Origin: Alphaproteobacteria bacterium
Lineage (GTDB): Bacteria; Pseudomonadota; Alphaproteobacteria; UBA828
Direction: 5' to 3'
Assembly (NCBI GenBank): GCA_965200925.1
Contig: OZ241738.1
Coordinates: 491,891-555,890, forward strand
DNA length: 64,000 bases
The translations under genes were made by a program, and so were the position numbers. The notes beneath the pieces are model-generated. The model made no database searches and was not told the DNA's origin. It saw nothing but the letters and a program-made list of their open reading frames with translations. This document shows positions 1 through 64,000 of this stretch, piece after piece; positions within the stretch are counted from its first letter, which is position 1; each line of letters starts with the position of its first letter.

Positions 1-2634
1 GGGGCATGGAAGGATACACGCTGCCTCTACCCGATCCTCGATTTCCACGAGGCGGGGCATCGCGCGGTTCTGGTCTATCCCTACGAGGCCAGCGATCCCT
101 GCATCGGCGGTTGCGGACCGGGCATGGTCCAGCTTCTCGCCGAATGCCGCCAGCATGGCCTCGTCTGCCGCAACCTCCATCCCGCCAATCTGCGTGTCGT
201 CGATGGACAGGTCCGGCTGATCGATTACGGCTCGGACCTCCGCCCCCTCCATGACGAGCGCGAATTCACGGCGATGTGCCGGCGCGCCTGGCTGTGTTGC
301 CGGTGGGCCAATCGCCCCGACCTCAAGCGGATCATGCGCCGGGCGCTGGACGATGCCGGCATCCCCGAGCTGGAAGGGTTCGACCGGTTTTACGAAGCGG
401 TCCGGCGGGTGGCGGGGCTGCATGAGACGCCTGAGGACGTCGTGCTCGGGTTGGCCGGGCGGCCCGCGCACGTCCTCGATTACGGGTGCGGAAGCGGCCG
501 ACTGGCCAGCGTCCTGGCCAACCGGGGCGCACGGGTCCTGGGCTACGACCCCGACGGTGCCCATGGAACGCGCTGGGAGGCGCTTTGCGCCGGAGCCGAC
601 AGGCTGCGGTTCACGCGCGACCGGAGCGAGGCGCTGACGGTCGGCCCGTTCGATCTCGTGATCTGCCGCCGCGTTCTGTGCACCGTCGAGGAAGAGGCGG
701 AAATGCGGGCGATCCTCCGCGATTTGCGGGCCGCGGTGGCCGGGCATGGCCGGGTGATCGTAGCCGTCTGCGACCCGCATTTCACCTTCGGAGGCCCGAC
801 CCCGGAGGCCGATCGCGAACTGCCGCCCGGCGCCCGCTACGAGAGCGCGTTCGTATGGCGCAAACGCATTCGCGCGACGGGCCGGACACGCCGCGACGTC
901 CATCGGCCCGAGCGGATGCTGCGGCGCGCGTTCGCCCGCGCGGGCCTCGCGGTGCGCCGCCGCGTGGAGGCGCCGACCATCGACCTGGAGCGCTTCGAGC
1001 CGGCGTCGGACCTTCTGGCGTTCGAACTCCGGCCCCTGGCGCCGCTCGCCGGCGAGGTCGCACTCCTGGTCAAGGCGTGCGCGATGGAGGCGGGAACGAT
1101 CGAAACCCAGGTCCGCCACTTGGTGTCGCAGCTCGAAGGACCGAGGGCGTTCGCCGAGCGGATTCTCGTGATCGATTCCCGCGAGGACGACTTTCTCAGG
1201 CAATACACGCGGGGCGACCTGCGCAGCCTGCGCGAAGCGGCGCGTCGTCTGGCGGAGGCCGGCTGGATCGACCGGATCGTCGAGGGGTCCGGCGACGGCG
1301 AAGCCACCGCGGCGCTGCATCGGGCATGGTTCGGGATTTCGTGCCCGCTGGCGCATGCCGCGACCGGTGCCCAGACGGCTTCGGTGCTGGCGGGGTTCGA
1401 GGCATGCGCGGCGCGCTACGTCCTCCATGTGGATGCGGACGCCATGATCGGTCGTCTGGATCGCAACCATGACTATCTGGCCGAGATGACCGCGGTGCTG
1501 GCCGGTGACCCCGAAGCACTCACCGTATCGTTCAACATCGCCTCCGACCGCAACCGGCCCTACGGCGCCGAAGGAGAGTCCGGCCCGTGGCGCGTGGAAA
1601 CGCGCGCCGTGATGCTCGACCTCTTCCGGCTGCACCGGGCGCGCCCGCTGCCGAACGCGCTCGACGGAGGCCGTTTGGCGCTCCCTTGGCACAGGGCGTT
1701 GGACCAGGCCGTCCGGGGTGGGGCGGGGCGGTCCTGGCGCGGCGGTGACCGCCGGACTTTCTTCGTGCATCCGCCCAACGCACGCAAGCGGGACCGGGAA
1801 GCGTGGTTCGCGACGCTCGACCGTATCGAACGTGGGGCGGTCCCATGCATCCAGAAGGAAAGTGTGAATTGGACGGGAACCGCCGAGGAATGGTCGGAGC
1901 CGCGGCGGCGCGAACCCTTCGTGTTCGTCGTCTCGGGCCGCAACGTGCCGCCGGGCCGGCTGCGCCGCTGCTTCGGCTCGATGATCCGCCAGCGCGGCCC
2001 GCGATGGGGCGCCGTGGTCTTCGACGATGCATCGGAGCCGCGATTCGCCGAGCATTTCGAGATCGCCTGTGCGCGGCTGGGGGCGCACTGCACGGTCGTT
2101 CGCAACCGGGTTCGGCGCGGGCTGCTGGCCAACATGGTCGTCGCCATTCGGACGATATGCGCGAACCCCGACTCGGTAATCGTGACGCTGGATGCGGACG
2201 ACGTCCTGATCGGCGCGCGGGTCTTGGAGCGGCTGGCCGAGGAATACGACCGGGGCGCCGACGCCACTGTGGGTTCAATGCTGCGGACCGACAAGGCCGC
2301 CGACTATCCGGTGTGCTTCGACCGGCCGCGCGAACGGCGAGGCGGCAACGTCTGGCAGCATTTGCGGTCGTTCAGGAAGCGGCTGTTCGACGCCATACCG
2401 GACGAAGCCCTGCGCCTCGACGGCGACTACGTCGACCTCGCCAGCGACTGGGCTTTCATGCTGCCCATCGTGGAGAAGGCCCGTAACCCGGCGTACATCC
2501 GCGAACCGCTCTATCTCTACGAACCTTCGGGGACCGGGAAAGACCCGGCCGGCAGGGCGGCCCGCGAGAAAGTCATCGCGCGCATCGTCGCCAAGGGTCG
2601 CGCAACGGCGGGCAAAGGCCGCGCCGGGCAATGA
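1..2634 (+). CDS. Multidomain glycan-modification protein, 5' end outside the window. Kinase-like N-terminal region, class I SAM-dependent methyltransferase domain, GT2 glycosyltransferase domain.
   Basis: Frame of ORF 124..2634 is open back to position 1 (GAWKDTRCLYPILDFHEAGH... no stop). HPANLRVVDG..IDYGSD resembles a kinase catalytic loop. VLDYGCGSGRLASVLANRGARVLGYDPD is a SAM-MTase motif I. FVFVVSGRNVPP...VVFDDASEP is GT2-like. Confidence 0.6.
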   Translation, partial: GAWKDTRCLYPILDFHEAGHRAVLVYPYEASDPCIGGCGPGMVQLLAECRQHGLVCRNLHPANLRVVDGQVRLIDYGSDLRPLHDEREFTAMCRRAWLCCRWANRPDLKRIMRRALDDAGIPELEGFDRFYEAVRRVAGLHETPEDVVLGLAGRPAHVLDYGCGSGRLASVLANRGARVLGYDPDGAHGTRWEALCAGADRLRFTRDRSEALTVGPFDLVICRRVLCTVEEEAEMRAILRDLRAAVAGHGRVIVAVCDPHFTFGGPTPEADRELPPGARYESAFVWRKRIRATGRTRRDVHRPERMLRRAFARAGLAVRRRVEAPTIDLERFEPASDLLAFELRPLAPLAGEVALLVKACAMEAGTIETQVRHLVSQLEGPRAFAERILVIDSREDDFLRQYTRGDLRSLREAARRLAEAGWIDRIVEGSGDGEATAALHRAWFGISCPLAHAATGAQTASVLAGFEACAARYVLHVDADAMIGRLDRNHDYLAEMTAVLAGDPEALTVSFNIASDRNRPYGAEGESGPWRVETRAVMLDLFRLHRARPLPNALDGGRLALPWHRALDQAVRGGAGRSWRGGDRRTFFVHPPNARKRDREAWFATLDRIERGAVPCIQKESVNWTGTAEEWSEPRRREPFVFVVSGRNVPPGRLRRCFGSMIRQRGPRWGAVVFDDASEPRFAEHFEIACARLGAHCTVVRNRVRRGLLANMVVAIRTICANPDSVIVTLDADDVLIGARVLERLAEEYDRGADATVGSMLRTDKAADYPVCFDRPRERRGGNVWQHLRSFRKRLFDAIPDEALRLDGDYVDLASDWAFMLPIVEKARNPAYIREPLYLYEPSGTGKDPAGRAAREKVIARIVAKGRATAGKGRAGQ

Positions 2635-2909
2635 GGAGACATGTCGTCGCCATCGTTGGTTCGGCCGGCGCGCTTCCGAGAGACCTCCGGCATACCGTTG
2701 AGACGCTCGCATTGGCTCTGTCCAACGCCAACTTCGATCTTGTGACGGGGGGCATGGACGGCGTCATGCGTGCCGTGGCTCGGGGTCACAGCCAGTCGTC
2801 CAGCTCGTCGAATCTCGTCCATATCGAGCCCGAATGGGAGTGCGCATGGGAACAAACCCCAACGGCATACGCCGCACTTGCGGGCGTCGCGCTAGGTGCC
2901 GATCCATAA
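2631..2909 (+). pseudogene. Truncated LOG/TIGR00725-like (SLOG Rossmann) protein fragment
   Basis: VVAIVGSAG...LVTGGMDGVMRAVARG matches the N-terminal ~50 aa of LOG-family proteins. Only 92 aa, and the rest diverges into serine-rich nonsense. Its 3' end overlaps the out-of-frame extension of the GT2 gene on the opposite strand. Confidence 0.3.
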
Positions 2910-3118
2910 GCTCCCCACGGCCGGCAGGCGGCCATACCGTTCGCCCAGATCGGCAAGAAACTGATACGAAAAGGGCCAGCTATAGTCATTCCCCGTTACT
3001 TGGGCGTGCTCCGGCAAGCTCGCGGTGAAATAGGTGTCATCAGAAGTGGAGGCGCCGCCGTGAACCTGGTGGAAGGTCGACTCTCCGAGCAACAACACGT
3101 TGAGGGCGCCGGCTCGGC

Positions 3119-3790
3119 TCACATAGCGACCGAACAGTTCGAGATTGCAGAGCCCCCCCCCCCCGGCCGGAGGAATCCTTCATCATAACCCCCCACGGTA
3201 TTCCAGGTCTCTCTGGACACGCCAAAGGCATTGGTCTCGTTCTGCAGCAGGGGATTGCCCCCATGGTGTGCGCCTGCCCATACGCTGATGGCGTACAGTC
3301 GATCCAAATCGCCCTCCCAATCCACGGAGTCGAGCAAGGCATCCTCCACGGTCTGATCGTAACCTTCCAGCACGGATTGCATCTGTGGCTTGGGGCCGAG
3401 GTGGCGGCTGCCGACGAATGTGAAGGCGTCCGGATGGTGAGTCAGGACATCGAGAGTCCGGCGCACCAAGTGAGAGCTGGCCATGCGGGCGCCGTCGATA
3501 CAGATCAACAGCAAGTCCCCGGTGGCTGAGTCCCGGATCGCGTCGTTGATGGCGCGAGCCGGCGATACTCGGGCATCCTCGGGAGCGATCCGAACGAGAT
3601 GGACGGGACGCGATGACTGGTGGAGGAGATCTCCGAGTTCCAATGCGTCCGGCGAGCCGTTGTCGACGATGATGATCTCGTAATCGACATCCTCGACCGC
3701 TCTTTGCAACGGAGGCAGGAAGGACCGCAGGGTACGCGGTATTTCCCGTTGCATCTTGTAGGCTATGATGACGATCGACAGCTTGAGCAT
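3119..3790 (-). CDS. GT2-family glycosyltransferase (ATG 3790; current frame stops at 3119; a +1 shift at the G12 tract would extend it to 2892)
   Basis: MLKLSIVIIAYK...DYEIIIVDNGS... are GT2 N-terminal motifs, and the start is preceded by a GGAGG SD. The long ORF 3119..4231 upstream of this Met is leader artefact. C-terminal GGGG is encoded by the homopolymer. The out-of-frame ORF 2892..3122 (LCNLELFGRYVSRAGALNVLLLGESTFHQVH...) looks like the normal GT2 C-terminal region. Confidence 0.7.
   Translation of the reverse strand: MLKLSIVIIAYKMQREIPRTLRSFLPPLQRAVEDVDYEIIIVDNGSPDALELGDLLHQSSRPVHLVRIAPEDARVSPARAINDAIRDSATGDLLLICIDGARMASSHLVRRTLDVLTHHPDAFTFVGSRHLGPKPQMQSVLEGYDQTVEDALLDSVDWEGDLDRLYAISVWAGAHHGGNPLLQNETNAFGVSRETWNTVGGYDEGFLRPGGGGSAISNCSVAM
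3153..3164. repeat. Homopolymeric C12/G12 tract inside the GT2 coding sequence
   Basis: Read directly: agcccccccccccc ggccgg at 3151-3170, 12 consecutive C. Confidence 0.9.
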
Positions 3791-3897
3791 GGGAACCTCC
3801 AATGACCCGCTGCCCTTCTCAGGCCGATTAATTGGGGGATTACATACATAGGTTGACAAGAGGATATCAGCTTCGCTGCAGTTCGCTACCCGTATAA

Positions 3898-3964
3898 GCT
3901 GAAGGTCATGGGGTCGGGACCCAACTGCGATAAACTGTCGCCAGGGGTTCAAGCGCCACTGTCG
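3898..3964. repeat. 67-bp perfect direct repeat, left copy (putative attL core of genomic island)
   Basis: gctgaaggtcatggggtcgggacccaactgcgataaactgtcgccaggggttcaagcgccactgtcg is identical to 30213-30279. About 40 bp of weaker similarity lies immediately upstream of both copies, and both are preceded by AT-rich DNA. Confidence 0.75.
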
Positions 3965-4092
3965 ACGCTCGAGAGGCCGGTCTACGATGGCCGAGCGCGG
4001 CGGTATGGCGACGATGCCGGCGGATCGTGCGCGGGCGGAAAGCTGACAAGGCCGTCGAGTCATGTCCGCGCTTCCGCGGCGTTCGCCCCTGC

Positions 4093-5220
4093 TCAATCGA
4101 CGATGAGCCCGTGTTTGGGCAGGAGATCGCGCAGCACATAGATTCGGTGCAGTGCGGCGGCCTGATAGAAGCGCCAGATATGTGTATCCATGGCGATTCC
4201 GTAATCGTCGCCGCCGTCCAGACTTTCCCACTGCGCGTTCCAGTCCTCGCCCTCGTAATCCGGAATCGCCTCGCCGGCTTCACCGAACAGCGTGCCGGCC
4301 CGCGCAGCGTTCTGCCAAGCCTCGACACGTTCGGCTTCGTTGCCCTGGGTCAGCAGAATCTCCCGCACGCGGGGGGCGATGGCTTCGAAGTCCCGGCCGG
4401 CGCCGGTGTCGACGTCGGGCCGCAGACGGGCGAATCGCCGGAACATGTCGTGCAGGGCCCGGCACCCCGCCAGAAAGGTGACCGGGTTGTTGCGCGTGCT
4501 GCGTATCCCGGCGACCGCGTCCGGGCGCTCGTAGTCGTAACTCCAGACCAGATAGGGCCGGTCGGGCAGGGTGGCGACAGAGCCGTGCCCCAGCGCCCCC
4601 GACGCTTCTTCGGCGAGCCAGCCCTGGATGTTGGTGAGCAGGCCGCCATGCGCCCCCCGCTTCTCGAAGAACGAAGCGGCCTTCCGCGTGACATAATCCC
4701 GCATCTCGGACGACAGCTTCGCCGTCGCACCGTCTGCGCCTTCGACCTCCTCGTGAAAGCGGAAACTGCCGTTGTCGACTCTGTTGCCGCGGGAGCTGAC
4801 GCCCGAGAATCCGTAGTGCGAGAACGTGTCGGCATAGACGTGCGCGGCGATGCCCAGCAGGTGCGGCGCGAAGGCGCGATCCGCATACGTCAGATGGTGG
4901 TCGCGCATCTCCCGCGCGATCCCGCTGTCCATGCGGCACTTCAAGCGTTCCGTGTAGGTCTCGCCGACGTTGCCGGGAATGAAATGGAACGGCACCCACA
5001 CCCGGCGCTGGTCGCGGTCGTCGCGGTTGGAGAGGTCGAAGGGATGATGGGCGGTGGCTTCCGTGTCGATGCGCGACCCGTCCCGAAAGGTCACCCGGCT
5101 TCGCGCCGCGTTGTCGTCCACGAACTGGGCAGACATCGCGACGACCCGCGCCGTTTCCCGCTCCAGTCCCGCGGCGCGGGCCATGGCGTAGGCACCGTAA
5201 TAATGCATGTCGATCTGCAT
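4093..5220 (-). CDS. Hypothetical His-rich protein, possibly a metal-dependent hydrolase (Zn-PLC/S1-P1 nuclease-like fold very tentative); first gene inside the island
   Basis: Real start taken at MQIDMHYYGAYAMARAAG (ATG 5220); upstream part of ORF 4093..5382 is leader. Motifs HHPFD and HLLGIAAHVYADTFSH. Diverse amino-acid composition, unlike the overlapping antisense ORF 4027..5808. Confidence 0.45.
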   Translation of the reverse strand: MQIDMHYYGAYAMARAAGLERETARVVAMSAQFVDDNAARSRVTFRDGSRIDTEATAHHPFDLSNRDDRDQRRVWVPFHFIPGNVGETYTERLKCRMDSGIAREMRDHHLTYADRAFAPHLLGIAAHVYADTFSHYGFSGVSSRGNRVDNGSFRFHEEVEGADGATAKLSSEMRDYVTRKAASFFEKRGAHGGLLTNIQGWLAEEASGALGHGSVATLPDRPYLVWSYDYERPDAVAGIRSTRNNPVTFLAGCRALHDMFRRFARLRPDVDTGAGRDFEAIAPRVREILLTQGNEAERVEAWQNAARAGTLFGEAGEAIPDYEGEDWNAQWESLDGGDDYGIAMDTHIWRFYQAAALHRIYVLRDLLPKHGLIVD

Positions 5221-5286
5221 CGCGTTCTCCCGTCGTCGAATGCCCTTCGATATGCGGCGCCGGCGCGGGATTTCAAGGGGTTTCCT

Positions 5287-5312
5287 GTTTGCCGGCAAAC
5301 TTGCCGGCAAAC
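5287..5312. promoter_or_regulatory. Tandem palindromic operator-like site GTTTGCCGGCAAAC-TTGCCGGCAAAC in the divergent region upstream of brxA
   Basis: Perfect 14-bp palindrome followed by a second 10/12-bp copy with 12-bp periodicity. Located between the divergent hypothetical gene start (5220) and brxA start (5481). Confidence 0.4.
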
Positions 5313-5480
5313 ATATGGCCTGTCGTTGACGGAGCACCGGCGCCGTGGTAGCGACCAGCCGCCATGCACGGTCAGGCCGCATGTTCCTTTCGCCTCTCGC
5401 CGGACGCCGAGTCCCGCGCCGGGGCCGAAACGGCCGGCTTCCGCCTTGGGGCCAAAGGCACGCACACCAGCCGCACGATC

Positions 5481-6173
5481 ATGCTGGCGGAGCTGGAGGC
5501 GGTCCTGGCAGCGGCCGGTGCGGACGCCGCGCGGGCCGACTACGCGGCGGCGATCATTGAGACCAACTGTTTGTCGAAGCCTACCGCGGCGACGCGCCGG
5601 CTCTCGTGCCAGCGGCTGCGCGAGCTCCACGGGCTGGACCCGGCGCTGCCGCTGTTCCGCGTGCTCCGGCGCCTCTGGGCCTTCGATCCGGCGGGCCGCC
5701 CGCTTCTGGCCTTGCTGTCGGCGCTCGCTCGGGATCCGCTGCTTGCCGCCACCGTTCCCGCGATCGTGTCCCTGCCGCCCGGCGCCGATTTCCAGCGTGC
5801 GCCGATGAAGGCCGCGCTGCGGAGCGCCGTGGGCGAGCGCCTGAATGAGGCGGTCCTCGACAAGACCTGCCGCAACGCGGCCAGCAGCTGGACGCAATCG
5901 GGGCATCTCGAAGGGCGGACGTTCAAGAAGCGGCGGCGGGTCACGGCCTCCACGGCGGCCGTCGCCTTCGCCCTCTGGCTCGCCGGCGCCGCAGGCTGTC
6001 GCGGCGCTGGCGTCTTCGTCTCGGCGTGGCTGCGGCTGGCCGATTGCGGTCCCTCGCGGGCGCGCCGCCTGGCCCTGGAAGCGAAGCGGCTCGGCCTGAT
6101 CGACCTCCGGATGGCCGGCGATGTCGTCGAGCTCGACACGGCCCGGCTCGACCCCGCCGGAAGAGGGGTGTGA
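5481..6173 (+). CDS. brxA: BREX protein BrxA (DUF1819-like)
   Basis: First gene of a co-directional operon followed by BrxB and BrxC. Size ~230 aa; start ATG 5481 inside ORF 5364..6173. Assignment rests mainly on position and size. Confidence 0.55.
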   Translation: MLAELEAVLAAAGADAARADYAAAIIETNCLSKPTAATRRLSCQRLRELHGLDPALPLFRVLRRLWAFDPAGRPLLALLSALARDPLLAATVPAIVSLPPGADFQRAPMKAALRSAVGERLNEAVLDKTCRNAASSWTQSGHLEGRTFKKRRRVTASTAAVAFALWLAGAAGCRGAGVFVSAWLRLADCGPSRARRLALEAKRLGLIDLRMAGDVVELDTARLDPAGRGV

Positions 6174-6739
6174 CCGTGTCGCGCATCGAGGACCTCGCGG
6201 AAGCCTACGGCCGGCATATTGCGACGCCCTGGCAGCGGACGGTCGCCGGCGCCCAGCGTGTCGTGATGGTCGTCTACGACAAGGAGCAGGAGCGGATGCT
6301 GCGCGCCCGCAGGCTCGCCTTCGAGACCGCGACAAAGCGGGCCGGATACGCTTGGCTGGAGGTCGATCTGGCGCCGGCTTTCGCCGAATGGATGGCCGGC
6401 GACGAATACCGGGAGGCGTATTTCGCGACGCCCGAGGATCTGCGGCTGAAGCTCGACGCCGCGTTCCCGGACCATGTGGCCGGCCGCATCCGCGAGCGGC
6501 TGACTTCGGCGGACGCCACGGAGGCTTCCGTCGTCGCGGTCTTCGGCGCGGGCGCGCTCTTCGGCCTCGCGCGGGTCTCGCGAATCCTCGGCATGGTCGA
6601 GAGCGATATCCGCGGCCACCTCGTCCTTTTCTTCCCGGGTCAGTACGAACGGAACAACTACCGCTTGCTGGACGCGCGCGACGGCTGGAACTATCTCGCC
6701 GTGCCGATCACGCTGCGTGGCGCGGAGGAGCACGGATGA
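6170..6739 (+). CDS. brxB: BREX protein BrxB (DUF1788-like)
   Basis: ~190 aa. GTG 6170 overlaps the brxA stop (GTGA). Immediately precedes BrxC, whose ATG overlaps its stop (ATGA). Confidence 0.6.
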   Translation: MTVSRIEDLAEAYGRHIATPWQRTVAGAQRVVMVVYDKEQERMLRARRLAFETATKRAGYAWLEVDLAPAFAEWMAGDEYREAYFATPEDLRLKLDAAFPDHVAGRIRERLTSADATEASVVAVFGAGALFGLARVSRILGMVESDIRGHLVLFFPGQYERNNYRLLDARDGWNYLAVPITLRGAEEHG

Positions 6740-9700
6740 AGATCAAGGACGTCCTCCAGCGCGATCCTGCGGCGCACCCCCTCGTCAACAAGGGCCAGGC
6801 CCGGATCGCCGACCGCGAGGACGCGCAGGTGATGCGGGAGCTGCACGGCGAGCTCGCGACCTTCGTCTGCGAGGGCCAATATGCGGACGGCATCCAGAGG
6901 ATCGTCCGTTCGTTCCTCGACGATCTGGGCCGGACCAGCCAGCGCGGCGCCTGGGTCAGCGGCTTCTTCGGCAGCGGCAAGTCGCACCTCCTGAAGATGC
7001 TCTGCCACCTGTGGCGCAACACCGAATTCCCCGACGGGGCGACGGCGCGCAGCCTGGTTCCCGCGATCCCCGAAGATCTGGCCGCGCTGCTGCGCGAGCT
7101 CGACGTCGCCGCCCGGCGCGCCGGCGGCCTCATGGCCGCGGCCGGTTCGCTGCCCAGCGGCAGCACCGACCACGTGCGCCTCACCATCCTCGGGCTGCTG
7201 CTGCGCGCCGCCGGCCTGCCGGCGCAGTACCCCCAGGCCCGGTTCTGCCTGTGGCTGCACGCCGAGGGGCGCTTCGACGCCGTGAAATCCGCGGTCGAAG
7301 CGGAGGGCCGGCGCTTCGAGCGGGAGCTCAATGACCTCTATGTGAGCGGCGCGATCGCCCGCGCCGTCCTCGCCTGTGCCCCGTCCTTCGCGGCCGGCGA
7401 AGCCGAGGCCAGGCAAGCGATCAGGGCGCAATTCCCGCCCCAGGCCGCCGACATCGCGACGGCGGAGTTCCTGCGCACGGCCAAGGACGCCCTGGCGCAT
7501 GCTTCCGATAGTGAGGGCCGGGTGCCGTGCACACTCGTCGTGCTCGACGAAGTGCAGCAATATATCGGCGATTCGACCGAGCGTTCCATGCTCGTCACCG
7601 AAGTCGCGGAAGCCGTCGAAAAGCAGCTCGATAGCCACGTGATGATCGTCGGCGCGGGCCAGAGCGCGTTGACCGACGCGCCGCTCCTCCAGAAGCTGAT
7701 GGACCGCTTCACGATCCGCGTCCCGCTCTCCGACGCCGACGTGGAGACGGTCACCCGCAAGGTGCTGCTCCAGAAGAAACCCAGCGCCGTCGCCGCTCTG
7801 CGCGCGCTGCTCGAAAGGCACGGCGGCGAGATCTCGCGGCAACTCCAGGGGACCCGGCTGGGCGAGACCGCTGCGGACCGCGTGGCCCTTGCGGACGACT
7901 ACCCGCTGCTGCCGGTCCGCCGGCGTTTCTGGGACGCCTGCTTCCGCCAGATCGACGCGGCCGGCACCCACAGCCAGTTGCGTTCGCAGCTGCGCATCGT
8001 CCACGACGCCCTGGCCAGACTCTCCGACCGGCCGCTCGGCGCGGTCGTCGCCGGCGACGAACTGTTCGATGCGCTCGCGCCCGAGATGGTCAACACCGGC
8101 GTGCTGCTGCGGGAGATCAACGAACGGATCATCGAGGTCGGCGAGGCCGAAGGCGCGCTCGCGCGCCGCCTCTGCGGGCTGATCTTCCTGATCGGCAGGC
8201 TGGCGCGGGAGGCGGGAGCGGATACCGGCGTCCGGGCGACCGCAGACCACCTCGCCGATCTGGTCATCGACGATCTCGCCGCCGACAACGGCAAGCTCCG
8301 CAGCGCGGTCGAAACGACGCTCGGCAAGCTCGCCGGCAACGGCATCCTGATGCGGGTGGGCGAGGAATACCGCCTTCAGACCCGCCAGGGCGCCGAATGG
8401 GATCGGGAGTTCCGCAATCGGCAGACCCGCCTGAACAACGATTCCGCCGCGATCCAGCTTCGGCGCGACGCGCTTCTCCACGGAGAGATCGACAGGATCG
8501 TCCGCGGTCTGCGCATGGTCCAGGGGGCGGCGAAGGAACCCCGGCGCTTCGCCGTTCACCGGGGGGCGTCCCCGCCGCCCGCCGCCGACGGTTCCACGAT
8601 CCCGGTCTGGGTCCGCGACGGCTGGGCGGCGTCGGAGAAGGCGGCGGTGGAGGCGGCGCGGGCGGCGGGCGCCGCCGACCCGACGATTCACGTCTTCGTG
8701 CCCCGTCGTTCGGCGGACGATCTGCGCCGCCTGATCGTCGAGGCGGCCGCGGCCGAACAGGCGCTCGACGCGCGCGGCAACCCGACCGAGCCCGAAGGCC
8801 AGGAGGCGCGCCGGAGCATGGAGAGCCGTCGCGCCCGCGCCGAGGCCGGGCGCGACGCTCTGGTCCGCGACGTCGCCGCCAACGCCAAGGTCTTCCAGGG
8901 CGGCGGCAACGAGGTCCTTCTCGCGGCGCTGGAAGACCGCCTCCGGGCCGCCGGCGAGGACGCGCTCGCGCGCCTGTTCCCCCGCTTCAGGGAAGCCGAT
9001 GGCGCGGCGTGGCCGTCCGTCATCAAGCGTGCGCGTGACGGCGCCGACCACCCGCTCCAGCCGGTCGGGCACACGGACGCGGTGGAAAAGCACGCGGTCT
9101 GCCGGCAGGCGCTTGCCGAGATCGGCGTCGGCGCGTCCGGGGCCGCGTTGCGCAAGGCGCTGGCCGGCCCGCCCTTCGGTTGGCCGCGCGACGCCGTGGA
9201 CGCGGCGCTGATCGCGCTGCATCGCGCGCGGCATCTGTCCGCGACGCTGAACGGCGCGGCGCTCCCGCCAGGCGGGCTCGACCAGAACCGCATCGCGAAG
9301 GCGGCGTTCCGCGCCGAGCGCGCGGCCCTCTCGGTTCAGGATCGCTTGGTCCTGCGGAAGCTCTTCCAGGCCGCCGATCTTGCCTGCAAGAGTGGCGAGG
9401 AGGAAGCCCGGGCGAATGATTTCCTGGACACGCTTGCCGAACTCGCCCGTTCGGCCGGCGGTGAACCGCCGCTTCCCGTCCCGCCCGGTACGGTCGACGT
9501 CGAGGACGCGCGCCGGCTGGCCGGGAACGAACGGCTGGCGGCCATCCGCGACAAGGCCGACGAATGGGAAGGGAAGATCGCCGAGTGGCGCGCGGCGGCG
9601 AAGTCGATCGCCGCGCGTCTGCCGGCATGGCGCCTGGTCGAGCGGCTGGCGGCGCATGCCGAAGGGATCGAAGAGGCCGGGCCGCAGCGCCGCGAGGTGG

Positions 9701-10191
9701 CGGCGGTGCGCGACGGGCGGCAATTGCTGGCGGGCGCGGATCCGGCCGCCGCCATCCGCAAGGCGCTGGCGGACCTTCTCCGCGCTTCCGTCCGGGCCGG
9801 GTTCGAGGCCCTTGAGGCCGCCTTCGCCGAGGCCATGCGGACTCTCGACGCGAACGAAGCATGGCGAAAAGCCGCGCCCGCCGACCGCGAGGCGATCCTG
9901 AAAGAGGCGGGGCTGGCCGCACCGGCGAAGCCGGAGGTCGCGACCGACGAAGCCCTGGCCGACTGCCTCGACCGGCGCTCCCTTGCGGGCGTCCGCGCCG
10001 AGATCGACGCCGTCCCGGCACGCGCGGCCCGTGCCGTCGAGCGGGCGGCCCGGCTGCTGGAACCGAAGGTCCGCCCGGTCGCCCTGGAGCGGGCCACCTT
10101 GCGCGACGCCGCCGAGGTCGAGGCGTGGGCCGAGCGCCAGAAGAAGGCGCTGCTCGAAGCCGTCGCCGACGGCCCGGTGCTGGTGAATTGA
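6736..10191 (+). CDS. brxC: BREX P-loop ATPase BrxC/PglY (~1150 aa)
   Basis: MKIKDVLQRDP... N-terminus with Walker A GFFGSGKSHLLKMLCHLW. Large size and position between BrxB and PglX. Confidence 0.85.
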   Translation: MKIKDVLQRDPAAHPLVNKGQARIADREDAQVMRELHGELATFVCEGQYADGIQRIVRSFLDDLGRTSQRGAWVSGFFGSGKSHLLKMLCHLWRNTEFPDGATARSLVPAIPEDLAALLRELDVAARRAGGLMAAAGSLPSGSTDHVRLTILGLLLRAAGLPAQYPQARFCLWLHAEGRFDAVKSAVEAEGRRFERELNDLYVSGAIARAVLACAPSFAAGEAEARQAIRAQFPPQAADIATAEFLRTAKDALAHASDSEGRVPCTLVVLDEVQQYIGDSTERSMLVTEVAEAVEKQLDSHVMIVGAGQSALTDAPLLQKLMDRFTIRVPLSDADVETVTRKVLLQKKPSAVAALRALLERHGGEISRQLQGTRLGETAADRVALADDYPLLPVRRRFWDACFRQIDAAGTHSQLRSQLRIVHDALARLSDRPLGAVVAGDELFDALAPEMVNTGVLLREINERIIEVGEAEGALARRLCGLIFLIGRLAREAGADTGVRATADHLADLVIDDLAADNGKLRSAVETTLGKLAGNGILMRVGEEYRLQTRQGAEWDREFRNRQTRLNNDSAAIQLRRDALLHGEIDRIVRGLRMVQGAAKEPRRFAVHRGASPPPAADGSTIPVWVRDGWAASEKAAVEAARAAGAADPTIHVFVPRRSADDLRRLIVEAAAAEQALDARGNPTEPEGQEARRSMESRRARAEAGRDALVRDVAANAKVFQGGGNEVLLAALEDRLRAAGEDALARLFPRFREADGAAWPSVIKRARDGADHPLQPVGHTDAVEKHAVCRQALAEIGVGASGAALRKALAGPPFGWPRDAVDAALIALHRARHLSATLNGAALPPGGLDQNRIAKAAFRAERAALSVQDRLVLRKLFQAADLACKSGEEEARANDFLDTLAELARSAGGEPPLPVPPGTVDVEDARRLAGNERLAAIRDKADEWEGKIAEWRAAAKSIAARLPAWRLVERLAAHAEGIEEAGPQRREVAAVRDGRQLLAGADPAAAIRKALADLLRASVRAGFEALEAAFAEAMRTLDANEAWRKAAPADREAILKEAGLAAPAKPEVATDEALADCLDRRSLAGVRAEIDAVPARAARAVERAARLLEPKVRPVALERATLRDAAEVEAWAERQKKALLEAVADGPVLVN

Positions 10192-10203
10192 GGAGATACC
10201 GCA

Positions 10204-11403
10204 ATGTCCTTCATCCGCCGTATCGGCCTGCGCGGCCTGCTGTCGTTTCCGCCCGACATGGAGCCGTTCGATTTCCAGCCGCTGAACGTGCTGATCGGCC
10301 CCAACGGCTCCGGGAAGACGAACCTGATCGAGGCGCTGGAGCTTCTCCGCGCGACGCCAACGGATTTCGCCGCCGCGATCCGCGATGGCGGCGGCGCGGC
10401 GGAATGGTTGTGGAAAGGCGAGAATCCAGCGAGGGCGGCGACGGTAGACATCGAGACCGGAGACTCGACGCCATCGACCGGCCGGCCGTTGCGCTATCTT
10501 CTCCAATTCACGTCGTCGAATAGCCGGGTCGAGGTGCTCGACGAAGCGATCGAGGAAGTGAAGCCCGACATTGGACATGACGAACCGTATTTCTATTATC
10601 ACTTCCAGCAGGGACGACCGGCCATTAACGTCAAAGAGACAACGGAAGGTGGTTCTGGTGGACATGTGGAAAGGCGCCTCAAGCGAGACGACATTTTGCC
10701 GGATCAGTCTGTCCTGATGCAACGCAAGGAACCGGATCTCTACCCGGAAGTCGCTTGGATCGGGCGCATGTTCGGGCAAATCCAGACGTTCCGCGACTGG
10801 ACCTTCGGGCGTTATGCTCCATTAAGGCAGCCACAACCTGCGGATCTGCCGGAGGATCGACTGCTGCCCGATAATCGCAACTTAGCCTTGCTTCTCAATC
10901 AAGTCGAACACCGTGATCCTCGGCGGTTCAACGAACTCCTTAAGCGATTCTTCCCACGTTTTGAACGGATGTCGACCAGGATCTCCGGCGGCACGGTGCA
11001 ATTCTATCTGCATGAGTCCGGTTTCGAGTCACCGATCCCCCCGACACGGCTGTCGGATGGGACGGTGCGCTTTGTCGCTATCCTCGCGACCCTGCTGGCG
11101 CCGTCGCCGTCGCCGCTCGTATGCATTGAAGAACCGGAGCTCGGGCTGCACCCCGACGCGCTGACGCTGGTTGCCGAGCTTCTGGTAGAGGCATCCGAGC
11201 GTATGCAACTTGTGGTCACCACGCATTCGGATGCACTTGTCTCCGCGTTGACGAACCAACCGGAATCTGTCGTTGTTTGCGAGCGGCCGGGTGCGGGTAC
11301 CGTGCTGGAACGACTCGATCCCGAAAAGTTGGCGCACTGGTTGAACGAGGATTATGGGCTTGGCGACTTGTGGCGTATCGGAAAACTGGGCGCCAATCCA
11401 TGA
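10204..11403 (+). CDS. ABC-type ATPase (AAA_21/AAA_15-like; OLD/AriA/PtuA-like N-terminal ATPase), module 1
   Basis: Walker A LIGPNGSGKTNLIEALELL. Walker B/D-loop LVCIEEPELGLHPDA. H-loop VVTTHS. 399 aa. Confidence 0.75.
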   Translation: MSFIRRIGLRGLLSFPPDMEPFDFQPLNVLIGPNGSGKTNLIEALELLRATPTDFAAAIRDGGGAAEWLWKGENPARAATVDIETGDSTPSTGRPLRYLLQFTSSNSRVEVLDEAIEEVKPDIGHDEPYFYYHFQQGRPAINVKETTEGGSGGHVERRLKRDDILPDQSVLMQRKEPDLYPEVAWIGRMFGQIQTFRDWTFGRYAPLRQPQPADLPEDRLLPDNRNLALLLNQVEHRDPRRFNELLKRFFPRFERMSTRISGGTVQFYLHESGFESPIPPTRLSDGTVRFVAILATLLAPSPSPLVCIEEPELGLHPDALTLVAELLVEASERMQLVVTTHSDALVSALTNQPESVVVCERPGAGTVLERLDPEKLAHWLNEDYGLGDLWRIGKLGANP

Positions 11404-12011
11404 GTTCCGTCGAAATCTATATGGAGGGGGGAGGGGATCATCGAAATGGTAAGGAACGTCTTCGTCTCGGTATGGATGCGTTTCTTAGCGAGATGAAGGG
11501 CATGGCCAGGTCCCGGTCGACCCGCTGGAGACTCGTTCTTTGTGGTGGGCGGAACCAGGCATATCGGGCGTTTGTGGAAGCGTGTCGGAGCGACCGGGAC
11601 AGCATCTTCGTGCTGCTGGTCGATTCGGAAGGTCCCGTAAATTCCTCGCCGCGCGCCCATCTGGCCGCGGACGGGTGGGACCTGGACGGAGTGGACGAAG
11701 ACCGGGTTCATCTGATGGTCCAGACGATGGAAACCTGGATCGTCGCCGACCCCGAGGCCCTTGCCGCCTATTACAGGCAGAGCTTTCGAGCGAACGCTCT
11801 CCCGGCGGCGGACGACCTGGAAACGGTCGCCAAGAACGAGGTCGCCAGTGCCCTGGACCGGGCGACCGAGCAGACGCAGAAAGGCCGCTACCACAAGATC
11901 CACCACGCCGCCGACCTCCTCGCGTGCATCGACCCGGCGAAGGCGCGGGCGCGCTGCCGCCATTGCGAGCGCCTGTTCGCCACCCTCGACGCGGCCGTCG
12001 CGGCGGGGTGA
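11400..12011 (+). CDS. Small TOPRIM-like partner protein (DUF4276-like; alternatively DUF4435/AriB-like), module 1
   Basis: ATG 11400 overlaps the ATPase stop (ATGA). ~203 aa. N-terminal EIYMEGGGD (conserved Glu) and LLVDSEG (acidic motif) are consistent with TOPRIM/OLD-nuclease-like small partners of AAA_21 ATPases. Confidence 0.55.
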   Translation: MSSVEIYMEGGGDHRNGKERLRLGMDAFLSEMKGMARSRSTRWRLVLCGGRNQAYRAFVEACRSDRDSIFVLLVDSEGPVNSSPRAHLAADGWDLDGVDEDRVHLMVQTMETWIVADPEALAAYYRQSFRANALPAADDLETVAKNEVASALDRATEQTQKGRYHKIHHAADLLACIDPAKARARCRHCERLFATLDAAVAAG

Positions 12012-12100
12012 GGCGATGAGCGCGCTTTCGCGGGAATCGCGCCGGGCGCTGGAGAGGGCCGTCCGCAAGGCCCGCGCCGCCGCCGAAGCGGGCGCGGGCA
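11984..12100. repeat. ~117-bp direct duplication, copy A, spanning the DUF4276-1 3' end and the first 28 codons of pglX (near-identical copy B at 14003-14119)
   Basis: gcggccgtcgcggcggggtgaggcgatgagcgcgctttcgcgggaatcgcgccgggcgctggagagggccgtccgcaaggcccgcgccgccgccga is identical in both copies, then 2 mismatches and divergence after gggcaag. Confidence 0.85.
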
Positions 12101-12132
12101 AGATGAAGTTGGGGGGAGGGGAGGAGAGATGA
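12016..12132 (+). pseudogene. pglX 5' stub (MSALSRESRRALERAVRKARAAAEAGAGK + 9 unrelated codons); insertion scar
   Basis: Translation is identical to the first 28 residues of full-length PglX at 14025. Terminates after KLGGGEER; its stop overlaps the ATPase-2 start (ATGA). Confidence 0.7.
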
Positions 12133-13355
12133 ACATGACCGACGAACAGCTTGCTGGCGTTCCGCGGATCGAGCGTTTGAAGGTGCGGAATTTTCGGGTG
12201 TTGAAAGACGTCGATATAAGGGATTTGACGCCTTTGACGGTGCTGCTTGGACCGAACGGGAGCGGCAAAACCACCTTGTTCGACGTGTTCGCGTTCCTCT
12301 CCGAATCCTTCGAGGACGGCCTGAGGCGCGCCTGGGATCGACGCGGGCGGGCCAGAGAGCTCAAGACCCGTGGCGCCAAAGGCCCGGTCATCGTCGAACT
12401 CAAATACCGCGAGCGACCGGGCACACCGCTTATCACCTATCACCTGGAGGTGGACGAGCATGATGGCGCGCCCAGTGTCGTCCGTGAATGGCTATGGTGG
12501 AAACGGCACAGCTATGGACGCCCGTTTCGTTTTCTCGAATACCGAAATGGCGGAGGCACAGCGATCAGCGGCGAACAACCCGATGTCGAGGAGGATAGAA
12601 TCCCAATTCCTCTCAAGTCTCCCGACCTGCTGGCGGTCAACACGCTTGGGCAGCTCCGGGAGCATCCGCGCGTGGCCGCGCTGCGCGACTTCATTATGAA
12701 CTGGCACGTATCCTACCTTTCCGTGGATGACGCGCGCGGGCATCCGGAAGCGGGCCCCGAGAAGTGGTTGACCAGGACCGGCGATAATCTCGCCAACGTG
12801 ATTCAGTATCTGAAGGAGAATCATCCGAAGCGGTTGAAGAGGATATTCAAATTATTGGGGCGGCGGGTGCCGCATGTCGAGAAGGTTCGCGCTGAAACCA
12901 TGCCGGACGGGCGACTGCTTCTGCAAATCAAGGACGCGCCGTTCGATCATCCGGTTCAGGCGCGCTTCGCTTCCCATGGAACGCTCAAGATGCTGGCCTA
13001 TCTGGTGTTGCTGCATGACCGGAATCCGTCGCCGTTCATCGGTATCGAGGAACCGGAGAATTTCCTGCATCCGAGGCTACTTCCCGAATTGGCGGAAGAA
13101 TGCCGCGCGGCCAGCGCGCGCACGCAACTGCTCGTCACGACGCACTCCCCGTTTTTTCTGAACGCGCTTCGCCCCGAGGAAGTCCGCGTTTTGTGGCGCG
13201 ACGAAACCGGCCACGCGCAGGTCGAGCAGACCTCTGGTCTCGAGGGAGTGGCGGAGTTCATGGATAACGGGGCGCTGCTCGGGCAGCTGTGGGCAGAAGG
13301 GCAGTTCGGCGTCGGCGATCCACTGGTCCGTCGCGGCGGAGGACGCCGCCGATGA
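12129..13355 (+). CDS. ABC-type ATPase (AAA_21-like), module 2, diverged paralogue of the 10204 gene
   Basis: RIERLKVRNFRVLKDVDI...LTVLLGPNGSGKTTLFDVFAFL (Walker A). FIGIEEPENFLHP (Walker B). LVTTHSPFF (H-loop). 408 aa. Confidence 0.75.
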   Translation: MNMTDEQLAGVPRIERLKVRNFRVLKDVDIRDLTPLTVLLGPNGSGKTTLFDVFAFLSESFEDGLRRAWDRRGRARELKTRGAKGPVIVELKYRERPGTPLITYHLEVDEHDGAPSVVREWLWWKRHSYGRPFRFLEYRNGGGTAISGEQPDVEEDRIPIPLKSPDLLAVNTLGQLREHPRVAALRDFIMNWHVSYLSVDDARGHPEAGPEKWLTRTGDNLANVIQYLKENHPKRLKRIFKLLGRRVPHVEKVRAETMPDGRLLLQIKDAPFDHPVQARFASHGTLKMLAYLVLLHDRNPSPFIGIEEPENFLHPRLLPELAEECRAASARTQLLVTTHSPFFLNALRPEEVRVLWRDETGHAQVEQTSGLEGVAEFMDNGALLGQLWAEGQFGVGDPLVRRGGGRRR

Positions 13356-13969
13356 CGTCGGCGCGCCATTTTATATTTCTTGTCGAGGAACCATCCATGG
13401 AGGCGTTTCTCCAGGCGCTCGTTCCACGTATTCTTCCCGATTGCGAGTGCGACATTCGACTGTTTCAGGGGAAACGGGATACGATGAAAAATCTACCGAA
13501 CCGTCTTCGCGCTTATAGCCGCTGGCTGCCCGAAAATTGGCGTATCGTCGTGATGGTCGATCGCGACAACGACGATTGCCGGCTGCTCAAGGCGCAGCTG
13601 GAAAAGGCAGCTGCCGAGTCGCGGCTACGCACGCGCGCGCAATCCGGCGGCGCTTGTTGGCAGGTCGTCAACCGCATCGTGATCGAAGAACTGGAGGCTT
13701 GGTATTTCGGAGACTGGGACGCCGTTCGGCGCGCCTACCCAAAGGTTCCCGATACGATTCCGGGGAAAGCTAAATACCGGAACCCGGACGAGATACACGG
13801 CGGAACGTGGGAAGCATTCGAGCGTGTCCTTCAGAAGCACGGGTATTTCAAGGGTGGGCTACGCAAGATCGAGGCCGCGTGCGCCATCGCCCCGCACGTC
13901 GATCCAGGGCGCAACCGGTCGCCGAGTTTCGCGGCGTTTCGCGATGCACTCGTCGAGGCGGCTGCCTGA
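13352..13969 (+). CDS. Small TOPRIM-like partner protein (DUF4276-like), module 2
   Basis: ATG 13352 overlaps the ATPase-2 stop. ~205 aa. FIFLVEEPSMEAF (conserved Glu) and VMVDRDNDD (DxD) are typical of TOPRIM. Confidence 0.55.
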   Translation: MTSARHFIFLVEEPSMEAFLQALVPRILPDCECDIRLFQGKRDTMKNLPNRLRAYSRWLPENWRIVVMVDRDNDDCRLLKAQLEKAAAESRLRTRAQSGGACWQVVNRIVIEELEAWYFGDWDAVRRAYPKVPDTIPGKAKYRNPDEIHGGTWEAFERVLQKHGYFKGGLRKIEAACAIAPHVDPGRNRSPSFAAFRDALVEAAA

Positions 13970-14002
13970 CGATGGCGATTGGGAAGAAATGCTGGCGGCG
14001 CG

Positions 14003-14119
14003 GCCGTCGCGGCGGGGTGAGGCGATGAGCGCGCTTTCGCGGGAATCGCGCCGGGCGCTGGAGAGGGCCGTCCGCAAGGCCCGCGCCGCCGCCGAGGCGG
14101 GTGCGGGCAAGGCGCTGGA
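14003..14119. repeat. ~117-bp direct duplication, copy B (covers the start of functional pglX)
   Basis: See copy A at 11984-12100. Confidence 0.85.
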
Positions 14120-17100
14120 AAGCCTCGCGGTCGGCCGCCGCGAACCTTGGGAGTCGATGACGCCGGACGGCCGCGCGCTGCGCAACCGGCTGCGCGCCCA
14201 CGGGCGGCATCTCGGCGACCGGCGCGACCCCCGGAGCGGCACACAGGCGAGCGGCCGGCTGATGCGGGAATGCGCCTACGAGCACTGGCACCGGATGCTG
14301 TTCGCCCGCTTCCTCGCCGAGGCCGGCCTGCTGATCGAGCCGGAAACCGGCGTCGCCGTCACCCTCGCCGAGGCGAAGGAGCTCGCCCGCGCCACCGGCG
14401 ACCGACCACTGGCCACCGGCGACCGACCACTGGCCACCGGCGACCGACCACTGGCCACCGGCGACCGACCACTGGCCACCGGCGACCGACCACTGGCCAC
14501 CGGCGACCGACCACTGGCCACCGGCGACCGACCACTGGCCACCGGCGACCGATCACTGGCCACCGGCGACCGACCACACGACTGGCTGGCGCTGGCCGGC
14601 GCCTGGGCCGGGCGGATGCTGCCGCAGATCTTCCGCGCCGGCGACCCGGTTCTCGACGTCGCCTTGCCGCCGGAAACGCGGGCCGACCTCGAAGCGCTGC
14701 TGGAGGGGCTGCCGCGCGCGACCTTCCTCGCCGACGACAGCCTCGGCTGGGTCTACCAATTCTGGCAGGCGGACAGGAAGGAGGCGGTCAACCGCTCCGG
14801 CGTCAAGATCGGCGCCGACGAGCTCCCGGCCGTCACCCAGCTCTTCACCGAGGATTACATGGTCCTGTTCCTGCTCCACAACACGCTGGGCGCGTGGTGG
14901 GCGGGCAAGGTGCTGGCGGCGCGCCCCGGCCTCGCGCAATCGGCCGGAAGCGAGGAGGAACTGCGCGAAGCCTGCAAGGTCGGCGCCGTGGAGTGGCGCT
15001 ATCTGCGCTTCGTCCGCGCGGAGGGGGAAGATGGCGCACCCGGCCCGTGGCGCCCGGCGGCGGGCGCGTATCCCGGCTGGCCGCGCGCGGCGAAGGACGT
15101 GACGCTGTGCGACCCGTGCATGGGTTCGGGGCATTTCCTGGTCTTCGCCCTGCCGATCCTCGCCGCGTTGCGCATGGCGGAGGAGGGGCTTTCGCGGGAG
15201 GCGGCGACGGACGCCGTGTTGCGCGACAACCTCTTCGGCCTGGAGATCGACCCGCGCTGCACGCAGATCGCCGCCTTCACCCTCGCCTTCGCCGCGTGGC
15301 GCATGGCGGGATACCGCTCGCTGCCGGCGCTGAACCTCGCCTGTTCCGGCCGCGCCGTCGGCGCGTCGAAGGCGGAATGGCGGCGGCTGGCGGAGAGGGC
15401 CGCCGCGGCCGCCGACCCGGCCGCCGCCCGCGACCCGCTCGGCGCGGAGGAGACCTTGCGCGCGGCCGGCGTCGAAGAGCGCGTGAAGAACGGGCTCGAG
15501 GCGCTGCACGAATTGTTCGCCCAGGCGCCGGCGCTCGGCAGCCTGATCGACCCGCGCCGGGTGAGCGGCGACATCCTGACCGCGGATTTCGAGGCGCTGG
15601 AGTCGTTGCTGGGCGTGGTTCTCAAGGCGGCGGAGAACGACAGTGAGACCGCGGAGATGGCCGTCGCCGCGCAGGGCATGGCGAAGGCGGCGGAACTCCT
15701 GGGGCGGCGCTTCACGCTGGTGGTGACGAACGTGCCCTTCCTCGGGCGCGGCAAGCAGGACAGGGTGTTGCAGGACCATCTGGCGGTGCATTTCGACGAC
15801 GCGAAGCGCGATCTCGCCACCGCCATGCTTCGCCGCCTGCTGGGCTTCGCGGATACGGGCGGGGTGGTCGCCGCCGTTACGTCGCAGAATTGGCTGTTCC
15901 TGAAGTCCTACGCGAAGCTGCGCAAGCGCGTGTTGCGGGAAACGACATTGAACGTCGTCGCCGCGCTCGGGCCACGCGCGTTCGAGACCATCAGCGGCGA
16001 GGTCGTGAATACCGCCCTGGTAACACTCACCGCCACCTCGCCGCCAAGCGATGCGGCCTTTGCTAGCCTGGACACCAACGACGGTGCGGATGCGGCCGCG
16101 AAAGCGCGGGCGCTGTCGCAGGGGGAGCTATCGCTGCCGGCGCAGGCGGCGCAGAACGCGAATCCGGTTTCTAACCCTGATCTTGTTATTGGATATGAAA
16201 GCAAAGAAGGAACTCAAACCCTTGATAGCGTAAGTTATTGCTATCAGGGCTTGGCGACCAGCGATAATTCCCAATTTGTTATCAACTTTTGGGAACTTGC
16301 AAGGATTTCTGGTGGCTGGGAACCATTCCAAATGACATCCGATGGGACATCAACCTTGAGCGGATGCTCTTGGATAATCCATTGGGAGAACGGCGAAGGT
16401 CGTTATGCACGACATGCGAAGGCTCTAAAAAAGGCAGGAAGGCTTGGAGGATGGAAATCAGGCCATGAGGCTTGGGGGAAGGTTGGCGTCGCAGTCAACA
16501 GAATGAAAGATCTTCCATGTTCTCCATATTTCGGTACAATGTTCGATTGTAATGTTGCTGTTATTATACCTGACGATCCTGAAGATTTCTCGTGGATTTG
16601 GGCACAGGTTCGGACTTCTGAGTATTCAAAAGAGGTTCGTCGACTGAACCGGAATGTTAGTGTGGCCAATCTGACGTTGATCAGGGTGCCGATTGATGAA
16701 AAAATTCGTAGAGCCGATTCATTTCCTAACTTGAGCGCAGCGCAGTGCCCCAACCCGACGCAATGGCTGTTCGACGGACACCCCGCCCGCGCGGACGCAC
16801 CGCTGCAGGTCGCCGCCGCCCGCCTGTGCGGCTATCGCTGGCCACGCCAGACCGGCTCCAGCTTCATGGATTGCCCAACCGTCGGCCCCGACGGGCTCGA
16901 GCGCCACGCGGACGCCGACGGCATCGTCTGCCTCGCCGCCATCGCCGGCGAGGCCCCGGCGCACGAACGGCTGGCCGCGCTGCTCACCGACGCCTTCGGC
17001 CCCGATTGGTCGGCGGCCCGGTTCGCCGGCCTGCTCGCCGAGGCGGGCTTCGCCGGCAAGAGCCTCGACGACTGGCTCCGCGACGGCTTCTTCGCCCAGC

Positions 17101-17735
17101 ACTGCAAGCTGTTCCGCCACCGCCCCTTCGTCTGGCACGTCTGGGACGGCCGCCGCGACGGCTTCCACGCGCTGGTCAACTGCCACCGCCTCGCCGCGCC
17201 CGGCGGCGAAGGCCGGCGCACGCTGGAGAAGCTGATCTGGTCCTGTCTCGGCGCCTGGATCGACCGCCAGCGGGCCGAACGGGACGCGGAAACCGAAGGC
17301 GCCGACGCCCGCCTCGCCCACGCCGAACACCTGCGCGCCGAACTCGTCAAGGTCCTCGAAGGCACGCCGCCCTACGACCTCTTCGCCCGCTGGAAGCCGC
17401 TCCACGAACAACCCCTCGGCTGGGAGCCGGACGCGAACGACGGCGTGCGCGTCAACATCCGCCCCTTCATGACCGCCCGCCCCCTCGCCGCCAGGGCAAG
17501 GAACGCTTGCATCCTGCGCACGACGCCCAACATCCACTGGCGCAAGGACCGCGGCAAGGAGCCCCGGCGGGAGAAGGCCGACCACCCCTGGTTCTGGAGC
17601 CGCAACCCGGACGACCCTGCCCACGAAGTCGATTTCCCCGGTGGCGCGGATTTCGACGGCAACCGCTGGAACGATCTGCACTACACTCGCGCCGCCAAAG
17701 AAGCCGCGCGGGCGGCGGAAGGAGAAGGCCGATGA
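14025..17735 (+). CDS. pglX: BREX adenine-specific DNA methyltransferase PglX (~1236 aa)
   Basis: N6-adenine MTase motifs DPCMGSGHFLVFA and VVTNVPFLG. Size and position. ATG 14025 chosen inside ORF 13824..17735. Confidence 0.85.
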   Translation: MSALSRESRRALERAVRKARAAAEAGAGKALESLAVGRREPWESMTPDGRALRNRLRAHGRHLGDRRDPRSGTQASGRLMRECAYEHWHRMLFARFLAEAGLLIEPETGVAVTLAEAKELARATGDRPLATGDRPLATGDRPLATGDRPLATGDRPLATGDRPLATGDRPLATGDRSLATGDRPHDWLALAGAWAGRMLPQIFRAGDPVLDVALPPETRADLEALLEGLPRATFLADDSLGWVYQFWQADRKEAVNRSGVKIGADELPAVTQLFTEDYMVLFLLHNTLGAWWAGKVLAARPGLAQSAGSEEELREACKVGAVEWRYLRFVRAEGEDGAPGPWRPAAGAYPGWPRAAKDVTLCDPCMGSGHFLVFALPILAALRMAEEGLSREAATDAVLRDNLFGLEIDPRCTQIAAFTLAFAAWRMAGYRSLPALNLACSGRAVGASKAEWRRLAERAAAAADPAAARDPLGAEETLRAAGVEERVKNGLEALHELFAQAPALGSLIDPRRVSGDILTADFEALESLLGVVLKAAENDSETAEMAVAAQGMAKAAELLGRRFTLVVTNVPFLGRGKQDRVLQDHLAVHFDDAKRDLATAMLRRLLGFADTGGVVAAVTSQNWLFLKSYAKLRKRVLRETTLNVVAALGPRAFETISGEVVNTALVTLTATSPPSDAAFASLDTNDGADAAAKARALSQGELSLPAQAAQNANPVSNPDLVIGYESKEGTQTLDSVSYCYQGLATSDNSQFVINFWELARISGGWEPFQMTSDGTSTLSGCSWIIHWENGEGRYARHAKALKKAGRLGGWKSGHEAWGKVGVAVNRMKDLPCSPYFGTMFDCNVAVIIPDDPEDFSWIWAQVRTSEYSKEVRRLNRNVSVANLTLIRVPIDEKIRRADSFPNLSAAQCPNPTQWLFDGHPARADAPLQVAAARLCGYRWPRQTGSSFMDCPTVGPDGLERHADADGIVCLAAIAGEAPAHERLAALLTDAFGPDWSAARFAGLLAEAGFAGKSLDDWLRDGFFAQHCKLFRHRPFVWHVWDGRRDGFHALVNCHRLAAPGGEGRRTLEKLIWSCLGAWIDRQRAERDAETEGADARLAHAEHLRAELVKVLEGTPPYDLFARWKPLHEQPLGWEPDANDGVRVNIRPFMTARPLAARARNACILRTTPNIHWRKDRGKEPRREKADHPWFWSRNPDDPAHEVDFPGGADFDGNRWNDLHYTRAAKEAARAAEGEGR
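14391..14577 (+). repeat. In-frame 21-bp tandem repeat (gccaccggcgaccgaccactg, ~8.9 copies) encoding (ATGDRPL)n within pglX
   Basis: Eight perfect or near-perfect copies from 14391 (copy 8 carries a C>T giving P>S) plus a partial ninth. Translation ATGDRPL x7, ATGDRSL, ATGDRPHDW. Confidence 0.9.
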
Positions 17736-20494
17736 CCTTCCAACGACAGGCCACGGAAAAGTGGCGTAACGAAGTCCCCGGCGCGCGCTGGTTCAAGGCC
17801 GACCTGCACGTCCATACCATCGACGACCACGCCGGCCGGGCGAAAATGCCGGACGGCCTGTCGGGCGATCCGGCGGACCCACAGACGCTGGAGGACTACG
17901 CGCGGCGCTTTCTCCGGGCCGTCGTGGAACGCGGCGTGCAGGTCGTCGGGCTGACGCCGCATTCGCCGCGCGCGGGGGACGGCTCGGACACGAGCGCCGT
18001 CTGGCGCATCGTCGAGGAGTGGAACGAAGGAACCGACGACGACGGCATCCCGTTCCGGAAGAAGATATACGCCGTGTTCCCCGGATTCGAACCGTCGCTC
18101 CGGGAGGGAAAAGAAGGCTTGCATCTCCTGTTTCTGTTCGATCCCGAAATCGGCCGCGATCGTTATCTGAGAGTCTTCGATCTTGTTATGGGCGGCGTTT
18201 CGCCTTGGCAAGGCGGAACCTTGCAGATCTCCGGCAAGCGTGCGGACCAAGCTTTCGACGATTTGAAGAATTTCCGGGAGCGTGAACACTCCGTCGGCGA
18301 GGGTTGGAATTCTCTTGTCCTCGCCCCCCATATCGACGCCGACAAGGGTTTGCTCGGCACGCAGAAAGCCCAGGTTCTGCAACTCTTTGATCACGGAGCA
18401 ATCGCCGGTCTGGAACTCGGCGACGACAAGCTGCCGAAAGAAATTTTGCAGAACCGTCTGTGGCTCCGCGATGGAATGGAAACGCATCGTCAGGCGTTCT
18501 TCCACGCCAGCGACGCCTACGGTCCGGGCGACGTCGGCCGTCGCCATACGTGGATCAAGCTCGCGAGTCCGCGCATCGAAGCCCTGCGCCAAGCGTTCGT
18601 CGCCAGCGATTCGCGCGTGCGGATCGGCTTCGAGAAAGGCAGCGATGGCGCGCTCCGGCCGATCGACCATCCGCCCGCCGTTATATCCGGAAACCGCCCT
18701 TGGCTGAGAGAGGTGACGGTACGCGGCGGCGTTTCGTTCTTCGGCGGCCAGGAAGATGGTAAGCCGAGAGGGACCCGCTTCCGGCTGAATCCGGACCTGA
18801 CCTGCATCATCGGCGGCAGCATGACCGGCAAGAGCACCTTGCTCGACGGCCTGCGCTTGCATGTCGGTGCGCCGTTGCCCTCCAACGAGGCGGTCCGCAG
18901 GCAGGTCGAAACCCGGGGCCGGAACGTTTTCGCCGCCGGTTCGCCCGAGGTTGCGCTCGACTGCCCTGGCCAGGACCCCACTGCACCACCGTTGGAACGG
19001 TGGCCCGCCCGGTTCTTCGCCCAGAACGAATTGCAGCGCCTCTCCCAAGAGAGCGCGGCCGCTGAAGACATTCTTGCGCGCCTGATTCCGTCCGAAATAG
19101 AAGGAATCGATGGGCGCGGCGCCGAGTTGAAACGCCTCGACAAGCGCCTCGCCGATCTGGCCAGGCAGCTCGCGAAACTCGATGAAACCGTCGGGGAAGC
19201 GGAGCAGGATTGTCAACGCACCGGCGACGCGAAAGTGGCGCTCGCCGCCTTTTCCGAAGCCGGCGTGGACGATCTCCACCAAGCCAGCCGTGAGCGGCGG
19301 GCCTGGGAATCGACGGCGAGCACCGTTCAGACGGCTCTCCGAGGTCCTGTCAGGGAAATCGTTCGAGCCGCGCGGGAAATCGACTTGCCGCCCGTGGGCG
19401 GGAAGCAGGTGGAGATTCCGTCAGAGAATTCGGTCGATTGGCGAAAGCTGGATCTGGACGGAAGACAACGCCGGATCGTCGAACGCCTGGAAGCCGTGTC
19501 GCAAGAGGCGGAGAAATGGATCGCTGACATTCTCGACGTCTCCTTGAAAATGGGCAAACGCGAGGCCGCCGTTCGTATCGAAGTGGAGCGAGCTCTTGCC
19601 GCCCGCGGATACGACGCCGGGACACTCAAGGAGATTCAGCAACTCACACGCCAAGCATCGCTGTTTCCCAATTACGCGGCGCATCGCGACGATACGCGCC
19701 GCCGACTCGCGGCGGACGAGAAGGCGTTCGGCGACTCGTCGAAGGAGCGCCGTGCTCTCGTCGAAGAGCAGCGACGGGCCTTCGCGCGCGTTGCCCAAGG
19801 CGTGAACCGGGAATTCGGAGGCCGGATCCGTGTGCACCGGATTGACGACGCCGACACCCGGACTCTCGACGATTTCTTGAGAGGGCTACGGCAAAAGGGC
19901 GTGACGCGCTGGTGGAACGACTTCGACCCGACGAAGAAACCCTCGCCCGACAGGCTGGTCGCGTGCCTCGCCGCTGGTTCCCTCGCCGAAGTCGGCATGA
20001 GCGATGCCGTCCAGGAAAGGTTCCGCGAGAGCGTCACCAAGTCGAAGCGGCGTGAGTTGGCCGCGCTGCGGTGCCCGGACCGTTACGTTCTCGAACTGCG
20101 GATGGACGACGGTTCCTACCGCCCTCTGGACGATCTTTCTGGAGGCCAACGAGTCAGCGTTCTTCTCTCCCTTCTTCTGGAAACCGAAGATGCCCGCCCG
20201 CTGGTGATCGACCAACCCGAGGACGAACTCGACAACCGGTTTCTGTCGGAAACGGTCCTCCCGGCACTGAAGAAACTGCGCGGTCGGCGGCAAGTCATCG
20301 TCGCGACGCACAAGGCGGAGATCGTCGTCAATGGAGACCCCGACATGGTGATCCTTCTCGACGCGACGGCCCACCACGGGCGCGTGGCATGCGCCGGCGC
20401 GATCGAGGAACCGGCCGTTCGCGACGCCATCGTGCGCACTGTGGACGGCGGGGAGGAAGCATTCCGTCTTCGACGGCGGAAATACGGATTCTGA
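17732..20494 (+). CDS. PHP-domain phosphoesterase fused to an SbcC/RecF-like ABC ATPase (920 aa); nested accessory gene between pglX and pglZ
   Basis: N-terminal PHP motifs: FKADLHVHTIDDHAG, LTPHSP, APHIDADKG. RecF/SbcC-like N-lobe with Walker A: LTCIIGGSMTGKSTLLDGLRL. Long coiled-coil-like middle region. ABC signature and Walker B/D-loop: LSGGQRVSVLLSLLLE...LVIDQPEDELD. ATG overlaps the pglX stop. Confidence 0.7.
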   Translation: MTFQRQATEKWRNEVPGARWFKADLHVHTIDDHAGRAKMPDGLSGDPADPQTLEDYARRFLRAVVERGVQVVGLTPHSPRAGDGSDTSAVWRIVEEWNEGTDDDGIPFRKKIYAVFPGFEPSLREGKEGLHLLFLFDPEIGRDRYLRVFDLVMGGVSPWQGGTLQISGKRADQAFDDLKNFREREHSVGEGWNSLVLAPHIDADKGLLGTQKAQVLQLFDHGAIAGLELGDDKLPKEILQNRLWLRDGMETHRQAFFHASDAYGPGDVGRRHTWIKLASPRIEALRQAFVASDSRVRIGFEKGSDGALRPIDHPPAVISGNRPWLREVTVRGGVSFFGGQEDGKPRGTRFRLNPDLTCIIGGSMTGKSTLLDGLRLHVGAPLPSNEAVRRQVETRGRNVFAAGSPEVALDCPGQDPTAPPLERWPARFFAQNELQRLSQESAAAEDILARLIPSEIEGIDGRGAELKRLDKRLADLARQLAKLDETVGEAEQDCQRTGDAKVALAAFSEAGVDDLHQASRERRAWESTASTVQTALRGPVREIVRAAREIDLPPVGGKQVEIPSENSVDWRKLDLDGRQRRIVERLEAVSQEAEKWIADILDVSLKMGKREAAVRIEVERALAARGYDAGTLKEIQQLTRQASLFPNYAAHRDDTRRRLAADEKAFGDSSKERRALVEEQRRAFARVAQGVNREFGGRIRVHRIDDADTRTLDDFLRGLRQKGVTRWWNDFDPTKKPSPDRLVACLAAGSLAEVGMSDAVQERFRESVTKSKRRELAALRCPDRYVLELRMDDGSYRPLDDLSGGQRVSVLLSLLLETEDARPLVIDQPEDELDNRFLSETVLPALKKLRGRRQVIVATHKAEIVVNGDPDMVILLDATAHHGRVACAGAIEEPAVRDAIVRTVDGGEEAFRLRRRKYGF

Positions 20495-20503
20495 GGCGCG
20501 GCG

Positions 20504-21706
20504 ATGGAATGGGCGAACGTACTGCGACGCATAGAAGCGGGCGAAGACCGAACCACCGAGTTCAAGCGGGAGCTCGGAAACGACCTGTCCGCCGTCGGCA
20601 AGGCGATTTGCGCGTTCGCGAACGGTGAAGGCGGCTTGATCGTCCTTGGAATCGACGACGCGGGATCCATCATCGGGCTGAACGCAGATCCGCACAAGGT
20701 GCATGAGCGATTGACCGATTTCCTGCAAACCGGATGCAGCGCGCCGGTCGGGGCGCGCTATGGACGGCACGAGGTCGCGAACGGCTGGGTCCACTGGATC
20801 GAGGCGCCCCGCATCCGGGGACCGGAACCGCTTCGCTACCGCGGGCGCACCTACATTCGCCGCGAACGAAGCAGCGTGGAGCCCTCTCCCCACGAGCTTC
20901 AGGAATTGTTCAACGCCTTCGGCTTTGTCTTAACCGAAGAACAGGCGATTCTGGCGGCGAGTGTCGAAGACATCGATATCAAGTCGTTCCGGTCGTTCCT
21001 GCGCAGACGGGGGCTCGAAACGGAGGAAGAGCCGCAACCCTCGATCGAGGACGATCTGCGCAATGCCCGCGTTCTGCGCGACGTCGACGGAACGCTTCGC
21101 CCCACTCTCTACGGGCTGATGGTCTTCGGCCGGGATCCCCAGGCGCATCCGCACACCGGAAGCTTCTGGATCCAATGCACCGCCTATGCGGGCCGCGACC
21201 GGGCGTCGGACGTCATCCTGGTCGGGGAGGGCAAGGGGCACCTCGACGAACAGGTGCGCCGGGCGCTCGGCTGGCTGAAGAGCCTGGGGTGGACCGAATC
21301 CTATCCCGGCATCCTTCGCGAGGATCGCCCGCTGATCCCCGAACCCGCGGTTCGCGAAGCGCTGGTGAACGCCGTCGCCCACCGCGACTACGCGCTCATC
21401 GGCTCGCCCGTGCAGCTCGAAGTGTTCCGCGACCGGGCCGCCGTCACCAGCCCCGGCACGCTCCCCAACCACATGACGGTCGAAAACGTCCGGTTCGGCG
21501 GTCTCCCACGCTCCCGCAACGAGTGGATGGCGAACGCCATGGTCGTGGCGCGCCTGATGGAAAAGCGGGGGCTCGGTTGGCTCAGGATGCGCCGCGAAAT
21601 GCAGGCGTTCAACGGCACCGAACCGGAACTGGTCAACGACGAAGGCGGCAAATTCGTCCGCGTGACCTTCCGCCTGAAGCCGGAACCCGCCGGGGAAAAA
21701 GCGTGA
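20504..21706 (+). CDS. AlbA_2/Schlafen-like divergent-AAA ATP-binding protein with C-terminal HATPase_c_4-like region (putative nucleic-acid-binding)
   Basis: N-terminus ...EDRTTEFKRELGND...AICAFANGEGGLIVLGIDDAGSIIGL is typical of the AlbA_2 (Schlafen group) domain. 400 aa. The PglZ GTG start overlaps its stop. Confidence 0.5.
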   Translation: MEWANVLRRIEAGEDRTTEFKRELGNDLSAVGKAICAFANGEGGLIVLGIDDAGSIIGLNADPHKVHERLTDFLQTGCSAPVGARYGRHEVANGWVHWIEAPRIRGPEPLRYRGRTYIRRERSSVEPSPHELQELFNAFGFVLTEEQAILAASVEDIDIKSFRSFLRRRGLETEEEPQPSIEDDLRNARVLRDVDGTLRPTLYGLMVFGRDPQAHPHTGSFWIQCTAYAGRDRASDVILVGEGKGHLDEQVRRALGWLKSLGWTESYPGILREDRPLIPEPAVREALVNAVAHRDYALIGSPVQLEVFRDRAAVTSPGTLPNHMTVENVRFGGLPRSRNEWMANAMVVARLMEKRGLGWLRMRREMQAFNGTEPELVNDEGGKFVRVTFRLKPEPAGEKA

Positions 21707-24030
21707 CGACCGCCACCCTGATCGACGCGATCCGCGAGTCGATGGCCGCGAGCCTGCACGGGCCGGACGGCGCGGAACCGCCCGCCGCCCTGCTCTGGAC
21801 CGACCCGGACGGCCAGTGGCGGCCGCTGATCCCCGCGCTCATGAAGGCGCTGCCAGAACTCTACGCCCTCGGCGCCTACGCGCCCGCGGAACGGCGCGGA
21901 CCGGTCATCTGGCTCAAATGCGTCGTCGAACGGACCCTGCCCGACGCGGCGCCGGAAGTGGGCGCGACGCCGGTCCTCTACCTGCCCGAGGTGGGGCGCC
22001 AGACGCTGCGGGCCGCCGACGATTGCGACGCCACGCTCCAGCCGCTGGTCGAGCTGCAATATCGCGGCGCCGTCTGGCATCAGCGCAACGGCCGCGACTG
22101 GACGGTCGAGGCGTTCCTCGCTTCCGACGACGCGCTCGGGCTCGACGTGGCGCGCGACGCGGCGACCCGCGCCGCCGCGTTGCGCGCCCTGCCCTTGCTG
22201 GCGGCGGAGCCGGTCGCGACGCTGCGCGGCCGCCGGCTCGAGGCGGAGGATTTCGACCGCCTGTCGATCGGCGATCCGATCCGCGATCTGTTGACCTGGA
22301 TGAGCGACGCCGCGGCGTTCGAGGCGGACTGCGACCCGGACCGCTGGGCGGCGTTTCGCGACGTCTGCGCGCGCGAATTCGCGTTCGACCCGGAGACGGA
22401 CGGCCTCCGCGCCGCCGCGGACACGCTGGCCGCGGGCGGCGGCAAGTGGAACGAGGCTTGGCGGCGTTTCTGCGATGTGCCGCTGCTTTACCCCGGTATT
22501 CCCGCCGTTCTGCGCACGGCGCGGCCCAAGGACCTGTTGCACCCGGTCGAACCGTCCCGCCGGCCGGGCCTGAACGAGGAGCGGGAAGACCGGCTTCGCG
22601 CGGCGCTGGAAGCGGCCGCCGGGCTTCCCCACGCCGACGCCTGCGACAGGGTCGCGGCGCTGGACGACGAACACAGGGAACGCCGCGGCTGGGTGTGGGC
22701 ACAGCTCGGCGAGAGCCCCTGCGCGTTGGCGCTGGAGCCGCTCGGCCGCCTCGCCCGCGCGGCGAAGCGCGAGGCGGAGGCCGCCTCGGCCGAAGCGCTG
22801 GCCGCGGACTACGCCACGCAAGGGTGGCGCTGCGACCGGGCGGCGATCGAGGCGCTGGCCTGCCCCAAACCCGGCGCCGGACACGGTCTCGTCACCAGCG
22901 TCGTGCGGGCGCTGTACGAACCGTGGCTCGACCGCGCGGCGCGGCGCTTCCAGAGCCTGCTTTCCGCCGGGCATCCCGATCCGGGCGCGTTGACGAGCGG
23001 CGTCGACGCCGAACCCGGGGTCTGCATCCTCTTCGCCGACGGGCTGCGCTTCGATCTCGGGGCCATGCTGGGCGAGCGGCTGGAGGCGCGCGGCGTCCGG
23101 GTGCGGCTCGGGCATCGCATGGCGCCGATCCCGACCGTGACCGCCACTGCGAAGCCGCTGGCTTCCCCCGCCCATGCGGCCTGTGCCGGCGCGGCGAGCG
23201 CGGAGGATTTCTGCCCCGCGGTTGCCGGCGCCGGCAAGCCGGCGACCGCCGCGCGGCTTCGCGCCCTCATGGTGCGGCAGGGCATCGCGATTCCGGAGGC
23301 CGGCGAAATACCCATGGCGCTCGACGGCGGCGCCGGCGCCTGGATGGAAACGGGAAAGATCGACACGCTCGGCCATTCCCTGGACGCCGCACTCGCCCGC
23401 CAGATCGACGCGGAGATCGACGCCATCGCCGACCGTGTCGATGCGCTTCTCGCGGCCGGCTGGCGCAAGGTCCGGGTCGTGACCGATCACGGCTGGTTGC
23501 TGCTTGCGGGCGGATTGCCGCGGGTCGATCTGCCGCCGTCGTTGGTCGAAACCAAATGGTCCCGCTGCGCCGCCGTTCGAGGCGAGTCGGAACCCGTCGT
23601 TCCCACCTACCCGTGGCACTGGGACCCGTCGCTGCGGATCGCCTCGCCGCCGGGAATCGGCGCCTTCCGTGCCGGCACGGAATACGCCCACGGCGGCGTC
23701 AGTCCCCAGGAATGCGTCGTGCCCGATTTGCTCGCGGAGCGCGACGCGGCCGTCGCCGCCGCGCGGATAACGAGCGTGGTCTGGCGTGGGATGCGCTGCC
23801 GGATCGCCGTCGAGACCGGCGCGCCGGGGGCGAAAGTCGACCTGCGGCTCAACCGCAGGCAGGCCGAATCCAGCATCGCCGCCGCGGTCCGGGCGCTGAA
23901 CGATGCCGGCGAGGCGAGCCTCGTCGTTCCCGACGACGAGCACGAAGGCGCCGCGGCCCTGGTCGTGGTTCTGGACGAAGCGGGGCGGGTGCTCGACGAC
24001 CGCCCGACCACCGTCGGCGACGGAGGGTGA
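21703..24030 (+). CDS. pglZ: BREX alkaline-phosphatase-superfamily protein PglZ (~775 aa)
   Basis: N-terminus LIDAIRESMAASLHGPDG...LLWTDPDGQW. PglZ-domain motif VVTDHGWLLL. Position before brxL. Start GTG 21703 (alternative ATG 21742). Confidence 0.85.
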   Translation: MTTATLIDAIRESMAASLHGPDGAEPPAALLWTDPDGQWRPLIPALMKALPELYALGAYAPAERRGPVIWLKCVVERTLPDAAPEVGATPVLYLPEVGRQTLRAADDCDATLQPLVELQYRGAVWHQRNGRDWTVEAFLASDDALGLDVARDAATRAAALRALPLLAAEPVATLRGRRLEAEDFDRLSIGDPIRDLLTWMSDAAAFEADCDPDRWAAFRDVCAREFAFDPETDGLRAAADTLAAGGGKWNEAWRRFCDVPLLYPGIPAVLRTARPKDLLHPVEPSRRPGLNEEREDRLRAALEAAAGLPHADACDRVAALDDEHRERRGWVWAQLGESPCALALEPLGRLARAAKREAEAASAEALAADYATQGWRCDRAAIEALACPKPGAGHGLVTSVVRALYEPWLDRAARRFQSLLSAGHPDPGALTSGVDAEPGVCILFADGLRFDLGAMLGERLEARGVRVRLGHRMAPIPTVTATAKPLASPAHAACAGAASAEDFCPAVAGAGKPATAARLRALMVRQGIAIPEAGEIPMALDGGAGAWMETGKIDTLGHSLDAALARQIDAEIDAIADRVDALLAAGWRKVRVVTDHGWLLLAGGLPRVDLPPSLVETKWSRCAAVRGESEPVVPTYPWHWDPSLRIASPPGIGAFRAGTEYAHGGVSPQECVVPDLLAERDAAVAAARITSVVWRGMRCRIAVETGAPGAKVDLRLNRRQAESSIAAAVRALNDAGEASLVVPDDEHEGAAALVVVLDEAGRVLDDRPTTVGDGG

Positions 24031-24032
24031 CG

Positions 24033-26081
24033 ATGGAACTCGACCGTCTGGACGAACTGGCCGCCGCCGCCTTCGATGGCTACCTGGTGCGCAAGGATCT
24101 GGTCCGCAGATACGCGCGCCAGTACCCGGTGCCGACCTACGTCGTCGAATTCCTCCTCGGGCGCTACTGCGCGAGCGTCGACGAGGCGGAGATCGAAGAA
24201 GGGCTGCGCATCGTCGAACGGTTGCTGAAGGACCGGACCGTCCGCACCGGCGACGAGGAGCTGTTCAAGGCGCGGGCGCGGGAGAACGGGTCGATCCGCC
24301 TCATCGATCTGGTCAAGGCGCGGCTGGACGCGCGCAACGATTGCTATGTCGCCGAACTGCCCAGCCTGAATCTGCGCCACGTCCGCATCGACGACGAACT
24401 CGTCGGCGACAACGAGCGCATGCTGACCGACGGCTTCTATGCCGAGGTCACGCTCGGCTACGACGGCGTCATCGCTCAGGAGAAGGATGGGCGGCCTTTC
24501 AAGGCGGAGGCACTGCGGCCGATCCAGATGTCGAAGCCGGATGTGCTCGACGTCTACGCCGGCGCGCGGCGCGGGTTCGCGACCGGCGAGTGGATCGATT
24601 TCCTGCTGCGCTCCGTCGGCCTGGAGCCGGCGGCGTTCGACGAGCGCGCGAAGCGGGTGGCGCTGCTGCGCATGGTCCCGTTCGTGGAGCGGAACTACAA
24701 TCTGGTGGAGCTCGGGCCGCGCGGGACCGGCAAGAGCCATCTCTTCCAGCAGATATCGCCCTACGCGCATCTGGTTTCCGGCGGCAAGGCGACCGTCGCC
24801 AAGATGTTCGTCAACAACGCCAACGGCCAGCGCGGCCTGGTCTGCCGCTACGACGTGGTCTGCTTCGACGAGGTCGCCGGCATCTCCTTCGACCAGAAGG
24901 ACGGCGTCGGCATCATGAAGGGCTACATGGCCTCGGGCCAGTTCAGCCGCGGCAAGGAGAACATCCGTGCCGACGGCAGCTTGGTGATGGTCGGCAACCT
25001 GGATGCCGACATCGAGCAGCAGCAGCGGATCGGCCATCTGTTGCGCCCGCTACCGCCCGAGATGCGGGACGACACCGCGTTCATGGACCGCCTGCATGCG
25101 TTCGCGCCGGGCTGGGACTACCCGAAGCTCGCGCCGGGTGCGCATCTGACCGACCATTTCGGCCTCGTCAGCGATTTCCTCAGCGAGTGCTGGAGCCGGC
25201 TGCGCAGCGGCAACCGCGTCTCTGCGATGCAGAGCCGGGTGCATCTGGGCGGCGCGTTGAGCGGGCGCGACATCGAGGCGGTCAACAAGACCGTCGGCGG
25301 CCTCATCAAGCTGCTGTTCCCGGACCCGGACATGCCGGTCGCCGACGACGATCTCGAATGGACCGTGCGGCTGGCCCTGGAAGCGCGCCGCCGCGTCAAG
25401 GAACAGCAGAAGCGCGTCTTCAAGAGCGAGTTCCGCAACACCCATTTCAGCTACATCCTGGGTACGGAGGGCGTCGAGCGGTTCGTGGCGACGCCGGAGC
25501 TGCACAGCGACGAGGCGATCGACAGCGACCCGTTGCCGCCGGGGCAGGTCTGGGGCGTCGGCGCCGGGTCGGGCGGCGCCGGGGCCGGCCTCTACCGCAT
25601 CGACGTCACCTGCGGTCCGGGCGGCGGCGTGCGCATCCTGAACCAGCCGACTCCGCCCGCGTTCCGAGAGAGCGTGCGGGTGGGCGAACAGAACCTGTAT
25701 GCGCGGGCAAAGCAGCTGGTCGGCGACCGCAACCCGCGCGAGGACGAGTTCACGGTCCAGATGCGTCCCATGGACGCCACCATGTCGGGCGAGGGGCTGG
25801 GGGTGCCGGTGCTGGTCGCCCTCTGCGGGGCCCTGCTCGGCCGCAACACCCGCGGCGGCGCCATCGTCGCCGGGGCGCTCAATCTCGGCGGCTCGATCGA
25901 GCCGGTCCCGAACGCGGCGCGGGTCGCGGAGCTCGCCGTCGACAAGCAGGCCCAGACGCTGCTGATGCCCGTCTCCGCGCGCCGGCAGCTCGACGACTTG
26001 CCCGACGATCTGTGGACCAGGATCAACATCGAGTTCTACAAGGACGGCCCCGACGGCGTATTCAAGGCGCTGATGGAGTGA
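24033..26081 (+). CDS. brxL: BREX Lon-like protease BrxL (~682 aa)
   Basis: MELDRLDELAAAAFDGYLVRKDLVRRYARQYPVPTYVVEFLLGRYC N-terminus. AAA+ Walker A GPRGTGKSHLFQQISPYA. Lon-like C-terminus. Last gene of the operon. Confidence 0.85.
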   Translation: MELDRLDELAAAAFDGYLVRKDLVRRYARQYPVPTYVVEFLLGRYCASVDEAEIEEGLRIVERLLKDRTVRTGDEELFKARARENGSIRLIDLVKARLDARNDCYVAELPSLNLRHVRIDDELVGDNERMLTDGFYAEVTLGYDGVIAQEKDGRPFKAEALRPIQMSKPDVLDVYAGARRGFATGEWIDFLLRSVGLEPAAFDERAKRVALLRMVPFVERNYNLVELGPRGTGKSHLFQQISPYAHLVSGGKATVAKMFVNNANGQRGLVCRYDVVCFDEVAGISFDQKDGVGIMKGYMASGQFSRGKENIRADGSLVMVGNLDADIEQQQRIGHLLRPLPPEMRDDTAFMDRLHAFAPGWDYPKLAPGAHLTDHFGLVSDFLSECWSRLRSGNRVSAMQSRVHLGGALSGRDIEAVNKTVGGLIKLLFPDPDMPVADDDLEWTVRLALEARRRVKEQQKRVFKSEFRNTHFSYILGTEGVERFVATPELHSDEAIDSDPLPPGQVWGVGAGSGGAGAGLYRIDVTCGPGGGVRILNQPTPPAFRESVRVGEQNLYARAKQLVGDRNPREDEFTVQMRPMDATMSGEGLGVPVLVALCGALLGRNTRGGAIVAGALNLGGSIEPVPNAARVAELAVDKQAQTLLMPVSARRQLDDLPDDLWTRINIEFYKDGPDGVFKALME

Positions 26082-26127
26082 GTCGACGCTGATATCGGTG
26101 GCTGCGGATTCGCCCCGAGGGGCGCCT

Positions 26128-26568
26128 CTACGCGGCCCGCGTCGCCACCACCAGCCGCTGTCCGAGGGCGTGAAGCGCCGCCTCGATATGGCCGATGTGC
26201 GACCGGTGGTCGAGGTCGAGCAGGCACCGCACCGTCCCCTCCACGGTCCCCAATCGCTTGGCCAGCGCGGCGTTGCCGAGCCCGCGCTCGCGCATCGCGC
26301 GGTAGAGAGCGATCTCGGCGGCGACCAGTGCGGGCAGCGCGACAAGCGGACGTCCCCTTCCCGGCGACGGCAGCGGAATGTCGCGGCGGGCTTCGATGTA
26401 TCCACCGAGCGCGGCGACGAGGCAGTCCTCCGCCTCCGCCAGCGCCTCCCGCTCCATGGCGCCTTCCGTCAAGGCTTCCGGGACGTCGGGAAACGACGCC
26501 AGCACGGACCCCCCTTCCTCCGCCTCGAGCCTGACGGGATACGCCAACCGCATCGACCGTATCGTCAT
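26128..26568 (-). CDS. hicB: Type II antitoxin HicB family
   Basis: MTIRSMRLAYPVRLEAEEGGSVLASFPDVPEALTEGAMEREALAEAEDCLVAAL matches HicB N-domain consensus. C-terminal DNA-binding tail. SD caggag upstream of ATG 26568. Confidence 0.7.
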   Translation of the reverse strand: MTIRSMRLAYPVRLEAEEGGSVLASFPDVPEALTEGAMEREALAEAEDCLVAALGGYIEARRDIPLPSPGRGRPLVALPALVAAEIALYRAMRERGLGNAALAKRLGTVEGTVRCLLDLDHRSHIGHIEAALHALGQRLVVATRAA

Positions 26569-26620
26569 GGTTTTCTCCTGAGTCCCCGGAGGTCCTCTCG
26601 GGACAGCCCGAGTTGCCGGA

Positions 26621-26797
26621 TCATGGCCGCGAGGAGGCCTTGGCCGATTTCCTTGAAGCGGTCCTTGACCGTGATGAAACGATCCCCATAACGCAGACGG
26701 CCATGACTTCCCTTGCCCGTTCGGGATTCGAAGCGCACCGCGACGCCCGTTCCCGACCGAGCCTTCGGACGCGCCTGACGAACTCGTCACCGGTCAT
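26621..26797 (-). pseudogene. Possible decayed hicA toxin remnant (frameshifted; GSH motif replaced by GSV)
   Basis: MTGDEFVRRVRRLG in one frame. HicA-like ...EGSVGNGRRGALRIPNGQGKSW only in the adjacent frame, fused to the hicB leader. No intact HicA ORF. Confidence 0.25.
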
Positions 26798-26873
26798 GGA
26801 ACGACGTACACACGTGTACGGATAAGGCTCTGCCGGCGCTTCTTGTCGGGACGCTATCCGCTTTATCAAGACG

Positions 26874-27125
26874 CTATCCGCTGATCTCCGCGATTCTGTT
26901 TGCGATGCGGTTAGCGGCGGCCTTGAGGGAATCGTTGGCGAGGTGAGCGTAGCGGGCGGTGGTCTGGACCTGGGTGTGGCCGAGCAGCTTGCCGATCATC
27001 GGCAGGCCCTCGCCGACCAGCAGGCCGCCGCTGGCGAAGCTGTGGCGCAGGTCGTGGAGGCGCACGTCGTCGAGACCGGCCCGCGCCCGGATGCGTCGCC
27101 AGGGATGCGGCGATGGCGAAGTCAC
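26874..27125 (-). pseudogene. Tyrosine recombinase/integrase C-terminal fragment only
   Basis: LHDLRHSFAS...LLGHTQVQTTARYAHL contains the catalytic H-x-x-R ... Y box at the very C-terminus. Only ~70 genuine residues remain. The N-terminal part is replaced by unrelated sequence at ~27075-27125. Confidence 0.7.
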
Positions 27126-28310
27126 CTACACCATCGAACGGTCCGGCACGCTCAACGCTCCGGCCACGCTGCCCTGCGGGCTGGCGTTCATCGGGTCAGG
27201 ACGCCTCCGGGCCACGGCAAGCACGGCCACCGGCAAGCTCCACCCGGCCGACTGCTCGTCGCGCAACACCCGCTACACCCTGGTCGCAACGGATGTGGAC
27301 GGCGACCGCGCAACCCTGGACTTCGTTCTTGCGGTTGGCAGCGAGCTCACCTTCGGCGACGTCACCGGGCCGACCCTGACGGTCCGCATTGGTCATCTCG
27401 TCGAGGTCGAGTTGCCGGGTGCAGAAGGAGGCGACGGGCGGGTGGACTACAGCCTGGGCACCACGCCGGCGCTGCCGGACGGGTTGAGGTTTCTGCGTTC
27501 CCGCCGAGGATCGAACGCCAAGCAGTCCCACACCCTATGGAGCACGCCGACCGGGGCGCATCCGCGCACCACCTATACGCTCACCACCACGGGCCGCGAC
27601 GGCGACGCCGCGACACGGAACTCCACCATCCAGGCGACGACGAACCGCACCCCGTCGTTCGCTGCCTCATCCACCCGTGCCCGGCGCTTCACGGTTGGTC
27701 AGGTGGCTAGCGACCGTTTGCCGGGCGCCACCGGCGGCAATGGGTCGCTCACCTACACGATCGACCCGGCCTTGCCGCACGACCTGTCGCTGAACGGGAC
27801 CACCATCACCGGCGCGGCCACGGAAGCCAGGGCCGAGACCAGCGACACGCTGGCGGCGAGCGATGCAGACGGCGACGCGGCCACGCTAACCTTCCGGCTG
27901 GCGGTGGCGAGCGCGACCGCACCGAAGATCTCCGATGCGGCCGTCACCTCGACACTGTCGCGCGGCGGCGACACCTACGCCATGGGCGATGCGATCACTG
28001 TGCGGATCGACTTCGACCGGCTGGTCGCGGTCGGCGGCTCGCCCCGACTCGGCATCGGCACGGCCACGCGCTACGCCATGCTTTCCACCAGGGCGCCGCC
28101 GGGGCCGGGCCTGCGGTCAGCGAGCTCGGCTACCGGCACCGGGGGCGCGACCGCTTCGGGCGGCGGTGCGATCGCCGGCACGCCGACCGGTGAGCAGGCC
28201 GCGGCCACCTACACGCCGAGGGCGACGGATGCCGACGGCGACGAGACGGCCGACGACGCGGCGACGCACCCCTTCACCATCGAGGCCGCCAGGCGGGCGC
28301 AGGTGCGCTC
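27098..28310 (+). pseudogene. Fragment of a large repetitive surface protein (putative-Ig/cadherin-like He_PIG-type repeats), no start or signal peptide, ends in nonsense
   Basis: Repeats of the form LPxGLxF...tG..tYTLxATDxDGDxATLxF (three recognisable copies). Begins at the junction with the integrase fragment. Decayed repeat 2. Downstream part of ORF 26959..28569 is low-complexity. Confidence 0.4.
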
Positions 28311-28318
28311 GGTGGAGA

Positions 28319-29066
28319 TCAGCCCGATGTGGGCCGAAGGGGGTGCGCCGCTGCGGCTTTGGCCAGAAGAAACCCGACCAGATCCGAGACGTTCACCTCG
28401 GCGCTACGGTCGATGCCCTCGATCCGGGCGTTCAGCTCGCGTACTTCCATGTCGCGGGCCGCGAAACCGGTGCTGCGGAGATTCAAAGCTCCCAGGTTCT
28501 CGCACGCATCGAACGCGATCGTCGCCTCCGCCGGTTCGCTGTGGAAATCGTCCAACAGCTCGAACTTGACGACCGCTGCGCAGGAAGCCTTGCCCGCGAC
28601 CCAACGCCAGGACCGTCCATCCTCGGGGACAAACCCGGTATCGCGGAGCGCTTCCTCGAGGCGGGCCGCATTCACCGCCCCGCATGCGATTTCGAGATCG
28701 ACCTGTGCGTCTACGTTCGGTTGTCCCGGCGTGATGGAACGCGCTTTCGGCGCAAAGCAGTTCCGGGACCAACCCTCCGAGCACCACGAATTCCGGCCGT
28801 TGCCCGTAGTGGTGGACAATACGCGATAGCGCTGCTTCCGCCGCCGCCCGGGAACGGGGAGGCGGTTCGCTGACCACGGACAATCTCTCGGAGATGCTCG
28901 ACGGCTTCCTCGCCGCGCACGCCCACGGCGCGCAGGTCTGCATACACGCGGGGCCATGGGGCGACGCGCAGGCCGGCTTGCGCGGCCACGGATTCGATCC
29001 CGGCGACCGTTGCCCTGGCGACATAGACCTCGCGATCGTAACCGCAGCAAGGTAGGGAGCAAGCAT
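28319..29066 (-). pseudogene. Frameshifted nucleotidyltransferase-fold protein (AbiEii/GSU2403-like family tentative)
   Basis: Upstream part (EFVVLGGLVPELLCAESAFHHAG) lies in ORF 28404..29066. Downstream part (NVDAQVDLEIACGAVNAARLEEAL...) lies in ORF 28319..29149, a different frame. Confidence 0.25.
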
Positions 29067-29222
29067 CGACGCTGCGATGGTGCCCGTGACTGCTCATGCG
29101 ATGCCCGCGGTATCCCACCGACGGCCGATCTCACATAGTCCCGCCGCAAAGTCGCGCCACGTCACGCCGACCGTGATGGCGGTCGCCGGCGTCGTCGCCG
29201 GGATCGGCGAGAAGCACGGGCG

Positions 29223-29420
29223 GTGATCCTGGCCGATACCGGCCCGCTGGTCGCGCTGTTCGATCCTGCTGACGGCAGCCACGGGCGATGCGTCGAAACC
29301 CTCGCAGCGATCGAAGAGCCGACCGCGACGACCGTCCCCGTCCTGACGGAAGCCTTCCCTCTGTTGGGGCCGGCGAGCGTCGGCGCGCAACGGCTCATGG
29401 ATTTCGTCGTCGACGGCGGT
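29223..29420 (+). pseudogene. PIN-domain (VapC-like) toxin N-terminal fragment
   Basis: (V)ILADTGPLVALFDPADGSHGRCVETLAAIEEPTATTVPVLTEAFPLLG is PIN N-terminal consensus. Reading degenerates after ~65 aa into Arg/Pro-rich sequence. No recognisable VapB upstream. Confidence 0.35.
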
Positions 29421-29879
29421 CTGCGAGGTTCTCCATCTCGACGATCCGGGCCTCGACCGCACCGACTTCGCCGTCTACCGCATCAAGCGCGGCACCGGCA
29501 CGCGGCGTTCCGCGTGATCGGGTAGCCTTCATGTGCGGTCGCTTCACGCAGATGGCGCTATCACATCACCAATGCGGACAACATCGAGCCGAACGGACTG
29601 CGTCCGAAGTGCCGTATGACTGATGTCACGGGCTACTCCATCGGCAAGGCGTATGCGCCACCCTTCGGTTGAGACGATGCTCGCGGCAAGAAACCACGCC
29701 GATTGGCGCGCATGTTCGTCGAGCATTTTCCCTGAATAGCCGAAGACGGAGAAGGAGGAAACCAAGCCTATGCGGGCTGGTTTACCGGAATACTGGCCGT
29801 GGCCGAGAAAGGTCGATTACCGGTTTTCTTCGGAGATTACGAGATCGATTTATCGAGCCTTTCGGTGTCACCGTTGTAG

Positions 29880-30210
29880 TCAATAAGTCCTGAGACAATG
29901 GTATAGATACTAAACCCTGCTTCCACATTTTACAAACGATAGTTATTTATTTTTCCGACAGTTACCAATATCCATACAACTATCCAAAGACCAAAAGTAA
30001 GTACGAATAGAAGAAGATGTAATATATGATTCGGCTTTTGGCCTGTTGCCAGCACTCTTTCATTGCAATGGGAGCAAAACCTGCTCGTTTGTTTTTGACT
30101 CATTCGCCTCCACCTCTAAACAATCATAGATATCCTGCAACCTGGTAGGGACACTCGCGCCACGCATGCTCTACTTGGGACGTTGAGGACGCCAGCTTCA
30201 TTGCCTGTAT
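29880..30210. other. AT-rich (~35-40% GC) non-coding block just inside the right island boundary
   Basis: Read directly; no ORFs in the track; strongly contrasts with ~70% GC flanks. Confidence 0.8.
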
Positions 30211-30212
30211 CG

Positions 30213-30279
30213 GCTGAAGGTCATGGGGTCGGGACCCAACTGCGATAAACTGTCGCCAGGGGTTCAAGCGCCACTGTCG
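30213..30279. repeat. 67-bp perfect direct repeat, right copy (putative attR core)
   Basis: Identical to 3898-3964. Confidence 0.75.
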
Positions 30280-30355
30280 GCGCGCGTTGTCCGGGCGGGT
30301 TGCGGCGGGGGGCGGCTTGGGCCACGGTGCGGTGGGCGAAGCGAGGGGGAACGGC

Positions 30356-30931
30356 ATGGCGATTCCGGCGGACGACGGGCTGCTGCGGCGGGAGCGCTCG
30401 GCGCTGGTCGCGATCGACCTTCAGGAGCGGCTCATGCCCGCCATCGCAGACGGCGAGGCGGTGGCGAAGGCGGCCGGGAGCCTGATCGACGCCGCGCGGA
30501 TGCTCGACGTGCCCGTCGTCGCCACCGAGCAATACCCGAAGGGCCTGGGCCCGACCGTCCCCGCCATCGCCGGGCGCCTGCCCGACGACGCGCCGGTCGT
30601 CGTCAAGCTCACCTTCAGCGCGGCGCGCAACCGCGACTTCACGGCGCAGATCGACGCGCTGGCGGCGGAAGGCCGGGACCACCTCGTGATCTGCGGCGTC
30701 GAAAGCCATGTCTGCGTGTTGCAGACGGCCGCCGCTCTTCACGCGCGGGGCAGCGCCGTTCATCTCGCCGTCGACGCCTGCGGCTCGCGCCGGGCCGCGA
30801 GCAAGGACGCCGCGCTGGCGCGCTGCCGCGCCATGGGCATCGCCTGTGTGACCACGGAGATGGTGCTGTTCGAATGGCTGGAGGCGGCCGGAACGGACGA
30901 GTTCAAGGCCGTCTCCGCTCTCGTCAAATGA
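30356..30931 (+). CDS. Isochorismatase-family cysteine hydrolase
   Basis: LVAIDLQERL...VVATEQYPKGLG...VVVKLTFSA...ICGVESHVCVLQTAAALHARG is a typical isochorismatase-like fold signature. Confidence 0.8.
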   Translation: MAIPADDGLLRRERSALVAIDLQERLMPAIADGEAVAKAAGSLIDAARMLDVPVVATEQYPKGLGPTVPAIAGRLPDDAPVVVKLTFSAARNRDFTAQIDALAAEGRDHLVICGVESHVCVLQTAAALHARGSAVHLAVDACGSRRAASKDAALARCRAMGIACVTTEMVLFEWLEAAGTDEFKAVSALVK

Positions 30932-31680
30932 CGCCGCGCGTCTCGCCCTGGCGGCGGGCGCCCGGGCGGCTGCCCGAAGGCCGGCGAATCTACGCCATCG
31001 GCGACGTCCATGGCCGGCTCGACCTCCTGCGCGCGCTGATCGCGGCGATCGATACGGAACAGAAGGATGCCGGCACCGCACGCCCGACGCTGGTCCTCCT
31101 CGGCGACTACGTGGACAGGGGACCGGACTCGCGCGGCGTCGTCGAGACGCTGATCGAAGGCCCCCTGCCGGCCTTTGAGCGCGTCCATCTGCGCGGCAAT
31201 CACGAGGACTCCTTCCTGCGGTTCCTCGACGACATCGCCGTCGGGCCGAGCTGGCTCTATTACGGCGGCGCCGAAACCCTGGCGAGCTACGGCATCGCGG
31301 CCGCGCGCGACGAGGACGACCCGGCGCGGCTCGTGGCGCTGCAAGCGGCCTTCGCGGCGGCGCTGCCGGACTCCCATCGCGCCTTCATGCGCGGGCTCGA
31401 ACCCTGCCAGGCGATCGGCGGGTATCTCTTCGTCCATGCCGGAGTCCGGCCGGGCGTGCCCCTTGCCGGACAATCGCTCGACGACCTGCTTTGGATCCGC
31501 GGCGAGTTCCTGCGGTCTGCCGCGGATCACGGCCATGTCGTCGTGCACGGCCATACGATCGACAGGGAGCCCCAGATTCGCCGCAACCGCATCGGCATTG
31601 ACACCGGCGCCTTCGCGACCGGCGTGCTGACCTGCCTGGTGCTGGAGGCGGACGGATACCGCCTGATCCAGACGGCGTGA
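30928..31680 (+). CDS. Serine/threonine protein phosphatase (calcineurin-like metallophosphoesterase, ApaH/PrpE-like)
   Basis: IYAIGDVHGRLDLL, LVLLGDYVDRGPDS, LRGNHE motifs. Confidence 0.8.
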   Translation: MTPRVSPWRRAPGRLPEGRRIYAIGDVHGRLDLLRALIAAIDTEQKDAGTARPTLVLLGDYVDRGPDSRGVVETLIEGPLPAFERVHLRGNHEDSFLRFLDDIAVGPSWLYYGGAETLASYGIAAARDEDDPARLVALQAAFAAALPDSHRAFMRGLEPCQAIGGYLFVHAGVRPGVPLAGQSLDDLLWIRGEFLRSAADHGHVVVHGHTIDREPQIRRNRIGIDTGAFATGVLTCLVLEADGYRLIQTA

Positions 31681-31683
31681 TCC

Positions 31684-32253
31684 CTATTCCTCCGCGGGGA
31701 GCGCCGCCGGGCGCGCGCTGAGGGAGCGGAGGAAGACGAGGACGTTGGCGCGGTCGGCCCCTTTCGAAAGGCCCTTGAAGACCATCTTCGTGCCGGAGAC
31801 CGTCCCTTTCGGGTCGGCGATGAAGCCGTTCAGGCGCGCGAAATCCCAGACGCCGCCGAATCCCGCCATGGCCTCGGAATAGGCGAAGCCCTCGACGCTC
31901 GCGACCGGCCGGTTCACGACGTCCCAGAGATTGGGGCCGATCTTGTTCTTGCCGCCCTCCGCCACGGTGTGGCAGGCCGCACATTTCTTGAATGCCTTCT
32001 GGCCCTTGGCGGCGTCCCCATGGGCCAGCAGCGTGGCCAGGGGGACGCTTTCCCGGGCGGCTTCCTCCTCCGCTGCCGCGCCGTGGGCGGGCGCGTCCTG
32101 TTCGAGGCCGACCACCCGGTAGTGGACAACCCGCTCGTGCGCGCCGTGTTCGAACTTGCCGTAGGCCGCGAGCGAGATCAGCCACGCCGTCATCGCGACG
32201 AGGCCCGCGAAAAGGACCGCGCCGAAGAGCTTGTTCAACTCGAAGCTGTTCAT
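31684..32253 (-). CDS. Membrane-anchored class I cytochrome c
   Basis: N-terminal TM helix [20 protein letters not shown]. Heme-binding CAACH in [24 protein letters not shown]...M near the C-terminus. Confidence 0.8.
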
Positions 32254-32402
32254 GCCGACCGCTGTTTCGGATGGAACGGGTGCGCCGGGCGCCGACGGCG
32301 CGGGAGACTAGCCAACTCGTTCGATCCTGTCCAACCTCCTCGACAAGGCCCATGCCGCGCCCTATCCGTTCAGGCGCGAACCGCTCAGGGAGGCCCGAGC
32401 GC

Positions 32403-33200
32403 ATGAACGCGCCCGTCGAGACCCGATCGCCCGCGCCGCGCGCCCCGCTGGTGCTGATTCCTGCGCGCATGGCCTCGACGCGGCTCCCCGGCAAGCCGCT
32501 CGCGGACGTGGCCGGGAAGCCGATGATCGTGCGCGTCCTGGAGCGCGCCGAGGCCGCCGCAATCGGCCCCGTGGCGGTCGCCTGCGCCGACCCGGAGATC
32601 GCGGAGGCGGTCGTGCATGCCGGCGGCCGCGCCGTCCCGACCCGCCCGGAGCACGCCTCCGGCTCCGACCGCATCTTCGAGGCGCTGGAGGCGCTGGACC
32701 CGGACGGCCGGCACGACGCGGTCGTCAACCTGCAAGGCGACCTGCCGACCCTCGATTCCGCCCTGCCGCGCCGCGCCCTGGCGCTGCTGGACGACCCCGC
32801 CGTCGCCATCGGGACCCTCGCCGCCGAGAGCGCCGACCCGGCCGAGCGGGACGACCCGAACGTGGTCAAGGCGGTGGTTTCGTGGGCGCCCGGCGGCGCG
32901 CGGGGCCGCGCCCTCTACTTCACCCGCGCGCCCGCGCCCGCCGGCACCGGGCCTCTCTGGCACCATATCGGCCTCTACGCCTGGCGGCGCGCGGCGCTCG
33001 CGCGTTTCGTCCGCCTGCCGCCGAGCCCCCTGGAGTGCCGCGAGGGCCTGGAGCAGCTCCGCGCGCTTGAAGGCGGCATGCGCATCGACGTGGCCCGCGT
33101 TGACACCGTTCCCCTCGGCGTCGACACTCCGGCGCATCTTGAACGGGCGCGGGCGCTGGTCGCCGGCGCCCGCCGCGCTTTCGACCGGGGGTCCGCGTGA
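32403..33200 (+). CDS. kdsB: 3-deoxy-manno-octulosonate cytidylyltransferase (CMP-KDO synthetase)
   Basis: [34 protein letters not shown] and GSDRIFEAL...[11 protein letters not shown] are KdsB hallmarks. Confidence 0.85.
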
Positions 33201-34153
33201 GCGCACAGACCGGCCGCCTCGAACCGCCCGGCGATCCGGCGAACACCATCGCCTTCCAGGGCGCGCGCGGCGCCTACTCCGAGGCCGCCTGTGCGGCGCG
33301 CTACCCGGCGATGGCGGTGCTCCCGTGCAAGACCTTCGGCGACGCCTTCGCCGCGGTCGCCGACGGCCGCGCCGCGCGCGCGATGATCCCGATCGAGAAC
33401 TCGGTGGCGGGCCGCGTCGCCGACATCCACCAGCTGCTGCCTGAGTCCGGCCTCCACATCGTGGCCGAGCATTTCGCGCGCGTCCGCCACAACCTCCTCG
33501 CCTGCCCCGGCGCGACCGTCGAGGGGCTCGCGACCGTCCGCTCGCACATCCACGCCCTCGCCCAGTGCCGCCGGCTGATCGAGCGGCTCGGCCTCGCGCC
33601 GGTCGTCCATGCGGACACCGCCGGTGCGGCCGCCGAAGTGGTGGCGGCGGGGGACCCGGCCCAGGCCGCCATCGCCTCGGTGCTGGCCGCCGAGACCTAC
33701 GGGCTCGCCGTCCTCGAAGCCGACGTCGAGGACGAGCCGCACAACACGACGCGGTTCGTCGTGCTCGCCCGCGCGCCCGTCGATCCCGGCGCCCATGGCG
33801 GGCCGGTGGTCACCTCCTTCATGTTCGAGGTCCGCAACGTGCCGGCAGCGCTCTACAAGTGCCTCGGCGGCTTCGCCACCAACGGCGTCAACATGACCAA
33901 GCTCGAAAGCTACATGGCAGGCGGGATGTTCACCGCGACCGTCTTCTTCGCTGAAGTCGACGGCCATCCCTCCGAGACGGCGCTCGAACGCGCCCTGGAG
34001 GAGCTCCGCTTCTTCTCCCGCCGAGTCCGCATCATGGGCGTCTATCCGGCCCATCCCTACCGCCGCGCGGCGGCGGCGCAGCCGCGCGGGCGGGGTCAGG
34101 GCGGGATGCGGCCCGCCAGCCAGTCCTCGATCAGGCGCCGCGAGATCGAATAG
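33197..34153 (+). CDS. pheA: Prephenate dehydratase
   Basis: [14 protein letters not shown]...[11 protein letters not shown]...TRFVVLAR plus C-terminal ACT-like region. Confidence 0.85.
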
Positions 34154-35046
34154 CGGCCGGGCAGGCGGAATTCGTCGCTGTCGGGGCGGCCGGCGAGGGC
34201 ACCGCGCGTGTACCAATGGGCGTATTCCAGCTCGGTATCGTCCACGGCGATCGCGCGGGTGAGCGCGCGGGCCATGAACCCGACCATGAGCGTGCCGGGG
34301 AAGGGCCAGGGCTGCGAGGAGTGGTAGCGCACGTCGCCCACCCGCACGCCGCTCTCCTCGCGGATCTCGCGGAAGACGCACTCCTCCAGGCTCTCGCCGG
34401 GCTCGAGGAAGCCGGCGAGCGTGGAGTGCATCCCCGCTGGCCAGCGCGACTGACGGCAGAGCAGGCAGGCGTCGCCATCGTGGACCAGCACGATGACCGC
34501 GGAATCGGTCCGGGGGAAGTGCACCGCCCCGCAATCACCGTTGCCGCAGCGCCGCTGGTGCCCGGCCTCGCGCGATTCCGTGGGCGCGCCGCAGGTGCCG
34601 CAATGACGGTGCCGGCTGTGCCAGTAGGTGAGGCCGCGCGCATAGGCGATCAGCGCCGCATCCGCCCCCGGCACGATCTGCACCGAGTCCCGCAGGTCCA
34701 TCATCCGGCCTCCCGGTGCGCGGGCGAGGAGCGCGTCGGCCTCCACGTGGGAGAGATCCACGACGAAGCGCGCCGTGCCTGCGCCGTCGTTTCCCGCCTC
34801 GATTCCGAGCAGGCAGGGCTCGGCGCGCGCGTCCAGCAGCCCGTCCAGGGCCTCGCGGGCGTGCAACGCCGCGCGCGGCTCCGGCTCCATGTGGATGACG
34901 GCATTCTGCCGCCAGATGGCGACGAAGCGGCTCGCGGGATCGTCCAGCCGGGCCGCGAGCCACGCCTCGTCCGCCCGCAAATGGGCGGCCCGGTCGAGCG
35001 GCATCCCGGAGAGAACGTTCCCGCCGATTCGCGCGAGGGAGGCCAT
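34096..35046 (-). CDS. nudC: NAD+ diphosphatase (NUDIX, NudC family)
   Basis: Zinc ribbon CGTCGAPTESREAGHQRRCGNGDCGAVHFPR. Nudix box GFLEPGESLEECVFREIREESGV. Start ATG 35046 chosen (upstream part of ORF is leader). Confidence 0.8.
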   Translation of the reverse strand: MASLARIGGNVLSGMPLDRAAHLRADEAWLAARLDDPASRFVAIWRQNAVIHMEPEPRAALHAREALDGLLDARAEPCLLGIEAGNDGAGTARFVVDLSHVEADALLARAPGGRMMDLRDSVQIVPGADAALIAYARGLTYWHSRHRHCGTCGAPTESREAGHQRRCGNGDCGAVHFPRTDSAVIVLVHDGDACLLCRQSRWPAGMHSTLAGFLEPGESLEECVFREIREESGVRVGDVRYHSSQPWPFPGTLMVGFMARALTRAIAVDDTELEYAHWYTRGALAGRPDSDEFRLPGRYSISRRLIEDWLAGRIPP

Positions 35047-35209
35047 GTCCCGAAGGTCGCACGGCGCGCGCCGGGGCGCAAAGGCGCCCCGCGGAATCGC
35101 GCCCGGCGCGCCTCCCTGGGCGCGCGGGTCTCCAGCCCCGCATTGCACGCGGCGCATGCAGGAATATAGAGTAGGGCATAGGGAAGAAAGACCGGCAGGG
35201 CACGGGACG

Positions 35210-35917
35210 ATGCCAGGGACCGGCGGCGGCGTACCGCAACGCCAGCACAACGAAGACCGGATGCGGCGCGCCGAAAGCTGGCTGGCGAGGGCGGACAGAG
35301 CCGCGAGCGAGAGTGAGAAGACGGGTGCTGGCGCCGATGATACCGGGTTCGCGTGCGAGCGATTCCTGTTTCTCTGGATATCCTTCAACGCCGCCTATGG
35401 ATACGAGATGATGGAGGACGGTACACATGTGGCCTATCTGGAAGAAAAGAAGAAATTTACAAAATTTTTGTATGAAATCGTAAGACGGGACAGGGGAGGG
35501 ACCATCCGGAACATCCTGTGGGAGCAGTACTCTGGTCCTGTGCGTGTCCTTCTGAAAAACAAATATGTTTTCAAGCCATTCTGGGAATCGGTCCGTGGCT
35601 CTCCGAGCGGCGGGGATTGGGAACAACAATTCGAGAAGGAAAAACGACAGTCGAATCGCGCGCTGGAGAACGGTAACGTTGAGCGTGTTCTCGAAATCGT
35701 CTTCTTGCGGCTCTATGTGCTGCGCAACCAGATCTTTCACGGCGGTGCTACCTTCGCCGCGGGCTGGGGAGGGGATCAGATCAGGGACGGCAGCCGCATC
35801 ATGGCCGCCCTCGTGCCGGCGATTCTCGACATCATGCGCGCCGACCTCGCCGCGAACCCGGACACCGACGCCTGGGGAAAAGTCGCCTACCCGCGTATCA
35901 ACGAAAGCAGGGAGTAG
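35210..35917 (+). CDS. HEPN-like protein (Rx4H motif LRNQIFHGG), lower-GC gene
   Basis: C-terminal R-x4-H matches the HEPN RNase motif. Region 35330-35760 is visibly AT-richer than surroundings. No recognisable partner gene. Confidence 0.4.
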   Translation: MPGTGGGVPQRQHNEDRMRRAESWLARADRAASESEKTGAGADDTGFACERFLFLWISFNAAYGYEMMEDGTHVAYLEEKKKFTKFLYEIVRRDRGGTIRNILWEQYSGPVRVLLKNKYVFKPFWESVRGSPSGGDWEQQFEKEKRQSNRALENGNVERVLEIVFLRLYVLRNQIFHGGATFAAGWGGDQIRDGSRIMAALVPAILDIMRADLAANPDTDAWGKVAYPRINESRE

Positions 35918-36189
35918 CGAACGGCGCCCGCGGTTCGAGGGCCGCGCCCTCTTCGAATCGGAACGTCACCCGCCGGCGCCCATCGCCGCCGCCATCCGTG
36001 CGGCCCGTGGCGACCTCGTAACCCGCGCGGACTTCTGGCGCGGCATGTTCGGGCTGGCAGCGTTCATCGTCGCCGTCGCCGCCCTCTCCATCGGCTTGAT
36101 GCAACTCCTGCGGTAAGCTGCCGCCGCGCGCGCCAGGCGCCCGGCCCGCCGCCGCGCCGATGACCGCGCGGGCGGAAGCTGCTAGGATG

Positions 36190-36298
36190 GGCGCGGGAGG
36201 CCGGTGGTGGACGGCTCTCTCGCCAACCCGGTCAGGTCCGGAAGGAAGCAGCCGTAACGAGCCCGAGCCGGGTCGTCCGCCGGTCTCCCGCCGCGCCC
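36190..36298 (+). ncRNA. ffs: Signal recognition particle RNA (4.5S/ffs), small bacterial type
   Basis: Conserved domain IV motif ggtcaggtccggaaggaagcagcc at 36231-36254. Flanking arms ggcgcgggaggccgg / ccggtctcccgccgcgcc can pair. Lies immediately upstream of dnaX. Confidence 0.75.
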
Positions 36299-36321
36299 GC
36301 GAGCCCTGGGGACGAACAGCG

Positions 36322-37986
36322 ATGAGCGAGGACGGCGCCGCCTACCGCGTGCTCGCGCGCAAGCACAGGCCGGCCGACTTCGCCGGGCTCATCGGCCAGG
36401 AGCCGCTCGTGCGCACGCTCGGCAACGCGATCACGACGGACCGCCTGGCCCATGCCTACCTGCTGACCGGCGTGCGCGGCGTCGGCAAGACCTCCACGGC
36501 GCGGATCATCGCCCGCGCGCTCAATTGCGTCGGCCCGGACGGCCAGGGCGGCCCCACGCCGGAGCCGTGCGGGGCCTGCGAACACTGCGTCGCCATCGCC
36601 GGGGACCGCCACGCGGACGTGATCGAGATGGACGCCGCCTCGCGCACCGGCGTCGACGACGTGCGCGAGCTCATCGAGAGCGTGCGCTACCGCCCGGTGT
36701 CCGCGCGCTACAAGGTGTACATCGTCGACGAAGTGCACATGCTCTCGAAGCAGGCGTTCAACGCGCTCCTCAAGACCCTCGAAGAGCCGCCGGCGCACGT
36801 CAAATTCGTGTTCGCGACCACCGAGGCGCGCCGGCTGCCGGTCACCGTCCTGTCGCGCTGCCAGCGTTTCGACCTGCGCCGGGTGGAGATGGAGACGCTC
36901 ACGGCGCATCTCGCGCGAATCGCCGCCGCCGAAGGCGCGGAAGCGGAGCCGGCGGCGCTCGCCCTGATCGCCCGCGCGGCCGACGGCTCGGTGCGGGACG
37001 GCCTTTCCCTGCTCGACCAGGCGATGTCCCACGCCGGGGCGCGGATTTCCGAAGCGGACGTCCAGGCCATGTTGGGGCTGGCCGACCGGACCCGCCTGTT
37101 CGACCTGTTCGACATGCTGATGCGCGGCGCCCTCAAGGACGCGCTGGAGTGCTTCGCGGAACTCCACGACGCCGGCGCGGAACCCTCGGTCCTGTTGCAG
37201 GACATGCTGGAGCTCTGCCACTGGCTGACCCGGCTGAAGCTGGCGCCCGCCGCGGCCGACGACCCGGCGGTCCCGGAGGCTGAGCGCGCGCGCGGCCGCG
37301 TGATGGCCGAGGCGTTGACCGTCCCGGTGCTGACGCTGACCTGGCAGATGCTGCTCAAGGGGCTGGAGGAGACCAACCAGGCCGCGCGCCCCGCCCTGGC
37401 GGCGGAGATGACCCTGGTGCGGATCGCCTATGCCGCCGATCTGCCGAGCCCGGCCGAGGCCCTCCGCGCCCTCGGCCCCGGCGGCGCGCCGGCGTCCGGC
37501 GAGGCCCCCCGCGCCGCACCCCGCGGCAGCGCCGCCGCCGCGCCAGCGCCCGCGGCGGTGCCCGCGGCGGCCGCCCCCGCGCCGCGCAGGCCGTCTCCGG
37601 CGTCGCTCGAGGAGATCGCGGCGCTGGCCGAAACCCACCGGGAGCCGACCTTGGGCGCGTGGCTGAAGACGGAAGTGCGCCCCGTCCGCGTCGCCGCCGG
37701 GACCCTCGAAATCGATTGCGGCCCGGCGCCGAACCGGAAGATGCTGGCCCTGCTCCAGAGCAGGCTCGAGGCCTGGACCGGCGCACGCTGGATGATCGCG
37801 CTGACGGACGCCGGCGGCGGGGCCACCCTCGCGGAGCAGGCACAGGCGGCGGCGGATGCGGCGGACGAAGCGGCGAAAGGCCATCCGCTGGTGCGCGAGA
37901 TCCTCGAGGCATTCCCCGGCGCCCGCGTGCGGGCGGTGCAGCGGGCGTCGGGGAGCGGCGCGGTCGAAGGAGACCCCTCGCCATGA
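36322..37986 (+). CDS. dnaX: DNA polymerase III subunits gamma/tau
   Basis: YRVLARKHRPADFAGLIGQEPLVRTLGNAI...LLTGVRGVGKTSTARIIARALNC and zinc-binding CGACEHC. Confidence 0.9.
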   Translation: MSEDGAAYRVLARKHRPADFAGLIGQEPLVRTLGNAITTDRLAHAYLLTGVRGVGKTSTARIIARALNCVGPDGQGGPTPEPCGACEHCVAIAGDRHADVIEMDAASRTGVDDVRELIESVRYRPVSARYKVYIVDEVHMLSKQAFNALLKTLEEPPAHVKFVFATTEARRLPVTVLSRCQRFDLRRVEMETLTAHLARIAAAEGAEAEPAALALIARAADGSVRDGLSLLDQAMSHAGARISEADVQAMLGLADRTRLFDLFDMLMRGALKDALECFAELHDAGAEPSVLLQDMLELCHWLTRLKLAPAAADDPAVPEAERARGRVMAEALTVPVLTLTWQMLLKGLEETNQAARPALAAEMTLVRIAYAADLPSPAEALRALGPGGAPASGEAPRAAPRGSAAAAPAPAAVPAAAAPAPRRPSPASLEEIAALAETHREPTLGAWLKTEVRPVRVAAGTLEIDCGPAPNRKMLALLQSRLEAWTGARWMIALTDAGGGATLAEQAQAAADAADEAAKGHPLVREILEAFPGARVRAVQRASGSGAVEGDPSP

Positions 37987-38306
37987 AGAACATCGGCCAG
38001 ATGCTGAAGCAGGCCCAGGCCATGCAGTCCCGCATGGCCGAATTGCAGGAGAGCCTGGGCGCGCTCGAGGTCGAAGGCTCCGCCGGCGGCGGCATGGTCC
38101 GGGTGACGCTGACGGGCAAGGGCGAGATGCGCCGGCTCGCGATCGATCCCGCGCTCTTCTCCGGCGGCGAGAAGGAGGTGCTGGAGGATCTGATCGTCGC
38201 CGCCTTCAACGACGGCAAGGCCAAGGTGGAGCGGCTGGTCCAGGAGAAGATGGCGGAGGTCACGGGCGGCCTCAAGCTGCCGCCCGGCCTCGATCTCGGC
38301 TTGTGA
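37983..38306 (+). CDS. ybaB: Nucleoid-associated protein YbaB/EbfC
   Basis: [25 protein letters not shown]...VTLTGKGEM; 107 aa; ATG overlaps the dnaX stop. Confidence 0.9.
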
Positions 38307-38340
38307 CGGCGGGAAGCGCGCGGCCGAAGGTCCGCCTCCG

Positions 38341-38940
38341 GTGACCGCGGGCGCGGCGGTCGAGCGGCTGATCGAATATCTCGGCAGGCTCCCGGGCCTC
38401 GGCCCGAGGTCGGCGCGCCGCGCCGCGCTGCACCTGCTGGAGCGCCGCGAATCGCATCTGGAGCCGCTCCTGGCCGTGCTCGCGGCCGCGGCGGAGAGCG
38501 TCCGCCCCTGCGCCACCTGCGGCAATCTCGATGCCGCCGACCCCTGCGCGATCTGCGCCGATCCGGAACGCGACCGCGCGACCATCTGCGTGGTCGAACA
38601 GGTCGCCGACCTGTGGGCGCTGGAGCGCACGCGGACCTTTCGCGGCGGCTACCACGTGCTGGGGGGGCTGCTCTCGGCCCTGGACGGAATCGGGCCGGAC
38701 GATCTGGCGATCGCCGGGCTGGTCGCGCGCGCCGGCGCGCCGGAGGTCACGGAGATCATCCTCGCGACCGGTGCCACGGTCGACGGGCAGACCACCGCGC
38801 ATTACCTGACCGATCGCCTCGCCGGCAGCGGCGCCGCAGTCTCCCGTCTCGCGCACGGCCTGCCGGTCGGCGGCGAGATCGACTATCTCGACGACGGCAC
38901 GTTGACCGCCGCGCTCAAGGCGCGCCGCCGCATCGCGTGA
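38341..38940 (+). CDS. recR: Recombination protein RecR
   Basis: [24 protein letters not shown] (HhH). C4 zinc finger [16 protein letters not shown]. Toprim region [10 protein letters not shown]. Confidence 0.9.
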
Positions 38941-38946
38941 GCGGCC

Positions 38947-39909
38947 GTGGCTCGCGCGGGCGGAACGACGGCAGGCGCGCCGAAGAGCGCCGGGCGCCTG
39001 GAACGGGTGCTGCGCACGGGCGGCTTCGCCCTCACCGCGGAGACGGGGCCGCCCGATTCCGCCGACCCGGCCGCCGTCCTCGCCCGCGCCGGGTGCCTGG
39101 AGGGCCTGGTCGACGCCGTGAACGTGCTCGACGGCGCCGGCGCGCGGGCGCATCTCTCGCCGCTGGCGACCGCCGCCATCCTGGCGCGGGCCGGCATCGA
39201 GCCGGTGCTCCAGTTCACCATGCGGGACCGCAACCGCCTGGCGCTCCAGGCCGACGCGCTGGGCGCTGCCGCGCTCGGCGTCCACAACCTGCTCTGCCTG
39301 ACGGGGGATCCGCCGGAGGCCGGCGACGAGCCGGCGGCGAAGCCGGTATTCGACCTCACCGCCGGCGCCTTCATGACGCTCGTCCGCGCCATGCGCGACG
39401 AGGCGGTGCTGCCGGGCGGGCGGGCGCTCGAAGCCGCGCCGCGCCTGCTGATCGGCGGTGCGGACGCGCCTCGCGAGCCGCCCGCCGGCGCGGCGCCGTC
39501 CGGCCTGCTGGCGAAAATCGAGGCCGGCGCGGATTTCTTCCAGACCCAGTTCTGCTTCGACCTCGCCATGCTCAGGCGCTACCTCGCGTGGCTCGGGGAT
39601 TTCGGAATCCCCGCCCGCGCGCCCATCCTCGTCGGCATCGGGCCTCTGCGCTCGGCGCGCGCCGCCCGCTGGATGAACGCGAATCTCTACGGTGTGCACG
39701 TCCCCGATTCCGTCGTCCGCCGCCTGGACCGCGCCGGGGATGCGCGGGCCGAAGGGATCCGCATCTGCGTCGAGCTGCTGGAGGAGCTGCGCACGATCGA
39801 GGGAGTCGCCGGTGCGCACCTGATGGCGCCCCACGGCGAACGCGCGATCGCCGAAGCCATCGCCGAATCGGGCCTCCGTCGCGCCCGTTCGCCCGACGGC
39901 ACCGGATGA
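38947..39909 (+). CDS. Methylenetetrahydrofolate reductase-family protein
   Basis: TIM-barrel MTHFR-like motifs LQFTMRDRNR, LCLTGDPP, ADFFQTQFCFD. Confidence 0.65.
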   Translation: MARAGGTTAGAPKSAGRLERVLRTGGFALTAETGPPDSADPAAVLARAGCLEGLVDAVNVLDGAGARAHLSPLATAAILARAGIEPVLQFTMRDRNRLALQADALGAAALGVHNLLCLTGDPPEAGDEPAAKPVFDLTAGAFMTLVRAMRDEAVLPGGRALEAAPRLLIGGADAPREPPAGAAPSGLLAKIEAGADFFQTQFCFDLAMLRRYLAWLGDFGIPARAPILVGIGPLRSARAARWMNANLYGVHVPDSVVRRLDRAGDARAEGIRICVELLEELRTIEGVAGAHLMAPHGERAIAEAIAESGLRRARSPDGTG

Positions 39910-39990
39910 CGGCACCCGGCGGCGTTGCGGGGCAATTCGCTTTCGGCCACGATGCGGGCCAACGAAACGCAACCCGGAGGGGAGGGAGAG

Positions 39991-40443
39991 ATGGCCGTCA
40001 CGCGAGCGAAGGTCGTCGCCAAGGTCGGGGCGGCGGCGGACCGCGTCTGGAACGAGATCGCGCCGTTCAACAACCTGACCGCGATCATGCCGGACGCGAT
40101 CTCGAAGAGCACCCTCGACGACAAGGGCGTGGTGCGGGCGCTCAAGATCAGGGGGCGGCGGGGCACGCTCTACGAGCGCCTGCTGAAATACGACTCGACG
40201 ACGCGCGTGACGCGCTACGAGATCATCGACGACCCGGATGACCTCGTGCCCTTCACCGACTACACCGCCACCATCCGGGTCAAGCCCGCCTCGGTGCGCA
40301 GTTGCACGGTCGAATGGTCCAGCCGCTTCGTGCCGAAATCCGGGCGGACGAAGGCCGAATGCGTCGAGTTCGCCGAAGGCATCTACAACGCCGGCATCGA
40401 GGGAACCAAGCAGGTGCTCGGCCTCCGCAAGGGCGGCGCATAG
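39991..40443 (+). CDS. SRPBCC-family (Bet v1-like/polyketide cyclase-like) protein
   Basis: 150 aa; AADRVWNEIAPFNNLTAIMP...; strong SD ggaggggagggagag. Confidence 0.55.
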   Translation: MAVTRAKVVAKVGAAADRVWNEIAPFNNLTAIMPDAISKSTLDDKGVVRALKIRGRRGTLYERLLKYDSTTRVTRYEIIDDPDDLVPFTDYTATIRVKPASVRSCTVEWSSRFVPKSGRTKAECVEFAEGIYNAGIEGTKQVLGLRKGGA

Positions 40444-40466
40444 CCCGCGTTCTCCGGCCACGCGGC

Positions 40467-41212
40467 TCACGCCTCCGGCGGATAGACGACCGCCTCCAGA
40501 TAGAGGCCGCAGGCGGGCGCCGTCGGCCCGCAGCGGTTGCGGTCGCAGGCGCTGAGCGCGGCGCCCACGTCGGCGAGTGTCCGCCGCCCTTCGCCCACCT
40601 GCGCCAGCGTCCCCGCCATCGCGCGCACCTGGTGCTGGAGGAAGGAGCGCGCCCGGGCGCGGAGCGTGATCTCGGCGCCGTCGCGGGCGACGACGAGGCT
40701 GTCGAGGGTGCGAACCGGCGAGGCCGCCTGGCAACGCGCGGCCCGGAAGGTCGTGAAGTCGTGGGTGCCTTCCAGCAGGCGGGCGGCTTCGGCCATCGCG
40801 CCCTCGTCGAGCCGGCGCGGGAGATGCCAGGCGCGGCCGCGGGCGAGGGCGAGCGGCGCCTTGCGGTCGATGATCCGGTAGCGATAGACCCGCGCCGTCG
40901 CGTCGCGCCGGGCGTCGAAGGCGTCCGCCGCGCGGGCCGCGGCGAGGACGGCCACCGGCGCCGGCCTGAGATGCGCGTTCACCGCGTCGCGCAGCACCTC
41001 GGGGGCGACGGGGCGCGCCAAGTCGAAATGGCAGCACTGGCCCAGGGCATGGACGCCGGAATCGGTGCGCCCGGCCCCGTGCACCCGCGTCCGCGCACCG
41101 CAGAAGCCCGCGACCGCCCGTTCCAGCGCTTCCTGTACCGAGCGGCCGTTCCCCTGGTGCTGCCAGCCGACGAAGCCGCCGCCGTCATATTCGACGATCA
41201 GCCTGTAGCGGG
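40467..41212 (-). CDS. truA: tRNA pseudouridine(38-40) synthase
   Basis: [19 protein letters not shown]...[16 protein letters not shown] (catalytic Asp). Confidence 0.85.
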
Positions 41213-42145
41213 GCACGGCAGGCGCGTTCCCGGCGCGATGGGGCGGCCGCGAAGGAAGGCGTCCGCCTCCAGCGGCGCCTTGCCGGCCCGCTGGAGGCGC
41301 GTCGGGCGGAGCGCCGAGCCCGCGCCGCAGGCGACGGTCGGCGCCGCGTCGAGGACCGTTCCCGGCGGTGCCGGGCCGGCCGCCGGCACCGCTTTCGCCG
41401 CCAGGAGCTTGATGCGTTCGCCGCCATGGGCGAACCAGGCGCCGGGCGCGGGCGCCAGCGCGCGCACCAGGCGCTCGATGCGCGAAGCCGGCGCGCGCCA
41501 GTCGATGGCGGCCTCGCGCTTCTCGATCTTCGCGGCGTAGGTGGCGCCGTCCGCCGGTTGCGGCGTGGCGGGCAGCGCGCCCGCGGCGAGCCCGTCCAGC
41601 GCGGCGCGGAGCAGGCGCGCCGAGAGCGCGGCGAGGGCGTCGTGCAGCGCGCCCGCCGTCGCGGCCGGCCCGATGGGCACCCGCTCCGCCAGCAGGACGG
41701 GGCCGGTGTCGAGGCCCTCGTCCATGCGCATGATGGTGACGCCGGTTTCCGTATCGCCCGCCATGATCGCGCGCTGGATCGGCGCCGCCCCGCGCCAGCG
41801 CGGCAGCAGCGAGGCGTGGGCGTTGACGAAGCCCAGCCGGGGCGCGGCCAGCCACGTCGGCGGCAGGATCAGGCCGTAGGCGACCGTCACCCCGAGATCG
41901 CAGCCGAGCGCGGCCAGCGCGGCCCCCGCGTCCGCACCGTCCAGGTGCCGGGGGGTCTCGACCGGGACGCCGGCGGCTTCGGCGCGCAACGCGACCGGCG
42001 TGGGCCGCGGACGGTGCCCGCGCCCGGCCGCGCGCGCGGGCTGCGTATAGACCCGCGCCACCTCGTGGCGGCTCGCCAGCAGGGCGTCGAGCGTCGGCAC
42101 GGCATAGGCCGGCGTCCCCATGAACGCCAGCCGCAGGCGCGTCAT
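41198..42145 (-). CDS. fmt: Methionyl-tRNA formyltransferase
   Basis: [40 protein letters not shown]...[17 protein letters not shown]. Confidence 0.9.
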
Positions 42146-42153
42146 CGCGGTGC

Positions 42154-42672
42154 TTACGCGCCCGCGGCGGCGCGGCGCGCCTTGGCCATCTTGCGCAGGA
42201 TGAGGCCGCGCCGGGCCAGCGAGAGGCGGTCCACGAACAGCATCCCGTCCAGATGGTCGATCTCGTGTTGCAGGCAGACGGCGAGCATGTCCGCGGCTTG
42301 CAGTTCGCGGGGCGCGCCGGTCTCGTCGAGATAGGCGACCGTCACCGCCGCCGGCCGCTCCACGTCGGCGTAGTGGTCGGGGAAGGAGAGGCAGCCCTCC
42401 GGGCGGCGGAGCCGCTCCTCGGAACGCCAGCGGATCGCGGGGTTGACCAGCTTGAGCGGTGCCGGTGCTGCGCCGGGCGGTTGCACGTCGGCGACGATGC
42501 AGCGCCTGCGCTCGCCGATCTGGATGGCGGCCAAGCCGATCCCCGCGGAGTCGTACATGGTCTCGAGCATGTCGTCGAGCAGCGCGCGGATCGCGTCGTC
42601 GACGACGGCGACCGGCGCGGAGCGTGCTTTCAGCCGCCGGTCGGGCGCGAGAATGATCGGGCGTACGGCCAT
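42154..42672 (-). CDS. def: Peptide deformylase
   Basis: [27 protein letters not shown] motifs. Confidence 0.9.
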
Positions 42673-42736
42673 CGGTTCGGTCGGGGAACGAAGCGTGCTA
42701 GGTATGACGGCCCGTTCGGGAGGTCAAGCGCCGCCG

Positions 42737-43825
42737 ATGGAGCACATGGCCTTGGCGGCCGTCCTCGCCGTCGCGCTCGCCGCGGCCGTCGCCCTGCCGC
42801 TGCGCCGCGGGCGCCGCGAGCGGGCGGAGACGGACGCCGGGATGGCGCGGCTGGCCGACTCCCTCCGCGCCGGCCAGGGCGAGATGGAGAAGCGCCTCCG
42901 CGACGATCAGAACGCCCTCGCCAAGCGCTTGCACGACCAGGAGCTCGCCCTCACCAAGACTCTGGGCGCCGGCCTCGACTCCGCTACCAAGCGCACGCTG
43001 GAGACGATGGCGCGCCTCGAAGGGCGGCTCGCCGTGATCGACAAGGCGCAGGAAAACATCGTGGCGCTTTCCAGCCAGATGGTGAGCCTTCAGGACATCC
43101 TCGCCAACAAGCAGGCGCGCGGTGCCTTCGGCGAAATCCAGCTGGCCGACCTGGTGCGCCAGGTCCTCCCGCCTTCGGCCTACCGCCTCCAGGCGACGCT
43201 TTCCGACGGCCGCCGCGCCGACTGCCTGTTGACGCTCCCGAACCCGCCGGGCGCCATCGCCATCGACGCGAAGTTCCCGCTGGAGAGCTACCACGCGCTG
43301 CGCGAGGCCGGGAGCGACGACGCGCGCAAGGCGGCGGCGCGCACCTTCCGCGCGGCGATACTCACCCATATCCGCCACATCGCGGGGCGCTACGTGATCG
43401 TGGGCGAAACGGCCGACGCCGCGCTCATGTTCCTGCCCTCGGAGGCGGTCTATGCCGAGCTGCACGGGAACTTCCCCGACGCCGTCCAGGAATCGCACCG
43501 GGCGCGGGTCTTCATCGTCTCGCCCACCACCCTGTGGGCGACGCTGAACACCGTCCGCGCCGTCCTCAAGGACGTGGAGATGCGCGAGCAGGCCGGCCTG
43601 ATCCAGCGCCATGTCCGTTCCCTGATGGGCGACGTGGGCCGCCTCGACGACCGCGTCGCCAAGCTCGACCGCCATTTCGGGCAGGCCACGGAGGACATCC
43701 GTCAGATCCAGATCTCGACGCAGAAGGTGACGCGCGGCGCGGAAAAGATCGACTCGCTCGAGCTCGATCAGGACTCGCCGCCGGCGGTGCCGCCCGCCGG
43801 CCCGGACGTGCCGTCCCGCCCGTAA
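42737..43825 (+). CDS. rmuC: DNA recombination protein RmuC
   Basis: N-terminal TM helix. Coiled coil. RGAFGEIQLADLV...PDCLLTLPNPPGAIAIDAKFPLESY is the RmuC signature. Confidence 0.85.
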   Translation: MEHMALAAVLAVALAAAVALPLRRGRRERAETDAGMARLADSLRAGQGEMEKRLRDDQNALAKRLHDQELALTKTLGAGLDSATKRTLETMARLEGRLAVIDKAQENIVALSSQMVSLQDILANKQARGAFGEIQLADLVRQVLPPSAYRLQATLSDGRRADCLLTLPNPPGAIAIDAKFPLESYHALREAGSDDARKAAARTFRAAILTHIRHIAGRYVIVGETADAALMFLPSEAVYAELHGNFPDAVQESHRARVFIVSPTTLWATLNTVRAVLKDVEMREQAGLIQRHVRSLMGDVGRLDDRVAKLDRHFGQATEDIRQIQISTQKVTRGAEKIDSLELDQDSPPAVPPAGPDVPSRP

Positions 43826-43839
43826 CGCGGCCGGACGGA

Positions 43840-44808
43840 TCAACGGTCGGCGCGGGGGCGGATCTCTTCGGCGAAGCCGGTCATGGCGTCGAGGGTTTCC
43901 TCGATGGTGGGGCGGAGGAACTGGAGCACCAGGTGGCGGACGCCCAGGCCGCGCAGGGCCTGGATGTCGCCGGCGATGTCGTCGGCCGCGCCGGAGAGCA
44001 GCATGCGCTCCCCCGTCTCCGCCTTCACGGGCTCTTCGCTCGCACCGTACCAGACGGCCCAGTAGGCGAGGTCGATGGTGGCCGGGTCGCGGCCCTCCTT
44101 CTCCGCCATGGCCCGCAGGTCGTCGAGCGAGGCGGCGAAGCGGCCCAGCGTGTCCAGGGGGAAACGCGGGTTGCAACCGATCGGGAACCAAGCGTCGCCG
44201 TGGCGCACCGCGCGGCGCCTGGCCGGCTTGCTCTCGCCGCCCACCCAGATCGGCGGATGCGGCTTCTGCACCGGCTTCGGATGGAAGAGGATGTCGTCGA
44301 ACGAGGCGAACTCCCCGGCGTAGCGCGGGTCGTCCGCCGTCCACAGCTCCTTGTAGATCGCGAGATACTCGTCGGTGGCGCGGCCGCGGGCCTCGAAGGG
44401 CGGCGCGCCGACGGGCGGGAATTCCTCGGCCATCCAGCCGGCGCCGACGCCGACCACGACGCGCCCGCGCGACAGCAGGTCGATGGTGGAAAGGAGCTTG
44501 GCCGTGAGCACCGGCTGGCGGTAGGGAACCACCATCACCGAGGTGAGCAGACGCGCCTGCCGCGTGATCCCGGCGAGATGGGCCATCAAGGCGATCGGCT
44601 CCAGGCACTCGCCGGCCAGCAGCGTCGGGAAGTTGAGCTTCCCGTCCGGGGAGTAGGGGTAGGGCGAGGCGATGCCCTTGGGCACGATGATGTGGTCCGG
44701 AATCGCGAGCAGGCGGTAGCCGAGCGCCTCGCCGCGTTCGGCGATGGTCGCGATATGCTCGGGCACGGCGAGCGGGCCGCCGTTCGGCACGTTGAAGCCG
44801 TATTCCAT
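43840..44808 (-). CDS. LLM-class (luciferase-like) flavin/F420-dependent oxidoreductase
   Basis: MEYGFNVPNGGPLA...PIWVGGESKPARRRAVRHGDAWFP; SD ggaggacgacg before ATG 44808. Confidence 0.75.
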   Translation of the reverse strand: MEYGFNVPNGGPLAVPEHIATIAERGEALGYRLLAIPDHIIVPKGIASPYPYSPDGKLNFPTLLAGECLEPIALMAHLAGITRQARLLTSVMVVPYRQPVLTAKLLSTIDLLSRGRVVVGVGAGWMAEEFPPVGAPPFEARGRATDEYLAIYKELWTADDPRYAGEFASFDDILFHPKPVQKPHPPIWVGGESKPARRRAVRHGDAWFPIGCNPRFPLDTLGRFAASLDDLRAMAEKEGRDPATIDLAYWAVWYGASEEPVKAETGERMLLSGAADDIAGDIQALRGLGVRHLVLQFLRPTIEETLDAMTGFAEEIRPRADR

Positions 44809-44899
44809 CGTCGTCCTCCCGCGGGGCTGGTGGGCGGCGACGGTTTTACGCGGCGCCCGGCCGTTTCGCAAACGCCGGGGCCGGTCGAAGGAGGGAGCC

Positions 44900-45748
44900 A
44901 TGGAAGGGAAGGTCTGCGTCGTCACCGGCGCCACCGCCGGGATCGGCCGCGTCACGGCGGAGGTGCTGGCCGGCAAGGGCGCGGCAGTCGTCCTCGTCGG
45001 GCGCAACGAACCCAAGGGCGCGGCCGCCCTCGACGCCATCCGGCGGGCGACCGGGAACGGGCGGCTCCGCTTCGAGAAGGCCGATCTTTCCAGCCAAGCC
45101 GAGATCCGGGCGCTGGCGGGGCGGCTCGGCGCGCGGTTCGACGCCATCGACGTCCTCGTCAACAACGCCGGCGCCCTGTTCACCCGCCGGCAGGAGAGCG
45201 CGGACGGCATCGAGATGACCTTCGCGCTGAACCATCTGGGCTACTTCCTGTTGACCGGGCTTCTCCTGGACCGCCTGCGGGCGAGCGCGGCGGCGCGCAT
45301 CGTCAACGTCGCCTCCGGGGCCCATCGCGGGGCGCGAATCGAGCTGGACGACCCGCAAGGGACGCAGCGTTACGGCGGCTGGCGCGCCTACAAGTGGAGC
45401 AAGCTCGCCAACGTCCTGTTCACCTACCGGCTGGCGGCGCTGCTGGCGGGGACGCCGATCACGGCGAATTGCCTCCATCCGGGCTTCGTCGCCAGCCGGT
45501 TCGGGCACGAGAACGGCGGCCTCTTCGCGGCGGTGCTGAAGGTCGCGCAGCGGCTCTTCGCCATCGACGAGGCGGCAGGCGCGCGCACCGGCATCCATCT
45601 CGCGACCGCCCCGGAGGTGGCGGCGGTGACGGGCCGCTATTTCGACCGCTGCCGCGAAGCCGAAAGCGCGCCCGCCTCCCGCGACGAAGCCGCCGCCCGC
45701 CGCCTGTGGGCGCTCAGCGAGTCGCTGACCGGCTGCCGCTATCCGTGA
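44900..45748 (+). CDS. SDR-family oxidoreductase
   Basis: VTGATAGIGRVTAEVLA (TGxxxGxG), NNAG, and YKWSK (YxxxK). Confidence 0.8.
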   Translation: MEGKVCVVTGATAGIGRVTAEVLAGKGAAVVLVGRNEPKGAAALDAIRRATGNGRLRFEKADLSSQAEIRALAGRLGARFDAIDVLVNNAGALFTRRQESADGIEMTFALNHLGYFLLTGLLLDRLRASAAARIVNVASGAHRGARIELDDPQGTQRYGGWRAYKWSKLANVLFTYRLAALLAGTPITANCLHPGFVASRFGHENGGLFAAVLKVAQRLFAIDEAAGARTGIHLATAPEVAAVTGRYFDRCREAESAPASRDEAAARRLWALSESLTGCRYP

Positions 45749-45763
45749 GGCCACCCGCCGGCG

Positions 45764-46708
45764 TCACTCCCCGATCTCGCGCGCGGCCCGTCCGAGATCG
45801 GCGGCCAGGGCCATGAGGCGGCGGTCGCGCCAAGCCTGGCGGGCGCCGAGATCGGCGAGGGGCAGACGGGCGCGGCGCTCCCCGTGCGCCTTGGCGACCG
45901 CGGCCTCCGACAGGGGGCGCGCCGGCTCGCCCTGCTTCACCATTTCGTAGAAGCCTTCGCCCAGGCGGGCGGCGAAATCGGCCAGGCCGCCGGGGGCGTT
46001 CAGGTCGATGGTCTCGAACGGGCCGATGAAGGCCCAGCGGCGGCCGAGCCCGGCCGCGATCACGGTGTCGATGTCGGCGGCCGTGGCGTAGCCGCCTTCG
46101 AGGAGGCGGAAGGCCTCCCAGAGAAGCGCGGCCTGGAGCCGGTTGGCGATAAAGCCGTCGATCTCCCGCGCGAGCATGACGGGCGCCATGCCGACCGCCG
46201 CCATCAGCTCCCGGCAATACGCCACGGCTTGGGCGTTCGTGTGCGGTGCCGGCGCGATCTCCACCAGCGGGATCACGTAGGGCGGGTTGATCGGGTGGGC
46301 GATCAGGGCGCGTTCCCCGATGGCGAGCCCCTCCGTGAAGACCGACGACGGAATCCCTGAGGAGGAGGAGCCGACGACGAGCGCCGGGTCGGCGAGCCCG
46401 TCGATCGCGGCGTAGACCTGCCGCTTCACGTCTGCCCGTTCGAAGACGCTTTCCTGGGCGTAGGCGGCGCCCTCCAGCGCGTCTTCGAGCCCGGAGGCGA
46501 CGCGGATGCGGGCGCGGGTGGCGGCCGGGTCCGCGATCAGGCCGTGGGTTTCGAGCGCCGCGAGATTGATCTCGATGCGCGCGAGCGCCGCTTCGCACTG
46601 GCCTTCGGCGTCGTCATACAGCGCGACCTGCCGGCCGGCGCGGGCGAAGACGATCGCCCAGGCGCTGCCGACCAGCCCGGCGCCCAGGATCGCGATCTTG
46701 TCCGGCAT
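45764..46708 (-). CDS. 3-hydroxyacyl-CoA dehydrogenase family (carnitine/3-hydroxybutyryl-CoA dehydrogenase-like)
   Basis: KIAILGAGLVGSAWAIVFARAG NAD-binding N-terminus and conserved C-terminal domain. Confidence 0.8.
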   Translation of the reverse strand: MPDKIAILGAGLVGSAWAIVFARAGRQVALYDDAEGQCEAALARIEINLAALETHGLIADPAATRARIRVASGLEDALEGAAYAQESVFERADVKRQVYAAIDGLADPALVVGSSSSGIPSSVFTEGLAIGERALIAHPINPPYVIPLVEIAPAPHTNAQAVAYCRELMAAVGMAPVMLAREIDGFIANRLQAALLWEAFRLLEGGYATAADIDTVIAAGLGRRWAFIGPFETIDLNAPGGLADFAARLGEGFYEMVKQGEPARPLSEAAVAKAHGERRARLPLADLGARQAWRDRRLMALAADLGRAAREIGE

Positions 46709-47756
46709 GAGAAACCTCCTCGGGCGGGCGCGGGCCCATTCCGTTGAACGCGGCGAGCGAGCGCTCGACGGCGCTCCGCGAAAGCCCGTCGACGATGAAG
46801 ACGATGTGCGAGCGGCGGTCCGCGCCGGGCCAGGCGGCCAGATGCAGGGGCGGGTGGACCACGTGCTGCACGCCGTTGAGCACGACCGGTGCCGCCGTTC
46901 CCGCGACGTTGAGGACGCCCTTCACGCGCAGCACCCGTTCGCCGTGGGCATGGAGCAGCATGGTGAGCCAGATGCCGAACGCGGTCCAGTCGAGGGCGCC
47001 GTCGAAGCTCAGGGTGAAGGAATGGATGGTCGCGTCGTGGCGGCTCGCATCGTGCCCGTGCGGCCGGTCCACCGCCTTCCGGGCCTCCGCCGCGAGCCAG
47101 CGGCGCACGTCGGCGCCCTTGGTGCGCGGGTCGTAGATATCCGCGCGCAGCACGCGGCGGACGTCGACCTTGCCGTGTTCCGCCGTCAGGATGTCCGCCG
47201 AGCGGTTGAGCCGCTCCAGGCTGGCGCGGAGCCGCGCCAGCGCCGCCGCGTCGACGAGATCGGGTTTCGTCAACACGATCCTGTCGGCCGCCGCCGCCTG
47301 CTTCACCGCTTCCCCGCGCCGCGCGAGCTGCCGCGGGCCGTTTGCGCCGTCGACCGTCGCGACCACGGTAGCGAGCCGGTAATGGTGCTTGAGGACGGGA
47401 TCGGCGCTGAGCGTGGAGAGGATGGGCGCCGGGTCCGCGAGCCCGGTGGTCTCGACGATCAGCCGCCTGTAGGGAGGAATCTCGCCGCGCGCCCGCCTGC
47501 CGTCGAGGGCCAGGATCGAGTCCTTGAGGTCGCCGCGGATGGTGCAGCAGAGGCAGCCGCTCTGGAGCAGCACCGTGCTTTCGTCCATCGCCTCGACCAG
47601 GAAATGATCGAGGCCCACGGTGCCGAACTCGTTGACCAGCACGGCCGCGTCGGCGAGGGAGGGGTGCTTGAGCATGTGGTTCAGCAGCGTCGTCTTGCCG
47701 CTGCCGAGGAACCCGGTGACGACGAAGACCGGGGTCAGCCGCGCATAGGCCGCCAT
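46614..47756 (-). CDS. CobW/G3E-family GTPase (COG0523 zinc-chaperone-like)
   Basis: FVVTGFLGSGKTTLLNHML, ESTVLLQSGCLCCTIRGDL (CxCC), TTGLADP. Start ATG 47756 chosen inside ORF 46614..48200. Tail overlaps the downstream gene. Confidence 0.8.
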   Translation of the reverse strand: MAAYARLTPVFVVTGFLGSGKTTLLNHMLKHPSLADAAVLVNEFGTVGLDHFLVEAMDESTVLLQSGCLCCTIRGDLKDSILALDGRRARGEIPPYRRLIVETTGLADPAPILSTLSADPVLKHHYRLATVVATVDGANGPRQLARRGEAVKQAAAADRIVLTKPDLVDAAALARLRASLERLNRSADILTAEHGKVDVRRVLRADIYDPRTKGADVRRWLAAEARKAVDRPHGHDASRHDATIHSFTLSFDGALDWTAFGIWLTMLLHAHGERVLRVKGVLNVAGTAAPVVLNGVQHVVHPPLHLAAWPGADRRSHIVFIVDGLSRSAVERSLAAFNGMGPRPPEEVSHAGQDRDPGRRAGRQRLGDRLRPRRPAGRAV

Positions 47757-48097
47757 TCTCCCCCCGCCCGCCCGGCCTCTTCGAGCGCCGAAACCAGGGC
47801 GGGATTGAGCGGGTCCGCGGCCCGCCCGGTCAGCCGCTCGACCGCCATCCAGAGGCCCGGCAGGTCGGCGGTCACCTCGGTCGCGCCGCCGCTCCTGTTG
47901 TGCACGAGATACCGGGCGCCGGCCCAGTCGTCGGCCGCGCACCCGTAAGCCGCGAGGACGCGGTTCAGCAGCGCGAGCCTGTGCCGACGTTCGAGATGGC
48001 GGGTGCGGCCGCCGGGCGCCGCGTCGCTGCGGCCGGCGTCGGTCCCGGCCTCCGTCCAGTGCGGGCCTTCCGCCAGGGCGCCGCAGAGCGCGCACAT
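47735..48097 (-). CDS. Small hypothetical protein (CxxC N-terminus) upstream of the cobW-like gene
   Basis: ORF only; MCALCGALAEGPHW...; co-directional with and overlapping the cobW-like start. Confidence 0.3.
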   Translation of the reverse strand: MCALCGALAEGPHWTEAGTDAGRSDAAPGGRTRHLERRHRLALLNRVLAAYGCAADDWAGARYLVHNRSGGATEVTADLPGLWMAVERLTGRAADPLNPALVSALEEAGRAGGEWRPMRG

Positions 48098-48102
48098 CGG
48101 GT

Positions 48103-49014
48103 CTATTTCTTCTTCCTGGAGGGCTTCCGGCCCTTGAACGGCCGGCGCCTGATGAAGTCGTCGGCGATCTCGTCGAAGGTCGCCCAGCGGACCCCGTCAT
48201 GGGCGCCGATATGGGCGATGATTCGCTCGAGCATGAGGAGCGTCTGCGGGCGGCCCGAAATGTCGGGGTGGATGGTGAGCGTATAGACCGCGTAATCCAT
48301 CTCGCGGTAGACCCAGTCGAACTGGTCGCGCCACCAGTCCTCGATGTCCCGGGGGTTGGTCCAGCCGCCGGAATTCGGCACCTTCTTCATGAACATCATC
48401 GGCGGCAGGTCGTCGAGATACCAGCTGCCGGGGATCTGCACGATGGGGAAGGTATCGCCCTTCTTCATCGGCTTCATCCAGGTCTTCGCCGGCTTGGAAT
48501 AGTCGATCAGCGTCCATTCCTCGTTGATGCGCATCCAGTACGGTTCGAAGTCGTGGTGCATCTGGCTGTGGTCGTACTTGATGCCGCGCTCCATCAGCAG
48601 GTGCGGGGTGTGGGCGCTCATCTCCCACCACGGCGCGACATAGCCGGTGGGGGCGCGCCCGCCCTGGAGCTTCGTCACCAGCGCCATGGTCTTGTCGAGG
48701 ATGTCCGCCTCCTGCTCGGGCGTCATGGCGATGGGGTTCTCGTGGGTGTAGCCGTGCAGCCCGATCTCGTGCCCGGCAGTCGCCACGGCCTTCATCTCCT
48801 TCGGGAAGGTCTCGATCGAGTGGCCGGGGATGAACCAGCTGGTGCGGATGCCCAGCCGGTCGAACAGCTTGAGCATCCGGGGGGTTCCGACCTCGGCGGC
48901 GAAGACGCCGCGCGAAATGTCGCTGGGCGAATCGCCGCCGGCATAGGAGCCGATCTGCCCCGCCACCGCGTCCACGTCCACCCCGATCCCGACGAAGATC
49001 TCCTTCCTGGCCAT
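48103..49014 (-). CDS. Polysaccharide deacetylase family protein
   Basis: Start ATG 49014 with SD ggagggcggg. Deacetylase motif [21 protein letters not shown]...[12 protein letters not shown]. Confidence 0.8.
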
Positions 49015-49173
49015 CCCGCCCTCCTTTCGGTTCGCTTCGCCCGAGCCTACGGAAGCCGCCGCGCCCTGGCAAGGCGGGTCTTGATGCGCACTTGCATCGG
49101 GGGCTAAAATCTGATAGGAACACACCATGCACAAAGAGACTGCCCGCCAGGGGCGAAGGGACCGCGCACCGGA

Positions 49174-50421
49174 GTGCTCCCGATGAGCGGCGGCCCGAAC
49201 TGGTCCAATCAGACGATCTGGACTGCGGACAACCTCGGCATCATGCGGGGGATGAACGCCGCGTCGGTTGACCTTATCTACCTCGACCCGCCGTTCAACT
49301 CGAAGGCCAATTACGCCGCGCCCATCGGAAGTAAGGCGGCCGGTGCCGCCTTCAAGGATACGTGGGGACTCGACGATGTGAATCTCGCGTGGCATGGCGA
49401 GATCATGCACGAGCATCCGGGGCTCTACGCCTTGCTCCAGGCGACGCGACAGATACACGGTGACTCCATGATGAGCTACCTCATCTACATGGCGATTCGC
49501 GTCATGGAGATGAGGCGGCTGCTCAAGCCGACCGGGAGCATCTACCTCCACTGCGACACCTTTGCCAGCCACTACCTGAAACTGCTGATGGACAGCTTGT
49601 TCGGAAAGCAATGCTTCCGAAACGAAATCGTGTGGCGGATCGGTTGGGTGAGCGGATTCAAGACGCAAAAACGGGGATGGATCAGAAACCACGATACCAT
49701 CCTGTATTACGTGGCCTCCCCGGGCGCCGCTAAACGGTTCAACAAGGAATACATCCCATATGCGTCCGATTATGTGCGGCGCGACGGAAAGAAGCCGACC
49801 GGCAAAGGCATTCCGTTAGAGGACACATGGAATTGCTCCGATGCCGACCGGCTGGACTCCCTGATGATCAAGAGCTTCGCTCAGAAGACTGGCTATCCGA
49901 CCGAAAAGCCGCTCGACTTGGTTCGGCGCATTATCCGGGCCAGCAGCAATGAGGGCGATATGGTGCTTGACCCCTTCTGCGGATGTGCCACGGCGTGTAT
50001 CGCGGCGGAGATCGAACAGCGCCGATGGGCAGGGATCGACATCTCACCGAAGGCGGCAGATCTCGTAAAAGACCGGATGGATAAGGAACTTGGCTTGTTC
50101 TACAAGGGCGCGCACCGTACCGACATCCCGAAGCGCACCGATCTTGGAAAGGTCATCCGCTACAACGATGCGAAGAACAAACGATACCTATACGGCGAGC
50201 AAGGCGGTTACTGTAACGGATGCGAACACCATTTCGAGATGCGTAACCTTGCGGTAGACCACATCATCCCGCGATCGAAGGGCGGAACGGACCATATCAG
50301 TAACCTGCAACTCCTGTGCGGGGCCTGCAACTCTCTCAAAGGCGACCGGCCCCACGAATACCTGCTTGCATGCCTGACTGACAAGGGATGGATAAGGCGG
50401 AAGAAGGCCGCTCGAAACTGA
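49174..50421 (+). CDS. Beta-class DNA (N6-adenine/N4-cytosine) methyltransferase fused to a C-terminal HNH endonuclease domain; lower-GC, no adjacent R gene
   Basis: Motif [15 protein letters not shown] precedes motif [18 protein letters not shown] (beta-class order). HNH: [45 protein letters not shown]. Confidence 0.75.
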
Positions 50422-50674
50422 ACGAGGTGCTTGACATGTGGGGGGATCTGGTATGTGGGTCTCCGAAACCCGCCTGCGCGCGAGGCATGAAACAAAAGAC
50501 AGGCGACAAGCCACCTGCCGTTGCTCTCGGCGCGTCATCCGCCATCTCTGGACGATCCTGCCGGTGGTTGAGGACGAGTGGGGTTTCCGAGGCGTTCGTG
50601 CATTTCGTACCCGACATCGAGTACGATCCGGAGTGGGCGATCCCAGTATGGCACGATGTCGCGCGGGATGAGAA

Positions 50675-50730
50675 CGCGCTTGCGCCATGCGCCCCGCCGG
50701 CCCTAGGCCTTGGCGCATGGCGCAAGCGCG
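50675..50730. terminator. 19-bp perfect inverted repeat (cgcgcttgcgccatgcgcc / ggcgcatggcgcaagcgcg) between convergent MTase-HNH and tldD; putative bidirectional terminator
   Basis: Read directly; 18-nt loop containing a cctagg palindrome; no T-tract. Confidence 0.4.
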
Positions 50731-50803
50731 TTCGACACCTTGGCTTACGCGCGCAAGCTCAAGGCCGCTGGAGTCGACGAAGCCCAGGCCGACGCGCCGC
50801 CGG

Positions 50804-52237
50804 TCAGGCTTCGGTACCGCCGACGGTGAGAGGGTCCACCAGGAGGGTGGGCAGGCCGACGCCGACGGGGACGCCCTGGCCGTCCTTGCCGCAGGTGCCG
50901 ACGCCCGGGTCGAGGGCGAAGTCGTCGCCGACGGCCGCCACCCTGGTGAGTACGTCCGGGCCGTTGCCGATCAGGCTCGCGCCCTTGAGCGGCGCGGTCG
51001 CCTTGCCGTCCTCGATCAGATACGCCTCGGAGGCCGAGAACACGAACTTGCCCGAGGTGATGTCCACCTGCCCGCCGCCGAAACTCCGCGCGTACACGCC
51101 CCGCTTCACCCGGCGCAGGATGTCCTCCGGCGCGGCGTCGCCGGCCGGCATGAAGGTGTTGGTCATGCGCGGCAGGGGCGCATGGGCAAAGCTCTCGCGC
51201 CGCCCGTTGCCGGTCGGCTCCATGCCCATCAGGCGGGCGTTCAGGCGGTCCTGAAGATAGCCGCGGAGGATGCCGTCCTCGATCAGCACCGTGCGCCCCG
51301 TGGGCGTGCCCTCGTCGTCCACGGTGAGCGAGCCGCGGCGGCGGTCGAGGGTCCCGTCGTCCACCACGGTGACGCCCGGCGCCGCGACTCGCGCGCCGAG
51401 AAGCCCGGAGAAGGCGCTGGTCTTCTTGCGGTTGAAATCGCCCTCCAGGCCGTGGCCCACCGCCTCGTGCAGCAGGATACCCGGCCAGCCGGGGCCCAGC
51501 ACCACCGGCATCTCGCCGGCCGGTGCCGCCACCGATTCGAGATTGACCAGCGCCTGGCGGAGCGCTTCGTCCACCTGCGCCCGCCACCGCTCGGGCGCCA
51601 GGAAATCCGCATAGGCGACGCGCCCGCCCGTCCCGTGGGAGCCCGTCTCCTGACGGGCGCCGTCGCCCACCATGACCGAGACGTCGAGGCGCACGAGGGG
51701 GCGCAGGTCGCAGGCAGAGGCGCCGTCGGCGCGGACGATCTGCACCGCCTGCCAGCTGCCGGAGAGGGAGGCCATCACCTGGCGCACCCGCGGCTCCTTC
51801 GCCCGCGCGTAGGCGTCGATCTCCGCCAGCGCCGCGACCTTGTCTTCGAAGGGCGCGGAATCGAGCGGGTTGTCGCCGGCGTAGAGCGCGCGGTCGGTCC
51901 GCGACGGCCCGTCCGCGTGAAGCCCGCCATGGCCCCGCCGGACGGCACGGACGGTCTCGCAGGCCCGCTTCAGCGCCGCCTCGTCGAGCGCGCCGGCGTG
52001 GGCGTAGGCGCTGGTCTCACCGGCCACGGCGCGCAGGCCGAAGCCCTGGGCGGTGTCGAAGGCGGCGTTCTTGAGGCGGCCGTCGTCGAACGCGAGGCGC
52101 TCGCTCTGGCGGTATTCGAGGAAGAGCTCGCCGTCGTCCGCGCCCTCCAGGGCCTCGCCCACCAGCCGCTCGGTGCGCGCCCGGTCGAGGCCGGTGCGCC
52201 CGAAGAAGAGATCGTCCGTGATCGATTCGCGGTTCAT
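50804..52237 (-). CDS. tldD: Metalloprotease TldD
   Basis: MNRESITDDLFFGRTGLDRARTERLVGEALEGADDGELFLEYRQSE... conserved throughout; 477 aa. Confidence 0.9.
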   Translation of the reverse strand: MNRESITDDLFFGRTGLDRARTERLVGEALEGADDGELFLEYRQSERLAFDDGRLKNAAFDTAQGFGLRAVAGETSAYAHAGALDEAALKRACETVRAVRRGHGGLHADGPSRTDRALYAGDNPLDSAPFEDKVAALAEIDAYARAKEPRVRQVMASLSGSWQAVQIVRADGASACDLRPLVRLDVSVMVGDGARQETGSHGTGGRVAYADFLAPERWRAQVDEALRQALVNLESVAAPAGEMPVVLGPGWPGILLHEAVGHGLEGDFNRKKTSAFSGLLGARVAAPGVTVVDDGTLDRRRGSLTVDDEGTPTGRTVLIEDGILRGYLQDRLNARLMGMEPTGNGRRESFAHAPLPRMTNTFMPAGDAAPEDILRRVKRGVYARSFGGGQVDITSGKFVFSASEAYLIEDGKATAPLKGASLIGNGPDVLTRVAAVGDDFALDPGVGTCGKDGQGVPVGVGLPTLLVDPLTVGGTEA

Positions 52238-52459
52238 CCTGGCCTCCCGCCGCCGGCGCGCCGGGCCGCGCCCGGCGGAAATCCGCGCCCCGACCGCCCG
52301 CCGTCAATGCAGGGCTTCAAAAACGACGGGGCGCGTGTTAGGACCCTGCCCGGTCCCGCATGCGCCATGCCGCGCAGCGCCGGGTGTGCGGGCGCGCCCC
52401 GGTCCGGGCATGGGCGCGACCTGTCAGGTGGCTTTCGCCGAGCGAGTGGAGGAGCCGGA

Positions 52460-53323
52460 GTGAGGTATCTCGCGAAACTGGGCGCGCGGATGACCGCCGC
52501 CGCCGGCTTGGCTGTCGCCGGACCGGCGGCGGCACAGGCGCCCACCCCCTGGGAGATCGATTTCCAGACCGCGCTCTCGCCCTCCATGGAGCGGATCGTC
52601 GATTTCAATTTCATGGTCACGATCATCATCGTGGTGATCACGGCCTTCGTGTTCGGCCTCATGGCATGGATCGTGATCCGCTACAACGCCAAGCGGAACC
52701 CGGTGCCGACGCGCACCACCCACAATACCCTCCTTGAAGTGGCCTGGACCATCGTGCCGGTGATCATCCTCCTGGTCATCGCCGTCCCCTCGTTCCGGCT
52801 GCTCTATTTCACCGACAGCGTCGAGGACGCCGACATGACCCTCAAGGCGGTTGGCCACCAGTGGTACTGGTCCTACGAATATCCCGACCACGGCGATTTC
52901 ACCTTCGACGCAGTGATGCTGGAGGAGGACGAGCTCGAGGAAGGGCAGCTCAGGCTGCTGGCGACCGACACCCCCGTCGTCCTGCCGGTCGGCGCCACGA
53001 TCAGGCTGCTCACCACCGCCGACGACGTGATCCACTCCTGGGCGGTGCCGGCGCTCGGCGTCAAGCTCGATTCGGTGCCCGGCCGGGTTAACGAGACCTG
53101 GTTCCGGATCAACCGGGAGGGCACCTATTACGGACAATGCTCCGAGCTCTGCGGGACGCTGCACGGCTTCATGCCGATCATGATCGAGGCGGTCCCGCAG
53201 GAAGCCTTCGACGCCTGGGTGGAGGAGGCGCGGGAGGAATACGCATCCACCGGCGCGCGCCCCGACCGCGTCGCGGCCCTCGCCGTCGGCGCGCCGGGGG
53301 AAGACGCGCCGGCGGCGCGCTGA
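52460..53323 (+). CDS. coxB: Cytochrome c oxidase subunit II
   Basis: GTG 52460 after SD ggaggagccggag. Two TM helices. CuA site HSWAVPALGVKLDSVPGRVNETWF...GQCSELCGTLHGFM. Confidence 0.9.
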   Translation: MRYLAKLGARMTAAAGLAVAGPAAAQAPTPWEIDFQTALSPSMERIVDFNFMVTIIIVVITAFVFGLMAWIVIRYNAKRNPVPTRTTHNTLLEVAWTIVPVIILLVIAVPSFRLLYFTDSVEDADMTLKAVGHQWYWSYEYPDHGDFTFDAVMLEEDELEEGQLRLLATDTPVVLPVGATIRLLTTADDVIHSWAVPALGVKLDSVPGRVNETWFRINREGTYYGQCSELCGTLHGFMPIMIEAVPQEAFDAWVEEAREEYASTGARPDRVAALAVGAPGEDAPAAR

Positions 53324-53338
53324 GGGAGGAGAGAGGCC

Positions 53339-54937
53339 ATGGCGCACGAGGCCCACGCCCACGCCACGCACGACCACATGCCGCGGGGCATCACGCGGTG
53401 GCTCTACTCCACCAACCACAAAGACATCGGCACGATGTACATCGCGTACGCGGTGGTGTTCGGCATCGTCGGCGCCGTGCTCTCCATCTTCATGCGGATC
53501 GAGCTCGCCGAACCGGGGATGCAGATCTTCGTCGATCCGCACACCTTCAACGTCTTCGTCACCGGCCACGGGCTGATCATGGTGTTCTTCATGATCATGC
53601 CGGCGTTCATCGGCGGCTTCGGCAACTGGTTCGTGCCGCTGATGATCGGGGCGCCCGACATGGCCTTCCCGCGCATGAACAACATCAGCTTCTGGCTGCT
53701 GGTGCCCTCGGGCGCGCTGCTGGTGACGTCGATGTTCGTGGATGGCGGCCCCGGGCCGGGGGTGGGCGCGGGCTGGACGGTGTACGCGCCGCTCTCGACC
53801 TCGGGCCACGTCGGGCCGGCGATGGACCTCGGCATCTTCGCGCTCCATCTCGCCGGCGCCTCCTCGATCCTGGGCGCCATCAACTTCATCACCACCATCC
53901 TCAACATGCGCGCGCCGGGCATGACGATGCACAAGCTGCCGCTGTTCGTCTGGTCGGTGCTGGTGACGGCGTTCCTGCTGCTGCTGTCGCTGCCCGTGCT
54001 CGCCGGCGCGATCACCATGCTGCTCACCGACCGCAATTTCGGCACCGCCTTCTTCGACGCGGCCGGCGGCGGCGATCCGATCCTCTACCAGCACCTGTTC
54101 TGGTTCTTCGGGCACCCGGAGGTCTACATCCTGATCCTCCCGGCCTTCGGGATCGTGAGCCACATCGTCTCGACCTTCTCCCGGAAGCCGGTCTTCGGCT
54201 ATCTGGGCATGGCCTACGCGATGGTCTCCATCGGCTTCATCGGCTTCGTCGTCTGGGCGCACCACATGTTCACGGTCGGCATGGACGTGGACACCCGCGC
54301 CTATTTCGTTGGCGCGACGATGGTCATCGCGGTGCCGACCGGCATCAAGATCTTCAGCTGGATCGCCACCATGTGGGGCGGCTCCATCGAGTTCAAGACG
54401 CCGATGCTCTGGGCCTTCGGCTTCATCTTCCTGTTCACCGTGGGCGGGGTGACGGGCGTGGTGCTGGCCAATGCCGGGCTGGATAGCGCGCTGCATGACA
54501 CCTACTACGTGGTCGCGCACTTCCACTACGTGCTGTCGCTCGGCGCGGTGTTCATCATCTTCGGCGCCTTCTACTACTGGATCGGCAAGATGTGCGGCCG
54601 GCAATATCCGGAGGCGCTCGGCAAGCTCCACTTCTGGATCACCTTCGTCGGCGTGAACCTCACCTTCTTCCCGATGCACTTCTCCGGCGTCTCGGGGATG
54701 CCGCGCCGCATCCCGGACTACCCGGACGCCTTCGCCGGGTGGAACATGATCTCGTCCATCGGCTCCTACATCTCGGCGGCGGGCCTGGTGCTGTTCCTCT
54801 ACATCCTGGTCTACACGCTGTTCTTCGGCCGGCGCTGCGCCGACAATCCGTGGGGCGAGGGCGCGCGCACCCTCGAATGGACGGTCCCGTCGCCCGCGCC
54901 ATTCCACACCCACGAAGAACTCCCCCGGGTCCGCTAG
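53339..54937 (+). CDS. ctaD: Cytochrome c oxidase subunit I
   Basis: [15 protein letters not shown]...[24 protein letters not shown]...[16 protein letters not shown]; 532 aa. Confidence 0.95.
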
Positions 54938-54956
54938 GCGGGGGCGGAGGGGCGCC

Positions 54957-55877
54957 ATGACCGAGCCCGCGGCCGCCGGGGCGGCCTCCGCCGGGAGCGC
55001 CGGCCCCGTCGCGCTGGGCGACGCCCTGGCTCTGCTCAAGCCGCGGGTGATGTCGCTGGTCGTGTTCACGGGAGCGGTGGGCCTCGTCGTCGCGCCGGGC
55101 GGCATCCACCCCCTGATCGCGCTGGTCGCCGTGCTCTGCATCGCGGCCGGTGCCGGCGGCGCGGCGGCCATCAACATGTGGTACGACAGGGATATCGACG
55201 CCGCGATGGCGCGGACCCGCCACCGGCCCGTCCCGGCCGGGCGGGTGGAGCCCGGCGCCGCCTTGGGCCTCGGCATCGTCCTGTCGGCGGGGGCGACGGC
55301 GCTGATGGGAATCGCCGTCAACTGGCTGGCGGCCGGCCTGCTCGCCTTCACGGTCTTCTTCTATGTCGTGGTCTATACGATGTGGCTGAAGCGGCGCACG
55401 CCGCAGAACATCGTGATCGGCGGCGCCGCCGGCGCCTTCCCGCCGATGATCGGCTGGGCCGCGGCGACCGGCGAGGTCGGCCCCGCTGCGGCGGCGCTCT
55501 TCGCCATCGTCTTCCTGTGGACGCCGCCGCATTTCTGGGCGCTGGCGCTGGTCCGCGCCGACGACTACGCCCGTGCCGGCGTGCCGATGCTGCCGGTGAC
55601 GGCCGGTGCCCGCGCCACCCGCCGCCAGATCGCGGCCTACGCGCTGCTCCTGCTACCGGCGGGCTTGGCGCCTTGCGCGCTGGGCGCGGCGGGCGCGGTG
55701 TACGGGGCAGGCGCCCTCGTCCTGGGCCTTCTGCTGGCGGCGGGCGCGTTCCGGGTGTTGACGGACCGAGGCAAGGCGGCCGCCCGCCGGCTGTTCGGCT
55801 TCTCGATCCTCTACCTGTTCGCCCTGTTCGCGCTCCTGGTCGTGGACAGCGCGTGGCCGGTTCCGGTCTGGCCATGA
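54957..55877 (+). CDS. ctaB: Protoheme IX farnesyltransferase (heme O synthase)
   Basis: [21 protein letters not shown]...[25 protein letters not shown]... Confidence 0.9.
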
Positions 55878-56005
55878 GGGATGAAGCGAGGGGCCGCGAG
55901 GCCGGGCGGCGGCGGCGCGTGCGGAATCTCGCCGTCGGCGGCGCGCTGCTGGCGCTCGCGATCCTCTTCTACCTGATCACCATCGTCAGGATGGGAGGCG
56001 CGTGA
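55874..56005 (+). CDS. Small membrane protein of the cox cluster (CoxF-like position)
   Basis: 43-aa ORF with a single hydrophobic helix [20 protein letters not shown]; ATG overlaps the ctaB stop; sits between ctaB and ctaG. Confidence 0.35.
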
Positions 56006-56006
56006 G

Positions 56007-56594
56007 ATGGCGCGGGCGGGCAGGCGCCGGGTGGCGACCGCGCTCGTCCTGGGCGGGGTGGTCTTGGGCATGGCCGGCCTCGCCTTCGCCGCCGTCCCTC
56101 TCTACCGGCTCTTCTGCCAGGTGACCGGGTTCGGCGGCACCGTCCAGGTGGCGGAAGCGGCGCCGGCCGAGATCGGCGAGCGCATCGTCACGGTGCGCTT
56201 CAACGCCGACACCGCGCGCGACCTGCCCTGGCGCTTCGTTCCGGAGCGGCGCGCGATGGCCGTGCGCGTCGGCGAAGTGAACTTGGCGTTCTACAGCGCC
56301 GAGAACCTGTCCGACCGGGCCTCGGTTGGCAGTTCGACCTTCAACGTCACGCCGGTGAAGGCGGGGGTCTATTTCAACAAGATCGAATGCTTCTGCTTCG
56401 AGGAGCAGGCGCTCGCGCCGGGCGAGCGGGTGCGGTTCCCGGTGTCGTTCTTCGTCGATCCCGACATCGTCGAGGACCGGCGGCTCGACGATGTGAACAC
56501 GATCACCCTTTCCTATACGTTCTTCGGACGGGGCGGCGGTGCGGCCGAGGCCGCCCTGTCCGACGAGGGAGCGAGAGCGAGCGATGGCGGATAG
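56007..56594 (+). CDS. ctaG: Cytochrome c oxidase assembly protein CtaG/Cox11
   Basis: NADTARDLPWRFVPE...FNVTPVKAGVYFNKIECFCFEEQALAPGE (CFCF copper motif). Confidence 0.85.
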   Translation: MARAGRRRVATALVLGGVVLGMAGLAFAAVPLYRLFCQVTGFGGTVQVAEAAPAEIGERIVTVRFNADTARDLPWRFVPERRAMAVRVGEVNLAFYSAENLSDRASVGSSTFNVTPVKAGVYFNKIECFCFEEQALAPGERVRFPVSFFVDPDIVEDRRLDDVNTITLSYTFFGRGGGAAEAALSDEGARASDGG

Positions 56595-57390
56595 CGCGCA
56601 CGGTGCGGCGAACCACGATTTCCACATGGTGCGGCCGAGCCCGTGGCCGGTCATCGGCGCCCTCGGCGGCGGCGGGCTGGGCCTGGGCGGCGTCGTCGTC
56701 TTCATGCATTCCGGGCAGCTCTGGCTGATGACGATCGGCGGCCTCGTCGTCCTCCTGACCATGTATTTCTGGTGGCGCGACGTGATCCGCGAGGGGCTGG
56801 TCGAAGGCGAGCACACCCAGGTGGTGCAGCGCGGCCTGCGCTTCGGCATGATCCTCTTCATCGCCTCGGAGGTCATGTTCTTCGCGGCGTTCTTCTGGGC
56901 GTTCTTCAACGCCTCGATCATGCCGACGGACGCCATCGGCAACGTCTGGCCGCCGCCCGGAGTCGAGGTCATCCCGGCTTGGCGGCTGCCCTTCATCAAC
57001 ACGCTGCTGCTGCTCACCTCGGGCGCGACGGTGACCTGGGCCCACCACGCGCTCCGCCACGGCAACCACCGGCACACGATCTACGGGCTGGCGCTGACCG
57101 TCATGCTCGGCGTCGCCTTCATCGGCGTCCAGGGCTACGAATACGCCCATGCGGCGTTCGGCTTCCGCGAGGGGATCTACCCCTCCACCTTCTTCATGGC
57201 GACGGGGTTCCACGGCTTCCACGTGACGGTCGGCGCGATCTTCCTCGCGGTCTGCCTCTACCGGGCGTTGAAGCGCCAGTTCAAGCCGGATCAGCACATC
57301 GGCTTCGAGGCGGCCGCGTGGTACTGGCATTTCGTCGACGTGGTCTGGCTGTTCCTCTTCATCTGGGTCTATTGGTGGGGCGAGGGCTGA
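56584..57390 (+). CDS. coxC: Cytochrome c oxidase subunit III
   Basis: HDFHMVRPSPWP...ASEVMFFAAFFWAFF...GFHGFHVTVG... Confidence 0.9.
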   Translation: MADSAHGAANHDFHMVRPSPWPVIGALGGGGLGLGGVVVFMHSGQLWLMTIGGLVVLLTMYFWWRDVIREGLVEGEHTQVVQRGLRFGMILFIASEVMFFAAFFWAFFNASIMPTDAIGNVWPPPGVEVIPAWRLPFINTLLLLTSGATVTWAHHALRHGNHRHTIYGLALTVMLGVAFIGVQGYEYAHAAFGFREGIYPSTFFMATGFHGFHVTVGAIFLAVCLYRALKRQFKPDQHIGFEAAAWYWHFVDVVWLFLFIWVYWWGEG

Positions 57391-57400
57391 TCGCGAGGCC

Positions 57401-57727
57401 ATGGGGGAGAGCTACCATCCACCGGTCTCGGTCCTGAAGGCGGGTTTCCTCTCCCGCTGCCCCCGCTGCGGGCGCGGCAGGCTCTTCGCCGGCTACCTGC
57501 GCGTCGCCGAACGGTGTGAGGCCTGCGCCTTCGAATTGCGGCGGCACGACAGCGGCGACGGGCCGGCGGTCTTCGTCATGTTCCTCGTCGGCGGAGTCGT
57601 CGTCGCCCTCGCGCTCTGGCTCGAACTCGCCTTTGAACCGCCCTATTGGCTCCACGTGGCGTTGTGGGCGCCCCTGATCGTCGTCGGCAGCCTCGTCCTG
57701 CTGTGCGGCCCGCCAAGGCCATCCTGA
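57401..57727 (+). CDS. DUF983 family protein (cox-cluster associated)
   Basis: CPRCGRGRLFAGYLRVAERCEAC zinc-ribbon-like region followed by 2 TM helices; 108 aa. Confidence 0.75.
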   Translation: MGESYHPPVSVLKAGFLSRCPRCGRGRLFAGYLRVAERCEACAFELRRHDSGDGPAVFVMFLVGGVVVALALWLELAFEPPYWLHVALWAPLIVVGSLVLLCGPPRPS

Positions 57728-58486
57728 TTGCCCTCCAGTACCGACACAAAGCCGCCGGCTTCGGCGCGGAGTGACCGCGCCCGCCGGCGCGCCACCCTGT
57801 TCGCGATCCCCGGCGTGCTGATCCTGCTCGCGCTCGGCTCCTGGCAGGTCCACCGCCTGATGTGGAAGACCGAGCTCAACGAGGAGCGCCGCGCCCGCCA
57901 CCAGGCGGAGGCGGTGCTGCTCCCGGCGGTGCTCGAAGAGCCGGCTTCCTTCGCCTTCCGCCGCGTCTGGCTGGAGGGGCGCTTTCGCCACGAGGCGGAG
58001 ATGTTTCTCGCCGCACGCACCCACGACCGCCGGGTCGGCTACCACGTGATCACGCCGTTCGAACGGGAAGGCGGCGCGCCCGTCCTGGTGAATCGCGGCT
58101 GGGTGCCGCTCGACAACAAGATGCCGGAAACGCGGCGGGCGGGGCAGATCGAGGGGCGCATCCGCTTCGAAGGCGTCGTGGTGCCCGGCGGGCGCGCCGG
58201 CTGGTTCACGCCGGACAACGCGCCCGAGGAAAACCTCTGGTTCTGGGCGGACACGGAATCGCTGGCGGCGAAGGCGGGCATCCCCGCGCCCGGGTTTCTG
58301 GTCGAGGCCGGCCCTGCGCCCAACCCCGGCGGCCTCCCCATCGGCGGGCAGACGAAGGTCGAACTGCGCAGCGAGCATCTGCAATACATCGTCATCTGGT
58401 ACGCCCTCGCGGTGGCCCTCGCGGTCATCTACCTCCTCTACATGCGCCGCGGCCGCCGCGACGATTCCGGAGAGGCCGGAGCGTGA
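57728..58486 (+). CDS. SURF1 cytochrome oxidase biogenesis protein
   Basis: LALGSWQVHRLMWKTELNEE...HDRRVGYHVITPFEREGGAPVLVNRGWVP. Confidence 0.85.
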   Translation: MPSSTDTKPPASARSDRARRRATLFAIPGVLILLALGSWQVHRLMWKTELNEERRARHQAEAVLLPAVLEEPASFAFRRVWLEGRFRHEAEMFLAARTHDRRVGYHVITPFEREGGAPVLVNRGWVPLDNKMPETRRAGQIEGRIRFEGVVVPGGRAGWFTPDNAPEENLWFWADTESLAAKAGIPAPGFLVEAGPAPNPGGLPIGGQTKVELRSEHLQYIVIWYALAVALAVIYLLYMRRGRRDDSGEAGA

Positions 58487-59970
58487 GCGCCTACGGCGCG
58501 CTGGAGGCCCGGTTCGCGCGCCTCGGCAACCTGGCCGGCGCGGCCGCGATCCTGCATTGGGACTGGGCCGTGACGATGCCGCCCGGCGGCGCCCAGGTGC
58601 GCGCGGCCCAGCTCGCCGAGCTCGAGCTGCTCCGCCACGAAGCGTTGACCGACTCCCGCCTGGGCGACCTGCTGGACGAAGCGGCGGCGGAGGAGGGCGT
58701 CCTCGACCCGTGGCGCCGGGCCAATCTCGCCGCCATGCGCAGGCGGCGGCGCCTCGCGGCAGCCCTGCCCGCCGATCTGGTCAAGGCGTTGAGCGAGGCC
58801 GCTTCGCGCTGCGAAATGGTCTGGCGTGCGGCACGCCCGGCGAACGACTACGCGGGGTTCGCGGCGGCCTTCGCGCCGCTGCTCGGGCTGGTCCGCGACA
58901 AGGCGGCGGCGCTCGCCGACGCCCTGGATTGCGCCCCCTACGACGCGCTGGTCGATCACTATGACGCCGGGATGCGCTGCGCGATCATCGATCCGTTGTT
59001 CGCCGATCTCGCGTGCTTCCTGCCGGATTTCCTCGGCTGCGTCCGCGAGCGCCAGGCGCGCGCGGTGCCGCCGGCCCCGCCTCTCCGCGCGCCCGAGCCG
59101 GCGCAGAAGGCGCTGGCCCGGCGCCTGATGGCGGCGCTCGGTTTCGATTTCGACCACGGGCGCCTCGACGCCAGCTTCCATCCCTTCTGCGGCGGCGTGA
59201 GCGGGGACATCCGGGTCACTGCGCGCTACGACGAGGCGGACATCCTGTCCGGTCTGATGGCGGTCCTGCACGAGACGGGCCACGCCCTCTACGAGGCGGG
59301 CCTGCCGGCGGAATGGCGGCTCCAGCCCGTGGGCGAGGCCGCCGGCATGGCGCTCCACGAGAGCCAGTCGCTGCTGGTCGAGATGCAGGCCTGCCGCAGC
59401 CTGTCGTTCATGCGCTTCCTGGCGCCGCTTCTGCGTGATCTTCCTGGCGGCGACGGCGGCGCGGCGACGGCGGAGGCGCTTTACCGCCGGGCGGTCCACG
59501 TCGAGCCGGGCTTCATCCGGGTGGAGGCCGACGAGGTGACCTACCCGGCGCACGTCATGCTCCGCTACCGGCTGGAGAAGGCCTTGGTCGCGAGCGATCT
59601 CGCCGTGGGCGATCTCCCCGGCGCCTGGGCCGACGCGCTCGACTCCCTGCTCGGCTTGCGCCCGCCCGATCACGCCCGCGGCTGCCTGCAAGACATCCAC
59701 TGGGCGGCCGGCGAGTTCGGCTACTTCCCGAGCTACACCCTGGGCGCGCTGATGGCGGCGCAGTTCTTCGCCGCCGCCGCCCGCGCCGTGCCCGATCTCT
59801 GGCCGGCGCTCGGGCGCGGCGATTTTGCCCCCCTTCTCGGCTGGTTGCGGGCCAACGTCCACCGCTTCGCCTCCCGCCACCCCGCCGCCGGGATCGTCGA
59901 ACGGGCGACCGGCGCTCCCCTCGCCACGACGGCCTTCAAGACCCACCTGCACCGCCGCTACCTCGCCTGA
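58483..59970 (+). CDS. Carboxypeptidase Taq (M32) metallopeptidase
   Basis: HETGHALYE (HExxH), DIRVTARYDE, GCLQDIHWAAGEFGYFPSYTLG. Confidence 0.85.
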   Translation: MSAYGALEARFARLGNLAGAAAILHWDWAVTMPPGGAQVRAAQLAELELLRHEALTDSRLGDLLDEAAAEEGVLDPWRRANLAAMRRRRRLAAALPADLVKALSEAASRCEMVWRAARPANDYAGFAAAFAPLLGLVRDKAAALADALDCAPYDALVDHYDAGMRCAIIDPLFADLACFLPDFLGCVRERQARAVPPAPPLRAPEPAQKALARRLMAALGFDFDHGRLDASFHPFCGGVSGDIRVTARYDEADILSGLMAVLHETGHALYEAGLPAEWRLQPVGEAAGMALHESQSLLVEMQACRSLSFMRFLAPLLRDLPGGDGGAATAEALYRRAVHVEPGFIRVEADEVTYPAHVMLRYRLEKALVASDLAVGDLPGAWADALDSLLGLRPPDHARGCLQDIHWAAGEFGYFPSYTLGALMAAQFFAAAARAVPDLWPALGRGDFAPLLGWLRANVHRFASRHPAAGIVERATGAPLATTAFKTHLHRRYLA

Positions 59971-60024
59971 TTTCGGGTTCGCGGGCTGGAGGCCGTGCAT
60001 CCGAAATCACGAACAGGGGAGCGG

Positions 60025-63000
60025 TTACGCCGCCAGGGTGTGTTCGATGATTCGGCGGAGGCAGGTGGGATCGTGCAGGAAGTAGACTCCGCGCTTCTCC
60101 CATTCGCGCTGCGGGCGCGACTCGTCGCCGATGTTCTGGGGTGCCGTGACGGAGAGGACGTAGGCATGCAGGCGGAGCGCCGGGTCGGCTTCCCGCACCC
60201 GCGCCTCGGTCTCCTTGATCTCGGCGTGCAGCCGCACCTTGCGCCGTTCCTTCGGGCCGTAGCGGCCCAAGCCCTTCGGGTCGAGGAAGACGACGTGCTG
60301 ATCCGCCTCGTCCTTCAACCAGACGATGAAATCCGGGTAGTAGGCGAAGTCGTCGAAGAACGACAAGCCCCGGCCCCGCGTCATGTTGCGGATCAGGTAG
60401 AGTTCCCGCCCCCGCAGGCAGGGGGCGTCCGTCTTCGCCAGCCCGGCCAGCGCCTCGACGACCTTGCGCTCGCTGTCGTCCAGGGGGACGGGCTGGACGG
60501 AGATTTCGCCCTTCCCGGCGGCGGCGTAGAGGAGCGGCCTGTAGGCGTGGGTGTCGGCCATGACGGCGCCGACGTTCATCAGACGACAGACGCTGCCGTC
60601 GCGCAGGAGGGCCGCGAATCCACGGACATCCTCGACCAGCGTTTTCTTCGCCGCGTCCACGGAGAGCCGGTATTCCCGGATGTTGTTGGGGTCGGCCTCG
60701 CCCAGCGTCGTCACGTCGATGTTGGCGTGCTCCCACCGCCGGCGGCGCTTGCGCCAGAACCGGTCGGCGTACTCGGCGATCAGGTCGACGGCCAGCGCCT
60801 CCAATGCGCGCAGGTCCTCGACGCGCCTGACAGCCAGCCGCTCCGGCGGCGCGCGGAGGGTGTACCACCCGTCGTCGTCCAGCAGCCGGTCCACCGTCTC
60901 GCGCTCGATGGCCAGATTGTTCCAGCCCATCCGCCGCTTGCGCGCCAGCAGCCTGTCGTGGATGCGCGCCCGGTCGAAGAAGGCGACGTGGCGGCGGTCG
61001 AGCCTGACCTGCGCCTTCCCCGTTCCAGGCGCGGCGTCGGGAGCGCCGGCCTGGGCGGTTTGCAGCCGCGAGTACAGATCCATTTCCACGACCGGCGGTG
61101 CGTCCGGCTCAGGGGGCGGCAGGGTGGGGCGGTCGTCCGAGCGGTCGTAGGCCGTGCCCTCTTCGAGGCGCAGGATTTTCAGGTCCTTCCTGGCGAAGTT
61201 CCAGGTGACGGGCAGGGTGATGGTTTCCCGCTCCGCGCCGATGCCCTCTTCCCGCAACAACTCGCGGAAGGTCTGCATGTAGGCGGCGCGCAGACCGAAG
61301 ATGCGGAGAGTCTCCAGTTCCGCCAGAAGGCCGCCGTCGGCGGGCGGTTCGGCGCCGCTCTCGCGGTGGCGCTTCAGGCTCATGTTCCAGCCCTTCAGCC
61401 GCACGCCGCGGCCGAACATCTGGACGATCTCGGGCCCCTCGCCGACGCCGACATGCATCAGCCCCATGGTGCTCACCCGCCAGGAATTCCAGCCGGCGAT
61501 GAAGCGCCGCGCGCCGACGACGAGGTTCACGGTCGACTCCGCCCGGTCCACGTTGGCGAAGAGCCGCTCGGCGAAGCCGGCTTCCCGCTCGACCGCGAGA
61601 TCGGGGTTGGCCGCCTCGACGAGCAGCCGGTGGAGCGCCGCCGAGTCGCCCACATTGACCACGCCGAACGGCGGGTTATCCGCGCTGCGCAGATGCAGTT
61701 CGCCTTCGCCGGCGGTGAGATAGACGACATGCAGCCGCCCCTTCCCGTGGAACAAGGTTTGGCAGACGTCGTCATAGATCGTGCCGGCCCCTTCGCCTTC
61801 CAGCCCGCCGAAGCGGCCGGTGAAGTAGTCGCGGCCGGAATCGTCGGTCAGCCCTGCTTCCCCGGTGAGCAGGCGGGCGATCATCGGGCGCACCGCCTCG
61901 CCATGGGCCAGCACCCAGGCGAGGAAGTCGAGGATGCGGAGGACGTCCGACCGGGTTTCCCTGTCCGCACGAGAGTTGCCGGTGACCGTCTTGCCCAGGA
62001 AGACCCAGAGCGGCCTGGCTACGTTGAAGGCCTGCCATCCGGCGTGCCCGTCGCGCCAGATGCGGCACTGCCGGTAGAAGCTCAGGAGGCAGCCGAGCAG
62101 GTACATGCGGCTGTTCGCGTCCTCCGCCCCGCCCGGCAGGTTGGAGATGGCGTAGTCCTTGCCGTAGCCGTCCGCATGGAAGGCGCGGTAGGGGTAGTCG
62201 AACAGCAGGCATTTGCCGTAGGCGTCGCGCAGGCTCTCGTCTTTCGCGGTGATCTGGTTGAAGGTCGCCGAATATTCGAAGGTGAAGCCGCCGCGGGAGA
62301 GCGCCGCGCGCCGTTCGCGCCAAGCCTTGCCCGAGGCGCCCAGATGGCCTTCGTCCACCAGCACCAGGTTGTCGCCGCCGAAATCGCTCACGGCGACGCG
62401 CTTGATTCCCTTCCTCTCCGCCAGCTTGTTGATGTCGACGATTTCGATGGGCGCCAGCAGGTCGGCGCCGGCCGCGCTGGAGAAGAGGCGCGCGTGCAGG
62501 CCGCTTTCGTCCAATTCGCGTTCGTGCTGCGCCGACAGCTGTTCGTTCGGCGTCACCAGTACGACGTTGACGGGTCGCTTGCCGGCGCGCGCCCGGTAAT
62601 GGCGATATTGCAGGATGTGGGCGTGCATCAGCAGCGTCTTGCCGGAGCCGGTGGCGCTCTGGAAGGCCAGGGTGCGCAGGTCGTCCGTCTCGTAGCCCGG
62701 CATCCACCGGGTGAGGGGGTCGTGGAGCCGGGCGCGGTTCAGGTCCGCCCGCAGCGTCTCCGGGTCGTCGAACCAGCGGCGCAGGTAGTGTTCGGTGAAC
62801 AGCAGGGCGAGCCATTGGTGGGGTTTCCAGGTTCGCCCGTGTTCGCCGGTCATGCGCAGGCGGCGGCTGTGCGCGGCGATGTTGGCGTCGTATTCGACCA
62901 TGTGCTCCCGTGCGACCGTGGCCCGTTGCGGGTCCAGGTAGAGCGCCCGCGCGTATTCGCTTTCGCCGCCGGGCCCGATGTCGGCGGGGATGCCGCGCAG

Positions 63001-63117
63001 CCGGTCGAGCATTTCGTTCATGCCCTTGTGGTAGCCGAATTCGCGGCAGGCGAAGCGATGCAGGACGAGGCGGTTGCCGAGGGGAGCGGCCTTCGGCTTG
63101 CGGGTGCGCGGCGGCAT
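60025..63117 (-). CDS. SF2 helicase fused to a C-terminal PD-(D/E)xK-like nuclease domain (Type III restriction Res-like / helicase-nuclease defence protein), solitary
   Basis: Motif I AFQSATGSGKTLLM. Motif II LVLVDEGHLG. Motif VI QMFGRGVRLKG. C-terminal YYPDFIVWL...VVFLDPKG fits a PD-(D/E)xK signature. 1030 aa. No adjacent Mod-like gene. Confidence 0.6.
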   Translation of the reverse strand: MPPRTRKPKAAPLGNRLVLHRFACREFGYHKGMNEMLDRLRGIPADIGPGGESEYARALYLDPQRATVAREHMVEYDANIAAHSRRLRMTGEHGRTWKPHQWLALLFTEHYLRRWFDDPETLRADLNRARLHDPLTRWMPGYETDDLRTLAFQSATGSGKTLLMHAHILQYRHYRARAGKRPVNVVLVTPNEQLSAQHERELDESGLHARLFSSAAGADLLAPIEIVDINKLAERKGIKRVAVSDFGGDNLVLVDEGHLGASGKAWRERRAALSRGGFTFEYSATFNQITAKDESLRDAYGKCLLFDYPYRAFHADGYGKDYAISNLPGGAEDANSRMYLLGCLLSFYRQCRIWRDGHAGWQAFNVARPLWVFLGKTVTGNSRADRETRSDVLRILDFLAWVLAHGEAVRPMIARLLTGEAGLTDDSGRDYFTGRFGGLEGEGAGTIYDDVCQTLFHGKGRLHVVYLTAGEGELHLRSADNPPFGVVNVGDSAALHRLLVEAANPDLAVEREAGFAERLFANVDRAESTVNLVVGARRFIAGWNSWRVSTMGLMHVGVGEGPEIVQMFGRGVRLKGWNMSLKRHRESGAEPPADGGLLAELETLRIFGLRAAYMQTFRELLREEGIGAERETITLPVTWNFARKDLKILRLEEGTAYDRSDDRPTLPPPEPDAPPVVEMDLYSRLQTAQAGAPDAAPGTGKAQVRLDRRHVAFFDRARIHDRLLARKRRMGWNNLAIERETVDRLLDDDGWYTLRAPPERLAVRRVEDLRALEALAVDLIAEYADRFWRKRRRRWEHANIDVTTLGEADPNNIREYRLSVDAAKKTLVEDVRGFAALLRDGSVCRLMNVGAVMADTHAYRPLLYAAAGKGEISVQPVPLDDSERKVVEALAGLAKTDAPCLRGRELYLIRNMTRGRGLSFFDDFAYYPDFIVWLKDEADQHVVFLDPKGLGRYGPKERRKVRLHAEIKETEARVREADPALRLHAYVLSVTAPQNIGDESRPQREWEKRGVYFLHDPTCLRRIIEHTLAA

Positions 63118-63418
63118 GGTTTTCAGGATACCCTATGGAGGCGGGCCGGAAAGCGCCCGCGCGCCGCCGGGATTGCCTGCGCCGGGTGGACATCGCACGT
63201 TCCTGGAAGCGCGACCAAGCGGAAGGACGGGCCATGGTGAAGCGCTCCGGCTCCCAGGCATCCGGAGAGGGTGCCGGCGCGGTGGCCGTTCGGAGGGAGA
63301 TCGTGGAAGATCACATGTCCGGCCAGCCGGGGTTTCTTCCGGGTATCCCCATGTCGGTTGCCCCGGTGGGAAGGATGCGCGATAGTGCTCCGACGGGGTT
63401 GCCGGAGGCGAGAGGGGC

Positions 63419-63817
63419 ATGGGAGTCATGCACGTCACCGTCACCATCCGCAATCCGGCCGAGCCCGCCCGCGCCTGGGAGGGGCCGTTCCTGGTCGATA
63501 CCGGCGCGATCGATTCCCTTGTGCCGCGGCCGCACCTGGAAGCCGTCGGGCTGAAGCTCAAGGGGCGGCGAGTGTATGAAACCGCCGACGGCCGTGAAGT
63601 CGAAATGGACGTCACGACCGGAGACATCGAGGTCATGAGGGAGATCACGGCGGGGCTCATCATCGTCGGAGACGCCGATGCCGAGCCGCTGCTCGGCGTG
63701 ACGGCCCTGGAGTCGGTGGGAATCGAAGTCGATCCGCAGAATCAGCGGTTGAAGAAATTGCCTGCCGTGCGGCTCAAAGGGGTTGCGTGCCGTTTCGATA
63801 GGCCATCACGTCGATGA
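63419..63817 (+). CDS. Retropepsin-like (clan AA) aspartic protease family protein
   Basis: FLVDTGAIDSLVP is the DTG active-site motif; 132 aa. Confidence 0.55.
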   Translation: MGVMHVTVTIRNPAEPARAWEGPFLVDTGAIDSLVPRPHLEAVGLKLKGRRVYETADGREVEMDVTTGDIEVMREITAGLIIVGDADAEPLLGVTALESVGIEVDPQNQRLKKLPAVRLKGVACRFDRPSRR

Positions 63818-63910
63818 TCATTCGAGAGATATTTCAAGCGCATAGGCTCCGGTAAGGGCTCGTATCCATAACGTTGCGAAAACGTTGGATGGGCAGCGGA
63901 ACGATGTCGA

Positions 63911-64000
63911 TTATCGTTCATCGTTCGAATCCTCGAACATCAGCTCGCGGAATACCGGTTCGATGGTCACGGCGATCCAGCCCTCGCCGGGCTGGCACAA
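63911..64000 (-). CDS. 3' end of an unknown CDS continuing beyond the window
   Basis: Open frame from the window edge: ...LCQPGEGWIAVTIEPVFRELMFEDSNDER, stop at 63911-63913. Confidence 0.2.
   Translation of the reverse strand: MCQPGEGWIAVTIEPVFRELMFEDSNDER

What the first reader, a model, noticed from the sequence alone, without database searches (positions are those of the whole stretch)
16165..16740. ~575-bp in-frame low-GC (~42%) segment inside the C-terminal half of pglX: candidate swapped specificity (TRD-like) module
pglX is ~70% GC except for this block (…ggatatgaaagcaaagaaggaactcaaacccttgatagcgtaagttattgc…). The reading frame stays open and the encoded ~190 aa (residues ~715-905) lie downstream of the MTase catalytic motifs, where PglX target recognition is thought to reside. 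The sharp compositional boundaries point to recent recombination with a donor of very different GC. That would be a domain swap potentially changing the BREX recognition motif, analogous to TRD shuffling in Type I/IIG systems.
Basis: seen in the sequence. Interest (0 to 1): 0.7.

Follow-up and report, generated by a model that had tools for sequence, protein, structure and literature searches.

The report
Swapped target-recognition module in BREX PglX
The low-GC block is the complete DNA-recognition domain of the BREX phage-defence methyltransferase, recently replaced by recombination with a foreign version, which most likely changes the DNA motif the cell marks as self; the kind of event is known, but this case is unusually clear.

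Summary
Observation confirmed; interpretation supported. Window 16166-16752 is in frame inside pglX (14025-17735). It has 45.7% GC and GC3 0.40, against 72.6% and 0.89 for the rest of the gene. It is the lowest-GC 576-bp stretch in the 64 kb.

The block (residues 714-905) is the target-recognition domain (TRD). A family profile aligns it to the TRD of Salmonella PglX (662-849), and an AF2 model of the block finds PglX/BrxX and other gamma-class adenine methyltransferases with solved structures.

Closely related metagenomic BREX islands are collinear with the window over ~24 kb at 93-98% identity. There are two breaks: a 21-bp tandem repeat and exactly this block (16165/16753).

Two backbone lineages each carry three TRD types. 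The low-GC type is shared by the window and a 92%-identical backbone at 97.6% identity (p=4e-7). Across 119 homologues, TRD identity does not track backbone identity (r=-0.02).

Distant relatives of this TRD type sit at host-like GC elsewhere, so the low GC is not intrinsic. No donor, silent cassette or invertase was found, and the motif change is inferred, not shown.

This is a clean natural example of TRD cassette exchange, established for Type I/IIG enzymes and expected for PglX. Interest is moderate.

The parts
14025..17735 (+). pglX (brxX), BREX type 1 adenine methyltransferase and specificity factor, 1236 aa, intact
   Evidence: ORF and translation; PADLOC PglX PDLC02528 1376 bits and Pfam Eco57I/N6_Mtase; phmmer hits to PglX/BrxX structures 8c45, 9ewz, 8zek.
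16166..16752 (+). Replaced TRD cassette ('TRD-A'), residues ~714-909. Low-GC core 16166-16745 (45.7% GC, GC3 0.40).
   Evidence: Composition. The blastn alignments of L002 and L010 to the window stop at 16165 and resume at 16753. Profile alignment to the Salmonella PglX TRD. AF2 model plus Foldseek.
16140..16166 (+). Left recombination anchor, conserved hinge sequence encoding AQAAQNANP (family consensus Q..Q..NPD). All four compared alleles are identical up to ...GCGAATCCGG.
   Evidence: Junction alignment; near-invariant Q707, Q710, D719 in A1; coordinates.
16749..16772 (+). Right recombination anchor, conserved start of the C-terminal domain encoding PNPTQWLF (family consensus DPTQWLF).
   Evidence: Junction alignment; near-invariant Q913, W914, F916 in A1; coordinates.
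16245..16265 (+). QGLATSD motif inside the TRD. It aligns with Salmonella PglX 684-690 (AGMSTGD), which contains A684 and S687, the positions engineered for second-base recognition (E. coli K681/D684).
   Evidence: HMM alignment printed, read against PMC11842806. Residue-level equivalence is uncertain at ~14% identity.
15975..16004 (+). Methyltransferase-domain loop RAFETISGEV (residues 651-660), equivalent to Salmonella PglX 591-600 (last-base recognition loop). It is polymorphic among the closest relatives (HGFESAAAAG in P0002 and P0006).
   Evidence: Alignments; PMC11341690 names loop 591-600.
15726..15740 (+). Catalytic motif IV, TNVPF (a variant of NPPY; 45 of 120 homologues have F, 73 have Y)
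15111..15137 (+). SAM-binding motif I, DPCMGSGHF
5364..10191 (+). brxA (5364-6173), brxB (6176-6739), brxC (6736-10191)
   Evidence: PADLOC BrxA 306 bits, BrxB 245 bits, BrxC 1392 bits; ORFs intact.
21703..26081 (+). pglZ (21703-24030) and brxL (24033-26081)
   Evidence: PADLOC PglZ 901 bits, BrxL 944 bits; Pfam BrxL_N and BrxL_ATPase.

Best explanation
The block is the entire target-recognition domain (TRD) of the BREX type 1 methyltransferase PglX. A foreign allele has replaced the resident one by double-crossover homologous recombination. The crossovers fall in two conserved anchors: the hinge motif ...Q..Q..NP(D) and the start of the C-terminal domain, (D)PTQWLF.

The incoming allele (TRD-A) still has the codon usage of a roughly 40-50% GC source. 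It therefore arrived recently in this ~70% GC lineage, a Rhodospirillales-like alphaproteobacterium. It has since moved between at least two diverged backbone lineages of the same species complex, or entered both from the same source. Whether the window received it directly from the low-GC source or from a relative is unresolved.

How it works (inferred from the E. coli and Salmonella structures and mutagenesis): PglX is the only sequence reader of BREX. Its TRD reads the first four bases of the 6-bp site and a methyltransferase-domain loop reads the last base. Exchanging the TRD therefore re-targets host methylation and phage exclusion together, in one step. The N-terminal, catalytic and C-terminal parts that dock with BrxB, BrxC and PglZ are untouched.

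Shown here: the composition, the breakpoints, the domain identity and the incongruent distribution. Inferred: the change of motif and its selection by phages.
For: Composition: GC 45.7% and GC3 0.40 against 72.6% and 0.89; expected 63.5% under host codon usage.

Domain identity: profile alignment to Salmonella PglX through residue 849. Foldseek best hit 8c45_B (E 1e-6, 194 columns), plus CamA, M.BseCI, 9ewz_C, M.TaqI and HsdS. Published domain limits.

Breakpoints: L002 and L010 are collinear with window ~2.7/4.0-27.7 kb at 91-98% identity. The only breaks are at the 21-bp repeat and at 16165/16753; the junction alignment is.

Incongruence: backbones {W, P0002, P0006} and {P0001, P0003, P0004} each carry TRD types A, B and C. 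W and L001 differ at 14/580 sites in the TRD against 200/2550 in the flanks (Fisher p = 3.7e-7); at third positions 6/194 against 90/850.

Family-wide: r = -0.02 between TRD and backbone identity, 52 TRD clusters among 119 sequences, and 81% of pairs with 90-95% backbone identity have TRDs below 50% identity.

Not intrinsic: TRD-A relatives have host-like GC in L012 (GC3 0.91), L015 and L014.

Independent assemblies: the same low-GC TRD in a high-GC backbone appears in the window and in L001, which come from different assemblies.
Against: No donor was found. The nearest TRDs other than P0001 are at most 74% identical and sit in 56-64% GC hosts. The TRD alone found no relative above 32% identity in plasmids and no DNA match in phages, and only a 30%-identical relative in GTDB representative genomes.

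Donor searches were imperfect. The 50%-identity representative library collapses this PglX clade, and the word-indexed segment search returned only short fragments.

The change of recognition motif is not demonstrated, since there are no methylation data.

TRDs B and C are also GC3-poor (0.63-0.74) relative to the backbone (0.90). Some general bias of this domain, beyond recent transfer, cannot be fully excluded.

The relatives are metagenome assemblies, so strain-level linkage relies on contig integrity.
Confidence: 0.85

Rival explanations
1. Two-step history. The low-GC allele entered the species complex once, some time ago. The window obtained it from a related high-GC strain (L001-like) by ordinary intraspecific homologous recombination, not directly from a low-GC donor. 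This refines the best explanation rather than contradicting it; it concerns only who the immediate donor was.
For: TRD-A is 97.6% identical between two backbones that differ by 8%. The related strains come from one metagenome series, two of them from the same sample (L002 and L011, both ERZ23495669). The tract of elevated identity ends at the same anchors in both.
Against: The 365 bp left of the block is at the backbone level of divergence between W and L001 (92.3%), so no longer imported tract betrays an L001-like donor. GC3 of 0.40 and 0.375 shows almost no amelioration in either copy.
Confidence: 0.5
2. In-place rapid divergence. The TRD is simply the fastest-evolving part of PglX, and its odd composition reflects its amino-acid content or relaxed codon selection, with no transfer.
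For: The TRD is the most variable part of PglX/BrxX (PMC11842806; consensus). The TRD is poorer in GC3 than the backbone in all ten loci of this clade. The block has less Ala, Arg and Leu and more Ser, Ile, Asn and Lys than the rest of the protein.
Against: GC3 is 0.40 against 0.89, with boundaries sharp to a few bases. Amino-acid content predicts 63.5% GC, not 45.7%. Flanks 95-98% identical cannot coexist with an unalignable 580 bp under gradual divergence. The TRD is more similar than the backbone between W and L001. Two backbones carry three TRD types each. Homologous TRDs at GC3 0.91 exist elsewhere.
Confidence: 0.03
3. Assembly artefact: a chimeric join of reads from a low-GC organism's pglX into a high-GC contig.
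For: The window's exact PglX sequence is absent from the 15-billion-protein collection. The relatives are metagenomic.
Against: The join is in frame at both ends and falls exactly at domain boundaries. Length is conserved (192 aa against 183-192 in relatives). The same mosaic occurs in an independent assembly on a backbone differing by 8% (L001). The surrounding 64 kb is ordinary chromosome (SRP RNA followed by dnaX).
Confidence: 0.02
4. Programmed switching. The block is one state of a local shufflon (invertase plus silent partial pglX copies) or of a diversity-generating retroelement.
For: Programmed inversions that switch the middle part of PglX while keeping both termini constant are documented in Lacticaseibacillus and Brevibacterium (PMC9881135).
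Against: There is no second copy of any part of pglX in the 64 kb, by tblastn with the whole protein or by blastn with 15501-17300. No recombinase lies inside the cluster. A retroelement would not change codon usage over the whole domain.
Confidence: 0.02

Closest known systems
TRD of E. coli HS BrxX (PDB 9EWZ; TRD 651-837) and Salmonella D23580 PglX (PDB 8C45; TRD 662-849)
   Same: Same position in the same four-part protein (N-terminal bundle, gamma-class N6-adenine methyltransferase, TRD, C-terminal domain). Same fold by Foldseek and a continuous profile alignment. Same six-gene BREX type 1 operon. In those proteins this domain reads the bases, and point changes in it alter the BREX motif.
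   Different: Only 11-15% sequence identity within the TRD. The window's protein belongs to a different, high-GC alphaproteobacterial PglX clade with NVP(Y/F) in place of NPPY. The recognised motif is unknown.
TRD exchange in Type I HsdS and Type IIG/IIL (MmeI-family) restriction-modification enzymes
   Same: A specificity domain bounded by conserved sequence is replaced as a unit by recombination. The result is mosaic genes, TRD trees that disagree with backbone trees, and atypical composition of the TRD. HsdS and M.TaqI-type TRDs are also structural neighbours of the block.
   Different: Here the TRD is one internal domain of a 1236-aa single-chain methyltransferase, not a separate S subunit. 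The enzyme works in a non-cleaving exclusion system that needs BrxB, BrxC and PglZ.
Programmed-inversion switching of the middle part of PglX (Lacticaseibacillus rhamnosus, Brevibacterium casei; Milman et al., NAR 2023, PMC9881135)
   Same: The same region of the same protein is the unit of variation, and both termini are kept constant.
   Different: That mechanism is intragenomic, reversible, and needs an invertase plus silent copies. The window has neither. Variation here is between strains, by allelic replacement, and includes an allele of foreign composition.

Membership tests
BREX type 1 PglX/BrxX methyltransferase | Gamma-class N6-adenine methyltransferase motifs I (GxG) and IV ((N/D)PP(Y/F)-like) | tested here: met
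   DPCMGSGHF at residues 363-371 and TNVPF at 568-572. Pfam Eco57I above its cutoff. 45 of 120 homologues have NVPF and 73 have NVPY.
BREX type 1 PglX/BrxX methyltransferase | Encoded in a brxA-brxB-brxC-pglX-pglZ-brxL cluster | tested here: met
   All six genes are present and intact with strong PADLOC scores. Two accessory gene blocks are embedded.
BREX type 1 PglX/BrxX methyltransferase | Sequence and architecture homology to solved PglX/BrxX (N-terminal, methyltransferase, TRD and C-terminal domains) | tested here: met
   phmmer hits 8zek, 8c45 and 9ewz at E ~1e-41. The profile reaches E 1e-60 and covers residues 306-849/865 plus the C-terminal region. PADLOC PglX model covered 126-1123 of 1125.
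BREX type 1 PglX/BrxX methyltransferase | Methylates the fifth-position adenine of a 6-bp asymmetric motif and is required for phage exclusion | not testable with these tools
   Needs a methylome and phage assays.
Target-recognition domain of gamma-class adenine methyltransferases (PglX, MmeI, CamA, M.TaqI, HsdS type) | Alpha/beta TRD fold placed directly after the catalytic domain | tested here: met
   AF2 model with pLDDT 86.5 and pTM 0.80. Foldseek: 44 PDB hits at E<=1e-3, which are PglX, BrxX, CamA, M.BseCI and M.TaqI chains; an HsdS chain follows at E 3e-3.
Target-recognition domain of gamma-class adenine methyltransferases (PglX, MmeI, CamA, M.TaqI, HsdS type) | Makes the base-specific DNA contacts | not testable with these tools
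   Inferred from 9EWZ and the mutagenesis in PMC11842806 and PMC11341690. At ~14% identity, residue-level mapping is only approximate.
TRD cassette exchange by homologous recombination | Sharp breakpoints in conserved flanks, with near-identical sequence on both sides | tested here: met
   Flanks 95-98% identical and the block ~45% (unalignable) against L002 and L010. Breaks at 16165 and 16753.
TRD cassette exchange by homologous recombination | TRD phylogeny incongruent with backbone phylogeny | tested here: met
   Two backbones carry three TRD types each. W-L001 TRD 97.6% against flanks 92.2%, p = 3.7e-7. r = -0.02 over 7021 pairs.
TRD cassette exchange by homologous recombination | Exchange changes the recognised sequence | not testable with these tools
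   TRD-A is 33-38% identical to TRD-B and TRD-C, which makes a different motif likely but unproven.
Programmed-inversion PglX shufflon | Silent partial pglX copy or copies in inverted orientation plus an adjacent invertase | tested here: not met
   No second pglX-like sequence in the 64 kb. No recombinase in the cluster.
Diversity-generating retroelement target | Template repeat near-identical to the variable region, plus a reverse transcriptase | tested here: not met
   blastn of 15501-17300 against the window returns only itself. A reverse transcriptase was not searched for systematically.

The most novel reading that the evidence does not exclude
TRDs of this PglX clade may behave as a free-circulating cassette pool. 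They would cross large GC (hence taxonomic) distances independently of the rest of BREX, always entering at the same two anchors (NP(D) and (D)PTQW). The TRD is depleted in GC3 in all ten sampled loci of the window's own clade, and the breakpoints recur at identical positions. Together these could reflect a dedicated vehicle or mechanism, for example fragmentary pglX carried by mobile elements or phages, or a recombination hotspot at the anchors. The alternative is that selection simply filters random homologous recombination. If so, BREX specificity would be a community-level shared resource, and the natural junctions would be ready-made design rules for re-targeting BREX.
Probability: 0.12. 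Interest if true: 0.65.

Novelty: new member of a known kind. Interest (0 to 1): 0.4.

Why it matters
PglX is the sole specificity determinant of BREX, so swapping one domain re-targets self-marking and phage exclusion together.

Here, closely related strains from one metagenome series carry at least three TRD alleles and two variants of the last-base loop on near-identical BREX backbones; two of the alleles come from the same sample. This is the pattern expected if phages impose diversifying, frequency-dependent selection on BREX motifs.

It also gives exact natural chimera junctions: after ...AQNANP, and before PTQWLF. These could guide engineered TRD transplants. The published attempts read here were point mutations, plus loop swaps that lost defence (PMC11842806).

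The compositional contrast (GC3 0.40 in a 0.89 gene) is an easily scanned signature for finding such events elsewhere. It does not reveal a new mechanism.

Tried and rejected
- Segment-only search of the 5.8-billion-protein index. It returned two short fragments. P0121 lies on a 1.3x long-read contig with a frameshifted pglX, so it is not an orphan cassette. The search missed even P0001 (95% identical in the block), so it was uninformative about donors.

- HMMER scan of 1.84 billion representatives with the segment. It gave 578 hits, the best at 69%. Because that library collapses proteins above 50% identity, the whole PglX clade is hidden behind a few representatives, so the result cannot exclude closer TRD-A copies.

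- Genome contigs and the first metagenome-contig scan with the single segment: only a 30% relative, then nothing. The second metagenome scan used a TRD-A alignment. It found relatives at 54-63% identity, useful for the composition comparison, but no donor.

- Plasmids by tblastn (best 32%) and phages by blastn (nothing).

- Search for silent cassettes or repeats in the window: none.

- Promoter and terminator scan of 15-18 kb, to test whether the AT-rich block creates intragenic signals: no promoter-like site, and terminator-like sites at chance level.

- Polarising the 14 W/L001 differences for amelioration. They are balanced (six AT-to-GC each way by my count), so they say nothing.

- Recovering the source genome through DnaX. 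P0273 is 100% identical and lies on a 3.5-Mb contig, but the contig is not retrievable. The nearest named relatives are Rhodospirillales MAGs at 71-73%.

- Residue-level prediction of the recognised motif from the alignment to Salmonella PglX. Abandoned as unsafe at ~14% identity.
Full report
**The observation**

The window averages 69% GC. Inside the 1236-aa ORF at 14025-17735, 200-bp windows fall from 63-79% GC to 43-55% between about 16100 and 16800, then return to 67-76%.

It is the lowest 576-bp window of the whole 64 kb (z = -4.6). The next lowest is an intergenic patch near 29.6-30.1 kb.

Codon-position analysis shows this is not an amino-acid effect. GC3 is 0.40 in the block and 0.89 in the rest of the gene. 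The same peptide written in the gene's own codon usage would be 63.5% GC. GC3 in 30-codon windows drops from 70-100% to 30-43% for residues 721-900 and recovers to 83% at residue 901. The frame is open throughout.

**The gene and its setting**

The ORF is PglX/BrxX: PADLOC PglX 1376 bits covering the model end to end, and Pfam Eco57I. It has motif I DPCMGSGHF and motif IV TNVPF. The F variant is present in 45 of 120 homologues.

It sits in a complete, intact BREX type 1 cluster:
- brxA 5364-6173
- brxB 6176-6739
- brxC 6736-10191
- pglX 14025-17735
- pglZ 21703-24030
- brxL 24033-26081

Two AAA_21 + DUF4276 pairs (PADLOC HEC-01A/B) lie between brxC and pglX. A 920-aa ATPase plus a Schlafen/AlbA_2 protein lie between pglX and pglZ. 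These blocks are ~62-63% GC.

The region is chromosomal: an SRP RNA at 36198-36289 is followed by dnaX. The nearest named DnaX relatives are Rhodospirillales MAGs at 71-73% identity.

**What the block encodes**

phmmer aligns the protein to the solved PglX/BrxX chains only up to query residue 665 and again from 1013. A profile of 119 homologues aligns continuously to Salmonella PglX 306-849.

The published domain limits are TRD 662-849 in Salmonella PglX (hinge 654-659) and TRD 651-837 in E. coli BrxX (PMC11341690, PMC11842806). Allowing for the 60-residue repeat insertion in the window's N-terminal region, residues 714-905 correspond to the hinge end plus the whole TRD. The last TRD strand (LIRVPID, 885-891) aligns with Salmonella ...ASVPY849.

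An AlphaFold2 model of residues 690-930 is confident (pLDDT 86.5, pTM 0.80). Its best PDB match is Salmonella PglX (8c45_B, E 1e-6, 194 columns, TMq 0.56). This is followed by CamA, M.BseCI, E. coli BrxX bound to DNA (9ewz_C) and M.TaqI, with an HsdS subunit just past the E<=1e-3 cut-off (3e-3). The block is therefore a homologous TRD, not an insertion, linker or mobile element. Its length (192 aa) matches the 183-192 aa of relatives.

**Evidence for replacement by recombination**

Per-region identities among the 120 best homologues are strikingly mosaic. P0002 is 99% identical over residues 191-400 and 97% over 1051-1236, but 36% over 714-905. P0001 is ~90% identical overall but 95% in the block. 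In 20-residue windows the drop begins at ~710 and ends at ~905-910.

At DNA level the window and L002 (contig of P0002) are 97-100% identical in most 60-bp windows of pglX, apart from a mosaic stretch at 15465-16165, but 18-57% in the block. The window and L001 (contig of P0001) are 93-100% identical in the block and 83-98% outside it.

Whole-island blastn shows L002 and L010 collinear with window ~2.7/4.0-27.7 kb at 91-98% identity. There are exactly two interruptions: the 21-bp tandem repeat and 16165/16753. The junction alignment places the left break just after ...GCGAATCCGG (about 16165) and the right break within 16741-16755. Both lie in sequences conserved across the family: Q..Q..NPD and DPTQWLF.

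**Incongruence**

Nucleotide and protein matrices define two backbone lineages: {W, P0002/L002, P0006/L010} at 94-97% and {P0001/L001, P0003/L009, P0004/L011} at 96-97%. They also define three TRD types:
- A: {W, P0001}
- B: {P0002, P0003, P0005, P0007}
- C: {P0004, P0006, P0012}

Each backbone carries all three types.

W and L001 differ at 14/580 sites in the TRD against 200/2550 in the flanks (Fisher p = 3.7e-7). At third positions the counts are 6/194 against 90/850. TRD-A therefore coalesces more recently than the backbones that carry it. L002 and L011 come from the same metagenome sample.

Across 7021 pairs of 119 full-length homologues, TRD identity is uncorrelated with backbone identity (r = -0.02). 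There are 52 TRD clusters at >=60% identity. Of pairs with 90-95% backbone identity, 81% have TRDs below 50% identity. Cassette replacement is the rule in this clade.

**Is the low GC intrinsic?**

In all ten loci of this clade the TRD has lower GC3 than the rest of the gene: TRD-B 0.69-0.74, TRD-C 0.63-0.66, and other loci 0.44-0.58, against backbones of 0.62-0.91. TRD-A in W and L001 is by far the most extreme, at 0.40 and 0.375 against 0.90.

A metagenome scan with a TRD-A alignment found relatives at 54-63% identity. Some have composition equal to their hosts: L012 GC3 0.91 in 66-68% GC flanks, L015 62% against 62-63%, L014 52% against 51-56%. Others look foreign: L013 50% against 66-68%.

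The fold and family therefore do not demand low GC. The window's block keeps the codon usage of a roughly 40-50% GC source and has hardly ameliorated. No donor was found, with the caveats on search design given under 'tried and rejected'.

**Mechanism**

The structures and mutagenesis show three things. BrxX/PglX is the only DNA-sequence reader of BREX. The TRD reads the first bases of the 6-bp site and an MTD loop (Salmonella 591-600) reads the last base. Changing TRD residues changes both the methylated motif and the phages excluded.

The inference is that replacing residues 714-905 re-targets the whole system in one step while preserving the N-terminal, catalytic and C-terminal parts. TRD-A is only 33-38% identical to TRD-B and TRD-C, so a different motif is likely but unproven.

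The MTD loop is also polymorphic among the closest relatives. The window, P0001, P0003 and P0004 have RAFETISGEV. P0002, P0006, P0007 and others have HGFESAAAAG, and this assorts independently of TRD type. There appear to be two exchangeable specificity elements.

**Rivals**

- In-place divergence is contradicted by the GC3 step, the base-sharp boundaries, the near-identical flanks and the incongruence.
- An assembly chimera is unlikely. The joins are in frame at domain boundaries, and the same mosaic recurs in an independent assembly on a diverged backbone.
- A shufflon or a diversity-generating retroelement is not supported. No second pglX-like sequence exists in the window, and no recombinase lies in the cluster.
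- Still open is whether the window received TRD-A directly from a low-GC organism or second-hand from a relative.

**Comparison with what is known, and novelty**

[quoted passage not shown] Programmed inversions that switch the middle of PglX while keeping both termini are documented (PMC9881135). TRD exchange is classical for Type I HsdS and Type IIG enzymes (established knowledge, from my own recall).

In the papers I searched and read I found no description of natural inter-strain TRD cassette replacement in PglX with a compositional discontinuity. The phenomenon is nonetheless expected. I rate it a new member of a known kind, with moderate interest. Its value lies in the clarity of the example, the population-level two-backbones-by-three-TRDs picture, and the exact natural junctions.

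Noticed in passing
window 14391-14577 (inside pglX, residues ~123-185): [quoted passage not shown] Copy number varies among relatives: none in P0001, P0003 and P0004, one in P0005, two in P0002/L002, and at least six around a 100-N scaffold gap in L010. Only one of 120 homologues has more than one copy. It cannot switch the frame, so any effect would be on the protein, not on/off phase variation.
   Followed up: partly
window 15975-16004 (PglX residues 651-660): The methyltransferase-domain loop equivalent to Salmonella PglX 591-600 (last-base recognition) exists in two very different versions among near-identical backbones: RAFETISGEV here, HGFESAAAAG in P0002 and P0006. It assorts independently of TRD type, so it looks like a second exchangeable specificity element. 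The surrounding 15801-16165 is only 75% identical to L002, against 95-97% elsewhere.
   Followed up: partly
window 10204-13969: Two tandem AAA_21 ATPase + DUF4276 gene pairs (PADLOC HEC-01A/B) are embedded between brxC and pglX at ~62% GC. Relatives carry two pairs (L002), one pair (L001, L007, L009, L010, L011) or none (L003). The brxC-pglX junction is therefore a variable cargo site.
   Followed up: partly
window 17732-21706: A 920-aa ATPase (weak PADLOC Ppl and AAA_21 matches in its C-terminal part) and a 400-aa Schlafen/AlbA_2 + HATPase_c_4 protein are embedded between pglX and pglZ at ~63% GC. They are present in L002, L009, L010 and L011 and absent in L003 and L007. Function not examined.
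   Followed up: no
pglX of L002, L003, L006, L007, L008, L009, L010 and L011 (TRD against the rest of the gene): In every sampled locus of this PglX clade the TRD has lower GC3 than the rest of the gene (deficit 0.16-0.54). More distant TRD-A relatives (L012, L014, L015) match their hosts. This suggests continual import of TRDs into high-GC hosts, though a general bias is not excluded.
   Followed up: partly
window ~29800-30150: The second-lowest GC patch of the window (37-47% in 200-bp windows) lies in an otherwise intergenic gap. On the minus strand (30103-29930) it holds a 57-codon ORF, MSQKQTSRFCSHCNERVLATGQKPNHILHLLLFVLTFGLWIVVWILVTVGKINNYRL. It has a CxxC pair followed by a hydrophobic stretch that looks like a membrane span. 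Not searched against any database.
   Followed up: no
L002 and L011 (both from sample ERZ23495669); L001, L002, L010 and L011 (all PANK22-1 metagenome series): Related strains from one metagenome series carry different pglX TRD alleles; two of the alleles (TRD-B and TRD-C) come from the same sample, on backbones 89-93% identical at protein level. This is population-level BREX specificity polymorphism.
   Followed up: partly
window 4093-5382 (-), and the same position in L002, L009 and L010: A DUF6765 gene flanks the BREX island on the left in the window and in all three long relatives. The island therefore sits at a fixed chromosomal site and the backbone is inherited vertically. Upstream are glycosyltransferase and methyltransferase genes at 60-66% GC (3-5 kb).
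   Followed up: no
window 36198-37986: Bacterial small SRP RNA (Rfam RF00169, 60 bits) lies immediately upstream of dnaX. The DnaX protein is 100% identical to a database protein on a 3.55-Mb contig whose DNA could not be retrieved. The window's exact PglX sequence is not in the 15-billion-protein collection.
   Followed up: partly

Follow-up and report, generated by a model that had tools for sequence, protein, structure and literature searches.

The BREX operon in the window studied here (a 64,000-nucleotide stretch of an alphaproteobacterial contig, analysed as a whole) carries, between pglX and pglZ, a gene encoding a predicted nuclease–ATPase fusion, which raises the question of whether this gene is part of BREX or a separate system nested within it. 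All genes of the operon lie on the forward strand: brxA (5364–6173), brxB (assigned by position only, within ORF 6026–6739), brxC (6736–10191), the BREX-1 methyltransferase gene pglX (13824–17735, exact start uncertain), the type B BREX-1 phosphatase gene pglZ (21703–24030, with a GTG start) and the Lon-like brxL (24045–26081, approximate start). Two tandem HEC-01-like pairs, each an ABC ATPase with a DUF4276 protein (10204–13969), make up the other set of cassettes nested in this operon. The gene of interest, here called trlF-like (17732–20494), is stop-free on translation and encodes 920 amino acids. Its ATG overlaps the TGA of pglX (ATGA, 17732–17735), just downstream of a GGAAGGAGAAGG motif. 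A trlG-like gene (20504–21706, 400 amino acids) starts 9 nt past the trlF stop, and its TGA overlaps the GTG of pglZ at 21703. These overlaps and the short gap bear out the original prediction of a gene coupled to pglX, lying between pglX and pglZ and followed by an AlbA_2-like gene. Such a frame-tight insertion implies that trlFG would be co-transcribed with BREX.

TrlF, for which a homologue search returned hundreds of full-length relatives, combines a PHP domain (17783–18631, residues ~18–300) with an SMC/Rad50-like ABC ATPase. The N-terminal half of the ATPase head (18704–19087, residues ~325–452), delimited by motif conservation, the structural model and Foldseek, holds Walker A (G361–T369) and Q-loop Q431. 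The C-terminal half (19814–20494, residues 695–920) matches AAA_21, SMC_N, AriA and Rad50, and holds LSGGQ (802–806), Walker B D827, catalytic E830, D-loop D834 and H-loop H860. Across 81 sequences K367, Q431, S803-G-G, D827, E830, D834 and H860 are invariant, and neither the GKS of Walker A nor the Q of the Q-loop varies. The PHP motifs (H26-V-H28-T, D31-D32, H77-S-P, H200-I-D-A-D) and ATPase motifs (G361-GSMTGKST, L802-SGGQ, V825-IDQPEDELD, A858-THK) from which a fusion was originally predicted are all present, and they occupy invariant or near-invariant columns in alignments of 25–75 homologues. Between the two head halves, the secondary structure of the model and Foldseek place an antiparallel coiled-coil insert (19088–19813, residues 453–694), composed of helices 453–548 and 575–694 with a low-confidence apex (549–574); the insert has no CxxC hook. 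The full-length model (pLDDT 72.8) matches the heads and coiled coils of SMC, MukB, JetC, Rad50, RecN and LmuB in Foldseek, and thus modelling shows an SMC/Rad50-type ABC ATPase with an inserted coiled coil. Together with the conserved motifs and the PHP fold described below, this upholds the predicted fusion.

The PHP domain has putative metal ligands at D24, H26, H28, D32, H77, E120, H131, H200, H258 and D261, and among these H26, H28, D32, H77, E120, H131, H200 and D261 are conserved among homologues. The last canonical PHP histidine is replaced by Y263, with the conserved H258 close by, and nuclease activity of TrlF is therefore not assured. The Pfam PHP model PF02811 gave no match to TrlF at E ≤ 1, and the TrlF family profile found no PHP protein among PDB sequences. 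The predicted domain was thus missed by PF02811 but is supported by its fold, a distorted alpha/beta barrel whose best structural match is EndoQ (PDB 5zb8). The two are only 14% identical, and EndoQ is a repair enzyme without an ATPase.

The original prediction also suggested a correspondence with Ppl, reportedly one of the candidates of Gao et al. 2020. Like TrlF, Ppl combines a PHP nuclease and an ABC-type NTPase in a single polypeptide of ~900 amino acids, and the Ppl model PDLC02208 is the best PADLOC match of TrlF (E 1.1e-31, 107.8 bits, in two stretches). The NCBIfam Ppl model NF042955, however, scores only 135.4 bits against a curated cut-off of 1000, with its best stretch confined to residues 783–914. 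We therefore rejected the possibility that TrlF is a Ppl orthologue, while retaining its kinship to Ppl. The NCBIfam model for TrlF family AAA-like ATPases (NF045780) aligns residues 17–919 to profile positions 2–944 of 944 (E 1.8e-100). The score of 338.1 bits is 12 bits short of the curated cut-off of 350; homologues 50–64% identical to this protein score 361–372, and plasmid TrlFs 560–636. This marginal miss places the protein at the edge of the family, and we conclude that it is, judged by sequence, a divergent TrlF. The Ppl model can be aligned over its entire length to a bona fide TrlF encoded on an E. coli plasmid (528 bits), indicating that TrlF and Ppl are sister families.

The trlG-like gene encodes a Schlafen/AlbA_2 nuclease domain (residues 14–125) and a GHKL ATPase domain (HATPase_c_4, PF13749; residues ~270–389), with Pfam scores of 70.8 and 70.7 bits, both above cut-offs. 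It has the E14-x4-E19-x-K21 triad, a CAFAN box (36–40) and GHKL residues E285 and N289; all 72 orthologues retain both the triad, as E-x4-(E/D)-x-K, and the two GHKL residues. Its PADLOC match is to the N-terminal SLFN-GHKL part of a pAgo model, and no PADLOC 2.0 model recognizes it as part of a system. An AlbA_2/HATPase_c_4 gene lies 9–45 nt downstream of trlF in 71 of the 77 related loci whose downstream sequence is long enough (80 related loci in total), spanning more than 10 phyla, and identities to the window TrlF and TrlG are correlated (r = 0.78, n = 71). The same two-gene core, in the same order, occurs in the Temperature Restricting Locus trlR-trlF-trlG of Photorhabdus laumondii, where TrlG has the same domain architecture (AlbA_2, residues 14–128; HATPase_c_4, 298–365) (PMC7554251); the corresponding residues of the window TrlG are 14–125 and 300–389. 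The conserved adjacency shows that trlF and trlG form a two-gene unit, rather than the single-gene system with an incidental neighbour envisaged at first. The window pair lacks the upstream trlR, for which the overlap of the pglX stop with the trlF start leaves no room, and is nested in BREX. What has been published for Photorhabdus is an arrest of growth above 34 °C rather than phage defence, and the authors put forward no mechanism (PMC7554251).

Twelve TrlF proteins have degenerate PHP ligands, and all of these retain the ATPase motifs and lie beside an intact TrlG. Conversely, TrlG is missing from six related loci and two plasmids that encode TrlF, and there the PHP ligands are intact in every case. 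These patterns of loss suggest an invariable ATPase accompanied in each case by at least one nuclease. They bear on the possibility that TrlF acts alone as a Ppl-like, NTP-gated 3′–5′ exonuclease on phage DNA ends, with the Schlafen gene representing a separate defence in a hotspot. Ppl acts as a single gene (PMC12904381), the majority of Schlatpases that stand alone lack a fixed partner (bioRxiv 10.64898/2026.05.29.728809), and the loci without TrlG are consistent with such autonomy. We consider this explanation rather unlikely, given the close pairing across many phyla, the correlated divergence of the partners and the persistence of the pair at 23–27% identity in Enterobacteria (a Citrobacter plasmid). 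Furthermore, the conservation of PHP-degenerate TrlF beside TrlG would make no sense for a stand-alone nuclease.

The distribution of the pair addresses its relationship to BREX. Only 3 of the 80 related trlF loci are in a BREX setting, and BREX-nested TrlF proteins fall into three separate lineages, each nearest to non-BREX relatives. In a further seven loci trlF follows a type III-like methylase gene, and the Citrobacter plasmid pair lies inside a type I restriction–modification (R-M) operon. About three quarters of the related loci have no R-M or BREX gene recognizable within 10 kb by our crude detection. TrlF proteins are 46–73% identical across unrelated phyla, a patchy spread, and the GC3 of trlF (0.75) and trlG (0.81) is below that of the BREX core and dnaX (0.87–0.92). 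From the pairing with trlG, the rarity of BREX settings and the R-M contexts, comparison of the loci shows trlFG to be an autonomous, horizontally mobile module that sits within BREX without being one of its components. No BREX family model in PADLOC or NCBIfam matches TrlF, in agreement with the view that this is not a canonical BREX gene.

Of the two options considered at the outset, a nested independent system is thus favoured over a new BREX accessory factor. A dedicated accessory for restriction or methylation, for example one supplying a missing nuclease, would be in keeping with the overlapping codons at both module ends, with the pglX-trlF-trlG-pglZ order common to three loci (L004, L062 and L065) and with the arrival of independent TrlF lineages at the same junction. 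We regard it as very unlikely, however, because 77 of the 80 related loci lie outside BREX, the same pair follows type III-like and type I methylase genes, and the composition of trlFG is foreign to the BREX core. Canonical BREX-1 works without trlFG. Least probable is a housekeeping repair machine analogous to SbcCD/Mre11-Rad50, with PHP replacing the Mre11-type nuclease: the Rad50/SMC-like head and coiled coil, the structural proximity of the PHP domain to EndoQ and the RefSeq GO term 'double-strand break repair' on TrlF fit this idea, but the patchy distribution, the occurrence in BREX, R-M loci and plasmids, the Schlafen RNase partner, a GC3 below that of host genes and the fact that Photorhabdus can do without its locus, which is harmful at 36 °C (PMC7554251), speak strongly against it.

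The partner protein connects the module to a class of known effectors. TrlG is a Schlatpase, joining a Schlafen (AlbA_2) RNase domain to a GHKL ATPase. It resembles the Schlatpase effectors RzAgo (SLFN-pAgo; bioRxiv 10.64898/2026.05.29.728809) and Cash (PMC13462974) in combining AlbA_2 with PF13749, and shares with them the E-x4-(D/E)-x-K triad, a SAFAN-like box and the GHKL E/N. In those effectors the module is fused to Argonaute, Csx15 or NACHT, whereas here a PHP-ABC ATPase encoded by its own gene would be the sensor. ATP drives SLFN-GHKL modules to form tetramers, which then cleave tRNA (bioRxiv 10.64898/2026.05.29.728809), and the Schlafens of prokaryotes are tRNases with links to BREX and R-M (PMC13462974). 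The BREX linkage was already reported for Schlafen, histidine-kinase-like and wHTH genes, which adjoin BREX or related cores in at least 1017 taxa and were read as back-up suicidal effectors; the text and the searched supplements of that survey do not mention a PHP partner (PMC12839542).

Other systems offer parallels for the ATPase. PARIS (the ABC ATPase AriA with the TOPRIM tRNase AriB) and PrrC in EcoprrI pair an ABC ATPase sensor with a tRNA-cutting effector, as proposed here for trlFG, lie inside BREX or type I R-M operons and act upon attack on the host restriction system (PMC12839542; bioRxiv 10.1101/2024.01.29.577857). Their ATPase is OLD-type and their effector a TOPRIM or PrrC nuclease, whereas TrlF is SMC/Rad50-like with a coiled coil, and the effector would be a Schlafen; the PHP nuclease domain of TrlF is additional. 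LmuB of Lamassu and JetC of Wadjet, among the top structural matches of TrlF, share an SMC-like head and coiled coil. In Lamassu, as described for PDB 9hqu, the sensor ATPase sequesters the nuclease effector LmuA, and TrlF may by analogy hold TrlG. The kleisin-like LmuC/JetA is absent here, the coiled coil of TrlF is shorter, PHP is fused in cis and the effector is a predicted RNase.

We hypothesize, with some confidence, that trlFG is a horizontally mobile, BREX-nested sensor and tRNase module acting as a second line of defence. TrlF would be the sensor and controller, its ATPase and coiled coil detecting a phage-linked cue. Ppl is described in PMC12904381, and by Xu et al. (Mol Cell 2026) as represented in PMC13434339, as an NTP-inhibited 3′–5′ ssDNA exonuclease that senses 3′-OH ends, and by analogy the cue might be free 3′-OH DNA ends, falling NTP levels or both. 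The PHP domain could degrade DNA, and TrlF would restrain TrlG until a trigger, or the break-up of the complex, allowed TrlG to oligomerize via its GHKL domain. TrlG would then cut tRNA, halting translation and aborting the infection. Where BREX is evaded or inhibited, trlFG would most likely provide a suicidal back-up. Growth arrest of Photorhabdus at 36 °C is due to trlG; among 29 tolerant mutants, trlG accounts for 20 and the larger gene, trlF, for none (PMC7554251). These numbers are consistent with a toxic TrlG and a TrlF that is either not required for toxicity or restraining, and they are just as compatible with a TrlF that plays no part in TrlG action. Our literature search found no paper naming trlFG a defence system and no phage-defence experiment on any trlFG pair.

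A more general role is conceivable, although we hold it only tentatively: trlFG could be a guard cassette for methyltransferase-based immunity, following a logic like that of PrrC and PARIS. It would insert just downstream of methylase or specificity genes, whether in BREX or in type I and type III R-M systems. As long as the host system is undamaged, the TrlF ATPase would hold the TrlG tRNase dormant, and the cassette would fire upon a phage anti-restriction factor, or upon the DNA ends or NTP drop of a successful infection.

Whichever of these roles applies, what the analysis adds is a functional assignment together with a hypothesis, rather than a new kind of system. The trlF-trlG pair was already catalogued, in Photorhabdus only as a limit on growth temperature, and explanations of Ppl and of the Schlafens of prokaryotes came only in 2026, treating them as two separate systems. 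The window locus and its ~80 relatives indicate that a PHP-ATPase and a Schlafen constitute one mobile unit found repeatedly inside BREX and R-M operons, here as the third nested cassette in one BREX operon. They suggest a testable model in which a sensor ATPase with a DNA nuclease in cis controls a tRNase in trans. The assignment also allows the Photorhabdus phenotype to be read in mechanistic terms, which is relevant to why certain strains are unable to infect mammals. If the guard role is correct, the temperature limit would reflect autoimmunity, with heat triggering a phage-defence system.

The window's type 1 BREX operon encloses an open reading frame of 920 codons at 17732-20494 (+), here called the trlF-like gene, which is followed by a trlG-like gene. 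The operon comprises brxA (5364-6173), brxB (within an ORF at 6026-6739), brxC (6736-10191), pglX (ORF 13824-17735), a type B pglZ (21703 to 24030) and brxL, which ends at 26081. A BrxB-BrxC fusion was rejected because brxB is in a different frame. The trlF-like gene overlaps pglX by ATGA, with a GGAAGGAGAAGG motif upstream, and is separated from trlG by 9 nt; trlG in turn overlaps pglZ by GTGA. A scan of the window found no terminator-like sites on the + strand from pglX to brxL. The GC3 of trlF (0.75) and trlG (0.81), compared with 0.87-0.92 for brxA, brxC, pglZ, brxL and dnaX, fits later acquisition. Two tandem HEC-01-like pairs, each an ABC ATPase (AAA_21) with a DUF4276 protein, lie between brxC and pglX (10204-11403 with ~11400-12011, and 12129-13355 with ~13367-13969), at GC3 values of 0.66-0.77, well under those of the BREX core. 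With trlFG, the operon thus holds three nested cassettes. HEC-01 reportedly gave no defence in its sole published test.

The GC content within pglX drops to 0.47-0.51 at 16100-16700, between flanks of ~0.70, and this trough may be a swapped target-recognition segment. Three long ORFs of the window had no Pfam or NCBIfam match, two directly 3' of brxL (26098-26691 and 26959-28569, both +) and one at 38272-41037 (-). The last, at 921 aa, is the size of the trlF-like product, and was ruled out as its relative for want of a family match. All three could be shadow ORFs in 69% GC DNA or unknown genes.

All motifs listed in the original prediction are present in the trlF-like protein: H26-x-H28, D31-D32, H77-S-P, H200-IDAD, Walker A (361-369), LSGGQ (802-806), VIDQPEDELD (825-834) and ATHK (858-861). 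The SMC/Rad50-like ABC ATPase proposed there is well supported. Pfam sequence models identify only an ABC ATPase (AAA_21, SMC_N), and the full-length predicted model (pLDDT 72.8), in which long helices (453-548 and 575-694) separate the head halves, resembles SMC, MukB, JetC, Rad50, RecN and LmuB in structure comparison. Walker A, Q-loop, signature, Walker B, catalytic Glu, D-loop and H-loop are invariant in 81 of 81 sequences compared. A phmmer search of the PDB with the whole protein returned only generic ABC matches (AriA, Rad50) and no Ppl-like structure.

The N-terminal PHP domain is backed by a predicted fold and motif residues, and not by a Pfam match. A Pfam scan for PHP gave nothing at E<=1, and searching PDB sequences with an N-terminal-domain profile found only a chance match, to no PHP protein, so that the assignment rests on the predicted fold. 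In the homologue alignment, the predicted metal-binding positions D24, H28, D32, H77, E120, H131, H200 and D261 show conservation of 90% or more among homologues as distant as 22% identity, and the window protein keeps the full common set. The last canonical PHP His is Tyr263 here and throughout the subfamily, with a conserved His258 nearby.

The gene had been tentatively linked to the single-gene Ppl systems. Ppl is its best PADLOC match, but the NCBIfam model for the 'TrlF family AAA-like ATPase' matches over the full length at 338.1 bits (cut-off 350), whereas the Spaf_1101 and Ppl models give partial, weaker matches (Ppl, 135 bits; cut-off 1000). On the TrlF model, three homologues sharing 50-64% identity with the window protein score 361-372, just over the cut-off, and plasmid TrlFs score 560-636 bits; a TrlF encoded on an E. 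coli IncF plasmid also matches the Ppl model over its entire length, at 528 bits. This calibration indicates that TrlF and Ppl are sister families with one architecture, and places the window protein at the edge of the TrlF family, related to Ppl without belonging to it. A word-indexed search yielded 913 family matches at E<=1e-10, a search of cluster representatives gave 311 at E<=1e-30, and 811 plasmid records carry relatives at 23-30% identity. The family is nearly absent from viral contigs (2 weak relatives in IMG/VR), and the contigs searched for an identical sequence held no record of the exact protein.

Nor is it a single-gene system. In the adjacent TrlG (20504-21706, 400 aa), AlbA_2 spans aa 14-125 and HATPase_c_4 aa 300-389, compared with 14-128 and 298-365 in TrlG of Photorhabdus (PMC7554251). 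The names derive from the Temperature Restricting Locus trlR-trlF-trlG of Photorhabdus laumondii, in which TrlF carries the annotation histidinol phosphatase (PMC7554251). A scan with one genome per species gave 285 relatives, of which 80 loci (46-73% identity) were kept. A full-length TrlG-like gene directly follows TrlF in 71 of them, at gaps of 9-45 nt; three of the remaining nine are cut by contig ends, and six (L021, L027, L044, L046, L055 and L075) lack TrlG despite available sequence. Identities of TrlF and TrlG to their counterparts in the window are correlated (r = 0.78, n = 71), and a Citrobacter IncC plasmid carries the same pair (TrlF 23%, TrlG 27% identical). Downstream of the six TrlG-less genes we recognised no substitute effector and thus no instance of effector swapping; the genes there were a thiolase, a helicase fusion or ORFs without annotation.

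The suggestion of a nested independent system is borne out, as most related loci lie outside BREX. The order pglX-trlF-trlG-pglZ-brxL recurs in only three of the 80 loci (L004, L062 and L065), and about three quarters have no restriction gene recognisable within 10 kb by crude detection. Seven type III-like loci (L018, L020, L032, L008, L012, L019 and L068) have the order Res-Mod-trlF-trlG, with a Res of ~1050 aa (ResIII and RE_endonuc) and a Mod of ~950 aa (N6_N4_Mtase) whose gene stops ~70 nt 5' of trlF. L018, L020 and L032 also have a UvrD-like helicase 3' of trlG (region 3500-16100). The helicase is present in L014, whose TrlF is close to that of L068, with no recognisable Res or Mod. Directly 3' of trlG in L012 is a second Mod-like fragment (14024-15013) that shares 78% identity with the Mod of L018; its presence may mean that the cassette split the methylase gene or duplicated it. 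On the Citrobacter plasmid pCFR-0b27 (NZ_CP026233.1, 2194-13161) the order is hsdM-hsdS-trlF-trlG-hsdR, which puts the pair in a type I restriction-modification operon in the place of PrrC in EcoprrI; its TrlG-like gene is annotated 'RNA-binding domain protein'. An E. coli plasmid has the order helicase-N6 methylase-trlF.

The BREX-nested copies fall into three TrlF lineages, with nearest relatives placed outside BREX (the window TrlF is 73% identical to that of L001 and L004 is 74% identical to L052, while L062 pairs with L065). The cassette therefore moved into or out of the pglX/pglZ junction more than once. Hosts include Alpha- and Gammaproteobacteria, Dehalococcoidia, Acidimicrobiia, Vicinamibacterales, Latescibacterota and others, and given this spread, with several sponge-named hosts, horizontal transfer is evident. 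MAGs from >10 phyla, among them the sponge-named Poriferisodalis and Poriferisocius, carry homologues at 46-73% identity, which suggests intense exchange within one habitat.

All 72 TrlG orthologues compared keep E14-x4-E19-x-K21, the CAFAN box and GHKL E285/N289. Such E-x4-E-x-K, CAFAN-type and GHKL E/N patterns are the defining features of active prokaryotic Schlafen tRNases and of the ATP-driven 'Schlatpase' module (bioRxiv 10.64898/2026.05.29.728809; PMC13462974). Twelve TrlFs (L057, L066, L067, L069, L072-L074 and L076-L080; TrlF at ~10001-12750), mostly from MAGs of Acidimicrobiia, Poriferisodalis and Aldehydirespirator, no longer carry several PHP ligands (E120, H131, H200, D261), and all 12 retain every ATPase motif and an intact adjacent TrlG. 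The PHP ligands are intact in 6/6 TrlFs without TrlG. We suggest that the ABC ATPase and coiled coil would be the indispensable sensor or controller, and that the output could be the PHP DNA nuclease in cis, the TrlG RNase in trans, or both. By analogy with Ppl, the pair might respond to DNA ends with a 3'-OH and to depletion of NTPs (PMC12904381; Xu et al. 2026 as cited in PMC13434339). Heat-tolerant Photorhabdus mutants were hit in trlG in 20 of 29 cases and in the larger trlF in none (PMC7554251). Since an activator gene should also have been hit, TrlF is more likely to be a restraint on TrlG, or neutral. Restraint would resemble AriA-AriB in PARIS or the Lamassu state in which the nuclease is sequestered. 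Within BREX, the pair could act as a back-up abortive layer, as has been suggested before for BREX-linked Schlafen genes (PMC12839542) and for embedded ABC systems (bioRxiv 10.1101/2024.01.29.577857).

A BREX survey reported 1017 taxa or more with Schlafen, kinase-like and wHTH genes (PMC12839542); its text and the supplements searched do not mention a PHP partner. We found the names TrlF and TrlG only in the Photorhabdus paper (PMC7554251), and no paper treating trlFG as a defence system, although an ABC-ATPase classification (Krishnan et al. 2020) might describe Schlafen-linked ABC systems. The components and the nesting idea are all already known, and the locus is a new, divergent member of the trlF-trlG pair type. 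The gene is as originally observed; its reading as a nested, Ppl-related system stands, with a two-gene TrlF unit replacing the single Ppl gene. Our confidence is high for the identity, pairing and autonomy of trlFG, and moderate to low for a sensor that restrains a tRNase. The value of the locus lies in the functional reading that it suggests for trlFG.

Follow-up and report, generated by a model that had tools for sequence, protein, structure and literature searches.

In the 64,000-nt stretch of DNA analysed here (the window), a gene for a minimal Schlatpase, i.e., a predicted prokaryotic Schlafen RNase domain joined to a GHKL ATPase, probably (at roughly 70%) forms the downstream half of a mobile cassette whose other half encodes a TrlF-like PHP-nuclease/ABC-ATPase and which has been inserted between the pglX and pglZ genes of a type 1 BREX operon (Table 1). 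The two genes are a mobile, widely conserved two-gene cassette that is not part of BREX and is repeatedly lodged in BREX and type I restriction-modification (RM) operons. The Schlatpase itself is of a known kind, and its pairing with a TrlF-like gene looks undescribed. No description of the pair was found in the literature searched; the ABC ATPase classification of Krishnan et al. 2020 (NAR; doi 10.1093/nar/gkaa726), which lay outside that search and is cited in PMC12839542 for Schlafen-linked systems, might mention this linkage.

Table 1. Coordinates of the Schlatpase gene, its domains and junctions, its TrlF-like partner and the surrounding BREX genes in the window
Feature	Position	Strand	Remarks
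brxB	about 6100-6739	+	just upstream of brxC; Pfam BrxB
brxC	6736..10191	+	PADLOC BrxC 1392 bits
pglX (BREX type 1 methyltransferase)	14202..17735	+	PADLOC PglX 1376 bits; start approximate
ATGA overlap	17732..17735	+	pglX stop TGA 17733-17735 over TrlF-like start ATG 17732-17734; GGAAGGAGAAGG ribosome-binding site 5'
TrlF-like partner gene	17732..20494	+	920 aa; predicted PHP phosphoesterase domain at the N-terminus, followed by an ABC (Rad50/SMC-like) ATPase with an intervening coiled coil
Spacer, TrlF-like stop to Schlatpase start	20495..20503	+	9 nt; Shine-Dalgarno GAGG overlapping the stop codon
Schlatpase gene (predicted prokaryotic Schlafen RNase domain and GHKL ATPase)	20504..21706	+	400 aa; ATG to TGA; Pfam, AlphaFold and profile matches
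Schlafen/AlbA_2 domain (aa 14-125)	20543..20878	+	PF04326; nuclease motif E14-x4-E19-x-K21 at nt 20543-20566; conserved D51, D52
GHKL (Bergerat-fold) ATP-binding domain (aa about 280-390)	21341..21673	+	PF13749; N-box and lid/G-box; fold matches
N-box E285-x3-N289 (REALVNAVAHRDY)	21353-21391	+	predicted Mg-ATP-binding ExxxN box
GTGA overlap	21703..21706	+	GTG 21703 = pglZ start; TGA 21704-21706 = Schlatpase stop
pglZ (BREX type 1)	21703..24030	+	PADLOC PglZ E 5.8e-271
brxL	24033..26081	+	Pfam BrxL_N and BrxL_ATPase; PADLOC BrxL E 7.9e-285

Both junctions of the Schlatpase gene are tight. The original prediction placed it 10 bp after a PHP-ATPase gene, and the adjacency stands with a corrected figure of 9 nt, the upstream gene ending at 20494; the GAGG lies 7 nt 5' of the ATG. 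Its stop had been said to overlap the pglZ start, which agrees with the alignment of the PADLOC PglZ model (starting at nt 21712, in the frame of the GTG) and with the close relative L100, where independent gene calls gave the identical 4-nt overlap. More than 2100 homologues were found, and the 120 listed are ~390–450 aa long and all carry both Pfam domains. Together with the Pfam matches, this conservation of a two-domain architecture shows the gene to be genuine, as opposed to an ORF arising by chance in DNA with 69% G+C.

The Schlafen-group AlbA_2 domain claimed for the N-terminus was recovered with Pfam (SLFN_AlbA_2, PF04326; E 1.9e-19, 70.8 bits against a cut-off of 25.3), the match covering aa 14–125 of the protein and positions 1–115 of the 118 in the model. 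The accompanying label “divergent AAA” is merely the old Pfam name of AlbA_2 and does not describe the ATP-binding part, which has a GHKL (Bergerat) and not an AAA fold. The motif E14-DRTT-E19-F-K21 is intact and equals the published Ex4(E/D)xK, the catalytic motif of the pSlfn nucleases (PMC13056530). A canonical Ex4ExK occurs in 111 of the 120 listed homologues, and K21 is substituted in some paired homologues, e.g., in a Chromatiaceae clade with ELGR. The AlphaFold model of the Schlatpase (pLDDT 77.5), predicted with an alignment of database sequences only, matches 3lmm, SLFN N-domains and histidine-kinase CA domains. Foldseek matched the model to the N-domains of SLFN13, 11, 14, 12 and 5 (E 1e-4 to 1e-3, probability 1.00), and at the sequence level a profile search gave matches to the catalytic lobe in SLFN14/13/5 (E about 1e-6). 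The modelled Schlafen domain and the nuclease C-lobe of the mammalian SLFN proteins have homologous folds.

The predicted HATPase_c_4 domain was likewise found (PF13749; E 1e-19, 70.7 bits against a cut-off of 26, aa 300–389), and Foldseek searches with the AlphaFold model gave fold matches of this GHKL part to histidine-kinase CA and PDK domains. The N-box ExxxNAxxHRDY is present in 116 of the 120 listed homologues; the lid/G-box of the Schlatpase reads RSRN...RGLGW, with RGxGW in every one of the 120. In RzAgo, the equivalents of the N-box residues, E314 and N318, bind Mg-ATP (bioRxiv 10.64898/2026.05.29.728809).

Judged from its sequence, the gene is a minimal Schlatpase, or pSlfn-HisKinase, and kin of recently characterised anti-phage tRNases, with tRNA cleavage as its predicted activity. 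The recurrence of Schlafen-like domains in antiviral proteins, noted in the original prediction, is now established experimentally (PMC13056530; bioRxiv 10.64898/2026.05.29.728809). In SLFN-pAgo, an SLFN+PF13749 module of this kind forms tetramers, binds ATP and acts as a tRNase, and defence depends on both activities; ATP-driven assembly of the active nuclease into dimers or tetramers is established for RzAgo only (bioRxiv 10.64898/2026.05.29.728809). The Schlatpase shares with RzAgo and the pSlfn classes both Pfam domains and their order, the Ex4(E/D)xK and ExxxN motifs and an occurrence in defence contexts (bioRxiv 10.64898/2026.05.29.728809; PMC13056530), and its SLFN-GHKL part aligns with the PADLOC pAgo model PDLC02394. 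Unlike these architectures, it is not fused to a sensor such as pAgo, NACHT, Ig-like or DUF262 and has no C-terminal HTH, and it has a conserved operon partner, of which neither of the two studies makes mention. Some pSlfn proteins defend as single genes, whereas pSlfn-HisKinase genes gave no defence in E. coli against the phage panel used (PMC13056530). The latter result is compatible with a missing partner, provided that the constructs tested left out the neighbouring genes.

The upstream gene had been read as a PHP-ATPase, which the domain matches bear out. The protein aligns end to end with the NCBIfam TrlF model (NF045780; aa 17–919 over model positions 2–944 of 944), at 338.1 bits slightly under the cut-off of 350, whereas the match to Ppl_antiphage (NF042955; 135.4 bits) lies far below the equivalog threshold of 1000 and that to PADLOC Ppl is partial (E 2.4e-31). 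Pfam did not detect its PHP model in any of 14 TrlF-like proteins. The AlphaFold model of residues 1–345 (pLDDT 85.3) matches TM0559, EndoQ and the PHP domains of PolC/Pol III (E 1e-8 to 1e-4), and the modelled fold of the N-terminus is accordingly assigned as that of a PHP phosphoesterase. Residues H26, H28, H77, H131, H200, H258 and D261, candidate metal ligands, vary little or not at all across the family alignments; a protein search with the PHP domain yielded nothing but fragments (190–600 aa), which were used for alignment and excluded from counts. The ATPase motifs (Walker A, signature and Walker B) are conserved, the conserved positions comprising Walker A G361-S368, S803-G805, D827-D831 and H860, and there are matches to Rad50, coiled coils and AriA, the last weak and confined to the ABC C-lobe. 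The TrlF-like protein is distantly related to the anti-phage protein Ppl (Gao_Ppl, pplA), with which, as with the TrlF family, it shares the architecture of a PHP domain and an ABC-type ATPase interrupted by a coiled coil. Ppl senses DNA ends and degrades ssDNA as a 3'-5' exonuclease under NTP control, and the E. coli protein functions as a single-gene system, whereas the TrlF-like gene is accompanied by a Schlafen gene. Nothing relevant on the origin of the NCBIfam name TrlF was found in the literature searched.

Co-occurrence was assessed in 36 evaluable loci of 52 Schlatpase-anchored genome loci and in 22 evaluable loci of 40 TrlF-anchored metagenome loci. A TrlF-like gene lies directly upstream of the Schlatpase gene in 18 of the 36, with remnants in 2 more, and a Schlatpase gene directly downstream of the TrlF-like gene in 15 of the 22; the partner is absent from 16 and 7 loci, respectively. 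Across the anchored loci, the TrlF-like gene is the sole conserved neighbour of the Schlatpase family. No other conserved upstream partner emerged in the loci without it, where the Schlatpase gene adjoins housekeeping genes (topA, tyrS, hflX, hydantoinase, amidohydrolase). Nor was a true gene fusion of both proteins found, the two candidates (L071 and L085) being deletion remnants. Where paired, the TrlF-like gene is always upstream, on the same strand and separated by a few nucleotides, in many phyla, with spacers mostly of 6–13 nt and extremes of 23–41 nt. The two proteins have diverged together (Mantel r = 0.937 for pairwise distances across 30 loci; 0 of 2000 permutations as high), part of which could stem from plain co-transfer of adjacent genes without functional dependence. 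In a neighbour-joining tree, paired genes are widespread and include the basal branches; the solo genes form one Latescibacterota-dominated clade and scattered tips.

Pairs also recur at great sequence distance. At about 23–28% identity, there are two further deep lineages, namely a second pair in locus L055 and the gammaproteobacterial (enterobacterial, Vibrio, Pseudomonas) pairs, and the motifs are all intact in the four sequences checked (second pair of L055, Citrobacter and Vibrio). Of the 40 plasmid sequences that match the Schlatpase best, 33 carry an annotated “TrlF family AAA-like ATPase” that overlaps the Schlatpase start and 1 more has a TrlF-like gene annotated as histidinol-phosphatase; on several plasmids, a TrlF gene occurs without a Schlatpase gene. 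With an identity of about 25%, distant pairs were found on plasmids (Vibrio, Pseudomonas, Yersinia, IncC), and 38 of 5426 E. coli genomes also carry one. These data support the proposed partnership with the PHP-ATPase in a nested two-gene system; since both genes are also found alone, it is not obligate.

The pglX-[pair]-pglZ order of the window recurs in loci L060 and L100 and on the Vibrio plasmid pLH80-1, which marks BREX as a preferred landing site of the cassette. The pglX-side junction is also seen in L053–L055, and in L073 the TrlF-like gene is followed directly by pglZ and brxL, the Schlatpase gene being absent. Overall, BREX genes were found near 1 of the 52 Schlatpase-anchored genome loci, as fragments, and near 7 of the 40 TrlF-anchored loci. 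Other pairs are located in type I RM operons of Citrobacter and E. coli or stand alone on Pseudomonas and Yersinia plasmids, and the proteins of the Citrobacter pair (hsdS-pair-hsdR) are 57% and 64% identical to those of the Vibrio pair (pglX-pair-pglZ). In the E. coli cassette (pNDM102337 / JJ2434; L103, 4377-8164), the genes run hsdR-trlF-slfn-hsdS-AAA-hsdM. In the window, GC3 is 0.75 and 0.80 for the cassette genes versus 0.81–0.92 for the BREX genes. The BREX operon of the window also holds two other nested cassettes besides this pair.

We consider it improbable that the Schlatpase is an accessory component recruited specifically by BREX, be it as regulator, sensor or back-up effector, and acting via BREX proteins. 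The original prediction had offered such a regulator or sensor as its second option, and translational coupling to pglZ in the window, like the recurrent gene order just described, would fit it. Moreover, Schlafen-HK(-wHTH) genes, reported from at least 1017 taxa in close linkage with core loci of BREX and BREX-related systems, have been termed back-up effectors (PMC12839542). Like the Schlatpase, these combine Schlafen with a minimal histidine-kinase-like protein in a BREX core locus; the Schlatpase differs in having no wHTH and in a linkage to the TrlF-like gene that is stronger than that to BREX. The text of PMC12839542 never names PHP or Ppl, and its passages on Schlafen genes mention no partner ATPase. 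Most homologous loci, and most pairs, lie outside BREX, and the same cassette lineage resides inside type I RM operons or stands alone, i.e., the Schlatpase gene does not have the distribution of a BREX core or accessory gene, consistent in BREX and absent elsewhere. Canonical type 1 BREX (brxA-brxB-brxC-pglX-pglZ-brxL) works without a Schlatpase. A DNA-binding HTH was looked for in the sequence, the Pfam matches and the AlphaFold model, and none was found: the protein ends at residue 400, ~10 residues past the GHKL domain, and the last structural elements of the model are part of the GHKL fold. Without a C-terminal HTH, the Schlatpase is not a classical regulator, and the traditional annotation as a COG2865-type transcriptional regulator controlling the operon is hardly credible here. 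Among solved structures, the best match in both structure and sequence is DIP2311 of Corynebacterium diphtheriae (PDB 3lmm; COG2865; Foldseek E 6e-18, hmmsearch E 5e-12), which at 583 aa (PDB sequence record) is longer than the 400-aa Schlatpase. GenBank homologues (H61, H65) are named “transcriptional regulator” or “putative DNA binding domain-containing protein”. Many AlbA_2-HATPase_c_4 proteins do have a C-terminal wHTH and a regulator annotation. The extra C-terminal part of DIP2311 is presumably such a wHTH, and we know of no established function for this protein. Against a regulator also speak the nuclease motif conserved among the homologues and the position of the gene inside the operon, neither upstream of it nor divergent.

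Less easily dismissed, though still unlikely, is the explanation that the two genes are independent single-gene defence systems, one for a Ppl-like exonuclease and the other for a Schlafen nuclease acting alone, which share defence hot spots with no functional coupling. Each gene occurs alone in a sizeable share of loci, single-gene function has precedents in Ppl and in the pSlfn proteins cited above, and the BREX operon of the window, with its two other nested cassettes, evidently tolerates insertions. Independence is harder to reconcile with an order, strand and few-nucleotide spacer or overlapping codons that are kept in three lineages only about 25% identical and in many phyla, with the co-divergence of the two proteins (r = 0.94), with the movement of the pair as a unit among stand-alone, type I RM and BREX contexts, and with a minimal Schlatpase that has no sensor domain of its own. 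The two-gene cassette therefore remains our preferred reading.

How such a cassette might work can be sketched by analogy. The overlapping stop and start codons imply that it is expressed together with BREX. The TrlF-like protein would supply the sensing that the bare Schlatpase lacks, with phage DNA ends, the state of the nucleotide pool and possibly inhibition of the surrounding methylation-based system as candidate triggers; it may itself degrade DNA, and after sensing it would release or license the Schlatpase. By analogy with RzAgo, the GHKL domain would act as an oligomerisation switch, ATP binding leading to dimers or tetramers in which the active Schlafen cleft is built, and the active Schlatpase would cleave tRNA and stop translation, giving abortive or second-line defence. 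RNase activity, ATP dependence, contact between the proteins and an anti-phage phenotype of the pair are all predicted. Nucleotide control of the two proteins may be opposed, with Ppl relieved by NTP depletion and the Schlatpase assembled by ATP, and their coupling is not obvious.

The closest parallel in logic is PARIS, in which the ABC ATPase AriA senses and the tRNase AriB executes, and of which one copy is embedded in a Salmonella BREX island (PMC11341690). In both systems, an ABC-ATPase gene is followed by that of a tRNA-cleaving effector (predicted for the pair), nested in a BREX operon, which by analogy suggests a common second-line or anti-anti-restriction logic. However, the AriB effector is a Toprim protein, unrelated to Schlafen and GHKL, and the ATPase of the pair belongs to another clade than AriA (an OLD-type ABC ATPase) and has a PHP nuclease of its own. 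The pair lacks the AriA plus AriB Toprim nuclease that define PARIS, and the resemblance is one of logic alone. A bolder version of the cassette reading is possible and is put forward here only tentatively: an unnamed, obligately two-component anti-phage system, in which the ATPase/nuclease sensor gates the Schlafen tRNase, which is specialised to ride in methylation-based systems, either BREX (pglX/pglZ) or type I RM (hsdR/hsdS), and which would fire once a phage has used anti-restriction proteins to disable the host system.

Schlafen plus GHKL is the commonest prokaryotic Schlafen architecture, accounting for 34% of pSlfn proteins in one study and for 59% of SLFN-domain proteins in another. 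If a two-component system is real, it would explain the null defence of stand-alone Schlafen-HisKinase genes, and a co-evolving partner that is related to the DNA-end- and NTP-sensing Ppl provides a concrete hypothesis for the control of bare Schlafen + GHKL proteins. The cassette reaches beyond uncultured sponge-type bacteria to IncC NDM plasmids and to plasmids of Pseudomonas syringae, Yersinia ruckeri and Vibrio parahaemolyticus, and with its presence in 38 complete E. coli genomes and on plasmids, the control hypothesis is directly testable in E. coli. After PARIS, it would be a second example of an ABC-ATPase and RNase cassette nested in BREX or RM operons, and such nested cassettes bear on layered or “guard” immunity in bacteria.

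By its sequence, the protein encoded between the TrlF-like gene and pglZ is a further member of a known and recently characterised kind, the Schlatpases (pSlfn-HisKinases). Pfam detected both domains of the original prediction, AlbA_2 and HATPase_c_4, with scores far over the gathering thresholds, and a search of a large protein collection returned more than 2100 relatives. All 120 relatives listed of these carry both domains, are ~390–450 aa long and share 63–99% identity with the window protein; the ORF is therefore a real, conserved gene. The AlphaFold2 model (mean pLDDT 77.5) had DIP2311 (3lmm, a COG2865 protein) as its best structural match in the PDB (E 6e-18), and also matched the nuclease domains of SLFN13, SLFN11, SLFN14, SLFN12 and SLFN5 and the ATP-binding (CA) domains of histidine kinases and pyruvate dehydrogenase kinases. 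With the family sequence profile, matches extend to the catalytic lobe of SLFN14, SLFN13 and SLFN5 (E ~1e-6). "Divergent AAA" is only what Pfam formerly called the AlbA_2 domain; the ATP-binding part has a GHKL fold.

Perez Taboada et al. (PMC13056530) showed that Schlafens of prokaryotes act as tRNases against phages and have a catalytic Ex4(E/D)xK motif; Slfn-HisKinase is their commonest architecture, with 34% of proteins. The SLFN + PF13749 unit was named the "Schlatpase" supradomain in a 2026 preprint (10.64898/2026.05.29.728809), according to which Schlatpase assembly builds the active Schlafen cleft and defence requires both nuclease and ATPase activities. The window protein matches Ex4ExK exactly (E14-DRTT-E19-F-K21), has conserved D51 and D52, and carries E285-x3-N289 inside REALVNAVAHRDY; the canonical nuclease motif is kept in 111 and the N-box in 116 of the 120 listed homologues. 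Because the protein stops ~10 residues beyond the GHKL domain, it has no wHTH, unlike the "regulator" forms.

The gene junctions are given in the table below. The predicted overlap of the stop codon with the pglZ start was found, and the upstream gap, put at 10 bp, is 9 nt. From these overlaps and the short spacer, pglX, the PHP-ATPase gene, the Schlatpase gene, pglZ and brxL form a single, tightly packed and translationally coupled operon.

Coordinates and gene orders of the Schlatpase gene, its partner and compared loci
Feature	Location	Strand	Detail
Schlatpase ORF	20504-21706	+	ATG to TGA, 400 codons
SLFN_AlbA_2 (PF04326)	residues 14-125 of Schlatpase	+	Pfam, E 1.9e-19
HATPase_c_4 (PF13749)	residues 300-389 of Schlatpase	+	Pfam, E 1e-19
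TrlF-like gene	17732-20494	+	protein of 920 aa
TrlF-like ATG	17732	+	overlaps pglX stop as ATGA
TrlF-like stop	20494	+	then 9-nt spacer to Schlatpase ATG
GAGG motif	7 nt 5' of Schlatpase ATG	+	
Schlatpase TGA	21704-21706	+	overlaps pglZ GTG at 21703
AAA_21 ATPase + DUF4276, cassette 1	10204-11403 + ~11400-12011		between brxC and pglX
AAA_21 ATPase + DUF4276, cassette 2	12129-13355 + ~13380-13969		between brxC and pglX
L060 (metagenome)			complete order pglX - pair - pglZ - brxL
L053, L054, L055 (metagenome)			pglX directly 5' of pair
L058 (metagenome)			brxC + pglX upstream of TrlF-like gene, then contig end
L071 (metagenome)			deletion remnant adjoining pglZ fragment
L073 (metagenome)			TrlF-like, then pglZ, then brxL; without Schlatpase
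Pseudomonas avellanae / syringae-group plasmids			stand-alone pair
Yersinia ruckeri plasmids			stand-alone pair
Citrobacter IncC plasmid			hsdM-hsdS-TrlF-Slfn-hsdR
E. coli IncC plasmid pNDM102337			hsdR-TrlF-Slfn-hsdS-AAA-hsdM, within Tn7-like element
Vibrio parahaemolyticus pLH80-1			pglX-TrlF-Slfn-pglZ-brxL, same arrangement as window

The upstream protein aligns end to end with the NCBIfam family "TrlF family AAA-like ATPase" at 338 bits (cut-off 350) and weakly with "anti-phage protein Ppl" at 135 bits (cut-off 1000), and Pfam detects only its ABC/SMC-type ATPase halves. The model of residues 1–345 (pLDDT 85.3) matches the PHP phosphoesterases TM0559 and EndoQ as well as the PHP domains of PolC and Pol III. 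In the family alignment, H26, H28, H77, H131, H200, H258 and D261 show little or no variation, and the same holds for Walker A, the SGG signature, Walker B and the H-loop. Active-site and ATP-binding motifs are intact in both proteins of the pair, and the name PHP-ATPase is correct. Profile matches to Rad50, AriA and coiled-coil proteins indicate a Rad50-like coiled-coil insertion. The gene is distantly related to Ppl, which a 2026 review (PMC12904381) describes as a single-gene system, an ssDNA 3'-5' exonuclease that NTPs inhibit and that senses the 3' ends of DNA. A PHP-domain search returned only fragments of 190–600 aa (P0121–P0235), against ~920 aa expected; public assemblies contain many broken TrlF-like genes, whether these are pseudogenes or result from frameshift errors in long-read MAGs.

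The original prediction left open whether the gene is a partner of the PHP-ATPase or a regulator or sensor recruited into BREX, and proposed a comparison of co-occurrence. A scan anchored on Schlatpase with one genome per GTDB species yielded 52 loci, mostly MAGs (Latescibacterota, Acidobacteriota, Dehalococcoidia, Alpha- and Gammaproteobacteria, Opitutales, Acidimicrobiia, Chromatiaceae and Entotheonella), 36 of which were evaluable, with a full-length gene and sufficient upstream DNA. An intact TrlF-like gene lies directly upstream on the same strand in 18 of these, remnants are found in two, and the gene is absent in 16. Conversely, among 40 TrlF-anchored metagenome loci, 22 of which include the 3' end and downstream DNA, Schlatpase follows immediately in 15 and is absent in seven. 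Spacers are mostly 6–13 nt, with a few of 23–41 nt, and in an all-against-all comparison of flanking ORFs no second conserved neighbour emerged besides the TrlF-like gene. Pairwise distances of the two proteins are strongly correlated across 30 two-gene loci (Mantel r = 0.937; 0 of 2000 permutations as high). These results support the partner option.

Dependence of the two genes is not absolute, since each persists alone; this would suit the main rival reading, in which two independent systems merely travel together. We consider it unlikely: neighbours that do no more than share a defence island would not usually co-diverge and keep their order and nucleotide-scale spacing in lineages with only 25% identity. 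Partner-less Schlatpase genes adjoin housekeeping genes (topA, tyrS, hflX, hydantoinase, amidohydrolase). In the NJ tree, paired Schlatpases are basal and found throughout, and solo ones fall into a single clade dominated by Latescibacterota and some scattered tips; this placement, together with upstream TrlF-like remnants in L007, L026, L035 and L039, indicates that solo genes derive from partner loss. One alphaproteobacterial MAG (OZ251539.1; L001 and L018) holds a solo Schlatpase, 76% identical to that of the window, plus a full pair, whose flanks hold an HEC-01A-like ATPase and decayed pieces of pglZ and brxL. In Entotheonella/Tectimicrobiota genomes (L045–L051, 10001–10430), only Schlatpase residues 1–138 were matched (62–65% identity), in a conserved syntenic neighbourhood; this reflects either another architecture or a truncation that has been conserved.

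In 33 of the 40 best plasmid matches to the Schlatpase, a gene annotated "TrlF family AAA-like ATPase" overlaps the start of an "RNA-binding domain-containing protein", and in one further match the TrlF gene is listed as "histidinol-phosphatase". Of 5426 complete E. coli genomes, 38 carry the E. coli version of the cassette DNA, usually on the chromosome and in all 38 inside a type I RM operon. On pNDM102337 the overlapping genes (L103, 1411–12181; AAA gene annotated "AAA family ATPase") adjoin a Tn7-like TnsD gene, and most of the 38 genomes have identical DNA on the chromosome. The pair in Citrobacter (RM) shares 57% and 64% identity with that in Vibrio (BREX), so a single cassette lineage moves between RM and BREX operons; they share only ~24% and 26% identity with the window pair, with the Schlafen and GHKL motifs retained in both. 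The same gene order is kept in at least three deep lineages, and the pairing is much older and wider than the window's own family. Marine-sediment contig L055 carries two tandem pairs (2149–6160 and 6796–10819), the second ~27–28% identical to the first, with pglX, or a fragment of it, ahead of each. Solo TrlF genes occur on E. coli pSYM5/6 and on Acetobacter, Xanthomonas and Bacillus plasmids; on a Klebsiella grimontii plasmid (L096, 2870–7640) one without Schlatpase lies directly after brxL beside IS26, a further association with BREX remnants.

The window operon reads brxB - brxC - [AAA_21 ATPase + DUF4276] x2 - pglX - [TrlF-like + Schlatpase] - pglZ - brxL, and thus carries three nested two-gene cassettes; both AAA_21 ATPases match HEC-01A of PADLOC (2023 library; E ~1e-154). 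Third-position G+C is 0.81–0.92 in the BREX genes, 0.75 and 0.80 in the TrlF-like/Schlatpase cassette and 0.70–0.72 in the ATPase genes of the other two, which fits later insertion of the cassettes. Inside pglX (16001–17000), G+C drops to 0.57 from 0.72–0.74 in the 14–16 kb part; the low-G+C stretch may be a target-recognition region acquired by exchange. The closest Schlatpase relatives (83–84% identity) show the same arrangement in L100 and decayed versions in L101 and L102, where ankyrin-repeat proteins are encoded nearby (L101, 14895–16571; L102, 7960–9441). These genes and the related MAG taxa (Latescibacterota, Entotheonella, Dehalococcoidia) would point to a sponge-associated community as source. 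Recruitment into BREX as a regulator or sensor is not supported: the order pglX-pair-pglZ recurs (L060, L100, pLH80-1), but the pair also stands alone or in RM operons. With BREX genes beside the TrlF-like gene in L060, L053–L055, L058, L071 and L073, the pglX-pglZ junction is a recurrent home and not a requirement.

Schlatpase-type genes in BREX loci have been reported previously: a 2026 comparative study (PMC12839542) described, for at least 1017 taxa, a close linkage of Schlafen + minimal-HK (+ wHTH) genes to the core loci of BREX and BREX-related systems, and reads these genes as back-up RNase effectors; its text does not mention PHP or Ppl, nor a partner ATPase where the Schlafen genes are described. 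No description of a conserved TrlF-like/Schlatpase cassette was found in the searchable literature, whose scope left out the pSlfn supplementary tables and Krishnan et al. 2020.

From published work on relatives, Schlatpase would be an ATP-gated tRNase and the TrlF-like protein a nucleotide-regulated, DNA-sensing nuclease. Since the bare Schlatpase has no sensor domain, we infer that the upstream ABC-ATPase/PHP protein may act in trans as its sensor. Such control would resemble that of AriB by AriA in PARIS, itself embedded in the Salmonella BREX operon (PMC11341690). Nesting in BREX or RM operons would secure co-expression and may also tie firing to failure of the first-line system. Counting against this mechanism, each gene also persists alone, motif lysine 21 is lost in one paired clade, and control may be opposite, as NTP depletion relieves Ppl and ATP binding assembles Schlatpase. 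The cassette is not a categorically new mechanism; TrlF-like + Schlatpase is a concrete candidate two-gene system, testable in E. coli.

Follow-up and report, generated by a model that had tools for sequence, protein, structure and literature searches.

A stand-alone HEPN-superfamily gene between nudC and ffs belongs to a widespread, uncharacterised family with a probable role in genetic conflict

How does an AT-rich gene come to lie between conserved housekeeping loci in a genome of 70% GC, what does its product do, and, if that product is a ribonuclease, how is it restrained? The 64,000-nucleotide stretch of alphaproteobacterial DNA analysed here (the window) raises these questions through a single gene between nudC and the SRP-RNA/dnaX cluster. 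An initial annotation, made from the sequence alone, had placed the gene there, had described its product as a 235-residue protein with a C-terminal R-x4-H motif, and had noted that it is AT-richer than its neighbours; open reading frames (ORFs), the motif R172...H177, an Rfam match for the SRP RNA gene and base composition bear out all three statements (Table 1). We are highly confident that the gene was acquired horizontally and that its product has the HEPN fold and an intact catalytic motif. That this protein is an active, self-contained ribonuclease of a conflict system, from an uncharacterised and horizontally mobile family, is the reading we favour, at a probability of roughly 55%.

Insertion and selection at the nudC-ffs locus

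The gene has a GC content of 0.583 and a third-position GC content (GC3) of 0.708, compared with 0.68–0.75 and 0.87–0.94, respectively, in seven neighbouring genes, and sliding-window GC is 0.52–0.56 within it against ~0.72 in the flanks. We favour the ATG at 35210 as the start codon, since homologues from other assemblies have equal length and share this N-terminus; upstream of it, indels break the alignment to the sister-species locus described below. The motif-bearing segment L171-R172-N173-Q174-I175-F176-H177-G178-G179 is encoded at 35720–35746, with R172 at 35723–35725 and H177 at 35738–35740. Downstream, ffs is followed by dnaX (from ~36322), ybaB and recR. No second copy of the family was found within the window and no mobile-element genes around the HEPN gene, while scans for promoters, terminators and repeats around it revealed neither the ends of a mobile element nor target duplications; the repeats seen were GC-rich chance ones. 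Tandem or structured repeats such as those of type III antitoxins are likewise missing near the gene.

Table 1. Features of the HEPN gene and its surroundings (window coordinates).
Feature	Position	Strand	Basis or remark
nudC (NUDIX NADH pyrophosphatase)	34096..35046	-	Divergent from the HEPN gene; Pfam NUDIX-like, Zn_ribbon_NUD and NUDIX, assigned on the L001 gene (98.7% amino-acid identical to window nudC)
Lineage-specific segment, nudC start codon to ffs	35047..36197		1151 bp; 91–100 bp in more distant gene-less relatives
HEPN-superfamily gene, stand-alone	35210..35917	+	235-aa ORF, intact
Arginine-rich motif H13-N-E-D-R17-M-R-R20-A-E-S-W24 on H1	35246..35281	+	Homologue alignments
Helical insert between H2 and H3, ~90 residues (about 64–156)	35400..35677	+	Model secondary structure; conservation
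Predicted catalytic motif codons R172-N173-Q174-I175-F176-H177-G178	35723..35743	+	Rx4H, polar residue after R; C-terminal end of H3
3' remnant of a small membrane-protein gene	35980..36116	+	Alignment of window and L006
SRP RNA gene ffs	36198..36289	+	Rfam RF00169, 60.3 bits, E 1.5e-11

The initial annotation had further proposed that the gene was inserted next to ffs and dnaX, and had suggested looking for its presence or absence at the same locus in relatives. Indeed, the gene is found in two related loci and is missing from more distant ones. The same locus from a metagenome (L001) carries an intact ORF for a 99% identical HEPN protein, and a complete alphaproteobacterial MAG chromosome (OZ251509.1; L006), which represents a sister species, has the same gene order, with an HEPN protein 80% identical to that of the window where the neighbouring proteins are 88–97% identical. 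No gene lies between nudC and ffs in four relatives (L019, L090, L093 and L097), in which the gap between the two genes is 91–100 bp, compared with 1499 bp in L006. NudC is 45–64% identical to that of the window in L019, L090–L095 and L097, and all loci that reach far enough (L090–L094 and L097) preserve the order cytochrome c, pheA, nudC / ffs, dnaX, ybaB, recR. Since these distant relatives lack the gene and have the short gap, the segment is a lineage-specific insertion of ~1.05 kb, and since the window and L006 share the gene, the insertion predates their split. In a further set of loci (L086–L089 and L096), NudC is 78% identical to that of the window, yet none of cytochrome c, pheA, kdsB, dnaX, ybaB or recR is nearby; either that lineage has nudC in other surroundings or the genes are paralogues.

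Between the window and L006, the HEPN gene shows a dN/dS of 0.23, which implies purifying selection and hence a functional gene; together with the intact ORF, this led us to reject the idea of a pseudogene. Its dS is 0.45 and reaches ~1.1 in codons 31–120, two to five times the values of six flanking genes (0.09–0.21; window 35210–35917 against L006 8001–8708), and the 3' end is near-identical in the two genomes. Allelic recombination or composition-driven rate differences could be behind this raised dS.

Downstream of the HEPN gene, L006 carries an intact gene for a 76-residue protein with a C-terminal transmembrane helix (~8950–9180; MVDSTAFDTLATARKRKAAG...FWRGMFGLAAFIVAVAALSIGLMQLSR), for which Pfam returned no match. 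A deletion of ~250 bp took the 5' part of this gene in the window and left the remnant listed in Table 1. As the small gene recurs nowhere else and is truncated in the window, we rejected it as a conserved partner.

Predicted fold, conserved residues and comparison with known HEPN systems

Single-sequence scans of Pfam, NCBIfam, PADLOC, PHROGs and the PDB gave no match to the window protein, and NCBIfam scans of 33 relatives gave noise only. The family itself is large: 298 homologues were found at E<=1e-3 in a 90%-identity collection, nearly all of them 215–250 residues long and without Pfam domains, and an exhaustive HMM search at the same threshold returned 1556 clusters at 50% identity. Several of the longer homologues (277–528 residues) look like tandem fusions, with more than one matched stretch, and no extra domain was detected in these longer proteins besides one weak HEPN_RiboL-PSP match. 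The only sequence models that the family matches recurrently, and weakly, are HEPN models. Among 111 diverse homologues, with identity down to 31%, PF18735 (HEPN_RiboL-PSP) was weakly matched by 29 (best E 3.6e-5; in one member inspected, 18.6 bits against a cut-off of 28.4, around the Rx4H motif), PF18739 (HEPN_Apea) by two (E ~0.015) and HEPN_LA2681 by one, and weak PADLOC matches were to Csx1, CARF_HEPN and Cas13a. Homologues on plasmids carry the RefSeq name "HEPN domain-containing protein". RefSeq thus recognises the family generically as HEPN; its motif is intact, it is uncharacterised, and none of the libraries searched has a model of it.

An AlphaFold model, with 33 homologues as input, is confident (pLDDT 85, pTM 0.85) and all helical, with predicted helices at residues 10–37 (H1), 44–63 (H2), 157–176 (H3) and 188–215 (H4) and a helical block at 73–153. 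In the predicted structure, H1–H4 form a four-helix HEPN core that is interrupted after H2 by the helical insert of ~90 residues, so that the HEPN fold expected by the initial annotation is found in the model as well as in the weak profile matches among relatives. HEPN domains are described as two α-hairpins, typically separated by an insert after helix 2, and with an Rx4-6H motif in which a polar residue follows the arginine; throughout the superfamily, this motif serves as the RNase active site (PMC3710099). All of these elements are present here: an up-down bundle of two α-hairpins in the predicted structure, the helices of residues 73–153 between H2 and H3, R172-x4-H177, and a polar N/D/H position right after the arginine that is N173 in 109 of 111 homologues. 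The layout of the window protein thus matches both the published domain description (PMC3710099) and the H3 active site of ApeA. Structural matches listed for the model comprise HI0074 (1jog), 4nqf and YutE (1ylm), followed by Csm6, the sacsin HEPN domain, AbiV, AbiA, Las1 and LsoA, the best being HEPN toxins of toxin–antitoxin (TA) systems (HepT); Foldseek searches against the PDB and against viral structures (BFVD) returned nothing significant.

Conservation across the 111 homologues is strongest in the predicted catalytic motif, where R172, Q174 and G178 are invariant and H177 is kept in 110. Near-invariant residues elsewhere are R17, R20 and W24 on H1, W56, N60 and Y63 on H2, and D94, W125 and W137 in the insert, whose conserved residues are family-specific (D94, L114-L115-x-N-x-Y-V-F-x-x-F-W125 and W137). 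Within the arginine-rich motif of H1, R17, R20 and W24 are kept family-wide, whereas H13, N14 and D16 are kept only in the window subfamily. HEPN domains typically have a second conserved residue, acidic and upstream, in an Ex3[KR] pattern. The pairing E15/D16-x3-R19/R20 on H1 fits this pattern in that subfamily, where D16 is invariant; family-wide, D16 is present in 35 of 111.

The initial annotation had named ApeA-, AbiU2- and Swt1-like proteins as small HEPN RNases; membership of any of the three was rejected, as there is no Pfam or PADLOC match and the defining features we compared are missing, and the protein belongs to a separate, unmodelled HEPN family. ApeA (PF18739; PDB 9hxl), an anticodon nuclease, is a single-protein HEPN abortive-infection (Abi) tRNase (bioRxiv 10.64898/2026.01.26.701840), and resembles the window protein in being a single-gene HEPN protein without an antitoxin. 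The motifs N-x-E/D-R-x-R-R-x-x-x-W-L on H1 and F-x-R-L-Y-x-x-R-N-x-x-x-H-G-G-x-T on H3 align weakly and in the same order in the two proteins, and a profile search of the PDB aligns the arginine-rich H1 motif of the family weakly with 'NRERTRRMVDWL' of ApeA; in that search, Thr1ApeA (9hxl) was the sole match of note, at a non-significant E of 0.17–0.24. The HEPN part of ApeA is also split, covering ~250 residues with insertions, and has its active site on H3. The two differ in the spacing between the H1 and H3 motifs (~130 residues in the window protein, ~30 in ApeA), and the window protein, in which the HEPN core accounts for residues 10–215 of 235, is without the ~300-residue N-terminal (ApeA-NTD1) and Mid domains that provide ApeA with a ligand pocket and ring assembly. 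Neither the HEPN_Apea model of Pfam nor the ApeA model of PADLOC matched the window protein at E<=1.

Other HEPN groups diverge in different ways. RiboL-PSP-HEPN (PF18735) shares the conserved Rx4H and is the Pfam model matched most often by the family, but the window protein does not match it, there is no endoRNase L-PSP fusion, and no ParB gene turned up in the annotated neighbourhoods that were inspected or in the clusters of recurrent neighbours. An L-PSP protein encoded near one homologue proved unrelated in a profile comparison. HepT (DUF86; 8xdj, 7ae2, 5yep) is minimal, at 130–140 residues, compared with 235 residues and a 90-residue insert here, and is paired with an AMPylating MNT nucleotidyltransferase antitoxin, whereas the window protein has no DUF86 match and no MNT neighbour occurs at ~100 family loci. 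The window protein has no Pfam match to AbiV, AbiU2, AbiD/F or LA2681-like proteins, and AbiV lacks the canonical histidine while the family keeps both R and H. In working principle, the closest systems are the single-protein HEPN defence RNases (ApeA, AbiV-like) and the HepT toxins.

Spread of the family and its gene neighbourhoods

A scan of one genome per species (185,579 species genomes) yielded at least 545 confirmed stretches encoding family members. Among the matches listed are Alpha- and Gammaproteobacteria, Nitrospirota, Nitrospinota, Acidimicrobiales and Vicinamibacterales, and the closest relatives listed (50–80% identity) are largely MAGs whose names (Candidatus Poriferihabitaceae; bins RHO, COS and CAR), and names only, suggest sponge hosts. 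Defence and TA genes as well as lateral transfer are reportedly enriched in sponge symbionts (PMC8163846); a literature search on HEPN proteins in sponge symbionts, or on WYL, HEPN and RecB-like genes together, returned nothing relevant. GC content falls below that of the flanks at 80 of 100 family loci. Plasmid records with a family member number 24, of which 14 are conjugative. A phage origin of the family was rejected, given its presence in none of 50,697 phage records and in seven of 2.9 million viral contigs.

Many copies, that of the window included, are single genes between housekeeping genes rather than parts of defence islands, some placed tightly on the same strand after queG or ialB. 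Elsewhere, the neighbours include Phd/PIN and ParE modules, HipA, integrases and transposases, RecB-like and SbcCD-like nucleases, and WYL regulators, and on Sphingobium plasmids the family gene follows virB10, virB11, a coupling protein gene and an LPD7-domain gene. Tandem paralogues also occur: four lie on one MAG contig (L029, 6062–9583), each keeping R-N-Q-x-F-H-G, and two-copy arrays are present in L036 and L060. In four sponge-associated Nitrospirales (L033, L038, L043 and L071), the loci are syntenic, with the family gene between genes for an ABC-transporter ATPase and its ABC-2 permease, and with moeA, mobB and a gene for a NapC-like cytochrome upstream.

No universal or conserved neighbour emerged across ~100 loci, whether among ORFs of at least 60 residues within 4 kb or among ORFs of 30–130 residues within 500 bp; clustering of the latter returned no small antitoxin conserved alongside, as would be seen in a generic type II TA system. 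The earlier remark that no antitoxin or partner is apparent therefore extends from the window to the family. The term 'stand-alone', by contrast, describes the window gene but not the family as a whole, because two associations recur elsewhere. In five loci of the window subfamily, a GIY-YIG_3 (PF26468) and DUF6884 pair directly adjoins the family gene, upstream in L007, L009 and L010, downstream in L012, and at 4529–5940 in L002; L005 and L019 have one of the two genes, on the downstream side of the family member, and a 34-residue DUF6884 remnant survives in L004/L011. Searches for a DUF6884 or GIY-YIG remnant beside the HEPN gene in the window or L006 gave chance matches only. DUF6884 is a YaaA-like putative DNA-binding protein (PMC11701544), and GIY-YIG_3, DUF6884 and HEPN may form a three-gene cassette.

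The second association is with WYL-domain genes. In L108 and L109 (3921–5585 in each), such a gene lies 24 bp upstream of the HEPN gene on the same strand, and WYL genes are found near the HEPN gene in L061, L104, L107, L111, L114 and L116 as well; these loci are plasmid-borne, with some chromosomal and viral-contig cases. The plasmid-borne members of this subgroup are 36–40% identical to the window protein, and at annotated plasmid loci the WYL–HEPN pair sits among a TM0106 RecB-like nuclease with an AAA ATPase and SbcCD-like pairs.

Proposed function and competing explanations

That the family is patchily distributed, occurs in plasmid and island surroundings, has expanded into paralogues and is of foreign composition argues for a role in conflict, and an Abi- or toxin-type ribonuclease is the most probable role. 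We propose that the ancestor shared by the window organism and its sister species received the gene between nudC and ffs, and that purifying selection has preserved it since. By analogy with established HEPN biochemistry (PMC3710099; ApeA), the Rx4H motifs of two paired subunits would jointly make up a composite active site that needs no metal, and cleavage of RNA would leave 2',3'-cyclic phosphate ends, as in other HEPN enzymes. Such an abortive-infection or toxin-type RNase could shut down translation upon invasion by a phage or another mobile element. Since there is neither an antitoxin nor a separate sensor domain, the protein would have to restrain itself, be weakly expressed or be controlled by factors from other loci, and since an always-active RNase without an antitoxin should be toxic, its activity is presumably low or subject to a control mechanism not yet seen. 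Within the protein, the conserved insert and the arginine-rich H1 are candidates for autoinhibition or for the sensing of a ligand. A bolder version, which we put forward tentatively and consider possible rather than probable, is that the family is a minimal anti-mobile-element immune RNase that combines sensing and self-restraint within a ~230-residue HEPN protein (insert and H1), has spread laterally across phyla, seemingly among sponge-associated bacteria, and works in some lineages with a GIY-YIG_3 nuclease and DUF6884 or under a WYL regulator. If this were true, these proteins would be among the smallest self-sufficient HEPN defence proteins, and the cassette would be a new three-gene one.

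Parts of the same evidence could be read differently. An orphan or addiction-module TA toxin, its antitoxin supplied in trans, made as a small RNA or lost, and tolerated through weak expression, would agree with HepT being the best structural match, with family members that adjoin other TA pairs and occur on plasmids, and with the partial loss, in the window, of a small downstream gene that L006 retains whole. We nevertheless consider it unlikely, because no neighbour of at least 30 residues within 500 bp is conserved across the ~100 loci and no MNT partner is among them, the small L006 gene is confined to that locus, type III antitoxin-like repeats are missing near the window gene, and purifying selection has kept copies intact that have no partner. 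Neither do we find it probable that the protein works for mobile elements, for instance as a plasmid-establishment or anti-defence RNase acting on host defence RNAs, with the chromosomal copy as a leftover: purifying selection has preserved the gene at this chromosomal position in the sister species too, the window copy has neither mobile-element genes nor repeats around it, phages and viral contigs are almost devoid of the family, and other plasmid copies, behind a WYL gene and among nuclease/ATPase pairs, look like host-type defence. What speaks for such a role is the conjugative nature of 14 of the 24 plasmid records, the virB10-virB11-coupling-LPD7 context in Sphingobium, and the transposases and integrases that often flank the family gene.

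Purifying selection and the tight same-strand placement of many copies between housekeeping genes (queG, ialB) would also suit a domesticated RNA-processing or RNA-binding protein, active for example in stress-linked RNA turnover, and eukaryotic HEPN proteins such as Las1 do have housekeeping roles (PMC3710099). A housekeeping function is nonetheless improbable for a family with at least 545 stretches among 185,579 species genomes that is missing from relatives keeping the same locus, has foreign composition at 80 of 100 loci, forms tandem paralogues and is carried on plasmids. Least credible of all is a silent, functionless passenger heading for decay in the window genome: the window, L001 and L006 each have an intact ORF, none of the catalytic residues is missing and dN/dS is as low as 0.23, which outweighs the truncation of the adjacent small gene, a dS above that of the neighbours, and the lack of a promoter-like site upstream in a scan for the sigma-70 consensus only, a scan that is uninformative in a genome of 70% GC. 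We therefore retain the conflict-system ribonuclease as the preferred reading.

Taken alone, the window gene is a routine case of a probable conflict gene that reached a conserved housekeeping locus by lateral transfer, and a laterally acquired HEPN gene will not surprise a specialist; the family is a reasonable target all the same, being large and unmodelled, having no partner and showing two recurrent associations. If active, it is an HEPN RNase of ~230 residues kept in a genome without an antitoxin or separate sensor domain, which raises the testable question of how it is restrained and what triggers it. Because the family is large (>1500 clusters), is found on conjugative plasmids and is absent from the libraries searched, a family model would improve the annotation of defence and toxin genes, and the recurring GIY-YIG_3 and DUF6884 pair and the WYL neighbours are starting points for functional work.

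Other low-GC or defence-like features lie elsewhere in the window. At 13824–20494 (+ strand), a 1303-residue ORF combines an eight-fold ATGDRPL heptapeptide repeat with a methyltransferase-like TNVPFLG motif (PglX or type IIG-like), and an overlapping ORF at 16745–20494 (+), read from an internal Met (MTFQRQATEK...), is PHP-like (ADLHVHT) and AAA/ABC-ATPase-like; GC drops to ~0.50 at 15900–16900, and the region 13824–20494 looks like a defence island. A low-GC (~0.56) ORF of 415 residues at 49174–50421 (+) looks like a fusion of an N-4/N-6 DNA methylase with a C-terminal HNH nuclease motif (CNGCEHHF...HIIPRSKGG...). Finally, a PIN/VapC-like N-terminal fragment at 29223–29525 (+; MILADTGPLVALFDPADG...), which appears truncated, adjoins the lowest-GC stretch of the window, a patch of ~0.50 at 29400–30200.
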